Assembly (NCBI GenBank): GCA_964016885.1
Contig: OZ024742.1
Coordinates: 267,964,001-268,028,000, forward strand
From: Eledone cirrhosa
Taxonomy: Eukaryota
Length of the DNA: 64,000 nt
Direction: 5' to 3'
In this document: positions 1 to 64,000 of the stretch, in pieces
Layout: every line of letters starts with the position of its first letter
Position numbering within the stretch: position 1 is the first letter of the stretch
Translations under genes and position numbers: made by a program
The notes under the pieces: model-generated
What the model was told of the DNA's origin: nothing
Databases searched by the model: none
Seen by the model: the letters and a program-made list of their open reading frames with translations, nothing else

Positions 1-3000
1 ATCTGATAGTCAGCCGAGAATGGTGGATGGGATGGCAGTGCTGTTTAGGAAAGGCCTGGATCTCGAGGTAAGGTCGATCTTCCGGCACCAGGACGGTAAG
101 TTGGTGGTCCTGGACGTGATCAATAGCGAAGCTGGCGTCTTTAGACAAGTGGCCGTCTACGCCCCTACAGGGCCAGGACGACCGGACATCGTTAGACGCC
201 TGGAAGCTTTTCTGGGTACTTCTCGCCATTTACTGTTATTGGGTGACTGGAACAGCATCTTAGAGGCAGGCTGTGAGTGTGTGGGGCTCCGCATTAGGAG
301 CGGGGGTGCAAAAGCCTCAAGTGCCTGATCAGGCAGTTCCAACTGTCTGACAGGTACCAACTAGATTTCCCTAATGCGCCAGTGTGGACCTGGACAAACC
401 GTTTAGATCGTATTTAGATATATTTCTAAATAGATTAGTGGATAAGGATAGTGTAGGGTGTCCACAATTATATACGGTCGCCTATTGAGACCACAAGTTT
501 CTGATCTGTATGGTCGATCTAGATAAGATGCGTAGGTGAGGACCTGGTTAGTGGAAGCTGAACATGTCATTTCCAGCACGTAAGGCTTACAGGGACTGGG
601 TCAACAATTTAGTTTTGCAAAAGTTGACAGCGGGGGTTGTCAACAACCGATGGTGTGCGGGCTCTCTCGAGAGAGATTAGAGTAATGTCGATAGGGTTTA
701 GCAAAGAGGTAGGGTTAGAGAAAAATAGAAAGGAGTTGGAGCTGTTAGATAGGTTAGACGATGCTATTTGTAGTGGCATTACAACTGACATGTTAGCGGC
801 GAGAATGGCATTAGATCATTTCTTCAATGCGAAACACGAAGGTTGCATTGTCAGAGCTAAGGCGCGTGCCTGAGAAATGAGGGAACCAAAGCTGTTCGAT
901 GCGCCCGCGTGGCGGAGGCACAGAGTAGTGACAAAAACACAATTCAGTCTTTGACGGGCCGAGATGTACACGAGCTCAATGATTCCACCCTGATGTGTGA
1001 GGCCTTTCGCCAGCATTTTGCTCGGTTGTTCGGGGGAGGAAGTGGTGGGTCAGAGATGGTGGCGTACCTCGATGGCTTGCCGCAACTCTCGACGACCGAC
1101 GTTCAGCGCTGCGAAAGGCCGATAACTTCAGCCGAAATTCAGGATGCCTTGTCGGCTACACGATGCGCATTTCACCCGATTTGGATGGTCTGCCCTACGA
1201 GCTTTACGTAAATATGCCAGACTTGTTCTCCGATCTCCTCGAAGCGCTCTACTGCAACTGGCACCAGAACGGGAGTATTCCCAGTACTGTGAGCCGGGGA
1301 GTAGTGACGAGAAGAAGAGGGACACATTAGATAATTTCAGGGCCATAATTCTGCTCAACACAGAGGTTAAGATGTTGGCCAAGGTGTTAGCGAAGAGCTT
1401 CGCGCTTGTTGTCGAGAATGTGGTTGGTGAGGCTCAAACTTGCGCAATCCCGACCAGGTTCATACACGACAATCTCCTCCTCATGCGATACATCATAGAG
1501 AGAGTACGGTGTAAAGCTGGCTTCGGTGGGGATCTGATCAATTTAGATTAATCGAAAGCATTCGATAGGGTCGACCATCGGTACCTGGAGGTTGTCCTCA
1601 AGGCAACTGTCTTCGGCCCGTCTTCAGAAGCTGGATCGCTGCAATGCACAGCGGCATCTACTCGGTGGTCAAAGTTAATAGCCACCTCTAGGAACCGTTT
1701 CAGATCTCCCGATCAGTCCGTCAAGGGTGCCCTCTCACCCCCCTTCTGTATGTATTGATTCTCGAGCCTTTACTGCGGAAGATGGAGCTGTTGCAGGACA
1801 TCCTGCTCGAATCGGGACGCGGAAAGGCTGTTACGGATTATGCGGAGGACATCACCGTGAAGGTGACGGACAACTCGGAAATCGAGGTGGTCGGTAACTT
1901 ATTGGAGGAATACGAAAGGATGACGGGAGCAAAACTTAACTGGGAAAAGTCGGTGGGATTGCAACTCGGCACATGGAAAGGCAAGTCCATGCCGTCCAAC
2001 AGCCTCGTAAGGCGTTGAACGGACGGATTGGTAAATTTGCTCGGAGTATGGTTCGGGCCGGACCTTCAGGTGGATAAAAATTTGGACGAGGTGTCCGGCA
2101 GGGTAGCCTATCTCACACAGAAATGGGCTGCGAGGAAGATATCACTGAAAGGTCGGGCGGAGGTGCCGAACGCGTACATCACGTTCATCATCTACTATCG
2201 TCTGATCGTCGTCCCTTGCCCCAGTTCGCGCCTCGACACTTGGAACGGTTCCTCATTAAATTCTTGTCGAGGGGACAGTTTCCGTTGGTGAAGGGGCCCA
2301 TCTGCTGCCTGCACCCTCTACGTGGAGGGCTTGTCATGCCGTGGCTAATGATGCGCCGACATGCGTTAACGCTGTGGCATCTCCAGATATTCTGCCTAAA
2401 CGGTGAACAGGTGTGGACGCCTTTTATCAGACGGGCCTCTCCGCAGCTCGTCTGTTTGACTAACCTGCAGTCCTTGGTCAAGGAGAGACCGAGACTGGGT
2501 GACTGGCATCTGGAATGTTGCCAGTCACTCACTGCCCTCTACCAGGTGGGAAATGCCGTCATTGGAGCTTCCACTCTCGAATTCTATAGAGGATTAGTGG
2601 TGGGCAAGTGCGACGACGCACTCGTAGAGGCTCTGGGCGTCGACAAAGTCGAACTAACCAGTCTGTGTCGGAGGACTTTTGAGCCGGTGACGATGGATAA
2701 CTTCCAAATATCCCTCCCTTGGCAGTGCTACCGGGGGGCACTGCCAGTTCGGGATAAAACCTACATGCATGAAAGAGCTGTCAGACGGACCTGCCCGAGA
2801 TTCACACAGAGCGAGAAAACCTTTCTGCACGCACTTCTCCAGCGTCCGTGCATTACTGACTTGTGGAGTTACGTCGAACAGCTGTTGTCGCATGAAGATC
2901 GACCCGCCGCCTTCTTTTGGCCAGGAAGTGCAGGCAATTTTCCTCTGTCTGGTGGCAGTAACGAAAGAGGTTGTATGGTAGACGAGGTTGAAAGTACTGA

Positions 3001-3260
3001 AGACAGACAATTTTCTCTTCGGCCAATCCCTCATCAACTTTTTCAAGTTTCATTGGGTGGAGAGAGAAGTGCTTCCCCCCAGTACATTTGCTGAAAGGTG
3101 GGTGAATGTGGCGAGAATGGCCCGTGTGTGTAGGCTTGCTCTTTGTCATGCGCCTGTAGGTGGGTAATTTGAGGAGGAGAGGGGTGTCCTTCCCAGGTGC
3201 TCTCGAAGCGTCGGGTCGTTCAGGATTGGTGGGGTACCTGAGCGAACCCTCGGTGGTCAT
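1..3260 (+). mobile_element. Decayed L1-clade (Tx1-like) LINE ORF2: AP endonuclease, reverse transcriptase, C-terminal Cys/His region
   Basis: Frameshifted ORF pieces contain VYAP..LLLGDWN (APE), NFRAIILLNTEVKMLAKVLA, INLD.SKAF, VRQGCPLSP, YAEDIT, LLGVWFG. Confidence 0.9.
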
Positions 3261-3403
3261 CCCCCACTATTGGGGACTTTTTCTTGTATTTTGATTGTTA
3301 CTTTGTTATTGTTATTCATATTGTTTACTCGATTTTTCTGTAAAACCCCACCGCCCTGTACACTATATGACGGCCCTTGTAGCCAATAAATGAAATTACT
3401 AAT

Positions 3404-3404
<1 letters not shown>

Positions 3405-3467
<63 letters not shown>

Positions 3468-3580
3468 TAAGTATAAGGAAAGAACAAATGAGAACCAATG
3501 GTACTAGTAGTAGTAGTAGTAGTAGTAGTAGTAATCCTATTTTTACCATTGGTTCTCATTTGTTCTTTCCTTATTCTTAT
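3405..3580. repeat. (TAC)n/(TAG)n microsatellites with a ~37-bp inverted repeat
   Basis: ataagtataaggaaagaacaaatgagaaccaatggta (~3467-3503) is the near-perfect reverse complement of ~3544-3580. Confidence 0.85.
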
Positions 3581-4814
3581 CGGTTTATGTCGGCTTATAA
3601 AATGTTCAGTGTTTCTATAGTTTCACTAATCTATAACCGACCTACAACATCCGGTCATCCGTACAAATTGCCTAAGCTGATTCTTCTACTTTTTATAACA
3701 CACGCACTACTCCATCACTGCCACCAACCACCCCACTACAACCACACGCACCACCACTTCGACCACTTGAGTAGGCAAGAGGAGACTATACTTTGTTATT
3801 AATATAACACTGCGTATGTCTATATCTTTGACTACTACGTGCGTTTAGTTTCCTGTCTGACTGGTTTTTCCTTTGTGAAGTTTGTTGTATATGTTTACTT
3901 AAATATTCTATCTGTTTTCTTATTACATTTTATGTTTTATTATATTTCTCTGTTATATAATCTCCCGCAGGAGATAATCCGATTTTCCATCACTGTTTCC
4001 AGAGAGTTGGACAGGGTTATCCGAAAGCTCGTTAATGTTACAAACCCACACACAACGCAACAAAAGATCGCAAACTTTTATAGGAACACACCTACAAACA
4101 TTAATATATGGTCTTTTATGTGCTTATGAACATATTTATGTGTATTGTGTACAATACGGCTGATTGCGCGTGCCAACGCTTTTTCTTTGTCAGTCAGGTC
4201 CATGCTAAAATATGGCCTTTCGTGGTTGCTGCCGCAGGGAAAGAGGTTTTCTCGTTGTTGTCGTTGCTGTTGTTATTGTTGGTGATGGTGTTGTCGTTGG
4301 TGTTGTTGTTGTTGGTGCTGTTGTTGGTGTTGTCATTTTTGTTTATATTATTGTTCTTAATATTGTTGATGTACCTCTTGTTATTTGTGCTGCAGGTGAT
4401 GATAGTGTCTAATGTTTTATCGGTGATCATATTTATTGTTGTTGGGCGTTATTTGCCTCAACATTTCGACATCAGGCACGAAGCTGGGGGAGTGGCTTCG
4501 CCATGTTTTCTTTCTTAAAAAAATAATTATAATTGGTCTTAAACAAATTTCAAATATTTGGGTCAAAATGCCCAAATATTTCAAATTTGTCCAAGGGCTT
4601 ATGTCCCTTTCACGACAACAAAAATTAACAATATATGATTCATAACAGGTAAATAAAAGGACTTACAGAAAGGAACAAAGAGACTTCGGACCAGACCAAT
4701 AACCTATAGTAATATGCCCTTTTGCTATTATTGAGGGATCTGGCATTCAGCATTGCAAGTACTCAACTGATAGCCGGATCCATTCTACACGTGACAGCAG
4801 GTGTTCGACATAAT

Positions 4815-4995
4815 AATAATGTTTCTACTTTCGGTACAAGACCAGCAATTACACCAGTGCATTACTGGTGCTTTATTTTAGCGTCCACGTAAAGATGAAA
4901 GGCAAAGTTAATATCGGCAGGATATGAACTGAAGAATGTAAAGGGCCATAACTCTATGCTGCAAAGCATGGTGTCTGACACTCTACCAATAGCCC
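4815..4995 (-). mobile_element. tRNA-derived SINE, diverged copy
   Basis: Homologous to copies at 25265-25440, 33358-33543, 35445-35632 and 54900-55085. Confidence 0.75.
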
Positions 4996-5949
4996 CAAAC
5001 CACATAAGAAGAAGAAGAAGAAGAACAACAACAACGACAACAACAACAACAACAACAACAACTTCAACAACAACAGTACCAACGGCTCCGAAGACTACAA
5101 CAGCAGCTGCACCACACAATGCAACATTCAAGTTTATGAAGAGAACTATAGTTGAAAGAATGTTAAAGTTACATTAGTGCTGTGTGATAATTAATGATTG
5201 AATCAGACTGGATAATTAGCTGGGATCATACATGTTAATTAAACATACAACTTAGAACTGTGTTTATAGTCTGAGATGGTAACTAAATGTTTAATTGTAA
5301 TGGAGGAACGATTTTTCTGTCATGTACAAGTGGATATAATGGTTGCTGTTTCCATTTTTCTTGTTTTTCTTGTTATTTTTGCTGTTGCTTTTACACTTGT
5401 GTTTCTTGCAATTGTTAGTGTTGCCATTGTCATTTTGGGGCTTGTTATGGTTGTTCTTTGGTTGTCGTTTTGTTGTTACTGTTCTTATTTCTGTTTCTGA
5501 TACTGTTGTGATCATTGTTGTCGTTGTTATTTATGTGGTAGCCTTGTTATCCTTGTTACTGTAGATTTTGTTATTGTCACTCTCAATGGTAATGTTGGTG
5601 TTAGTGGTGCTTTTGATATTCCTGATGATTGGAACACCGGGCTAGTCTAGTTCGAATAGAGTCTTGATCTAAGTGTTCTATATGAGATCATTCATGTATT
5701 TTTGACATCATTTATATAGTCCACTTATCGATTAAATGTGCCCTTTGCTTTCGCAAGACTGTAACATGTGTGATTATTTCAGTAAAGACAGTCAGAGACA
5801 TGTGTTAGGTTTCATTCAGGATGAAATAAATGGAATAGAAGAAACGTGTGGAAGAAACTGAGGGGAATGATATATATGGATATTTACCTGATTATTAGAG
5901 ATGTAGATTTCAGGTAGCTTACAGGTATCATTTCTAATGGGAATATGAT

Positions 5950-6250
5950 ATTGATTTTTCAGGAAAGGAACATCAGTGTTTATGCTACTTATCCGTACCT
6001 CTGATACTGATGGAGAGAATAGAGATCAGTAAATTTAAACAACAGATCTTGACCAATAGCTTGCAATGGTGTAGACTCTCCTAAAGGCAGCCGAATGAAG
6101 GATAATGTTTACCACAAAGTAGGCTCTCTTTCGTCATGTGCAACAACTTTTTTCCTGTTTGAGAGCTACGTATACAAACAAATCTTAGGACTTCCGATGG
6201 GATTGAGTCTCGCAATCCCTCTAGCTATCCCGTTGAAACACACACCACTC
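5950..6250 (+). pseudogene. Penelope-like RT fragment
   Basis: FFLFESYVYKQILGLPMGLSLA matches the PLE RT motif Y.Q..G.PMG. Confidence 0.6.
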
Positions 6251-6299
6251 ACCAGCTATGTTCCTTCTCTCTCTTCTCTCTCACTCTCATTCTCTCTCT

Positions 6300-6374
<75 letters not shown>

Positions 6375-6377
<3 letters not shown>

Positions 6378-6660
6378 ATAATAATAAAATTGAAGACTAA
6401 AATCCAAAGAGGGCTCGATAAGGAAAATATATATTAAATATATAAGAACCGTAGAGCAAATATTTATTAAAATAACAGATTAAAGTTTAAGCAAAGAATC
6501 GCTGCTTTCACCCTTAACGGGATCTTCTGAAACTAACAAAGTCAAACTGTAAACGCAGAACTAGATATTTCAAAAAACGTTGCAACCGGAGGAAGACAGG
6601 AAGACGATACTTTGGTTCGTGGAAACGTTCGCTGGCAAAGAACGGAAAAAAACGAATAAT
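6375..6660 (-). mobile_element. 3' terminal fragment (pLTR) of PLE family A
   Basis: Near-identical to 39005-39290, between (TA)n tracts. Another piece lies inverted at ~8010-8165. Confidence 0.85.
6484..6534 (-). ncRNA. Type I hammerhead, A4 core variant (family A; copies at 26294-26344 and 39117-39167)
   Basis: agttt CAGAAGA t-ccc-gttaa-ggg-t GAA a-gcag-cgattct-ttgc-t t aaact; helices I, II and III all pair. Confidence 0.6.
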
Positions 6661-6967
6661 ATATATATATAAATATGTATATGCAAGAGTTCTATTTAAA
6701 TTGTTGGGATACAACAAGCAAATATTTTATAACTGATTTCGGGTTGCAGCGAAGCTAACGAATGCAATCACAGTGTGCAGCTAAGCACTCAATAGGGTAT
6801 ATTACCCTAGAGTTATAACATTACGTTTAGACAGCTTTGCAGATTGAAGACAGCGACCGATAGACGTGCTGCAGTGACCATAGCGAAGAAAAAAACTGAA
6901 CTCAGGATAATATATATATTATTCAGAATAATAATAAATGAAGACATTCACATAATCAAAATATATG

Positions 6968-7029
6968 TTTTATTATATATATTTCGAAGGTACTGTGCTG
7001 TTTTTTCAGTACGTCCTCGTCAGATAAAA
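6968..7029 (-). ncRNA. Type I hammerhead ribozyme, canonical core
   Basis: ttttat CTGACGA gga-c-gtactg...cagtac-c-ttc GAA a-tatata-t a ataaaa. Confidence 0.85.
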
Positions 7030-7280
7030 TACATGAATTGATGTATGACATACCTCAACTGTCTTGATAGTTCAATTCCAGTACTGGCAGTGATTTATTA
7101 CAACAAATCTCAACATTTATACACCAACAAATAATAACATGCTACACTTAAATTTAAAGAAGAAGAGGATGTGGAGCGAATATGGGTATATGGAGGGTGT
7201 GAATATGGGGAAATGCAAGAAGAAAATAAATAAACACATACATACATAAATATTTAAATGAGTAAATAGAAGTATTATGG

Positions 7281-7314
<34 letters not shown>

Positions 7315-7319
<5 letters not shown>

Positions 7320-8443
7320 CAGAGGTACCCGGCGTTGCTCTGGTATTAAATAGCAGTTGTGTATACCATTTATGTCAATACTTCAGTGCTGCTTCGAAAA
7401 CTATACTTTTACAAAATCATCGGCTTTTTCCAAAAGGGGGTTCCTGGCCCCAGGGGTCCCCTACTCAATATGTGCCAATTCTGAGAGATTACATTCCTCT
7501 GTAGGACAAATGTAGCCCATGTGTCAAGTTTTGTGAAAATAGGTTGCGAACTCCAGAAGTTATGACGTTTTGTTGCATTGCACTGCAGTGCTTCAGTCAA
7601 CTCCAAGAAAGTGGTTAAAGGGGGTTATCTGCCTGGATGCCCTATAACCAATATCTGGAAAAATGAAAGTGCCCATGACCATCCGGAGTACATAAGTAAC
7701 CTATGTCTTAAGTTTGGAGAAAATACTGCAGAAATGCATAAGGTTTAGAAACGCGTGCGCACGTGTGTGTGTGTATGTGTGTGTCTGTCTCTTTGTGTGT
7801 GTGTTTGTGTGTGTGTGTGTTTGTGTGTGTTTGTGTGTGTGTGTGGGGTGGGGGTATGTATTTGTGTGTGCGTATGTATGTGTATGTCCGTCGGGGCATA
7901 CGTATGTACTGGCCTAAATCTTCACTATCTACTTTTACTATTTTAATAACCTCTGTCATTTTCGTTTTCAATTTTAGTTACATCATTCTTAAACACCAGG
8001 GCTGGAAATATTTCTGTTATGTTAATAGAATATTATTCTAGCGACTCCATTTATACCATAAACTGGGTCTTGTCTTTACATGAAATTGTCCTTCCCGCTC
8101 CACATAACGACGTATTATCCTCGCTTTTTTTCCCGTTCATTGCCAGGGAACGTCTTCACGAACTGTCTTCCTGTTTTCATTCGGTTGGAACGTTTCTCGA
8201 AATATTGACTTCTGCGTTCACAGATTACTCTCAGTTCAATTTGAATGGGAAATTCCTGTTTTATCGATTTTCTCCGTAACCATGGAAGCTTGTACCCTAA
8301 AAGTCGACCCAACGCCTCTTCGGGTCATTCTGCATAACTGTGTAAATTTTCGCTGCATTCCACCAAGCCGTTTCGACGTTTATCCGACAACACCTACTTA
8401 CTTAAATATACAATGTCCGACCACTTCTAATTTATGTAGTAGA
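7315..8443 (-). mobile_element. Non-autonomous Helitron-like element(s), with nested fragments
   Basis: Minus-strand 5' TCTACTACATAAATT at 8443; imperfect subterminal hairpin taccagagcaacgccgggta near 7328-7347; internal (CA)n. Confidence 0.55.
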
Positions 8444-8456
8444 TTATATATATATA

Positions 8457-9813
8457 TCTGTATATATATAAAATTAAGTATGTGTGTGTGTGTGTCTGTG
8501 TATTACCTATATTGGCCTACATCTTACGATCTATTTTCATGAAACTTTACAGGCTCATAGAGTAGTCATCGGGAAGTGTTTTCTATATATCGGCGTATGT
8601 TTTTTTTTATTCCGCAGTCATTCTGCAGATATAAATCGATAGGGGGAGTCACCTTTTTAAAGGTATCGAAAAATAAGCTTTCTGGCTCTAGCTCCCACAG
8701 TTTGCCACCGATTTCGTTCAAATTTTAAAGCAAAATAGAATGTATCATTGCTCATCCTGTAATGGCTTATATTTTGCATTTGTTGTTCAGGAAGGGCGTA
8801 GAAGTCGCTTAAATATTCAAAATTAACACTTTTAGATTCAAATTTTCACTTTTTTCGGCTCTAGCTCCCACATTATGCAAACTACTTTGTTCAAATGTTA
8901 CACTACGCTATATCTGATTATTTCACGTCTTAACGTCGCTTTATATTTTGGATATTATTTTCAGGAACGGCGTGGCAGCCGCTTAAATATTCTAAAATAC
9001 CACCTTTTCGCTCAAATTTCTGCCTTTTCGACTCTAGCTCCCACATTATTCAAACTACTTTGTTCAAATGTTACACTACGCTATATCTGATTATTTCACG
9101 TCTTAACGTCGCTTTATATTTTGGATATTATTTTCAGGAACGGCGTGGCAGCCGCTTAAATATTCTAAAATACCACCTTTTCGCTCAAATTTCTGCCTTT
9201 TCGACTCTAGCTCCCACATTATTCAAACTACTTTGTTCAAATGTTACACTACGCTATATCTGATTATTTCACGTCTTAACGTCGCTTTATATTTTGGATA
9301 TTATTTTCAGGAACGGCGTGGCAGCCGCTTAAATATTCTAAAATACCACCTTTTCGCTCAAATTTCTGCCTTTTCGGCTCTAGATGCCACATTTTTCAAC
9401 CGATTTCGTTCAAATTCGAAACTTCGGCTCCACCTCACACATAAATCAATTTATTTGGTTCAACTTTTATACTACGATAGAACCTATCATTGCACATCTT
9501 ATAGATGGTCAAAGGCATAACGATGGCCATTGACGTCGTCTGAGCTTTTAGTTGTGTATTTGAGAATTCATCGGTTTCAATCGAGTAGCGTGAGGAAATT
9601 TGGCTTAGTGTTAGAGGTCATTACTCCCTCCCCCAGCATGCCCCTTCGTCAGTCATCCGCGTTTCTCAGTGATAGAGGTCATCACCACCCTCCCCCGCAT
9701 GGCCTGTGTGTAGCCATAGATGAGTCATCGAGAAGCAGTGGCTAAGATCAACACCTTTTCATCAAAGCAGATATTATTTTACCTACCCAGGCTACGCTGG
9801 GTACTGCTGCTAG
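8457..9813 (+). mobile_element. Non-autonomous Helitron
   Basis: Starts TC after A. Ends with hairpin tacccag-gctacg-ctgggta then CTAG before T. No TSD. Confidence 0.8.
8855..9400. repeat. 173-bp tandem repeat, ~3 near-identical units, inside the Helitron
   Basis: Identical ORF text at 9060 and 9233; a diverged unit precedes at ~8685. Confidence 0.9.
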
Positions 9814-10131
9814 TACATATATATAAAGCTGTTCTTAGCCAATTACGTAATGTTTAATAGCATTACCTAATTTATGTGCACGTCAGTTCCATTTGGACTT
9901 TCGCCAACAGAGAATGTAGCAGAAACTAATGCATTAGTCTGGGGCCAGAAAATCAAATTTTCTAGCCACACGAAATCGTTTTTCTCATTATTTAACGTAT
10001 TATTGTACACTCTAATTTCCTTCGGCTTATATCTTAATGATACATACTTAATTAAATTATTGCGGGAGTGAGAACCGATCGTGAGTATCTCGGTCTTATT
10101 CGATAGATTCGTTTTAGTATTATTATTTTTA

Positions 10132-10256
10132 ATTCCTGAGGATAAGCGGCGTCCAAATTGTAAGTTGAAACTTTCACTCTATTTAATATAGTTCGATTTG
10201 TATATTATTTGTTTGCACTTACGTCTTTGCTTTCTATATAGAAACCCTGGTTGAGT
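10132..10256 (+). ncRNA. Type I hammerhead with ~100-nt helix II
   Basis: attc CTGAGGA ta...(gtaagt/acttac stem)...ta GAA a-ccctgg-t t gagt. Confidence 0.6.
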
Positions 10257-11807
10257 GCTTCCTGGCCCGTTTTCATTTTTTCATTTTTTCATTTGAATAC
10301 GCATCAACGTGTTCACCCTGAATAGGCAGAGCTAGCTTACTCCCTCTTCACTGTCATGTGACAATGAAGGTTGCGTTTACTACTAGAAGTTTTATGTCTG
10401 ATTTTTACCAGTAATACGATATTCCAACATAGGCAGCAAGATAGTGATTTTTACATTAGCAAAAAATCTGTGCATTTTTGCCAGAGTTGGATCAATAAAA
10501 AATACAATGGGTATTAATAACATACATTACGCATAGTAATTGAAACGTGATACAATTTAATCTGATTATTGAGTTTGAATCACAGTTTTAGAATATTACA
10601 TCTTTCTCTTCGTTGTTCAAATATAGTGTGAATGTAATGAAAGAAGACTCCATGTAGGAAATGTTGATCTTTGTTGACCCAATACCCAGGAATAATTGTA
10701 TAGTAGACGGAGAGAAATAATCAATAATATCAACTTTACTATATTGCTGGTAATTATCTTATTGCCTCACGGATGAAAAAGAGACAAAGTCAATCAAATA
10801 AGAGTGCAAGCTGTATTCCCAGCGTTGGTATAGAGCGTAAATATTGATATTTCAATATAGGAACAAGTCCACACAAGCCTGACATGGCTACTTGACTAGT
10901 GCTTAATTTATAGAACCTTTGAGGATGAAAAGTAATCTCTGTCACGGCTGTATTTGAGCTGATCAAGTGAATAGATATTAAGTAAATAATTCAGGGACTC
11001 TTTCCGATAGTCTACATTTTCTAAGCTTACCTCCCTCAACATTTTGATTTATTTAACTTAGAGAGAATAAATGGTTGCTAAGGAGATATAACACTAATTG
11101 AAATTGACTGGGGTCGATTTCCCTTGGTTTAGACATTTTAATCTGATGCTAGATGAGATAAATAGATCTAGAATAAATTTTAACAGAAGAATTCTATACA
11201 AGTAAAATGTATTTAGAATTTAACCTAGCATTACACCATATTCGGTCAACCCAACAATTCCAATTTACATTGACATAAATTAATTCTGATGTTATATAAT
11301 TGCGCAAATGCATTCAAACGAGATAGCTGAAATGTGAAATTGTTGGAATTCTCAAAAGTGTTAGCAGGAAAAAGATGTATGAAATTAAGTCGAGAAGAAA
11401 ACGGATCGAGTACATTGATTTTAAATCGCCGAACAACAACCACATTGTCAAAATGTTCTAAAATACCATGAGTCTAATATGTTCACTACTATAAGCATTT
11501 TTCTGAATAAAGGTCAAGTATATTTTTGAACGATGATCGTTACAGATTTTCATAGTGACATAATGCAACACAGTATTGACAACATCCATTTTGTTTAATC
11601 GATCCTATGACTGATGTCATAAAAAAAAGGATGATTTCTAGATGCGTATGCATAATATAAGGATATTTAAAAATGGCAAAGACAAAATCTGTACTATTGT
11701 ATCTCTACTTTCATTCCTTTGGTCTACATATGTCAATCATTTTGTGTTCTCGATCATGTGTAGTATCGTATGACGGTTGATTAAACAGACCATACCCATA
11801 TCACTCC

Positions 11808-11945
11808 GGCGGCGAATTAGCCGTTAGAACGTCTTTATGGTATTCGTTCAGTCTCTCTGCTTTCTGAGTTCAAATCCTACCGAGGTCAACTTTGCCTTTC
11901 ATCCTTTCGAGGTCCAGATGCATAGTACCAGTCTAGTACTCTGGT
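11808..11945 (+). mobile_element. tRNA-derived SINE, partial
   Basis: B-box-like gagttcaaatcc followed by gaggtcaactttgcctttcatcctttcg. Confidence 0.7.
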
Positions 11946-12209
11946 GGATTCTTCCTCTATATCTTTCTTCTTTCCTCTCTCTCTCCTTTTCTATCTTTCT
12001 CTGGAAGAAATCTGCTTTACTCAGACCTGGAGAGGGATAGGCTCCGTTAGGATTCAACATGCGCAAGAAACGCCGTGTATTAATACGGCGCCCATACGAC
12101 TCTATCAGGAGTTACGGGACCATGTACACATACATACATACATACATACATACATACATACATACATACATACATACATACATACGTAAATACGTATATA
12201 CGTACATGC

Positions 12210-12520
12210 ACATCAGATATAATGATATGGAACAGGGAAAAGAAGACATTCAGAGTAGTTTAAGTTAGCTGCCCAGCAGATGCCAATATAATATTAAAGA
12301 TTAGCGAAAAGGAGAATATCTATGCAGAACTAATGAGAGATCTGCATATACTCCACCCTGACTATACCTTCAGATATATACCTGTGATTATTGGAGCACT
12401 AGCATATGTTAGTAACAGCCTCAGTACAAATCTTGAGAAGTTGGGCTTTACAGAAGCAGATGGAATACGATTAATGCCGAGACTACACGAATTGTACAGA
12501 AAAACCCTCTGGAAGTAAAG
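12210..12520 (+). mobile_element. R4/Dong-like non-LTR retrotransposon, C-terminal restriction-like endonuclease fragment
   Basis: CPADANIILKISEKENIYAELMRDL...IPVIIGAL. Confidence 0.7.
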
Positions 12521-14069
12521 ACAAAGTTGTGACTTTTTCTTACAGGCTTGCTTATGTTTGCAAAGTGGGGTGAAGTAAAATATGCTTTCTGGCTACAGAA
12601 GCAAACAAGGAATTTTGTATATCAGATCTTTTAGAATATAGCTGCGATAATTACAAGCAGCCATGAGCTTCTATTATGTGTGGTAGTACCATTAGCCGCT
12701 ACACCAATTCAGAGTCCATATCCCTGTACAATTTCAGAGTGTTTTATTTCAGACTGTTTAATTTGAATGTTTTTAATCCCCAAATGCTTTAACGTCAACC
12801 ACATTAGAAAAAGTTACTCGTAAGCACTAGATAGCAGGTTACGTTCTCCTAACGTTAATGTATAATAAGTTATTCTTGCAACAGTATAGCGGATTCAATC
12901 CTGCATGTTATCCATCCAACCTAAGGAGCAGCTGTAGGAACAGGTAAATACATGAACATTATTATGCTTGTTCATTATTACGTATTGCTACTGTAATTTC
13001 AAACACAAAAATGTGTCTCTAAGCATCGACTGATTGATAATTGATAATACTTCTTTTTTTCTAGCGTAATTGAGACTTGTTGCCAGAGCAACGACTAAAA
13101 AAACGTTGCGATAAGAAATGTCCCTGAAACTATTTATCTTCTTATGTAGCCGAATCGCGTCTATATTTGTTTGAGACAATCTGGCAGTAGTATTCCTATG
13201 TTAGTTTTTAACAGAATTACGTAGTGTTGCAGCAGCATTGATTTATATACTATCTGAAATATCCAGTATGATAGACTGCAGTCGAAGGCCTTTCTGTAAT
13301 CAATCCACCACATATTTAGAGTTATATCTTGATTTTTTTATTTTTTTCTGACATGTGCTATAGCGAATTAGAAAGAAACCTGAGAGGATCGGGGAAAATT
13401 AGCGGCAGCATTATTTTTTTTTTTACTCACCCTAAACAAAGAGGTAAGGAAAACTGAGAATGGAAAAATAAAAGACAAGAGGAACATAATTCAAGGAGAG
13501 AGTTCACGATTGATGTTGCATTTTTTTTTTTTTTGCGAATTGAGAATTTGCGAATTGCGAATTAAGAATTCTATAGGTGAGATGTGAGAGGAAAGAGATT
13601 ATCATAATAAAATTTGCGATTGTATTAAGGAAGTTCAAATGCCAATGGATGAGGACTAGCTACAAATCTGGTTCTCCGTCTAAACGCATGAAGACGAGAA
13701 CAAATAGTAAAGCTCATCAGAATGCACAGAATAGCAACATTTCGACGGTTCATAAATGTTGGAAACCTACATATGTGAGGACCAATAATGTTGACGATTC
13801 CTCTTCGGATCTTATCCTGACTCCTAAGGCAGGAGGAACAAACCAGATATGGTGACAGTTCTAAATACAAGAGCAGATTATAGATTCATAAAAATATAAA
13901 TATTTTTAGATGTAAAACATTTTCTGGCACGACAGAGTCAACAAACTTTCTGGTCAGCAGGCTTGGGTTATCTACATGATACAACCATTTAGTTACGCTT
14001 TCTTTTTAGATTTAAAAAAAAATCTCGCACATGAGAAATTAGTATTTTATTCTTAAGAGGATAAATAAA

Positions 14070-17000
14070 GATATAACCAAAGTTCTCCTACCTCGATATT
14101 GCTGGTCTTGCATCGAGAGACGAAGCGATCCCCCACATAGTGGTCCAGTGTGATCGCACTGTGGACTTCAGGAGTTATTTCGAACAAGTGCTTTCTTGAG
14201 TAGTCATGCGGACAGACCTGCCATCTTCCTTTGGTTGAGAAGGGCAAGCGGTTTTTCATCTGCCCAGTGGTCATGGTTGAGGAGGTGATGATCATGGTTG
14301 AATACTTGAAGACAGACACGTTACAGCTCAGCGATTCCCTTGAAGAGCAAAATTAAGTTGTTGAGGAAACTGTTGCCTTCCAGTGAGATTGAAGAAAGGT
14401 GAAGCAGAAGGACGAGGGAACGAGTGTACTCTGAATATATGCCTGCAGAACAAAGGAAACTGGAACTAGGAGGGAGCACTTGCCCAAGCAAATGCAGAAC
14501 GGCCGGAATTCTTCAGACGCCTTAAGATTTTTCTAGGAACGTCCCACTCTTTAGTGTTAGTGGGAGACAGGAACGGTATCGTGGATGCACACTGCGACTA
14601 TGTGGGACTAAAAGGCAGGGGTGGAGGGAGTAAATGCCTCGCAAAACTGCTCAGACGCTTCCAGCTATCTGACAGGTACAGACTAGATTTCCCGAATGTG
14701 CCAATGTGGACATGGACAAACAGCATCTTGTCATCCAGATCAGTATATTACTTAGGCGAGCATTGACGAGAACAATCGTCATCAACAAATGGTGGTTCAC
14801 CCAAATAAACACTATTAATGCAGAATCGATAAGGTCTACTAAGGCTGTAATGACAGAGCAATTTAAAATAGATAGAGATCTAGTGAGAAGATTAGAAGCA
14901 CTTCTTACTAAAGGCATCACAGCCAACGCGGCGAGATTGGCCCTGAACCAATTCTTCAATGGTATGAACGAAGGCTGCGTTGTCAGAGCGAACCCGCGTG
15001 ATCTTAGATATGAGGGGACGAAATCTGTTCAATGGGCAAGAGTGGTGGAGGCGAGGCCTCTCAACAACACCACAATCCGATCTTTGGTGGATCACGCCGG
15101 GCGCATGGTACTTCACCCCAAGCAGATGTGTGAGGTCTCTCAGCAACACTTCCCTCAAATGTCAGACAGCGGTGACGGGTCGGATCGATGGAGCCTACCT
15201 CGATGGTGATGGTGGTGGAGTGTTGCGAAAATCTGATTACAGGCGAGGCAATATGGGACGCAATGGCAAGATGCATGATGAGCAAATCGCCTGTCTGAGA
15301 TAGTCTAACATACGAGCTTTACACAAATATGGCAGACATGTTGGGCGGCATCTTAGTGGATGTCTACACCAATTGGCAGCAGAACGGGAGAATTCCCAGT
15401 TCTGTAGGTCAAGAGACGGTAGCGCTGCTGACAAAGGACCCGAACGAGCAGGACCATATAAACAATTTCAGGTCCATAATTCTGCTAAACTCATATTTTA
15501 AAATTTTGTCTAATGTATTTTCAACGAGGTTGGGGCTTGTCATTGGTGTTCTGGTAGGTGAGACGCAAACATGTGCCATTCCGGATAGGTCCTTCCCCAA
15601 ACTCCGACTCATGCGATACATCATAGAGAGGGTTTCTAAGGAACCATGCATGGGTGAGGTTCTCATCAATCTAGATCAATCAAATGCCTTCGATTGGGTT
15701 GACTATTGCTACCTTGCGGCCGTCCTAAAAGCAGCAGGTTTTGAATCCGTTTTCAGGGGCTGGTTCGCTGCAATTCACATCAACATCTGCTTTGTGGTTA
15801 GAATTATCGGACACATTTCCGAACCATTCAACATCATGTGAATAGGCCGCCAAGGTTCTCTTCCCTCGTACGTTTTCTGTTTTGAATTTTGAGCCATTAC
15901 TACACAAACTAAAGACGTTGAGAGGCATCAAACGTGAACTAGGATGTGGGATGTCCGTGTCGGCATATGCAGACATCACCATAGTAGTGTCGAACACGGG
16001 AGTGTCAATGCCGACCAACAGCGTTGTCGGACGCTGGATTGTTGGACCCGTTAAATTACTCGGGGTCTGGATGGACCTCCAGATGCACAACCACTGGGAC
16101 GAAGTAACGTTCAAGGTGGCTACCCTCACCCAGAAATTGGCTGAGAGGAAGCTATCCTTGAAATACCGCGCAGAGGTGGCGAACACGTACATCACATCTC
16201 ACAAATACTACCGCCTGAAAGTCGTGCCTTGTCCTAGTCCACGTCTGATTTCACTGGAGCACCTACTCTTTCACTTTTTGTAGAGGAGGCAGGTTTCATT
16301 GGTCAGGTAGTCCATCTGCTGTCAACACCCACTAAGTGGATGTTTGGGTATGTCGTGGCTACTGATACGCAAACATGCGCTCACGCTACACCATCTCCAT
16401 CTTTTCCTGGATGGTGAACAGGTGTGGTCACCTTTTGCTAGACATGCTTTACTCCAGCTCGTCCTTTTGACGGAGCTGCAGTCCTCGGTCAAGCGAGGAC
16501 CGAGAGGAAGAGTTTGGAGACTGGAATGTCTTTAGGTGCTCACAGCTCTCGATCAGTGGGGCGATGCGATCGTGGAAACTCCACCTTGGCCTTCTATAGA
16601 GTTTTAGTGGAGGGCAAGAACGACGATGCCCTTAGAGAGGATCCTTAAGTCGATGAAAATAAACTAGCTAATCTCTTCTGGAAAACTTTCGGACCAGGGC
16701 CCATGGATATCTTCCAGAAACCCATGGCTTGGCTGTACTATAGAGGAGATTTGCTAATTCGGCATAAACTCTACAGGCGAAGAATAGCCATCAGCCAAAC
16801 CTGTTAGAGGTACGCGCAGGGTGACAAGACCGTCCTGCACGCACTCATCGAGTCTCCGAGTATTGCTGACCTGTGGGTTTATGTCGATCACCTGCTATTG
16901 CGTGTAGGATGGATTTCACTAGTAACTGTGTCCATTATGAAGATCACCATACCGTCCTCCTTTAGAGAGGAAGGACTAATATGTTTTATATGCCTGGTGA

Positions 17001-17215
17001 CCATGAAAAAAGGGCTTGTAGAGCACGCGTTTGAAAGGGTTGAAGACAGCAATTTTCCTCTTCAGCGAATCCCTATTTAACTTTTCTCAGATTTCACTTG
17101 AAGAGGAAAATCAGGATAGAGAGGGAAGTGGGGCCTTCTAACCAGTTTGTTGAATGATAGGTGATAGTGGTGAAGGTGGTTTGAAAGGGCTTGCCTTGAG
17201 CATACAACTGTAGAA
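14070..17215 (+). mobile_element. Decayed Tx1-like LINE, copy 2 (a 3' fragment, then APE-RT remnants)
   Basis: Homologous to 1-3260: NFRSIILLNSYFKIL, INLDQSNAF, SAYADITI, VKLLGVW. Confidence 0.85.
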
Positions 17216-17269
17216 GTAGAAAAACTGGGCGAAGTAGAAAAACTTAGTCTCTTTTATAACTTTTATTTA

Positions 17270-18485
17270 GACTAGAACAAGAGGGACACAGTAGGTAGCT
17301 TTAGCCCCATAACTCTTCTCAAAACAGAGTTTAGGATTTTGGCCAAGTTGTTAGCGAAGATTTTGGCGCTCGTCGTCGAGGTCCATACAAGACAACTTCC
17401 ACCTTATGCGACAAATCATAGACAGGATAGTGTGTAAAAGTGGCTTCGGTAGGGCTCTGATCAATTTAGATCAATAGGAAGCTTTCTATAGGATCAACCA
17501 TCGATACAATGGAGGCTGTTCTCAAGGTGACTCGCTTCGGTTCCTTCTTCAGAGGCTGGATCACAGCAATGCACAGCGGCATTTGCTTGTTAGTCAAAGT
17601 TAATGGTCACCTTTTGGATCCGTTTCAGATTTCCAATCAGTCAGTGTGCCCTCTTTCCTCCCTTCTGTACCTCTCGAGCCTTTACGGCGGAAGCTGTTAC
17701 AGGGCATCCCGATCGAACCGGGACGCGAAAGCCTATGTCGGCTTATGCGGGTGACATCACCGTGATCGTGTTGGACACCTCGGAAATCGAGGTGGTCGGC
17801 ACCATATTGGAGGACTAAGAAAGTTTGACTGGAGCGAAACAAAACCCGGCACCTGGAGAGGCAAGACCATGCGGACCAACAACGTCGTTTGGTGCTGGAC
17901 AGACGGACCGGTAAAGTTGCTCGGCGTTTGGTTCGCAGCAGACCTCCAAGTGGACAAGAATTGGGATGAGGTGACGTTCGAGGTAGTGCGTATCACCCCG
18001 AAAGTTACACGGAGATGGCGAACATGTACACCACGTCCATATTCTTCTAAAGCCCGTCCAGCGTGCCTTGCCTCCATTCGCGCCTCTCCAAAATGGAACA
18101 GCTCCCCTTCAAATTCTTGTGGGGGGGACAGGTTCCGTTCGTGAGGTGGTCTATCTGCTGCCAGCTTCCTCTACGTGGAGGGCTGCCGTGACTAATGATG
18201 CGCAAACATACGCTGAGGCTTAGCTATCTCCAGATATTCTGCCTAAACGGTAAAGAAATGTACATAGACAAGTTTGAAAGGAGTGAAGACAGATACTTTT
18301 CTCTTCAGCCAATCGCTCATCAACCTTTTCAAGTTTCACTTGCAAAGGAATGTGAGGGTGGAGAGAGAAGTGCTGCACCCAGTTCATTTTCTAAAAGATG
18401 CGTGAATGTGGCGAGAGTGGCCGGTGTGAGTGGGTCTACTCTGATCATGCACCTGTTAGCTGGAAAATTTGATAAGGAGAGGGAT
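17270..18485 (+). mobile_element. Decayed Tx1-like LINE, copy 3 (internally deleted)
   Basis: SAYAGDITV, DGPVKLLGVWFAADLQVDKNWDEV. Confidence 0.85.
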
Positions 18486-18559
18486 ATGGTTGATTCTATC
18501 TCCTTATCTCCTCCATATTCTACTGTTACTAATAGTGCTTTGTTCCAATATGTACTTCT

Positions 18560-19330
18560 AGTAGATTTTGGTGGGTAGACTCTTGTCCAATTAGAAGTGT
18601 TTCCGTCCCGTGCTTCGGAGCCAGTTTGGCATGTTTTCTTTGTCTATTTCCTTTCTATTTAGCTTTCTGGCGTATTGATGGCATTCTGGAGGTCAGTTTT
18701 CAATTTAAATTGTATATCTTTCACGATTTTGTTCATGTTTCGTGGCTATTTGTATTAGCTTTCCTTTGTTTATTATTTGGTATTTGTTTAGTCCTACAGT
18801 AGTTATTTTATAAGAGGTTTCTAGTTGTATTAGAATTTTCTAGTTGATTCTTCCTTGTGATCTTGGTAAATATGATCTTTCTACGCCTGATATTGGATGG
18901 TGTATTCCAATGGCAGTCGTTAATTTTCTTGTTTCTCTATCTATTCCAGCTAGTTCTTTTAGTGTCCAGTTCAAAATGTTAAAGCTGTAGATCATTACTG
19001 GGACTGCTAAAGTGTGGATGCCAATCACTTTATTCTTTGCATATATTTCAGTTTTTAGTATTAATCTAATTCTTCTGCAATATTCTTTTCTAATATTTTA
19101 TTTCATCAGTGTGTGTCGAATCTTATATAGTTCGTTGATTCCTAAGTATTTGTATGTCTGAGTTTGATATAGTTCTCTTATTTCTGTTTATTTATCTAAC
19201 ATGGTATTAGTGTTTGTCTCTAGTTTCCCTCTCTTTAGAGTTGGGTTGACACATTTTTCTAATCCAAATTTCATACCTATTTCTTTTGTGAATCTGTGTA
19301 GAGTTTGGAGCAGTGTTTGGAGTCCGACTG
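18560..19330 (-). mobile_element. R4/Dong-like non-LTR RT/thumb fragment
   Basis: IHTLAVPVMIYSFNILNWTLKELAGIDRETRKL...HHP...ERSYLPRSQG. Confidence 0.8.
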
Positions 19331-19768
19331 GCGTTATGTTTGCTATGCACTCTCTTTATTATGGGAAGGTGTGCAATGAAAAGGTTCGATCCCTAATATT
19401 TTCCACCTCTGAAACAAATCATTAAGTGCCAGGAAGTACCGCACAGAGGCGATGTAAACATGACCCGCCCAACGTATAACAATGTTTCAACAGACATTTT
19501 TTTAGATGAAAAAATGACGTATATATATATCCATATGAGGTTGATGGCTGAGGTGAAAGAGTAAACAATATCAAATTAGAATCCTAATTTAATTTTATTA
19601 AGGCTGACGAGTGAATCTTATTATTCTGAAGATTAGCCTGCTTATCACAGGGTCATCAGACAAGAACTGTACTTCTCCGATGACGCTGTGTTAAACGGGC
19701 CAAACACCAGAATAATAAGACTTACTATTTAGCCTTAGTAAAATGAATATACATACATATATCATCAG

Positions 19769-19853
19769 CTTCTTCTTCTTCTTCTTCTTCTTCTTCTTCT
19801 TCTTCTTCTTCTTCTTCTTCTTCTTCTTCTTCTTCTTCTTCTTCTTCTTCTTC
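19769..19853. repeat. (TTC)n microsatellite
   Basis: About 28 perfect units. Confidence 0.95.
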
Positions 19854-19859
19854 GCTCTC

Positions 19860-21120
19860 TTATTCCTGAAAGGGCCGTGGGTAATGAGTCCCAGTGGGTC
19901 CTGTCAGTAGCAACATTCTCCAACTGAGCCGGCTGGATCCGAAATCGAGAGAAGCCAAGCTCGTATCGGTTGATTTTTCCCCGTAAAATTTATCCAGCGA
20001 TTCATTCCTTAAACATTCTAACCGCATGTACATAGTATAAGAGCTGTGATCTCGTAATTCGGAGAAGTAGTAGCTCTACTTGGAGTGACTCTCTGATCTA
20101 TGCGCTACTCTATCCAGTAACATCACTCCAAAGACCCTTTGGAGGAATCACATTTCGGCTGCTTGTATACGCGATTATATTCCTTTGGTCTTTACCAAAG
20201 TTTCCTGATAATAGGATCTTATCCAAACATCTTCCTCGGCGTCTACCACTGGGTTGCATGCAGGTTGGTTTTGCCCGTAAAACCTCTCCAGTGATGCTTT
20301 CCTAAGACGTTCTAACCGCCTGCCCATAGTATCGGAGTTGTGATCTCTACTTTGGAGAAGTAGCGGTTATAGCTTGAGTGACTCTCTGATCTCCGAGCTA
20401 CGCACTTTATCGAATGACGGTACACCAAAACCCTTCGGAAGAACCCCAATTCGGCATCGGGTACTACTGAATGCTGAAGCTGGTGCATTACTGCCCCAGC
20501 TTTAGCAATATTTGTTCATAATTTCACTTCCTGCCTTCCAGCACTCGTCAACACAGCCTCGAGACACTTACACTTCTCTACCTGCTTTAGTGGAATTCCA
20601 TTCACGTGTAGGGTGCACTGCGTTTGATTCCTTGAGGGGACGAGTGTTTCATTTTCGCAGCAATGATTTTTATTCAAGCCATGTAGCACTTCGCATCAAA
20701 CCTAACAAGTGGAAGTCGAAGATAATCTTCTGTCGAGTTGAGTAACTCCATGGCATCTGTAAATTCAAGCCAACTGATTTTACACCCACCAGTCAGTTGC
20801 TCGATAAAGTACGTAGCTCGGAGATCAAAGAGTCAGTCGAGGTAGAGTCGCTACCTTTCCGAATTGAGTGATTACAGCTCCGTTACTATGGGCATGCGGT
20901 TAGAATGTCTAAGGAAAACATCGCTGGACAAATGTTATGGGCAATATCAACAGGTAGAATATCCAGTGGCAGACCCCGAGTAAGATTGTTGGATAACATC
21001 CTTGAGCTTGGCTGGTCATGCTTGGGGCTCCAGCCGGATCAGTTGGAGACGGTTGCTTCTGACAGAACTCGCTGGAGGGAGTGTTTGAACACAATGTCCC
21101 CACGACACTCTCATAAATAA
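19860..21120. mobile_element. RTE-like LINE 3' fragments: two tandem minus-strand pieces and one plus-strand piece (~20790-21120)
   Basis: QLRYYGHAVRM...GRPRVRLLDNI...ASDRTRWR on +; homologous QAAEM.FL / IRESLQVE on -. Confidence 0.7.
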
Positions 21121-24100
21121 GTGGGCGAAGAATAGAATAAGAGAACAAGATACATATATAGATTCTAATTTGAATGGGAGATGGATGGGTAATGTATTGT
21201 CGTATGGCAGCATAATTGTCTGGTTAACCAAGATAGAGGGTTCTAAAAGATATCCCCACTATCAGACTAACTTCGTTATTCAAAATAAGCGTAAGATTAC
21301 ATTTCTACTTCATTTCAAACTTTGGTCGTTCATTCAGAAACGGTTTACGGGTAAATTTGCTTTCTTTTAAAATTATCATATATTTTCTGGTTTGTGTGCT
21401 TCGATTGTTTCTGGTTTGTATTGAGAAACCCATTCATTCGTGTAGATTCCATTAACTTACTTTTTCTGTTTGTACTGTTTCCAACTACATTAATACAGGT
21501 TCAATGCCAGCCTTCAGTTATTATTAGTACGTTGTCCTGTTGAGATGTACAACTTTCTTTATTATAGAATATATTATATATTTGTTTTACAAACCGATTT
21601 TCTTCTCAAGCTTTGTTCCATCTAGTTTTACTGTTGACAACATATCAGCTAAACTTCATTATTCATCTACTACGCATTTTATTAACCTGGATCCATTTAT
21701 TTCTATATTCAACATTTCTTAATACTACTATTATTATCTTTAGTACCAATATTTTTATCTTTTGATTTTAGTACCTAAACCTGTGTATTTCTGTGATATG
21801 TGTACAAACAATATTACACATTTATCGGTTTTCTTTTGTATTGAACGCACTCATATGTGTGCAGTGTCTAGCAGTGTTATAGTCTCTCTATATATATTGT
21901 GTATATACATTTTGTTGTTATATATTTGTCGGTAATTCCTTTCTCCCATTTCTGCTAGGCGCTATTTCTTTCAATTTCCATAACACTTTTCAAATCTTTA
22001 GATTTAGATTATTATTTGCTTATTTTTTAGGTATATAATCGTTACCCTTGGAATTGATTAATTACTTTTGATTTCTCCTTCTTTTCGAGAGGGCAAGCAT
22101 ATACCTGAGTAAAGATACTTGATGGGGTAATTTGCAATGATGGTTTTTGTATAGAGTTGACTAATTACTTTCAGGTAATCCAGGATGATCAAAGTCACTT
22201 AAAAGTCACGTCGTTACAATGCAAAATAAATCTATTACTTTAGAGGAAGTAGTTGCTGTTACAGCTTTCGGTTTCAAGCACGATAATAAAATTTAATATG
22301 AATGTGTGAAGGAAAAAAACATGCAAATGCAAAGATTCGAAATAAAGAATATATCGTGCTCTCTAATGACTACACACTGAGAGGCAGGAATGTATGGCAT
22401 ACAGACTGTAGCAGGTGACTTTGGCGTGGTGATTACCGGAATTATTCTCTGATCTTGGATGGGATCATTCTCTGATAATTGGAAATCAGCTGTGCCATAT
22501 TTCACTGACATGTAGAGGATTCCTGAATAGATTATTTAACTAAATCACGGTGAACAAACAGATGTTAAGAATTGGTGAGATAATATTGAGCTTCGATCAT
22601 GACACATTGAAAATAAATGCACATGAATGACGATGTACCTTGGAAGTGCGCATCCTGATTATGCGCAAGTTATCTCTCAACCTAAGTATTAATCAAAGAG
22701 TTTATAAAGATAACACAGACGTGTTTCGATGTAGCTTTAACCGAGGGGAGAATGCTCCATTCCGCTCATTTATTCACCAGAAATCGGTCACGTGGAATAC
22801 GCAAATAATTGGGTCGAGGAGATATAGAAGTGTCGACGTTATTTTTTTGTTTAGATGTGCGGGTACTTTGATGGGAAATAATTCCCGGGAAAACCAGCCC
22901 AATTACACACCAAATGGGTTTTGGTGCCTGTCATGAAAGCTCAGAGGTGTTTTCATGAATTACTTGAAAGATGGCATGAAACGTTATGCAAGTTTTTGCC
23001 TCGTTTATTATAAATCACCTACCATGGAGCTATACTGCATTATATTTGTACTTAGTATCTCAAATATGTGATATGATAACAGAGAGCCTCCATGACGTGG
23101 TGTGACGTTTATCTATAGCAACATGATAGTCCTGTAATTTTAACATGCGATTGGGAATATAAAAATGTTCAATGAACAATATCTTTAGAAAAGGTTGGGA
23201 GTTCTTCGCGAGTAGTCGATAAATTAGTGTTTAAAAAATGTACGTCAATACGTTAACTCCTATCATTTTGTATGCAAACAAACATACACACACTCTCTCT
23301 CTCCCTCTCTTGCACACAAATAGAAATGTATAGATAACTATGTTAGTGAAATGGAATTTTCTCTGTGCAATAACTGCTTTGAAAATCATTTAATACGACC
23401 AAGTGTGCAATGTTGGATTTTAATCCACTATAGTCAGAAGAAAGTTATTTGTTGTCGTCCATTCGAAACGAAAGCCTATTCTTTTACATGAGATGTTTGT
23501 TTGACCATTTAAATTATCTCTTTTTAAATTGTTTATTTTCCAATTCCGTTTTGCAATAGTTTGGTGGTATTCCCTTTCCTTATCTATGTATGTTTTATAA
23601 TTGCGCTATATTTAATATTTTTGTTTGTATTACCGTTCATTGTGTGGCAGCTCTGCCAGTTTCAATACAATCAGGAATCTAGTTGCATCTTTGAAGTTGG
23701 ATTATGAAAACTTTCTATTTTCTCGTCGCTATCTCTGTATCTTTGCTTCATGTTCCATTTATAGCATCTATTTTCGTATGTATCTTTATCACTATATGCA
23801 GGAATCTATTCCTATCTTTCTTCCAATCTCTTACTGCAATCATTGTTCCCGTTATATATCTCGATATATTAATAACCGGTTTTTTTTTTACACAAATCTC
23901 TCTCACTACCGACACCAATTTGTTTCTCTATCAAGTAACCTTTCCTCATTTACACACACACACACACACACAAACACACGCACATATATATATATATATA
24001 TATATACACACTCGCATATATATATATTTTAGGCTCAACTGCTGTGTCTTAAATCTCTTTCATCTCACTATATTTCTCTATGCGTTACGGCTCGATGTCT

Positions 24101-24447
24101 ATGCCGTTCTCATTCTCGATTTACATCTATACATATTTCTCTTCATCTTTTATATTCAATGCAACCATCCAATTATATACACTCTCGTTTTCGCTACATG
24201 CTCATAAAAAATCGACATATTTCTACTTGATCTTCTTGGGTATTTGCGTCACTTCTATCACAATTCTCTTTTCTTTACCTCTAGCACACATTCTCAAATT
24301 ATCTCCTCAATATTCCCACTTCTAGATATATAGTATTCTTTCTTTCTTCCTCTGCGTATACACATACACAAACATACACACACGCACATATATATATATA
24401 TATATATTTATATATACATATATATATACATATATATATACATATAT

Positions 24448-24564
<117 letters not shown>

Positions 24565-25033
24565 TGTGCAGTTGTGTAAAAGAGTTTGAAAGTAAAATAT
24601 TTAGTATTAACAAAAAGGTCAAGAAGACTACTCACTACTAAATGTAAGATGAAAAATAGGTATTAAGCTGAAAATTCAAACTTTTATGTCTGGGAATATT
24701 GTCTCTGAATCTAAAATAATGTAGGAATACATATTGATTTGTGGAGTAATCGACTAAATTATTTGGAAGAAGATATATAGATATATGTTACTATGACTGT
24801 TTGTTGAGATTGTATGGTTAACGGACTGTAACAATTTTATCATGAATTTCCTAATTTTGTCTTTTCCCTGAAATTTATATATCACACTGAAGATTTACGG
24901 GAATTTCTGCGCTTCATTAGCCGTTGCTTGCCTATTAATGTGGAGGTTTATATGTTTGTATGCCTTTAGTGTATTTTAACTGTGAATTTTTAATATCAGG
25001 ATTGATGCATTTTGTGTTTTGAATTATATATAT

Positions 25034-25120
<87 letters not shown>

Positions 25121-25264
25121 ATAAAAGAGAAAACACAAGTAAACATTAAAAAAAGGATTGTATCCAGGTACGACAGTTTCATTGGTAAGCGCAACCTTAT
25201 ATAGCTATACTGCAAATAGCAGCCACTCAATTATAATTGTTGTTCACCTCCAAATTTTCAAAAT

Positions 25265-25440
25265 AATTTTTCTTATTTAGGCACAAGGCCAGCAATTATC
25301 CAGGACATTACTGGTACTTTATTTTATCGACCCCGTAAGGATGACAGGCAAAGTTAACCTCGGCGGGATTTGAACTCAGACTGCAAAGGGACGTAACTAT
25401 GCTAGAAAACATGGCGTCCAACCCTCTACCGATAGTGCCA
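25265..25440 (-). mobile_element. tRNA-derived SINE
   Basis: Same family as 33358-33543. Confidence 0.8.
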
Positions 25441-25631
25441 TGAATAAGTTACTCGTAAAAGGTTCTCAATATGTAAAAAAAAAACTTTTTTGGGAATTGT
25501 ATTTAGTAGTATAGAGATAGAGGAGGGGAGGGGGGAAATATTTAAGAAGTAGAGTGACACAACTCCGTTTGTCACTCTACTTCCTAATTCTTCTCCCCTT
25601 CCTCTCGCTAATAAATACAATTAAAAAAAAA

Positions 25632-25692
<61 letters not shown>

Positions 25693-25834
25693 CTTAGAAG
25701 ATGTAGAAAATTGCAAACGCAGAAAACAATAGCAAACATAGTCGATTGCTATAAATAATAGCTTATAAATCCGGGGAAAATAGACATAAAGACTGAAAAA
25801 AGTAGTCAGCTTCCGCTACACAAATTCTAGCTCA

Positions 25835-25888
<54 letters not shown>

Positions 25889-26094
25889 CAATTGTACACA
25901 CATGCACATACCCGCACACATATCTATATCTAAAAGTCTAAAGTCTGTCTTGAGCAGAAGGCTCATTTGGCCGGTGCTTCTCCCGGTTTCATGGCGTGAA
26001 GCGACTAAGTATACAAGACTATTCCGAGAATTCAACTCACAACATTTCGATTGAAAGCCTACTGCTCTAACCATTAATCCATGCACCTTCACCA

Positions 26095-26252
<158 letters not shown>

Positions 26253-26269
26253 TATATGTGTATGTATAT

Positions 26270-27230
26270 ATATTTATTAAAATAACAGATTAAAGTTTAA
26301 ACAAAGAATCGCTGCTTTCACCCTTAACGGGATCTTCTGAAACTAACAAAGTCAATCTGTAAACGCAGAAGTGAATATTTCAAAAAACGTTGCAAGCGGA
26401 GGAAGACAGGAAGACGATACTTTGGTTCGTGGAAACGTTCCCTGGCAAAGAACGGAAAAAAACGAATATAATACGTCATTAATAGGAGCGGTGAAAAGCA
26501 ATTACGCGCAAAGACAGAACCACGTTTATGGTATAAAAGAAGTCGTAGACTAATATTCTATTAGGTGGTTCATATAGATGTTCTCTGGCAATGAACGGAA
26601 AAAACGAAGATATACGTCATATGTGGAGCGGGGAGAACAATTGCACGCAAAGACAAAACCACGTAACTGGTATAACTGAAGTCGTAGACTACTGGTGTCC
26701 TCGGCCCCAGGGCTACCTCCTTAATCACCATCATAGGCGCTCAGCTGGCCAGCCGCAGGTGTGAGCCCCACGAGTTGGAGTGGCTTTTCCAGCGCATCTC
26801 CCTTGCCGTCCTCCGGGGAAACGCCTTTGCCATTCTGTCCGCCGGGGCTGTGGGTAGGCTCCATCGCGTACAAATACATTAGTTAAATATAATTCTTTCA
26901 TCTGATACAAGACCATTTTTATACGTAATAAATTGAGTTCCAATACAAAAAAAAAAATTCTAACTAGGAAACGAATGATTCTCAGCTTCAGAGTTAAGAA
27001 TAAAGTAAATAAAATACAGAGGTAAATGAAATAAAATAAATACATACACACACATCCATATAGGTACATACACAAGCATACGCAAAAACACTCGCCATAG
27101 GTATAAAAATACACGCACGTACAAAAAAATACAAAAAAAAACCCACGCACATACAGAACCCACGCAACGCCTGTACCCGCACGCATATGAATATATACAC
27201 CAAATACACATAACAAAATATATATAAAAA

Positions 27231-27261
<31 letters not shown>

Positions 27262-27720
27262 CGTGTAAACGTATAATCAAATAAACGTATATAAATAAAT
27301 AAATACGTATATAACAAGCGCACACACAAACCTACATGTAAATACACTTATGTTCGGAGAGACGTCAACCAAAACACGAAGTACACATATACACATACCC
27401 ACATACGTACGAACCCGCATACTCACACAGACGCAAAACTCACGTATACACATAACCAAAAGCATATGTACCAGACAAAATAATATATACGCCATAACAT
27501 ATACAAACAAATAGATGTACGAGAAAGTATACGTACCTTCACAAAACATATAGGTAATATATACTTACCTATACAAATAAGTAATGGTAAAAACATAACA
27601 TATACTTAGCTACCACATCAAGACGTAAAATATCCGCGTATAGTTCGTACTATCCGTTAGGGTATAATATGGGGCTGAAATACAGGAAAGTTTTGTGCAA
27701 TCTATGTTTACAAGCCCTGT
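26270..27720 (-). mobile_element. PLE family A, 3' UTR/pLTR copy, interrupted by a CRE-like insertion
   Basis: Colinear with 39095-40260; contains a ~150-bp internal tandem duplication. Confidence 0.88.
26692..26957 (+). mobile_element. 5'-truncated CRE-like (restriction-like endonuclease) non-LTR retrotransposon with poly(A) tail
   Basis: Frame 26691-26882 reads TGVLGPRATSL...EWLFQRISLAVLRGNAFAIL; A-tail at ~26947-26957; absent from the paralog at ~39524. Confidence 0.75.
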
Positions 27721-28104
27721 TTGGATTTTATTATTATTATTATTACTATATATATATATATATATATATATATCTGTGTAAATACTGCGTGTTTAACCGG
27801 GACCGCTCAAATGTGTATAAATATATATATGTATGTACGTATTTCAGAAGATACTAATTTTCCTATAATTTATATAATGGTTATGATTTAAGCAAAATTA
27901 TGATAAACAAATTTAATCGATTTTCAGAAATAATTGGATCCTCACCTGAAAGCGTATATTATCCTATCAACCACAAGGAAACTTGTATTTCATCATTATA
28001 TAAAACCATTCACACTTAGTATTGTTCTGAACTGGACGTACTAATATGCATATAATTAGCGTTCGCAAGTGTTCGTAATTAATTAAGATATATAGTAAGA
28101 AGAG

Positions 28105-28480
<376 letters not shown>

Positions 28481-29282
28481 ACATATTAATTTCAATAATG
28501 TCAGTATTCCGTGTGTCATAAATTCGATCATCATTGGTTTCACGCCACTCTGCCCACAACTACTGCGACAAAATTAAATTAATATGCATAATTCCAATGA
28601 GGGAGTGAGAGGGGAGAGTAAGAAACAGAGAGGCAAAGTGAACGCTGTGTCGGATACACTATGTATATGTGTCAGTGTACAGACATGTACACACGCATGT
28701 GATGTGTGTGGAAATAAGAGGAGAAGAAAAGCAATAAGTATTAACATGTGTGCGTACGTATGTACGTGCGCATGTGTTAATGTGTGTGTGCGTGCGCGCA
28801 GCGTTGCACAGAAAGTAAAAACTATCAACATGTATGAGTGTGTGCGTGTGTGTAAGTGCACGGGTGCGTGTGTAAGTTTGCGTGCGTGTGCGCGTTTCCA
28901 TGCGTGTATGTGTGTGTACGTGCGGCGTTCCACAATCTCCACGCAGTTTATCTGTCTGTGTGCTTGTCTCTCAGTTTAACATACACAGAGTTGTGAAGGG
29001 TGCAAATGGGGACCTTTTTTTACATTGACAGACATCTTTTATATTTATTATTGTGACATATTTTGACAATTACTCTAAATGAATACTCATAATAAAAGCA
29101 ATTCGACTTTATCAAACAGTGAACTACAGCAGCGACGGCGTGCAGCCAGGAATGAAGAAAAACGGGCCGAACAGACAAAATAAAATAAACAAACAAACAA
29201 ATAAATAAATAAATAAATAAATAAATAGACAGACTGAATAAAAATGGCGTAGCCATACAATTTAACAGGAGGAAACAATAGA

Positions 29283-29324
29283 ACCACTGACGATGTTGCA
29301 GATGTGCAACGAAAGATTTATGAT
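29283..29324 (+). ncRNA. Minimal type I hammerhead
   Basis: acca CTGACGA t gttgca-gatg-tgcaac GAA a-gatt-t a tgat (one helix I mismatch). Confidence 0.75.
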
Positions 29325-29597
29325 AAACTATATATATGTGATTGTGTCTATATTGTATCCGTATTACTTTTTACCGTCGGTCAGTCAATGGCAACATTGA
29401 GGACCGAGTATATTATATTATATTAGATTACCGATATAAAAGACACAGAAGCGAAAAGCGAAAACCAACCAAACAGTGAGTGTGTTCTGTTATTAATTCT
29501 GGCAATATTACACAAATATGACCCTCCCCAAGTATAACAATATTTGTTTCGACACACGATTTCATATAAAAAACCTCGCAAAACTAATTTATCGCCG

Positions 29598-29701
<104 letters not shown>

Positions 29702-29720
29702 GTGTATATATATATATATA

Positions 29721-31090
29721 TCTATATATATGAAATCAGGATGTCTGTGTGTGTGTGTGTGAGTTTGAATCCCTAAAACTCGAAAAGCACCCAACGACTG
29801 TTTTCAAACTTTACATATGTACTAGGTATGTTTCAGGGAGTGTTCTGAGCAAAAGATTTCAAATTGTTAATGCCCTAGGAACCGCATTAGGCGATTTAGC
29901 GATCTCTCTCTATAATTCTTAGTCTTTCTCTTTTTAGATAGATACATACATATAACGTCACCCCCTTATAATATCTGTCTGTATGCCTGGCTGGCTGCTT
30001 ACGTCACTTCCCACACTTCCCTCTGCGTCCAGAACGCTCCCTTATAATATCTGTCTGTATGTCTGGCTGTCTACATCGCACTCGGCGCGTCAATGTATGG
30101 CTGTTAAACGGACCGCGAACGCATTCTGATACATTCTAAAGGCTACCAGTGGAAGCAACCGTAACACCCTCCTTCAGATTACAGAGAATGCAGTCAAAGT
30201 CACTATTAAGGGGTACAAGTGAACGTTCACATGGCCCTTTTAGGGCCACCACTTTCAATTGTTGATGGTTACCCCTCCTTTCTGGGGTGCCAATGAACGG
30301 CTTACACGGCCCTTTTAAGGGCCCTTGAAATAGCTGATGGCGATCCTTTCGTTTAGGGCTGGCAGTGAACACGCACACGCCTCGGGGCCCCTTTTATTGC
30401 ACCATTCCTCTTTAAATTTGTTAAATTATACCCACAGATTAGTAAGCGTTTGTCCAGTTGCATTTACTTACTAAGGTGCGGGGGACTCCTTCGAGAAGGC
30501 TCCACATGCTGTCCGTTTGCACGTCATGCCTTGCTCAAGCATTGCAGACTTCACTCTGACAAAAGTGGTGAAATCTGTCCTGCTGACTCATGCCACTTTA
30601 TTAAAGTTCAAAAGCACCAAGCCGATTTTCTCCACGTGGAAGGAGAAGCATACCTAACAATAATTGCATCAGAGTATTCGGTTTATTTTCTTTACATATT
30701 GTCCATGCATGCAGCTTCTCCACGATTAGGTCTGTTGGCGGCCCGCGTTATGTTTCTGGGAGTGTTATGCACATAAAAAATTCAACTTTTTGATCCCCTA
30801 GGGGCAGCATGATGTAAAAAACCACGTTTTTTCAGCTTTTTAGGGGTATTTTGAGGCGTTACGTCAGACCGATTTCCTTGAAAATGTAACTATGTATTTC
30901 TCAGTCGCTTCTTCATACCCTGAGCAAAGAAAATCGAACTTTCTTATGGCATAGGGCCTGCATTGGGTGAAAAACTTCCTTTTTTCAGCTTTTTAGGATT
31001 TCTTTTACGCGTAACGTCGAGCCGATTTTCCCGAAATTTCAAAGCATATTATGCACATAAACATTCATTATCATGATACCCTAGAGCTTG
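29721..31090 (+). mobile_element. Probable non-autonomous Helitron, 3' end not seen
   Basis: 5' TCTATATATATGAAAT followed by (GT)n, like the 8457 element; internal short duplications. Confidence 0.5.
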
Positions 31091-32268
31091 CATTACGACC
31101 CCACGCACACGAACACACACCATCACACACACACACACCCACACCTATGTACATCACCCACTCCACACACCCAACCACCACTAACCCCCACATACACACC
31201 CGCTTTCAACCCTTTCTCCACCACCAGTATACTAACACCCTCTAAAAGCCCCTTTACCACACACAATCATCCAAACACGCACACACACACCAATACACTA
31301 CACTCCCTCCTCCGTTCCCGACACCTCTTCTCTCCCTCTCACCCTATCCCCACACATCACCACCTTCTCCCTCCACCCTTCACACCTACCCATCCTCTCC
31401 CCTGTCCACCGCACCTCCGCACACACAGACACACATACAGTCCTCACCACACTGACCGTTTCTCCACCTGTCATCGTCCGCTACTGCTAACTCTTTACCC
31501 TTCCTTGACCCTCTGACCACTTCCTGTTGCGCGCGCACCCCACTTCCTTCCACTTCCGACCACCACCAACATTGAATTCTACACCACCGGTCATCCTTCC
31601 AGCCATCTACTCCATAACATGAAACATATCCAGCAGCTTCTCGCACACTCCACGGAACTACCATTTTTTTTCGCACCACGCCACCTGCATCCACACCACA
31701 TATAAACACAAACACACAAGTGCGTACCACCACATATACACACTTAGCCTCCGGAATCCACACGCCCCCTCCCTCATCCCCTGAGACCTCTCCTTCCACA
31801 CGCACACACCGACTTACACCCCATCTCACGCACACACTTTTCCTGAACATGGAACCTATTTTTTCCCCCAACTCTCACATTCACATACACACGCACACAC
31901 ACACACACACACGTACACCTACACAGATACACAAACACCACCTTCAGCCTTCCCCGTTTCGACCCCCCGCCTCCCTATCCTAACTCCACCCACCACCAGC
32001 CTTACACGCCTCGCACCCTTCCACCACTTGTTCATTTTATTGTTTATTTTTATGTTTATTTTTATTTGTTTTCCTTCCACCTTTGTTCTAAATGTCTTTC
32101 CACCCCTCCACTTCACACCCTTGGAACTCTCTTCCTACCCAATTTTCTCCTCAAGAAGGGCTTATGCCCGAAACGTCATTCCCCGCGCCCTTACTCTCAA
32201 GAGCATGAACCTAATAAACCTTTATTTGTCTGCCACCCTGTTTTTGTTCCCGCCCAACTTTTCACTAT
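31090..32268 (+). mobile_element. C-rich 3' region/pLTR of a Poseidon-like PLE (probably family B)
   Basis: Inverted homolog at 51030-51645; ends with a minimal HHR and AATAAA. Confidence 0.7.
32146..32180 (+). ncRNA. Minimal PLE hammerhead, mutated (second copy at 51119-51153, minus)
   Basis: Two-copy consensus CTGAAGA a gggc-ttrt-gccc GAAA cg TC; each copy carries one different core mutation. Confidence 0.75.
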
Positions 32269-32342
32269 ATATATATATATATAGTGAAAAGTTGGACGGG
32301 AACAAAAACAGGGAGGCAGACAAATAAAGGTTTATTAGGGCA

Positions 32343-32466
32343 TCCACTGATGAGTTTATAAGAGCCAGCTTGTGTATAAAACTATGGATTATATACAAGT
32401 TTCTACATAACCTGGAAATTATTTATCCCAAATTGTATAAATCTTATAACGAATCGGCCGTCTGGA
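32343..32466 (+). ncRNA. Type I hammerhead with branched ~95-nt helix II (A15.1 mutated)
   Basis: tcca CTGATGA gtttataaga...tcttataac GAA t-cggccg-t c tgga. Confidence 0.7.
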
Positions 32467-33357
32467 AGTAAAGAGATATTTATTTAATAATGTCTCATAA
32501 AATAATACAACCAGTTATCCACGAAATACTGATTAGTTAGCACCCCAAACACTAAATTGGGATAATACTTAAGTATATTCTAATGTTTGTTGAGTGAGAT
32601 GGAGTTGGTCGGAGTATCGGTTAAGGCTTTCTCTGTTTATATATATGTGTGTGTGTGTGTGTGTTTGCTATTAGAATTAATCCATAGATTCAATCCTATA
32701 TCTCATCCCTATAACTGTTTTATATAATTAACTATTAATGAGCACTATATATTACATTATATTCAACACTCTATCAAAACTTTAACAGACATGCATTTAA
32801 ACCTATTAATAAAACCAGTTTATTAATGAAATTTCTTATTCGAAAATAAAATTCCCTACAGGTAAAATTTCATTCTGACCACTAACACAATACAATACTT
32901 ACACACATTTTATTATTTTCTTACCTATATATTTTTTAATCTAAATTTTACTTTTCTTTAGTTCCATCTATATTCCTTTACTTGTTCTATTTTTATAACA
33001 AATTATTCCTCTTGAACAAAGAAATAACAACTATTTAGGATTGTTCTATACTATTCGATTAGATATAACACACTGATATCTGTACCTCTTTTCCTCCAAC
33101 TTTAATCTTCCTTCACCGTCCAAACTTTTCTATAAAATCTGTCTAAATTCGTTTACACTCGCAACTTTCTTTTCTTAAAGGTCATTCGATACCTCATCCC
33201 CTGACTGCTAATTTATTCATCTACTACTATCAACTTAATGGTCTATATTTCCCCTTCCTATTTTTACTATTGGTCAATCTGAACCTTGTTCTTAAAAGGT
33301 TACTTATTCATACATGTTTTTACATTCTTCAATAAACAAAACTCATTATTTCTGAAG

Positions 33358-33543
33358 GCCGGTTAATTGGCAGTATCGGTAGAGGGTCCGACGCCAGCTT
33401 TGACGCATAGAGTTACGGCCCTTGCCATTGTGAGTTCAAATCCCGCCGACGTTAATTTTGTCTTTCCTCCTTACGGGGTCGATAAAATAAAACACCAGTA
33501 ATACACTGGTGTGATTGCTGGTCTTGTGCCGAAAGTAGAAACA
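33358..33543 (+). mobile_element. tRNA-derived SINE with 13-bp TSD
   Basis: A-box tggcagtatcggtag, B-box gagttcaaatccc; TSD attatttctgaag at 33345-33357 and 33544-33556. Confidence 0.85.
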
Positions 33544-33545
33544 AT

Positions 33546-33676
33546 TATTTCTGAAGACGGCGGGTAGGGAAGACGTTGGTATATTTTCTTACTTTGATAA
33601 TTTGTAATATATTTTACATAGATCACTAATAGAATGAACATACGGAGAACTATCCCCCCGAAAAGATCGTAAGATA
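33546..33676 (+). ncRNA. Type I hammerhead with ~100-nt helix II
   Basis: tattt CTGAAGA cggcgggtag...ctatcccccc GAA a-agatcg-t a agata. Confidence 0.7.
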
Positions 33677-33870
33677 TTGAGTTTTACTATGAATTACCCG
33701 TATTTTATTTAATTTCATTGTTTTCACTATTTGCATTATTTTAACTCTGCTTCTAATGAATTACAACGTTCAAATTTTGTATTTTAAACTTTGCTTCACG
33801 ACATCTTCTACATACAGATTATATTGAGTTCTTCATACGGCTTGGACCCTACCAATATTTGGTGGATTTA

Positions 33871-33926
<56 letters not shown>

Positions 33927-35152
33927 GGTTTGAGGTTCACCACTGGATAGAGCTGGTCAATTCCGTGTGGTCAATCGCAATGTAATAATATAGAGAGTAC
34001 TCAACGTAAAGCAGTTCAACCGTCTTTGTTTCTGTAGTTGGTGGTGCTATTACGGAGTTAAATATTATAATGAAATGACAGGAGGCTGGATTTGTGTAAA
34101 TCCTTGAAAGGTTTATTATATTATGATCATTTCAATGACCGGGTTCCGTATGAATCCGGTGATATCATCAGGTATTCGAAATATAATAAGTGAATGTAAT
34201 AGATAAAATCCATGGGGCTGAAAATCAAGGCGACCGCCATCCAGCAACTTCTATCTTTGCCGGTCGCCCTCGAGTGGCGTGGCTAAACCTTACAGTGTGC
34301 TACTACCGGTCAAATAAAGGAAAACAGAAAGGGATGGGAACATAAGTTAGCGTTAATATAATGCCACAAGAAAAAAGAAAGAGTGTTATTTCTTTAATAT
34401 TAAATATTAATTTTTAACTTCATCCTATAAGTCTAAACAAAAACGTAACGTGCCAATCTTCTGCTCACACATCATAACACACTGACCCCCACTATATTTA
34501 CCTCTGCTAAGATACGGCTCCCTGTGAACATTTCTTTTCGCGCCACTCCTGGCCTGACTGTAGTCTGACATTAATATCGACCTTTCTTCCTCTTTCTTTC
34601 TATCTTTCTTCTTGTAGCCATCAACCCTGACTTTTCTACTTCTTGCTTTTCTTCCTCCTCTTCTCCCTTCTTTCTGTCTTCCTCCCGCTGCCTTATCTTC
34701 CTTCCCCTTTTTGTTTGCCTATATTTGACCGGTAGTAGTTGTTAAGATACGGGTCCCTTAGAATAAAAAATTTCTTCACGACAATCCTGGCCTGACTGTA
34801 ATACCGACCTTTCCTCTTCTTTCTTTCTGTCTTTCTTCTTATAGCTGACATTAACCCTGGCTTCTCTTCTTCTTCCTTCCCCCTTCTTCTCTCTTCTTTC
34901 TTTCTTTCTTTCTTTTTTCTTGTAGCATGATATTAACGCTAACTTATGTTCCCATCCCTTTCTGTTTTCCTTTATTTGACCGGTAGTAGCACACTGTAAG
35001 GTTTAGCCACGTCACTCGAGGGCGACCGGAAAAGGTAGAAGTTGCTGGATGGCGGTCGCCCTCAGGTCCTTGATTTTCAGCCCCATGGATTTTATCTATT
35101 ACATTATCTATTACATTATCTATTACATTATCTATTACTTATTATATTTCGA

Positions 35153-35210
35153 ATACCTGATGATATCTCCGGATTCATACGGAACGCGGTCATTGAAATG
35201 ATCATAGTAT
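35153..35210 (+). ncRNA. Type I hammerhead (copies at 34118-34175 minus and 37916-37973 plus)
   Basis: Three-copy consensus atac CTGATGA t-at-c-accgg...ccggt-c-at-t GAA a-tgatca-t a gtat; palindromic helix III. Confidence 0.85.
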
Positions 35211-35444
35211 AATAAACCTTTCAAGGATTTACACAAATCCAGCCTACTGTCATTTCATTATAATATTTAACTCCGTAATAGCACCACCAACTACAAAAAC
35301 AAAGACCGTTGAACTGCTTTACGTTGAGTACTCTCTATATTATTACATTGCGATTGACCATACGGAATTGACCAGCTCTATCCAGTGGTGAACCTCAAAC
35401 CTGAATAAATAATGCTCCTGAAATGTTGAGCACGTCCAAATGTA

Positions 35445-35632
35445 ATAATTGTTTCTACGTTTGGCACAAGGCCAGTAATTACCCAGTGCATTACTGGTAC
35501 TTTATTTTATCGACCCCGTAAGGATGAAAGGCAAAGTTAACCTCGGCGGGATTTGAACTCAGAATGGCAAGGGCCGTAACTCTATACGTCAAAGCATGGC
35601 GTACGACCCCCTCCCAATACTGCCAATCCACA
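35445..35632 (-). mobile_element. tRNA-derived SINE nested in the HHR element
   Basis: Same family as 33358-33543. Confidence 0.85.
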
Positions 35633-38087
35633 ATGAACAGCGGCATGGGACTGAATATATCTAACCACCATTCGGATTTTGGCTACTCAGTGTTTTTGCC
35701 TACCGCCCACCTGGCCCATTGCTACTTCCCTCTCAGAATATTCGGACTTCGACGAAATTCTACGGATTATACCATAACTTGTATTGTACTGCACTGTATT
35801 GACTAAATTCGCTACCCTATACTTCAGGGCATGTATAACTCACACTGAATTCTCAGACTCGAACACACACTGATTCCACTTCCACATCTATATGCATTAT
35901 CTGACTGCAACTTGAACTATATTGTATTTCTCCTGTGTCTTGATATCTCCATTTACTCCACCACCACTCTTGTTTGTTTATTTATATCTTTATATCTTTA
36001 TACCTTTGCTGTATTAATGCTTTTTCCACGTATTCTACTTCTATACATCCATGTACGTTTTACTTCCCTTATTCGAACTTTTACTCGCGTGTACCCTTAG
36101 CACTCGACACTGGAATGTCTCCCCCTGGGAACATAAATACTGCAACCTGAACTATATTGTATTTCTCCTATGTCTTGATTTCTCTATCTTACTCCACCAC
36201 CACTTTTGTTGGTTTATTTTTATATTTATATTTATATATTTATATATGTATACCTTTGCTTTACCAATGTGCTTTTCCACGTATTCCACTTCTATGTATC
36301 CATGTATTTCTACTCCTCTTATTGGGACTTTTGCTCACTTGTACCCATTAGCACACGACACTATAATGTCTCCCCCTTAGAACAAAAATTAATATTACCC
36401 GACTATATCCCTTACTCTACATCCCACTAGGATAAATTATAGAAGATCTACATAATACAATTAACGTTTCTTCATAAAAGACTCTCTTTAACTAAACCCC
36501 GCAACCCAAAACCTTAAAAAAGTTTTTTTTTAAGTTTAATTTTCAATTTTCTGTTTGTTCAATTCTCAATCTTCTTACTCTTTAATTGTATAATGTTATT
36601 CTGAATTCTTTCAACTTCATCCTATAAATTTAAACAATATTTTAACGTCCCAACTTTCAGTCGGACTGTTGCGTTGGTTTTCCTGGCGGCGGGACCGGCC
36701 CCCTGGCGCATAGGCCTACCTTGAGTGCTTGGAAAAATAAATTTCCCCTTCTTTCGGTAAATGAAACTACTCGGAGTGGCTTGATTCGGCCCAGGGGCCC
36801 GGCGCGCAGCCGGTTTTTTAACCGCCACATAGTACCTTTAAATTACAGATCAAATCAGAACTATTAGATATATCGAGCCTCCCTCTACTTAAGCAAACCC
36901 CCCTCCTGGGTAAAGGAATAGTACTGGTTTTGTACAAGAATGGCCTAACGATGCGGGCTGACTTCCTGCTGGTACAACTGAAGCCTGTTATACATTCCTA
37001 GAGTGCTGGGAAAAATCGATTTCCATATCTTTCGCTAGGCGATATCACTCGGAGTGATGGGCTGGGCTGCCCAAGCTTGTAGTCGCCGCATGCTATTTGA
37101 CGGCTAAACAAAGACATAATCTTTACTCTATAATAAAATTTAAGTGTCTTCATAAAAGACTCTTTCTTTGCCTAAACCTCACAACCTTAAAAATGTTAAA
37201 CTGTTTAACTTTAAATTTTCTAATTTCTTTAATATTAAATATTAATTTTTAACTTCATCCTATAAGTCTAAACAAAAACGTAACGTTCCAATCTTCTGGT
37301 CACACATTATAACATATTGACCCCCCAGATACGGGTCCCTGTGAACATTTTTTTGGCGCCACTCCTGGCCTGACAGTAGTCTGACATTAATATCGACCAT
37401 GCTTCCTCTTTCGTTCTATCTTTCTTCTTGTAGCCATCAACCCTGACTTTTCTACTTCTTGCTTTTCTTCCTTCTCTTCTCCCTTCTTTCTGTCTTCCTC
37501 CCGCTGACTTATCTTCCTTCCCCTTTTTGTCTGCCTATATTTGACCGGTAGAGTTGTTAAGATGAGAATAAAACATTTCTTCACGACAATCCTGGCCTGA
37601 CTGTAATACCGACCTTTCCTCCTCTTTCTTTCTGTCTTTCTTCTTATATCTGACATTAACCCTGGCTTCTCTTCTTCTTCCTTCCCCCTTCTTCTCTCTT
37701 CTTTCTTTTTTCTTGTGGCATGATATTAACGCTAACTTATGTTCCCACCCCTTTCTGTTTTCCTTCATTTGACCGGTAGTAGCACACTGTAAGCTTTAGT
37801 CACGTCACTCGAGGGCGACCGGCAAAGTTAGAAGATGCTGGATGGCGGTCGCCCTCGGGTCCTTGATTTTCAGCCCCATGGATTTTATCTATTACATTCA
37901 CTTATTATATTTCGAATACCTGATGATATCACAAGGTTTATACGGAACCCGGTCATTGAAATGATCATAGTATAATATACCTTTCAAGGATTTACACAAA
38001 TCCAGCCTCCTGTCATTTCATTAATATTATATACATATATATATATATATATATATTTGTATATATATATTTATACAATTATATATT

Positions 38088-38214
<127 letters not shown>

Positions 38215-38221
38215 TATATAT

Positions 38222-38883
38222 ATATCCAAAATTAATTAAATTAAATTAAATTAAGGGAGTCATGTCCGAGACATGCGCCATATCCACCGTAGAATAAGCC
38301 CAAAGATTCCAATGAATAGATCCGAGTATTTTATATCAACTAGAAATTGATTGACATATATATATATTTAAAATGAATGCATGAAACAATCACGGGATAA
38401 TTTGTAAAGTGTGTAATCACGCATAGCTAGGTAAGTAACTAGTTAAAGTTTAAGTAGAGCTTCAAATATAATCTTTTAAAAATTGATTAATCTTCCTCGT
38501 ATATATTTCTTTAAAGAAATATATTTCACCATTAATCCGTAAAGTTAGAGTAGTCAAATCTTGAATTTTCAGCAAAGGAGAAGATTTAACTTTATGTGTT
38601 TACACATGGAATGCAAATCTGCGAGTGAACCATCGCGCGTGTTGCAATTCTAAAACTACTAACAACATGCTAGCGTCATCCTAGTGGCATGAATAGTGTG
38701 ATTGACAGCTATAAATAACAGCCGAGTCCATTCAACTGATTTAGCTCTACCATTAAAGAGCCGTGTATATATCCAAAATTAATTAAATTAAATTAAATTA
38801 AGGCAGTCATGTCCGAGACATGCGCCATATCTACCGTACAATAAACTCAAAGATTCCAATGAATAGATCCGAGCATATTATAT

Positions 38884-38885
<2 letters not shown>
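38222..38885 (-). mobile_element. pLTR-like fragment related to PLE family F, with ~115-bp direct terminal repeats
   Basis: 38500-38790 is homologous to 62700-62990; 38222-38335 repeats at 38768-38885; degenerate HHR at ~38494-38580. Confidence 0.65.
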
Positions 38886-38934
<49 letters not shown>

Positions 38935-38955
38935 AAAATATATATATATATATAA

Positions 38956-38986
<31 letters not shown>

Positions 38987-39004
38987 CATATATATACATA
39001 TATA

Positions 39005-41489
39005 TAGTAATAATAATAAATTTGAAGACTAAAATCCAAAGAGGGCTCGATAAGCATAAATATATATCTAATATATAAGAGCCGTAGAGCAAATATTTAT
39101 TAAAATAATAGATTAAAGTTTAAGCAAAGAATCGCTGATTTCACCCTTAATGGGATCTTCTGAATCTAACAAAGTCAATCTGTGAACGCAGAAGTAAATA
39201 TTTCAAAAAACGTTGCAACCGGAGGAAGTCAGGAAGACGATACTTTGGTTCGTGGAAACGTTCCTTGGCAAAGACGAATATAACGGGAAAAAAACGAATA
39301 TAATCCGTTATTATATGGAGCGGTGAAAAACAATTACACGCAAAGACAAAACCACGTTTATGGTATAAAAGAAGTAGTAGACTAATATTCTATTAGGTGG
39401 TTCATAGAGACGTTCTCTGGCAATGAACGGGAAAAAACGAAGATAATACGTCATATGTGGAGCGGGGAGAACAATTGCACGCAAAGACAAAACCACGTAA
39501 ATGGTATAACTGAAGTCGTAGACTAAAATTCTAACTAGGAAAACGAATGATTCTCGGCTTCAGAGTTAAGAATAAAGTAAATAAAATACAGAGGTAATTG
39601 AAATTAAATAAATACATACACGCATCCATATACGTACATACACAATCATACGCGAACACGCTCGCAATAGGTATACAAATACACGCACGTCCACAAAACA
39701 AATCACCTGCACGCACATACAGAACCCACGCAACGCCTGTACCCGCACGTATAAGAATGTATACACCAAATACACATAAGAATATACTAGAAGAAAAAAT
39801 ATATATATATGTGCGTGTGTGTGCGTGAATACATATAATTAAATAAACGTATATAAATAAATAAATACGTATATAACAAGCGCACACACATACTTACATG
39901 TAAATACACATATGTTCGGAGACGCACGTCAACCAAAACACAAAGTACACATATACCCACACCCTACATTCGTACGAACCCGCATACTCACACAGACGCA
40001 AAACTCACGTATACACAACCAATAGCATATGTACCAGAATATATAATATATACGCCATAACATATACAATCAAATATACGTACGTGAAAGTATACGTACC
40101 TTCACAAAACATACAGGTAATATATACTTACCTATACAAATAAATAATGGTATAAACATAACATATACTTAGCTACCACATCAAGATGTAAAAAAAATCC
40201 GCGTATAGTTCGTACTATCCGTTAGGGTATAATGTGGGGCTGTAATACAGGAACGTTTTGAGTGGTCTTTGGCGTAGTGTATTTCCAGGGCCTCAGCGGC
40301 GTAGAGGGCACATGGTCTTTTATTTCCGTTATACGATCTAGCCCTAGCTAGGATCTCCCATTGTAACTTATATTGGGTGTGGTTGTCTTGTAGACTCCCG
40401 ATATAAGCTGAAAGTGACGTCATATTCCTTCTTGAAGAGTTACAAAAAGAATGAGTATGCATGTAAAGATGCTGCTTGAATCTATTGGCGGTTAACCCTA
40501 TGTGGGCCCTACGGGACGTGGGTGTTTAATCTTACATTTGTAGACAATGTTACTAGAGATGCATTTCCCGGATAGGGGGTAGTCAACCCGATTCCTACAA
40601 TTACAGTTAGTACTAACGACAGGGTTGCACGTGTTCCTACGGCTAGGTAGTTTAGCTAAATTTGAAGCTGTGATGCTATGTGCAAGGTTAGGAGTCGTAG
40701 AGTAAGACTTTTTAATCATATTTTTATTTAAAATGTTACTATATTTATGTGTAGGAGGAAAATGCTTCATAATAAGGGAGAGAAAGATCATAGCGAATGG
40801 TGTGGCCATCTCCATATTATATGGTGGGTTATATCATATAATGCCTCGGGATCTATTTCTTCTATGTCTATTCTCGTACTCTGTATATGCTACCTTATTG
40901 ACAAATACGCGCCGAGCAAGAGCTTCATTGTAATAAGTGGAATGGTCGTTGAAAATATGCTCGTTAGTAGATAGACGGGAAAGCCTCAAAGAAACGTTTC
41001 CAACCAGGTTCTTGGTTATGCTGGCAGGATGGTTAGAATGTTTACTTATTTAATTAAGCGTATCATTCGGCTTTCTATACGGGTAATGCAAGCCATTCGA
41101 TAAATTGAGGGTAACGTCGAGGTAATTAACGACCTAGAGGTTGGCCGCAACCTGTATGGAGAGGTTGAAGCCTTTAAAGAAAGCTATGAGTTCTTTTCTG
41201 AACCTCTCGCAAGCAGGTGGGCCGCACTTAGTCATGGTCAAAAGACCATCATCACGGTACAAACCACCGCCCACGTTTGGGAATTCTTCCTTGATAGAGA
41301 AAAGAAGGAAAAGGCCGATAAGATCAGTAACCTCCGCAGAATCGCTGGCGCCCATACTCACGTCGAATGGAGTATTATTAGATTTTTTAATCCAAATAGA
41401 GTCGTCGAAATTAATCACCGACTTACGGGCATTGAGGGTGACATCAACTTCGAAATCGTTAACCACTGTGAGTGTTTTAGCGAAATTGT

Positions 41490-41490
<1 letters not shown>
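39005..41490 (-). mobile_element. Naiad-like PLE family A, 5'-truncated (RT + GIY-YIG, disrupted)
   Basis: FDVSMGASDSAEVTDLIGL, GLYRDDGL, CNCRNR..PLSGKC...VYKC, LQWEILARA. Confidence 0.9.
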
Positions 41491-43215
<1,725 letters not shown>

Positions 43216-44158
43216 TATATATAAGATTTATATATATAACATTTATATATATATATATATATAAAACAAAGGAATTGTGGTAAGGAACCAGATGGACCAT
43301 AACGCACCAGAGTACTCAATACTTAGAGTAGTAGAGTGAGAAATAGGAAAAAGTATGACCCCGACGGCAGAGCTCAAGCCGTTTTGACGGCTATTTCTGG
43401 ACTAAATTTGAATTTTTAGCCTGGTGAATAAATAGCCGAACTTGTCAAGGGGGTACTTCTTACATGAGAAGATTGTAGTTGTTAAAGTTTGGTTAAAATT
43501 TGTTGTAAACACAAATAAGTCTATCATGGCATTTGGTGGGAGGTAGGGGTGGCTGAACTTGCCTGTAGAACAATAGGGGAGTGAATGGAGCGGACAAGCG
43601 TTGAAAGTGATATGTATACAGCATATTCTAAGGATAGTGTATGAAGTGGAGGAGGGAGGTTATAGAATAGGTAAATCGAATGAGAGTAGGAGACAATAAA
43701 ACATAATAGAAAGAAAATATATAAAATTAGATAGTGAGAAATGAATAAAACAAATCACAATGCTATCTTATAATTATTCGTTAATAAGTTGAGAATAGAA
43801 AAAACATTTGTAGAAATTGAGTAGTAGTAGAACTGATACAAAATTAAAGGTGTTTAACACGTCTGCTATAAGTAGTTAGTAAACCGTATTCGGCCAATTC
43901 TATCTTAAAATTACAGGAATGGGGGGAACTGATGCTACAGAGGCCCGATGGGCTGATCGGGTTAGGCGAAAGAGGAAAAACTGACGAGGAAGAAAATAGG
44001 GGGTGGAAGGAAGTGATAGGATGAGACAGGGGGAAGAAGAAGACAAAGAATAAAAGAAAAGAAAAGAGATATATCTACCTATGTAAGCTGGGGTTTCCCC
44101 TAACTTATTCGGCAAGTGTGTGTGTGCGTGTGGGGGGGGGGGGGGTATCAGCCCTTGT

Positions 44159-46311
44159 CTACCCACCCGAGTCGTTATGTGGTTTGAGGGCGAGGTAAGT
44201 CCTACGCAATCTGTGTTTGCATGAGGTTACCAGTTCGCCTTTCTTGTTTAGGAGTTGGTCCTTCGAAAACAGCATTTGTAATGTTTCCTCCGAGCATCAG
44301 TTACACGGACGGCGTCTTCCCGTGTAAGAGTTAGCTCTGTACAGTAAGCTCCAAGTGAGATTGTAGGTTATATTATTATCTTGGAGGTCCCAAATGTGGC
44401 CCGAAAGTGTAGTTGCATGTCACCGGACCGGGTTTCGGAAAGTATGTCGGTGTTGGTAGAGCCGGGTCTTGAAGTCACACGCGGTTAATCCTATGTAAGC
44501 TTTGTTGGGGGTGTCCGTCCTCACGTTGCACTGGTAGCTCACGTCACGTTGTAGGCATTTGTTGTTGAGGGGGAACGTAGATCTATCAAGGAATTTACAC
44601 CTCCTGGTCGGCCCTCCACTGATGTCTACGTTATTTCTTCCATAGGGGTTGAGTTTTTTTGTTGTTTGAGGAGACTATGTTTTGTGTGAAGTTAGGTGTG
44701 GAGCTGTAGGAGAGATTTATGGTGTTTTTGTTGATTATGTTGTGGTAGCGGTGTTGTAGTGGGAAGTGTTTTACGTGGATTCTAAAGAAGATTTTCCTGA
44801 TAGGTGTTGGGACCTCGGCATTATGGGGAGGATTGAACCGCGTTACGTTGAGTGAGCGGCGGTGTCGCCTGCTGGTTCCGCCAATGGAAGCTGGATAAAA
44901 GGATATTTCCTCCCGGAAGCCACTCCGCTTGAGGGTCTGGTTGTAATGAGGCGCCTGATCGTCGAATATCTGCTCATTAGCGGACAAACGAGATATGCGG
45001 AAGGACATGTTTTTAACCACGTTATTGGTGATGTTTCTAGGATGGTTAGAGCGGCGGTGGCTGTAGTGCAGGTTGTCGTTTGGTTTCTTGTATGGGTAGT
45101 ACAGATCGTTTTCGAGGTTAAGGGTAATGTCCAGGAAATTAACTCGGGTTAGGGACGTTTGTAGGGTGATTTTAAATCCCCAGTCCCGGGAGAAGTGGAT
45201 TAGTTGTTTACGGACCCGGTCTGTACGTCTGGGGTTGTACCCTTTGAGGGTGAGGGGCCCATCATCCCGGTACAATGCACCGCCAAATGTGGGATACATT
45301 TCGGGGAGTTTAAATAGTAGGAATAATCCTATAAGATCTGTGACCTCGGCCGAATCCGTAGCGCCCATACTGACGTCGAAGGGGGAGACGGGAAACTCTT
45401 TATCCACTTGGAGTTGTCGGAAAGTAGGACTGTCTTCCTGGCGTGGAGAAAGATATTTCTTTCCTGGTCAGTGATGAGTGTGAGTGTTTCGGCAAGGTCC
45501 AAGGCGGCCGTAAGGAGCGCTAAGGTAATATATGCATAGTAACTCTCTATGTCAAACTGGATGAATTTTGTGTCTCGTTTGTCCTCCATATTCCTGAACC
45601 ATGAGATTTCTTCCTGGGTGCTGACCCATAGGCTAAGTCTCACGTTTTGCTTAACTTTTGGTATAACTCGGTCTAGGATCTTTTTACTGATTCTCCCTAT
45701 CTCCAATTTCGTTGAGTTTATAAGCCTAATGGATGTTTTGCGGACGAAGTCGGAATTGTGGTCCTTCAGTGTGAAGTATGGAGTCCGTGGGTCTAGGGTA
45801 CAGTGCGGTCGGCGACCCCGAGGCTGGAGGTAATTTGTTGTCCATCTCAATTTATGTCCTCGATAATTGAATGGTTAGCCTTTTTATAGGTGGCGATTAG
45901 GCTGCTCTTGATCAGTGAGTGGTATCTGTCAGGGTTGACGAAGTAGAGGTTTCCGATTTTGTCCGAGTGCACCATAATGTCGTTGGTGTTTTCATACTAT
46001 GTTATTTTGCTACGGAGTTGTTGTAGGAATCTGTTGTGTCTGCGTTTCAATTTAATGCTCTTTACCAGGTGGAACATGTCATTCTCGAAGGGTGAGAGCA
46101 TACGGTTCAGAGGGGGAGATTTGTAGGTATTGAATCCGAATCTCTCCTTGGTGTCGAAGTGCTGATTGTCGCGGTATCTATCGTAGAAAAAAGTTCTCCA
46201 TCTTAGTGTTTTCGCAAAAAGGTCGATTTATTGCGTGAGCATCCGAAGGTAAAGTTTTCTCGGTGGAACTGGAATGTTCTTGGTGGAGAAGTCGATGTTG
46301 TGTTTTGGCAT
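44159..46311 (-). pseudogene. PLE RT-GIY-YIG polyprotein, ~2.15 kb, with stops and frameshifts
   Basis: MPKHNIDFSTKNIP, FIQFDIESYY, DVSMGATDSAEV, LYRDDG, FLDITL, FNPP, WSL..RANSYTGRRRPC. Confidence 0.9.
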
Positions 46312-46496
46312 CGTGCGGGTGAAGAAACTTGAGCTGGGTGGAAAAATCGGGATATGGGGTGGTAGAGTCGGAAAGTGCTCTACTACAGAGATAGGAGCTA
46401 AATAACAAAGGCATTGTGGTAAGGAACCAGATGGACCATAACGCACCAGAGTACTCAATACTTAGGGAAGTAGAATGGTAAATAGGAAAAAGTATG

Positions 46497-46593
46497 ACCC
46501 AGACGGCAGAGTTCAATCCGTTTCGACGTCTATTTCTGGACTAAATTAGAATGTTTAGCCTGGTGAATAAATAGCCGAACTTGTCAAGGGGGT
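46497..46593 (-). ncRNA. Type I hammerhead, U3-A8 core (family C; copies at 43358-43454 and 57911-58006)
   Basis: Composite of the copies: cccc TTGACAA g-tt-cggctattt...aaatagccg-t-c GAA a-cggc-ttgagctct-gccg-t c gggg. Confidence 0.8.
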
Positions 46594-47769
46594 ACTGCCT
46601 TATATGGGAAGATTGTAGTTGTCAAGAGGAATGGTTAAAATGTGTTGTAAACACAAATAACTCTATCATGTCATTTGGTGGGAGGTAGGGTGGCTGAACT
46701 TGTTTGTAGAACAATAGGGGTGTGAGTGGAGCGGTCAAGCTTTGAAAGTGATATGTATACAGCAGATTCTAAGGATAGTGTATGAAGTGGACGAGGGAGG
46801 TTATAGAATAGGTAAATTGAATGAGAGTAGGAGACAATAAAAGATAATAGAAAGAAATATATAAAATTAGATAGTGAGAAATCACAATGCTATCTTATAA
46901 TTACAGGTTAATAAGTTGAGAATAGAAAAGAAACTTGTAGAAATTGAGTAGTACCAGAACTGATACAAAATGAAAGGGGTTTAACACGTCTGCTATAAGT
47001 AGTTAGTAAACCGTATTCGGCCAATTCTATCTTAAAATTACAGGGGTGGGGGAACTGATGCTACAGAGACCCGATGGCCTGATAGGGGTAGGCGAAAGCG
47101 GAAAAGCAGACGAGGAAGAAAATAGGAGGTGGAAGGAAGTGATAGGATGCGACAGGGGGAAGAAAAAGACAAAGAGGAAAAGAAAATAACACAAAAGAGA
47201 TACATCTACTTAAGTAAGCTGGGGTTTTCCCCTAACTTATTCTGCAAGTGTGTCTGGGGGGGGGTTATCAGCCCTTGTCTACCCACCAGGGTCGTTATGG
47301 GGTTTGAGGGCGAGGTAAGTCCTACGCAATCTGTGTTTGCATGCGGTTACCAGTTCGTCTTTCTTTATTAGGAGTTGGTCCTTCGAAAACAGCATTTGTA
47401 ATGTTTCCTCCGAGCATAAGTTACACGGACGGCGTCCTCCCGTGTAGGAGTTAGCTCTGGACAGTAAGCTCCAAGTGAGATTGTAGGTTATATTATTATC
47501 TTGGAGGTCCCAAATGTGGCCCGAAAGTGTAGTGGCATGTCGCCGGACCGGGATTCGGAAAGTATGTCGGTGGTGGTAGAGCTGGGTCTTGAAGTCACAC
47601 GCGGTTAATCCTATATTAGCTTTGTTGGAGATGTCCGTCCTCACGTTGCACTGGTAGATCACGTTATGCTCTCGGCACTTGTTGTTGAGGGGGCTCGTAG
47701 ATCTATCAGGGTAGTAACACTTCCTGGTCGGCTCTCCACTGAGGTGTGTATATATATATATATATATAT

Positions 47770-48420
47770 ATCATCTTTTATATCATTTTCTTTATTTGTT
47801 TAGTTGTATTTATAATACTTGAATGTTTTTCTAGTTCTAAGGTTTCATGGGATAACTAATTCCTGTCTTTTATTTAATAGAATGTTTTTCGATGTAGTAA
47901 TTTCAAAAATTTTTTGGGAACATAGTCCACTCTCCTTTATATTGCCCTGATAAGAAAGGGCTCTTTTGAGAATCTTCCAAGGTAGGTTATAATTAATTTT
48001 CTTCTTTTTACAATTATTAACTACTGCCGCTAAAGAAGTGGATTTATCTAATCTTGTGTTTCGAAAACTGTGTGTGTGTGCATATAATCTCTATTTAAAC
48101 GGATTAGATGTGGATCCAATATAGGATTGATTAGAGTCCTTAGTGGTAATTATACATTTATACACTGTACTATTAATTAAGCAATTTCTATTGAAGGGGC
48201 AATTCCTTTTTTCTCTACAACTACAACCGTTTGTACATAGGGTTTCAGATGTGCATGCTATATTCCTAATAATAGTGCTAGTATTTGTATTTATATTTTT
48301 ATATGAGAGAGAAGGCTTTGCAGTTTGGTGGTTTGCCAATATTTTTCATTTGTTAATATTTTGAATAATATTAAAAACTTCAGGAAAACTTACTTGTTGA
48401 CTGCTTCTAATCTATTGTAA
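47770..48420 (-). mobile_element. AT-rich Naiad-like GIY-YIG fragment (family D)
   Basis: CSCREKRNCPFNRNCLINSTVYKC...YIGSTSNPFK. Confidence 0.8.
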
Positions 48421-49727
48421 AATTGTATTCATTGAGTAATCAACGAACCATACTAATCTTTGGTTATATATATATATATACAATGATATTAAGTAAATGG
48501 AAACTATATTTATAAAATCTAAATCAGTTATAAACATATATGTCAGATTTCCAACAAATTAAATACTCCTTCTACTTAACGCACCAGATTACTCAATACT
48601 TAGGGTAGTAGAGTGGGTCAAACATTTTCCTATGTATAAATATATATATATATACAATATATTAATAAATGGAAGCTATATTTATAAGACCATAATTAAT
48701 TATTATATATATTTCAAGGGCGACCAAGGTAAATTATGGTTCGCTTTCATCAAATAAAATACAGATTTGTTTTATAAATAAATATTGACATACCCGAAAA
48801 AAGACAACCTCAACGGTTGAAATTCGCTGGATAGTGGAGACACTTGAGGGTGATACAAATTAGTGAGGGAGTATGTAAATGAGCGTCGGAAAAATTGAAA
48901 AAAAACAACGGTTTATTTAAATTAAACTGTTGGAAGAAAATAGATGTAATAGGGAGATATACAAGATAGATGTAAAAAGGAGAGAGACAAAAAATTGAGA
49001 GGGAGAGAGATAGAGAATAGATAAAGAGAATAGAGAGAGAAAAAGAGATATAGAAGAAAAAGATAAAAGATACAATATTGAGAGAGAGTGAAGTAAAAAA
49101 CAAATAATTGAGATGGAGAGAGAAAGAAACAAATAATTGAGATGGAGAGCGAAAGAAAAAAGTATTGTGCGGGAGAGAGAAAAGAATGTTGAAAAAATAT
49201 TGGAAAAAGAGGGAGAAAGATTTGTGAGAGGGGGGAGGGAGATGAAAGAGAAAGAGAAAGATTGGCGAGGTGAGAGAAGAAATACATTTATTTAGATGAG
49301 TGTTCAGAATGTAAACATATTATTCGTTATGTTGTGTTTATATTACTTATAAAGATAAAGTTAATAAATTAAGTTAAATTATTGATAAGAAAACTTTACA
49401 AAAGAGTATTGTTATAATTTAGTTAAAAATTTAACCAGAAATCTAATTAAAATTTAATTAGAATTTAATTAAAATTTAAATAATTACTATAAGATATATT
49501 ACAAAAAGATGTATTTAAAATGTATTAAGATGTATTAATACTATATAGGTTTAGATGGGTTGTTTATGTTATAGGTTATAAATTATTTGAATGTATAATA
49601 ATTTGCATTGGAAAAAAAAACAGGTATAGTTTAATTGATTAAAGTACTTTACTAACTTATTGAGTTCTTTATATCAGTTATAAACATTTTTAAGGTTGTT
49701 GAATCCCAAAAAATTAAATATAACCTA

Positions 49728-49792
<65 letters not shown>

Positions 49793-49798
<6 letters not shown>

Positions 49799-50993
49799 GA
49801 CGTAAAATAAGAAAATTATAAAAATTTACTTACTAAAATTTCACTCCAACTAATTAGTTTTTGAAAGGGAATAAACATGGTTTCCGATTGGAATAACATG
49901 GAGAAATATCCTTTCGTCATCAGGGAGATCTGTTCTCTGCTAAGTTCCCAGGCAAAGCGTGGACACAGGGTACTTATACAAAAATAATTCAGTGGATGGA
50001 AAACGGCAAGCGAGGACTAAATTCCAGGACATTGAAAAAATCACTGCCTACTTAGTCGGTGGCGAATTCAAAAGAATCAATCACTTGACATCGAGGTCAA
50101 TCAGTGAGGAGTGGGGGTGCTAATAAGACAGTAGCCTGGCTATTACTATGAAGCATAGCAGTAGTTTTGGCAAATTTTTGCTCAACAAAATAATGTGGAG
50201 ATAATTATAAAGAATTAGTATATCTACCAACATATATATACAGATGTATACCTATGCTAGCAAATATATAGGTTTTGTCTTAGTAACTTTGTGATTCAAT
50301 GCAAGGGGATGGAGAACAATTATACAATTATATGAAAGACGTAAAATAAGAAAATTATAAAAATTTACTTACTTACTAACATTTCACTCCAACTAATTAG
50401 TTTCTGAAAGGGAATAAACATGGTTCCCGATTGGAACAACATGGAGAAATATCCTTTCGTCATCAGGGAGATCTGTTCTCTGCGAAGTTCCCAGGCAAAG
50501 CGTGGACACAGGGAACTTATACAAAAATAATTCAGTGGATGGAAAAAAGCAAGCGAGGACTAAATTCCAGGACTAAATTCCATGTCACGTGATTGATTCT
50601 TTTGAATTCGCCACCGACTAAGTAGGCAATGATTTTTTCAATGTCCTCGAATTTAGTCCTCGCTTGCTTTTTTCCATCCACTGAATTATTTTTGTATAAG
50701 TTCCCTGTGTCCACGCTTTGCCTGGGAACTTAGCAGAGAACAGATCTCCCTGATGACAAAAGGATATTTCTCCATGTTGTTCCAATCGGAAACCATGTTT
50801 ATTCCCTTTCAAAAACTAAATAGTTGGAGTGAAATTTTAGTAAGTAAGTAAATTTTTATAATTTTCTTATTTTACGTCTTTCATATAATTGTTCTGCATC
50901 CCCTTGCATTGAACCACAAAGTTACTAAGACAAAACCTATATATTTGCTAGCATAGGTATACATCTGTATATATATGTTGGTAGATATACTAA

Positions 50994-50995
<2 letters not shown>
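49793..50995. repeat. Two direct copies and one inverted copy of a non-coding HHR-bearing repeat
   Basis: 49793-50030 repeats at 50330-50570; 50581-50995 is the reverse complement. Confidence 0.88.
50746..50829 (+). ncRNA. Putative type I hammerhead with irregular helix III (copies at 49844-49927 and 50387-50470, minus)
   Basis: Consensus ctcc CTGATGA cga-aa-gga...tcc-aa-tcg GAA a-c...g-t t ggag. Confidence 0.6.
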
Positions 50996-51844
<849 letters not shown>

Positions 51845-51846
<2 letters not shown>

Positions 51847-53813
51847 GAAAACGAAAAATCAGAGATGCATCGGAACTCAATATATTGTGCGACAATTGTT
51901 TCCCCGACGAACAGCTCGAGGTGAGATCCATGTGTAGATCTACCTGACTCTAGATTCGCAGGTTCCTCGGACACGACTATTGATTTCGGATCATATCCTT
52001 TTTCTGGGGTTTTCTGGCCTACAAGCCTCTATCGCCCACCTTCATCCGCTTTGCGCGTCCTTGGTTTGGTCACTGGTTAGTGACTTCATAATTATTCTGA
52101 CCACTGTAGCAGCCCATGACCGTCAGGGCGTGAGCTGTCACTTACCCACTGACTCGTCGGCAAAATTACTGCTGTTTGTCAGCTCACACGCCCACTCGCC
52201 CACATACACCGAGATACTTACAGGTACCACAGGATATTATACCGCAACACGGTGAAGTTCTCCTTCTCCACCGTACCTAACATGGCAGACTACATGGCCA
52301 AAACCAACGCGGTGAAGTTGGGGAATCACGACCGTCAACAGCAACGGGTGACTGAGGTTCACGCGAGGCACGGAGGGCCCCTTACAGGCAGAGTCTCCAA
52401 CTATACTCCGATCACCGCGGCGGCCGCCATGCCCACGGAATACGGTGTAATCGAATGCCGGGTGGAACCGAGTGGCAGAGGGGGACCCCCCGCACCGACA
52501 GAATAGGACTCAGAGAATCGGGGGAGTGCCGTGGTAGATCAAGGGCCCAGCGTTGGAAACGAGCAACATGACGACCGAACTTGCAACTGCAGAGCGGGCA
52601 CACAATGCCCACTGCAGGATCTATGCCTAACGAAGGACCTAGTATATAAATGTGTGGTTAACACGCACATCACCAAGCGCACCTACATCGGCGCAACATC
52701 TACGACCTTTATATCGAGGATGTAAAATCACACAAACGCTTTCAAAGACCGGAGAAAGAGACACTCCACTAGGCTGGCGGACCTAATATGTGACTTGAAA
52801 TACAACGGTAACCCGTATGATCTCAACTGTAGTATCGTTCAACATGCAAATGCATGTTCGGCTGGAAACAGGAAGTGTAGGCTATGCCTATCCGAGGCCA
52901 TGGAGATAGTCACATAGACGGATGATGCGGTGAACCTGAAATCGGAGATTATCAATCCGTGCAGACACCAGAGAAGGTGCACATTCTCTGCATGGACGCA
53001 ACCGAACAGCCCAAGCTAAACGCATGCGGGGAAGCGGACGCCGGTCCGAGTGGCGGCGTGGGTCCAAGGGATCAGAAACCATACCTTGCTGACTATTTAT
53101 GCCTTCTGGGTAAGTCGACGTAACCTATGTTGCCTGTCAAACTCGGCACGTCATCCTAGGCAACAACATCGCATGAGCCGGGACACGGTGGCTCAACCTC
53201 CACGGATATTCAGTCACGTACCATACATCATTAAGGCACTCTATCTCACCCACAGTGACATATTCCTTTATGACCTGTTCACGCACTCCCTGCATGTGTA
53301 TCTTTTCAGTGGTATGTGCATATTCTCCACGCATTCCGTTGCCTAACACCCCATGTATTTTTCCATGTACAGAACAATATATATCTTTGTATACTTTTCT
53401 TATATAATTCAGATGTATGTATTTTTTTAATATAATTTTTTAATATATTTTTTTATATATATATTTTTTATATATTCTGCATACATTATTTTATATATCA
53501 TGCATGCATTTACTATATACCGTCTGGGCCTACCTTTACATTAGTACCATGAGCTCTCCATATGTAGCCTTACTTGAGGTGTCTATACATGGATTTATCC
53601 ACGTTGACAGCATAATATCAACTCCGTCTGCATGTACAACCCAACGTGTGTCTTTATATGCTTTCCTTGCATGTATTTTTTGTACATTTTTTTATGCGTG
53701 TGTAGATGTGTGTACATACATATGTGTCGGAATATATGTGCGAGTCAGTGTGTGTGTGTGTGCGTGTATGCACACGGGCAAGGGGTAAACATGTATTTGG
53801 GTATGTGTGTGTG

Positions 53814-53848
<35 letters not shown>

Positions 53849-54592
53849 ATGTGTGTCTTTATGTGTATATGCGTGTGAGCGTGTTTATGTATATGTATAT
53901 ATGTGTGTAGACGAATGTGTGTGCGCGCGTGTGGGTGGTGGTTTATATATATATATATATATATGTATGTGTATGTGTGTATGTATGCATATGTATGTGT
54001 ATATATATCTGAGTGTATATATATCTGTATGTGTATGTATATCTACGGATGCGTATGTGTCTGTGTGTGCAAGTATATATACGGGTGCGTGTCTGTGTGT
54101 ATCCGCGCGTATATATAAACGCGCGCGTATGCGTGTGTGCCTCTCTGTGTGCATGTATGCGTATATTTGTCTGACTATTTCTGTGTGAACTTAAGCACAC
54201 AAGCTACTCTGTATGTATCTGTCAGTATCTCTGTGCGTGTGAGTGGGAGTGTGCGAGTGGAAGTGTGAGCTAACAAACAGCAGTAAATTTGCAGACGCGG
54301 CAGTGGGTGAGTGACAGTTCACGCCATGACTGTCAGCGGGTTGTTACAAGTGGTCAGAATAATGATGACGTCACTAACCAGTGACCAACCAGGTGGTCGA
54401 TATAGGCTTGTAGGGCCAGAAAACCCCAGAAAGAGGATATGATCCGAAATCAATAGTCGTGTCAGAGCAACCTGCGAATCTAGAATCAGGTAGAACCACT
54501 CATGGATCGCAGCGCAAACTGTTCGCAGGGGAAACAATCGTAACACACAATAAATTGAGTTCCGATGCATCCCTGATTTTTCGTTTTCCATT
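51845..54592 (+). mobile_element. Naiad-like PLE family E: GIY-YIG 3' fragment with inverted terminal repeats
   Basis: CNCRAGTQCPLQDLCL..LVYKC...YIGATS; 51845-52200 is the reverse complement of ~54245-54592. Confidence 0.85.
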
Positions 54593-54669
54593 CTATAAAA
54601 CTATGCTCCGCCGGAGCGTAGAGTACTCAATCGGCATACCGCCTATAGAAGTATCATAGCTACCATTAG

Positions 54670-54719
<50 letters not shown>

Positions 54720-54899
54720 GCATGCATGTAAGAGATATATCTGAGAGTGTATATATAAATAGATAATCATGTAATTATTCTCGTGTGGGTATGTGCCAAT
54801 AGCAACTATGTGCATTAAATGATAGAAAATATATAAATAGACGTTTATTACAACATTTATTTCAACCGAAAATAGACATTTAGATGAAGAGATATATTG

Positions 54900-55085
54900 T
54901 TTCTACTTTAGGCACAAGGCCAGCAATTACCCAGTGCATTACTGGTACTTTATTGTATCGACCTCGTAATGATGAAAGGCAAAGTAAATTTGGGCGGGAT
55001 TTGAACTCAGACCGTAAAGGGACGTAACTATGTTGGAAAGCATGGCGTCCGACTCTCTACCGATACTACCAATCCACCGCCTATA
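54900..55085 (-). mobile_element. tRNA-derived SINE with 13-bp TSD
   Basis: TSD aagagatatattg at 54887-54899 and 55086-55098. Confidence 0.85.
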
Positions 55086-55162
55086 AAGAGATATATTGAC
55101 AAACAAATAGTCTTATAGATAGACGCAGAGATATTCCGATAATTAGATAGACTTATACGTAC

Positions 55163-55650
<488 letters not shown>

Positions 55651-55793
55651 ATATATATATATATACGTACGGTAAATATTGATGCAATCAATTCAAGCAA
55701 TCTACGTACTTTTTTCCACTTAGGAATGATGGAGTATATTGAGAATAAGAATCATTCGAAGTAGTATCAGATGTTAAAGTCCTTATTGATAAG

Positions 55794-55868
55794 GCTGTGA
55801 TACATATTTCAATGACAACAGTGGCCCTGTGATTCCGACTAACCAGTGCCATGATCTCATCAGAGAGC
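55794..55868 (-). ncRNA. Type I hammerhead
   Basis: gctct CTGATGA gat-c-atggca-c-tggtt...ggcca-c-tgttgt-c-att GAA a-tatgta-t c acagc. Confidence 0.75.
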
Positions 55869-56082
55869 TTCTTACATTATAGGGTAACGTTCTCGAGGCA
55901 ACCCAAATTAAGGCAACAAGGGAACGGACAAAAATGATGTACTTGAATTCTTCGCCCGTTGCTAGAGCTTTAACATCTGAAACTACTTCGCATCTTCTTG
56001 TTCTCTCTTTCCCTCTTTCTCTCTATATATAATCAAGAAGTACAAATCAACAGATTAGAATTTACTTCATTTATTCATAATT

Positions 56083-56141
56083 GATGTAATTTATATTTCG
56101 CTGATAACTGTTATGGAACAATTATGGCATCATCAGACACC
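56083..56141 (-). ncRNA. Type I hammerhead
   Basis: ggtgt CTGATGA tgc-c-ataattgtt-ccat-aacagttat-c-agc GAA a-tataaa-t t acatc. Confidence 0.8.
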
Positions 56142-57324
56142 TAGAAGGTAAACAAATAATAACACTTGAAGATGAAAAAAATTACTTCTGTCTTTCGATT
56201 CAGTGATATGTCCAGTACTGATACTTGGTGTTGCTTGCTCATCATAGTACCGTTGATATATGACTTAGAATATTTATCATCCCAACATCTGCACAAAGGA
56301 AATATAGGGCTACTAGCTAATAGTTAGAGGTACTTTCACCACTATATCATCAAACTATTGTGAAATCCTTAGTGATGTGATTGTCTGACATTTGCCGTCT
56401 ACTTGTTTAGGAACCAAGTCAATCCGGGAAGCTTTATGAGTAGGGGTTACCTTGGAAATCGATCGCTGTCAGATGGATTTGTTTACAGCAGCTACAATCA
56501 CAGGCTGCATTGACGATACATTATTTAGATAGGAGTGTTTCTCGGCCACAGTGACTGCAGTTAGGGGTGGCAGTTGTGATAATAGAATATAATAATCAGT
56601 TTGTAGTACAGTACACAATAGTCGAGAATCAGTGTTAAAATGTGTGAACGATAAAGTAGAAAAAAGTTAAGTAAAAATAAACATGAAGATAGATGACCAT
56701 TAAATAAACAAGGAATACATCGGAAGCGTAAAGTAAATTGTACAGAATATCAGTTAAAATACCCATACAGACAGAACAAAATGACCAGTAGAATATAGAG
56801 AATCGAACACTGCACTTCTAAAATGGCGATTCTCAATATTGGCTGCTAGCCATTTTTTCCGTCTATAGTAGTATTTTACCCGTTTATTTAAGTTTTGTCC
56901 ACACATTTTCCAGCGATTGAGAATTTCGACATTTGTGTACAAATTCGCACTCACACACATACACACACACGCGCATGCACTCACATTTACACACACATAC
57001 ACACGGACATAGACACAAACCTATATATATATACATATATATTTAAGGATATAGGTACATACATACTTACATTATATATGTGGACGGTCCCCAAAGTTGA
57101 TGTATTGTGTCAATGCTAATAATATTGAATTGCATGACAGCTATCGATTACTCACTATATAGATATTTGCTTTTATATTTTGCTCACGGAAACGATGGAT
57201 TAATTAACCCTTAAACCATTTCTCATTCGTTTCAATGTTCAACATTATATACATATTACATTTATATATTACCCACACACACACATATATAGACACATAC
57301 CGACACACACACATATACACACGC

Positions 57325-57385
<61 letters not shown>

Positions 57386-57522
57386 AATATATATATATGA
57401 TGTATGTATATAATATATATATATATATACATATACATACATTTATATATATACATATATATACATATATATATATACATATATATATATACACATATAT
57501 ATATACATATATATATATATAT

Positions 57523-57602
<80 letters not shown>

Positions 57603-57727
57603 ATATATATATATATATCTATATATATATATAAGTATCAGCCGTACTAAGAGTGAGAAATGATGCACAGATAGACACATATAGATATACATATAATGAT
57701 ACACACAAACACACACATATATATATA

Positions 57728-57799
<72 letters not shown>

Positions 57800-57896
57800 A
57801 GTAGGAATACTTTTGAAACAGCGAGTTGGTTTGAAATTATATATATATATATCACTGATGAAGGACTAACTTTATTCATATATATATATATATACA

Positions 57897-59618
57897 TAGG
57901 AAAAAGTATGACCCAAACGGCAGAGCTCAAGCGGTTTCGACGACTATTACTGGACTAAATTAGAATTTTTAGCCTGGTAAATAAATAGCCGAACTGGTCA
58001 AGGGGTTCTTCCTCATATGGGAAGATTGTAGTTGTCAAGACGATTGGTTAAAATTTGTTGTAAACACAAATAAGTCTGGCATGGCAATTGGTGGGAGGTA
58101 GGGGTGGCTGAACTTGCCTGTAGAACAATGAGGGAGTGAGTGGAGCCGGTCAAGCGTTGAAAGTGAAATCTATACTGCAGATTCTAAGGATAGTGTATGA
58201 AAAGTCGAAAAATTGTTCTGGAGAAAATGGAGGAGGAAAGTAATAGAATAGGTAAGTCAAATGAGAGTAGGAGACAATCCAAAATAATATAAAGAAATAT
58301 AAAGAAAATATATAAAATTAGATAGTGAGAAATGAATAAAAAAAAAAAAGAACTGGCTCTACCAACACCGACACACTTTCCGAAACCCGGTCCAGCGACA
58401 TGCCACTACACTTTCGCGGCACATCTGGGACCTCCAAGATAATAATATAACCTACAATCTCACTTGGAGCTCACTGTCCAGAGCTAACTCTTACACGGGA
58501 GAACGCCCTACGCGTAATTTATGCTCGGCTGAAACATTACTGTTTTATGCTATTTTCGAAGGACCACCTACTAAACAAGAAAGACGAACTGGTAACCGCA
58601 TGCAATCACAGATTGCGTAGGACTTACCTCGCCCTCAAACCCCATAACGACCCGGGTGGGTAGACAAGAGCTGATACCCTCCACTTGCCGTATAATTTAG
58701 GTGAAACCCCAGCTTACATAGGTAGATGTACCTATTTTCGTTTCCTCTATGTTGTCTTCTTCCCCAGTCTCATCCTATCACTTCCTTCCACCCCCTATCT
58801 TCTTCCTCGTCTGTTTTTCCCCTTCCGCCTACCCCGATGCAGCCCATCGGGCCTCTGTAGCCTCAATACTCCCACCCCAGAATTTTAGGATAGAATTGGC
58901 CGAATATGGTTTACTAACTATTTATAGTAGATGTGTTAGACCCCTGTAATTTAGTATCATTTTTGTTAGTACTCCAATTCTACAATTTCTATATTTCTTA
59001 TTTAGTATTTTCTATTCTCAACTTATTAACCTGTAATTGTAAGATAGCATTGGGGGAATACGCTTTACTAACTGTTTATAGCAGCTGTGTTACACCCCTG
59101 AAACGTTTGCATTATATATTTTCACTACCCACTTCTACAATTTCTTATTTAGTACTTTCCATTCTCAACTTATTAACCTTTTCTATATCTTTGGCCGTAC
59201 ATGCAACACCTACGAATTATAGCAGCTGTCTCTAGCCTCTAATGATTTTTTTAAAATGTTATATTCATTTCTCACTATCTAATTTTATATATTTTCTTTA
59301 TATTTCTTTCTATTATTTTTTATTGTCTCCTACTCTCATTTGTCTTACCTACTCTAGTACTTCCCTCCTCCATTTTCTCCAGAACAATTTTTCGACTTTT
59401 CATACACTATCCTTAGAATCTGCTGTATAGATTTCACTTTCAAAGCTTGACCGGTTCCACTCACTCCCTCATTGTTCTACAGGCAAGTTCAGCCACCCCT
59501 ACCTCCCAACAATTGCCATGCCAGACTTATTTGTGTTTACAACAAATTCTGACCAACCGTCTTGACAACTACAATCTTCCCATATAAGGAAGTACCCCGT
59601 GACAAGTTCGGTTATTTT
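57897..59618. mobile_element. PLE family C fragment: inverted pLTR (57897-58340, minus) then ORF end + pLTR (58350-59618, plus)
   Basis: Homology to 43345-44470 in both orientations. Confidence 0.85.
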
Positions 59619-59619
59619 G

Positions 59620-62600
59620 CAGCGCCTGACGGCCGGCGTCTTAAGGTTCGGTGCAGGGTGACCCGGTTTACGGTTTTCCCGCCTCATTCTTATTCCATCT
59701 GGAGTAAGAGATGTTTAAGCGGTGCGTGCAGCTTATCACTGTTTCTGCTCTGCTGTTGATGAGCTAATGGGGTACCGTTATGTTATGGTAAATCTCCATG
59801 AGGCAAAGCTCACACTTCCTCTTGAAATTGTACGGTGCTGCCCTGCCGACAATTTCCCAGTGTGTGCAGAATCTGATGTTTGAGTTTTTTAATGCTGTGA
59901 TGTAATTCGCGAGCGAAGTGTAGTGTCTTCGTTTCTTGTTTGCGAAAGAGTGGAGATGTGTTCGAAATCTATTTTGAACGGGCCAGAGGTTGGTCCTATA
60001 TAATGCTTAACGCTATTATGGCTAGTTATGGTGCACCTATAAATAACCCTATCTGTCAGGAAATTTCCCCTAAGGGGACAGCATCCCCTGTCACGACATT
60101 TCCAATTTCGGTCGCAGTCCCTTCTAGTTTCCAAGGTAAGGCTATTATTATTGCTATCTATGCTGTTACCTACGCCTCTATATCTGTCGTTAGTACCATT
60201 ATATCCCACTGCGTGCGGAGTAGTACCATTATCACTCCGCACGCTGCAGCGCATTCTGTTGTCATCGAGTGACCCGTAGGGGTCACCTGCATATTCCCCT
60301 GTCATGTCGCGGTTATGTTGGTTGCGTCTGTTTTGGCTGTTGCTAGCACTATTGGGTACTGCTAGGGAGTCGTTAAGGCCGATATGGTTGTTATCAGGTC
60401 TAGGTATATTGGTGCTAAGGTTCTGTGTTTAGGCGATCTTACTGTGATTAATTGTTCCAATGATGTCTGCTAGGTTAAGAGTAGTAGAGAAGGATATTTT
60501 TATATTGTTCCTATTAAGGATTTTCCTATATTTATGGCTGGGCGGGAAGTTATTCTCTAAGGCTTCGAAGAATATCCGGGGTATGTCGGTGGCCACACTC
60601 CGAGAGTAGGGAGGATGGAACAATAGGACATTACGGTGGCGATTCCGTGTCTTTGTATGTTTGCTAAGGGTTGTACTATCAGGGTGACGTCCTTATGCAT
60701 GTTATTGTGCTGTAGCCCGTTATGTGTCCCTTTCGCTTTGTGCTCGGGTGCACTCGGCTTCCTTCTGTTACGTTTATGTATATCAAGACGTTTGTTGGAA
60801 GGCGGATGGTAGCAGGACATCGCCTTTGTTGATCTTATAGTAGGGGAATAATTCAGGTAGGCTACAGTGGTCACCGCCACCGGAGTCGTGATTTTTATTA
60901 TGTGGTAGGCTTTCTCCACCATCGCTTGTGTGATTGACGTTGCGATTGTGTTCCTTAGTTTGATTCTCTATGCTATTATTTCTGTCTCTTTCAAAGACGC
61001 TGCGCGTTCGGTTATAGGTATGGCTTACTATTACATTAGTCTTATGAGAGGGTTGGTTTCCGAAGCCAGCATTAGGGATGTAGCAGATTCTTCGGTTAAA
61101 TCCGGCACTTAGCTAGGCCTTATTGTAGTAATCTGCCGCTTGGTTGAATATATCGTCATTGGCGGAGAGCCTCGAGATCCCATGTGAAATGCTATAAACT
61201 ATGGAATTGAGAGTCTGCTTAGGGTGGTTAGAGGCATTATTAATATAAGATATACTCTCTCCAAGCTTATGGTATGGCTTGTATAGGCCCGTACTCAACT
61301 CCAGGGTCACGTCCAGTAAGTTGACAACCTGGTGGTTGAGGTCGATAGTTACGGATAGGCCGTATGAAATGAAGAACCAGTGTATGTGCATGTTAAGGTT
61401 CTCTATCCTGCGGAGCTATGATTTCTAATGGTAAACATGGCGTCGTCTCTATATACACCTCCTTGTAGGACCGGTATCTCGTCCCTAAGTCTATGGAGGA
61501 GGTATACTCCGACCCGGTTGGTTGCTTGCGCCGAGTCGCTGGACCCCATCGTGATATCGAAGTTATCAGAACTATATCTATCTCTATTTTAGTGAGGCTA
61601 GTGTTAGATTTAGCTAAGATGAGTGCCTTATTTAAGAGTATAGGGGAGATAGAGGCGGAGTAACTATCTATCTCAAACTGGATGAACTTCAGGGTCGCTT
61701 TATTAGGCAACTCGGTGAACCAATCAATGTCCTGGTCGGCTTTGCTCCAGAGGCAGACCTTAGCTTTTCTATTGAGCTCCAGTAGTACTCTATCCAGGAT
61801 CACTTTACTAAACTAACCTATATCAGATGTAGAGGGACAAATTAATTTAATAGACGGGCTTTCATTAAAGTTACATTTGTGATCCTTAAGAGACAATCTA
61901 GGCGTCAGAGGGACATGTGGGTTTGTGTACTTATCTATATATAGGCTAGTAACTATGACCTTACCTACTCTATTTATGTCATTTAGGGTACTAATGGGTG
62001 TCTTTTTATAGTCTTTGTGTAGTTCTTTATAGTTAATTGTTTATACTTGCTCGCGTCCATCTTATACGGCTTCTTGGTTTTGTCAGAGGTGACGAAGAGG
62101 TGTGGGTCATTCTTGATCTTGGTGATGAGTGCATCTAGGGATGTTAGGAATGGATTACTGCATCGGTATTTATTCTTGAACTTAATGTTTCTGATCAGTT
62201 TCAGCAGGTCCTCCTCAAGGGAGTCTAACAAGGTGTTGTGCGGTGGGTTTCGGTATGTTTTGAAGCCGTACCTATCTTTAGGTTCTGGAAGGTTACGGGT
62301 ATTCTTATCTAGGTGGTAGGCCTTCCATCTTACTCTCCGTATAAAGGAGTTGGTGGCATATATAAGTTGTTTGAGGTATGTTTTTCTGCTGGGTAAGGGG
62401 ATACACTTGCGAGGCATGGGTAACGGCTTATTCTCCAACATGGTTACAAATAAAGTGAGATACTCTACAATAGGAGCACGGTAATATAAATATATACATA
62501 TATACATTTCGTTTCTGAATTTGTTTAGCAAGATTCTTTATCTGAAAACGTGTGTTGAAACCGATATTGTTATACTTTGGGAGGGTCAAGTTGCCAATAA

Positions 62601-63000
62601 GAAACACAGGCACCAGTTGTATTCACTTCAATTTATTATAAATTTCCGGTTGATTAGTTCCACAACCGGATGGTTGTTCATATATTGTCAAAGTTCCTTT
62701 GTATATATTTCTTTAAATAAAAAATATATTTCACCAATTAATTGGTAAATCACATTAGTCAAATCCCGGATGGTCACCAAAGGAGAAGATGCAACCATTT
62801 GTGTTTACACAGCAAATGCAAACCTGTGAATGACTCGTACCACGTGTTGCATTAAAAAAAAACACACACATCGCACAGCGTCATCCCAGTGGCGTGAATA
62901 GGATTATCGACAGCTAGAAATAGCAGCCGAAACCATTCAACTGAGTTAGCTCTACAATGAAGGGGCCGTATATATATCCAAAATTAAATTAAGGGTTGTC
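59620..63000 (-). mobile_element. Naiad-like PLE family F, near full-length disrupted ORF (~62441 to ~59700) plus 5' pLTR
   Basis: KCIPLPSRKTY...RRVRWKAY, FIQFEIDSY, LLDVTL, FHPPYS, CRDRGCCPLRGNFL...IYRC...YIG. Confidence 0.88.
62695..62784 (-). ncRNA. Type I hammerhead, G3-C8 core (family F; mutated inverted copy at ~63038-63127)
   Basis: tcctttg GTGACCA t-ccgg...ttgg-t GAA a-tatatttttt-attta-aagaaatata-t a caaagga. Confidence 0.7.
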
Positions 63001-63001
63001 A

Positions 63002-63488
63002 TGCATTTACTGTGTAAACACAGATGGTTGGATCTTCTTCTTTGGTAACCATCCGGGATTTGACTACTGTGAGTTACCGATTAATTGGTGAATTATATTT
63101 TTTATTTAAGGAAATATATACAAAGAACCTTAGCACCGATACACCTAGATCTGACTACAACTATATCGGCCTTAACGACTCCCTAGCAGCACCCAATAGT
63201 GCTGGCAACGGCCACAACAGACGCAATCAACATAACCGCGACATGACTGGGGAACATGCAGGTGCCCCGTACGGGTCACTCGACGACAACAGAAGGCGCT
63301 GCAGCGTACTACTCCGCACGCAGTGGGATATAATGGTACTAACGACAGGTATAGAGGCATAGGTAACAACATATATTTGAAGTTCTAGTTAAACTTTAAT
63401 TAGTTACACACTTTACAAATTATTGCCTGTGATTGTTTCATACGTTTATTTTATATATATATATATATGTCAATCTATTATTTCTAGT

Positions 63489-63500
<12 letters not shown>
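63002..63500 (+). mobile_element. Inverted scrambled pieces of family F
   Basis: 63002-63125 = revcomp of 62697-62820; 63125-63370 = revcomp of ~60160-60425; 63375-63495 resembles revcomp of 38335-38465. Confidence 0.8.
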
Positions 63501-63572
<72 letters not shown>

Positions 63573-64000
63573 CACAATAATCAAGACTATGTTCAAAACA
63601 TTTTATTACAGACAGTCGCTTCTTCCAAACTTTCGTTAGGAATCATCGGAGCACTAGAAAAATTTAGATATATAATTAACTTCCTATTCGACAGAACAAT
63701 CATATAGATACATAGATATTAATATTTTTATCAACAGTTTCATATTTACAGAGTGGTTGGATGTCACCGAGATGACAAGAGAATACTATAACAATTAAAG
63801 AGGCATTAAGGCAGAAAGTTACTCGCAAAATGAGGACATTAACAGTAAATATGCAACCGTATAATGAACCAATATTTAACAGTAATTCCCAATACTTAGC
63901 TAAATCCGGACATAAAAATTAAATTAAATTGTTACCTAAAATATCACCTAGTTACAATATTATTTCTCACAATATGGCCATGAGGAAAAATAATACAAAT

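What the first reader, a model, noticed from the sequence alone, without database searches (positions are those of the whole stretch)
43358..62784. Three different Watson-Crick pairs at hammerhead core positions 3-8 in one locus
Seen: C3-G8 (most motifs), U3-A8 (family C UUGACAA; palindromic element UUGAAAA) and G3-C8 (family F GUGACCA), each with pairing helices I-III and lying near a pLTR end or ~190-250 nt upstream of the ORF start. Known: C3-G8 is a tertiary pair of the active fold and compensatory swaps can retain activity. Inference: these PLEs use variant cores that CUGANGA searches miss, so HHR counts in such genomes are underestimated.
Basis: partly seen in the sequence, partly recalled or inferred. 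Interest (0 to 1): 0.75.

Follow-up and report, generated by a model that had tools for sequence, protein, structure and literature searches.

The report
Three core pairs in retrotransposon hammerheads
A self-cutting RNA motif carried by jumping repeats in this animal genome uses three interchangeable base pairs at one catalytic-core position; one swap (U-A) is already published, while the G-C swap, fixed in hundreds of copies of one family, was not found described in nature and likely still cuts, though cutting is untested.

Summary
Confirmed, with corrections. The variant cores are family-level, not decay. With positions 3, 7 and 8 left free, family P gives 12,977 genome matches (first 100 all U3-A8) and family C 2,382 (83 of 100 U3-A8). 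Family F alone holds all three pairs: first 100 of 347 matches were G-C 46, C-G 33, U-A 13, mismatched 8 (37 paired expected if independent). G3-C8 is one clade (98/98; 436 matches); at least two, probably three, double swaps occurred. U3-A8 in Penelope-like element hammerheads is published (Cervera 2014), and this scan noted it often in this genome. Natural G3-C8 was not found in my searches. F also keeps two extra helices predicted to clamp stems I and II. No cleavage or expression data.

The parts
62695..62784 (-). Family F type I hammerhead, G3-C8 core (GUGACCA), helix I UCCUUUG/CAAAGGA, U·U-closed 2-3 bp helix II, 11-bp helix III, UA cleavage site; joined to another repeat just after helix I
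   Evidence: family counts
62786..62815 (-). 5' flank of F, complementary to the 5' half of loop II (extra helix A; partly decayed in this copy)
63035..63128 (+). Inverted second F copy, G3-C8 but G5A (decayed)
38491..38581 (-). Decayed copy (C3·A8) of the C3-G8 sister subfamily of F
46494..46591 (-). Family C hammerhead, U3-A8 (UUGACAA), long helix II, in the upstream pLTR about 190 nt before the ORF start
43359..43452 (-). Family C hammerhead, U3-A8, downstream pLTR; G12A in this copy
57910..58005 (-). Family C copy with U3·C8 mismatch (decayed)
59595..59620 (+). Truncated family C copy with G3·A8 (decayed)
55534..55571 (+). Family P small hammerhead, U3-A8 (UUGAAAA), palindromic helix III; right arm of a head-to-head insertion
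55426..55463 (-). Family P small hammerhead, left arm
42990..43140 (.). Second, more diverged head-to-head family P insertion, both arms U3-A8
49844..50830 (.). Three copies of a C3-G8 hammerhead family (49927 -, 50470 -, 50746 +)
51110..51152 (-). Minimal C3-G8 hammerhead (CUGAAGA), G12A in this copy
44500..46310 (-). Broken Penelope-like RT-endonuclease ORF of family C (KNIP, QFDI, VSMG, YRDD motifs across frames)
   Evidence: relatives
59890..62441 (-). Broken Penelope-like ORF (SDKT, YRDD, YIG); its own hammerhead elsewhere in the genome is UUGAGAA (U3-A8), not F

Best explanation
These are type I hammerhead motifs in the terminal repeats of Penelope-like retroelements and their ORF-less derivatives, and the tertiary pair at core positions 3 and 8 has switched among C-G, U-A and G-C in the amplifying master copies, likely because selection for self-cleavage of the element's RNA keeps the pair but not its identity. 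Shown: the variant cores are subfamily states; family F (subfamilies 5-13% apart) carries all three pairs on a tree with at least two double swaps, while U4-G5-A6, A9, GAAA and U16.1 stay fixed and helix I covaries. Inferred: the motifs cleave (by the known rescue of C3G/G8C and C3U/G8A mutants); in F two extra helices (5' flank with the first half of loop II; second half of loop II with the 3' flank) would close stems I and II into a four-way junction, prop up the 2-bp helix II and so tolerate the weaker G3-C8 pair. Selection is loose enough that a C3·A8 lineage of family C also spread.
For:: 92 of the first 100 of 347 matches are Watson-Crick in three states; permutation mean 37, maximum 54 in 10,000 (ignores relatedness). 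G3-C8 rows one clade 98/98; CUGAAGA clade 100/100 nested among U3-A8 rows; one clade for both C3-G8 subfamilies disfavoured, p-AU 0.043; helix I pair 35-134 U-A 21, C-G 15, U-G 2 of 38; helix III 98.5% paired; extra helices 96%, 87% and 96% paired, slid controls 34-45%. Position 7 varies (C, A, U; G as well in family C) as expected for N7. PMC11167929 (passages): single C3G or G8C kills a Penelope-like hammerhead, the double mutant partly restores it. PMC3088659 (sections 7, 8, 17): natural U3-A8, U10.1-U11.1 mismatch, 1-2 bp stem II and pseudoknots are all described.
Against: A C3·A8 lineage of family C: 481 matches, 93 of the first 100 CUGAGAA, 2 of 100 C3-G8, spanning two diagnostic subfamilies, 19 of 30 loci with ORF remnants. 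PMC11167929 found hammerhead cleavage not needed for insertion in vitro. The independent events in F number only two or three. The minimum-energy fold of 4 of 4 F copies is the extra helices without helix I, so they may be an off-state. The extra helices show mostly one-sided G-U changes, few true compensations, and lose inner pairs in 11-12 of 38 rows. No cleavage or expression data.
Confidence: 0.78

Rival explanations
1. Relaxed constraint: cleavage hardly matters for these elements, the core drifts in master copies, and the paired states are a few lucky founder events.
For: Amplified C3·A8 lineage; a P relative with GCAA instead of GAAA occurs 4 times in the 1 Mb sample; cleavage dispensable in vitro (PMC11167929); Naiad elements reported to spread without canonical hammerheads (10.1101/2021.04.23.441226, passages).
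Against: All five amplified F subfamilies are Watson-Crick at 3-8 while differing at both positions, and the other core positions are fixed; the C-G to G-C swap needs two transversions; helix I covaries in the same subfamilies.
Confidence: 0.15
2. The variant cores are chance mutations after insertion and the family consensus is C3-G8.
For: Individual window copies are decayed at the core (58005, 59595, 38581, 63042).
Against: 100 of 100 P rows and 83 of 100 C rows are U3-A8, and 436 genome matches are G3-C8, in searches with these positions free or named.
Confidence: 0.01
3. Family F folds as two stable hairpins (an off-state or a replication signal) and the hammerhead forms only transiently, in a dimer or with protein help; the core swaps are then selected on a rarely formed fold.
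For: Minimum-energy folds of 4 of 4 F copies, z -2.9 to -4.1, contain the extra helices and not helix I (the program cannot draw pseudoknots); PMC11167929 reports a protein-assisted Penelope-like hammerhead.
Against: Helix I strands lie in the loops of the two hairpins and stay complementary with compensation, as a kissing arrangement would need; one centroid shows helix I and III.
Confidence: 0.3

Closest known systems
Hammerheads in pLTRs of metazoan Penelope-like elements, including the U3-A8 variant of Schistosoma mansoni Cercyon elements (Cervera and De la Pena 2014, PMC4209133; parts 1-2 of 4 and supplement file 2 part 2 of 3 read)
   Same: Type I topology, pLTR location, many dispersed truncated and inverted copies, palindromic helix III in family P, U3-A8 families missed by a cuganga descriptor.
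   Different: No G3-C8 core in the text or in the Figure S3 list that I read; families C and F have a stable helix III and a long loop II, not the minimal form; three states inside one family are not reported there.
Natural core variants and pseudoknotted hammerheads (Perreault et al. 2011, PMC3088659; sections 7, 8, 17 read)
   Same: U3-A8 covariation, U10.1-U11.1 mismatch, 1-2 bp stem II and a pseudoknot between stems I and II.
   Different: G3-C8 not named in the sections read; family F has two predicted extra helices rather than one; its supplementary alignments were not seen.
Engineered C3G/G8C hammerheads (Anolis Poseidon element, PMC11167929, passages; review PMC8495972, passage)
   Same: The same G3-C8 pair; partial rescue of cleavage.
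   Different: Those are laboratory mutants; here the pair is fixed in two natural subfamilies.
Hydra clade of Penelope-like elements (Craig et al. 2021, 10.1101/2021.04.23.441226, section 11 and passages)
   Same: C-terminal GIY-YIG, DKT, CxCX5C linker, (TA)n insertion and hammerheads, seen in the ORFs linked to families C and H.
   Different: No protein tree was built; core variants are not discussed in the passages read.
Metazoan non-LTR retrozymes (PMC7229834, passages; 10.64898/2026.07.22.740005, listing and passages)
   Same: F is a mostly ORF-less unit of about 530-660 nt in partial tandem or inverted copies with one type I hammerhead.
   Different: Longer than the 170-400 nt monomers described; circular RNA not tested.

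Membership tests
Type I hammerhead ribozyme | Core U4-G5-A6, A9, G12-A13-A14-A15.1, U16.1-H17 conserved | tested here: met
   Fixed across the five F subfamilies and in C and P; some window copies are decayed.
Type I hammerhead ribozyme | Watson-Crick pair at 3-8 | tested here: met
   F 92 of 100, P 100 of 100, C 83 of 100; not met in the C3·A8 lineage of C.
Type I hammerhead ribozyme | Helices I-III with covariation | tested here: met
   F: helix I compensation, helix III 98.5% paired, helix II two near-invariant pairs only. P: helix I only 3 bp in the main subfamily.
Type I hammerhead ribozyme | [quoted passage not shown] | tested here: inconclusive
   Two extra helices predicted in F; few compensatory changes; may be an alternative fold.
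Type I hammerhead ribozyme | Match to an Rfam hammerhead model | tested here: not met
   No hammerhead family among 90 matches at E<=1; canonical C3-G8 copies in the window were missed too.
Type I hammerhead ribozyme | Self-cleavage after N17 | not testable with these tools
   Needs an in vitro assay.
Penelope-like element, Hydra clade | RT followed by GIY-YIG endonuclease with DKT and CxCX5C linker | tested here: met
   By motif: SDKT, YRDD, YIG in the window ORFs; CNCPDRSTC and AYIG in a family C locus. Pfam gave no RT or GIY-YIG hit for these pieces.
Penelope-like element, Hydra clade | pLTR in partial tandem or inverted, insertion in (TA)n | tested here: met
   Self-comparison of the window; loci.
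Penelope-like element, Hydra clade | RT phylogeny with reference clades; absence of CCHH | not tested
   No reference proteins at hand.
Autonomous Penelope-like element (families F and P) | Hammerhead repeat flanks its own ORF | tested here: not met
   ORF similarity to 8 query proteins in 1 of 29, 5 of 29 and 8 of 50 F loci and 2 of 29 P loci, against 30 of 30 C loci; a divergent partner could be missed.
Non-LTR retrozyme (family F) | Expressed as small circular RNA | not testable with these tools
   No RNA holder listed.

The most novel reading that the evidence does not exclude
Family F is a natural G3-C8 hammerhead, in a form not described before: the core is assembled from two kissing hairpins whose stems close helices I and II into a four-way junction. 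This scaffold lets the catalytic 3-8 pair cycle through C-G, G-C and U-A within one young family, and the C3·A8 lineage of family C is either a captured intermediate of such a swap or an N7-less core (CUGA-GA).
Probability: 0.3. Interest if true: 0.65.

Novelty: new variant of a known kind. Interest (0 to 1): 0.45.

Why it matters
The 3-8 pair is known from crystal structure and mutant rescue; family F offers a natural allelic series (C-G, G-C, U-A) on one scaffold, plus a natural mismatch lineage in family C. Together they make a standing question testable: whether hammerhead cleavage is under selection in Penelope-like elements at all, given that it was dispensable in vitro. For annotation, descriptors should leave 3-8 free; the gain here is about 10-20% more motifs, nearly all U3-A8.

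Tried and rejected
Rfam scan: no hammerhead hit. First strict scans missed families C and F because of long or mismatched helix II. A search with the DNA downstream of F returned a different C3-G8 family, which exposed the chimera. F as the pLTR of the window's 62441-59890 ORF: rejected. Pfam: no RT or GIY-YIG hit on the window's ORF pieces in the interval or on 6 locus proteins. Seven of the 14 U-A census hits come from one simple tandem repeat (L291) and were discounted; 2 A3-U8 hits look like chance. The root of the family C tree was not determined, so the direction U3-A8 to C3·A8 is open. Lunse et al. 2017 and Martick and Scott 2006 were not available to read.

Full report
Observation. The window lies in a 3.0 Gb animal genome, G000:C3:267964001-268028000. 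Rfam finds no hammerhead, but a structure scan with positions 3 and 8 free finds type I motifs, and motif look-up places the rest. Family C (UUGACAA, U3-A8) is at 43452 and 46591 on the minus strand, with decayed copies at 58005 (U3·C8) and 59595 (G3·A8). The palindromic family P (UUGAAAA, U3-A8) is at 55534 (+) and 55463 (-). Family F (GUGACCA, G3-C8) is at 62784 (-), with a G5A copy at 63042 (+) and a C3·A8 sister copy at 38581. C3-G8 motifs are at 49927, 50470, 50746 and 51152. Five shuffles of the interval gave 0, 0, 1, 0, 1 hits.

Family state. I searched the genome with patterns that leave positions 3, 7 and 8 free but fix U4-G5-A6, A9 and some flank; the tool lists the first 100 rows, which I tallied by hand. 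P: 12,977 matches, 100 of 100 U-A. C: 2,382 matches, 83 U-A, 15 C·A, 2 U·C. F: 347 matches, 46 G-C, 33 C-G, 13 U-A, 8 mismatched. Permuting that table gives 37 paired on average, at most 54 in 10,000; this ignores relatedness. A G3-C8 pattern gives 436 matches (control 1), 36 of the first 100 from a second subfamily, GUGAACA. Reversed-pattern controls were 0.

Family F is the main result: one family holds all three pairs. Four subfamily majorities differ at 15-38 of about 300 columns. On a tree built without columns 3, 7 and 8 (44 rows, at most 11 per subfamily, from 74 that passed the flank filter), the 22 G3-C8 rows form one clade (98/98), the CUGAAGA rows a clade (100/100) nested among U3-A8 rows, and the three CUGACGA rows lie apart and are the most diverged (median 0.119 against 0.036-0.046). 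Holding the two C3-G8 subfamilies together is disfavoured at p-AU 0.043, borderline, and I named the group after seeing the tree. At least two, probably three, double swaps occurred. On an alignment of 38 copies (38 of 43 candidates; 5 with truncations or indels dropped), helix I has a U-A/C-G/U-G pair in 21/15/2 rows, helix III is 98.5% paired, and helix II is two near-invariant C-G pairs plus a variable third behind U·U. The 100% pairing of 3-8 in that alignment is by construction, since rows were picked by core. PMC3088659 (section 8) describes natural U10.1-U11.1 and two-pair stems II.

Extra helices in F. The 5' flank of helix I is complementary to the first half of loop II (15 pairs counted, 96% and 87% paired) and the second half of loop II to the 3' flank (5 pairs, 96%); slid controls of the whole structure give 34-45%. 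Most changes are one-sided G-U; inner pairs fail in 11-12 of 38 rows. These two helices, with helix III, are the minimum-energy fold of 4 of 4 copies (z -2.9 to -4.1), leaving the helix I and II strands in two loops. By topology (my inference) helices I, II and the two extra ones would form a four-way junction, with the core assembled by loop-loop kissing; this resembles the stem I-II pseudoknot of PMC3088659 (section 7). The alternative is an off-state. That surrounding contacts decide tolerance to 3-8 swaps is recalled from Przybilski and Hammann 2007, not read.

What carries them. The window ORFs at 46310-44500 and 62441-59890 are broken Penelope-like RT-endonuclease genes by motif; a family C locus shows CNCPDRSTC and AYIG. 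DKT, CxCX5C and (TA)n insertion match the Hydra clade (10.1101/2021.04.23.441226, section 11); no protein tree was built and Pfam gave nothing. ORF similarity lies in 30 of 30 C loci but 1 of 29, 5 of 29 and 8 of 50 F loci and 2 of 29 P loci, so F and P are mostly ORF-less; F recurs at 530-660 nt spacing. F's place before the 62441 ORF is a nested insertion: none of 19 other copies of that ORF shows F in the 330 nt upstream, and those that keep their own repeat carry a small UUGAGAA hammerhead.

Results against the reading. Family C has an amplified C3·A8 lineage: 481 matches, 93 of the first 100 CUGAGAA, 5 other C·A, 2 C-G. It spans two diagnostic subfamilies and lies between two U3-A8 groups on an unrooted tree; 19 of 30 loci hold ORF remnants. 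Either a mismatch is tolerated, or G7 serves as G8 in a core lacking N7; I cannot separate these. PMC11167929 (passages) found cleavage unnecessary for insertion in vitro and dependent on protein.

Size of the undercount. In 100 evenly spaced 10-kb stretches the scan found 97 hits: C-G 68, U-A 14, G-C 0, A-U 2, other pairs 13; local shuffles gave 9 in all, none C-G or U-A. Seven U-A hits are one simple tandem repeat. The scan needs a 4-bp helix I and so misses most P copies; homology adds about 4 P, 1 C and 1 H copy, and no F. U3-A8 is thus about 10-20% of motifs and G3-C8 under 1%.

Comparison with print. PMC4209133 (parts 1-2 of 4; supplement file 2 searched and part 2 of 3 read; file 1 not held) reports U3-A8 in S. 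mansoni Penelope-like hammerheads, about 1,300 against 2,000, found exactly because the descriptor missed it. PMC3088659 reports natural U3-A8. G3-C8 appears in what I saw only as an engineered rescue (PMC11167929, PMC8495972, PMC3884650; passages). Searches for natural G3-C8 returned none, but the library lacks subscription papers; Lunse et al. 2017 on Penelope-like hammerhead variants and the Perreault alignments were not seen and may hold it. This scan's notes report U3-A8 many times in this genome, none for family F by sequence, and G3-C8 once for a phage, partly fallen on later check.

Verdict. Real, family-level core covariation in known Penelope-like hammerheads. U3-A8 is known. The G3-C8 subfamilies, the three-state series in one family, the mismatch lineage and the predicted double helix clamp are the new parts, all untested for cleavage. 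New variant of a known kind; interest 0.45.

Noticed in passing
L341-L370, L221-L229, L294: Family C lineage with core CUGAGAA (C3·A8; 481 matches, 93 of the first 100 with G7) spans two diagnostic subfamilies; position 7 varies among amplified subfamilies only with U3. Mismatch intermediate or N7-less core.
   Followed up: partly
window 62786-62815 and 62770-62740; alignment A1: Family F keeps a 15-20 bp complement between the 5' flank and loop II and a 5-7 bp complement between loop II and the 3' flank.
   Followed up: partly
L267, L268, L336: Relative of family P with helix II GCAU/AUGC (compensatory against GCAG/CUGC) and GCAA instead of GAAA, 4 copies in 1 Mb.
   Followed up: no
L202-L220: The ORF at window 62441-59890 has its own small U3-A8 hammerhead (UUGAGAA, palindromic helix III) about 290 nt upstream of the start in other copies.
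   Followed up: partly
window 62700-62600; L032-L060: Tail of another abundant C3-G8 minimal hammerhead family, joined to F at a short similar stretch; F also switches to ORF sequence at the same point in its inverted copy at 63128.
   Followed up: partly
L246, L316, L284: Two further U3-A8 families (UUGAUAA) in the evenly spaced sample.
   Followed up: no
L294:8749-9682: Tandem array of 311-nt units, each with a C3-G8 hammerhead (retrozyme-like).
   Followed up: no
window 40250-41500, 41570-42770, 52150-53150: Further broken Penelope-like ORFs of other families.
   Followed up: no
window 4814-5004, 25235-25440, 33360-33555, 35421-35632, 54888-55079: Five copies of a 190-nt SINE-like repeat; it resembles, from recall only, a cephalopod SINE.
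   Followed up: no
window 6964-7033: Well-formed C3-G8 hammerhead of the commonest family in the genome sample.
   Followed up: no
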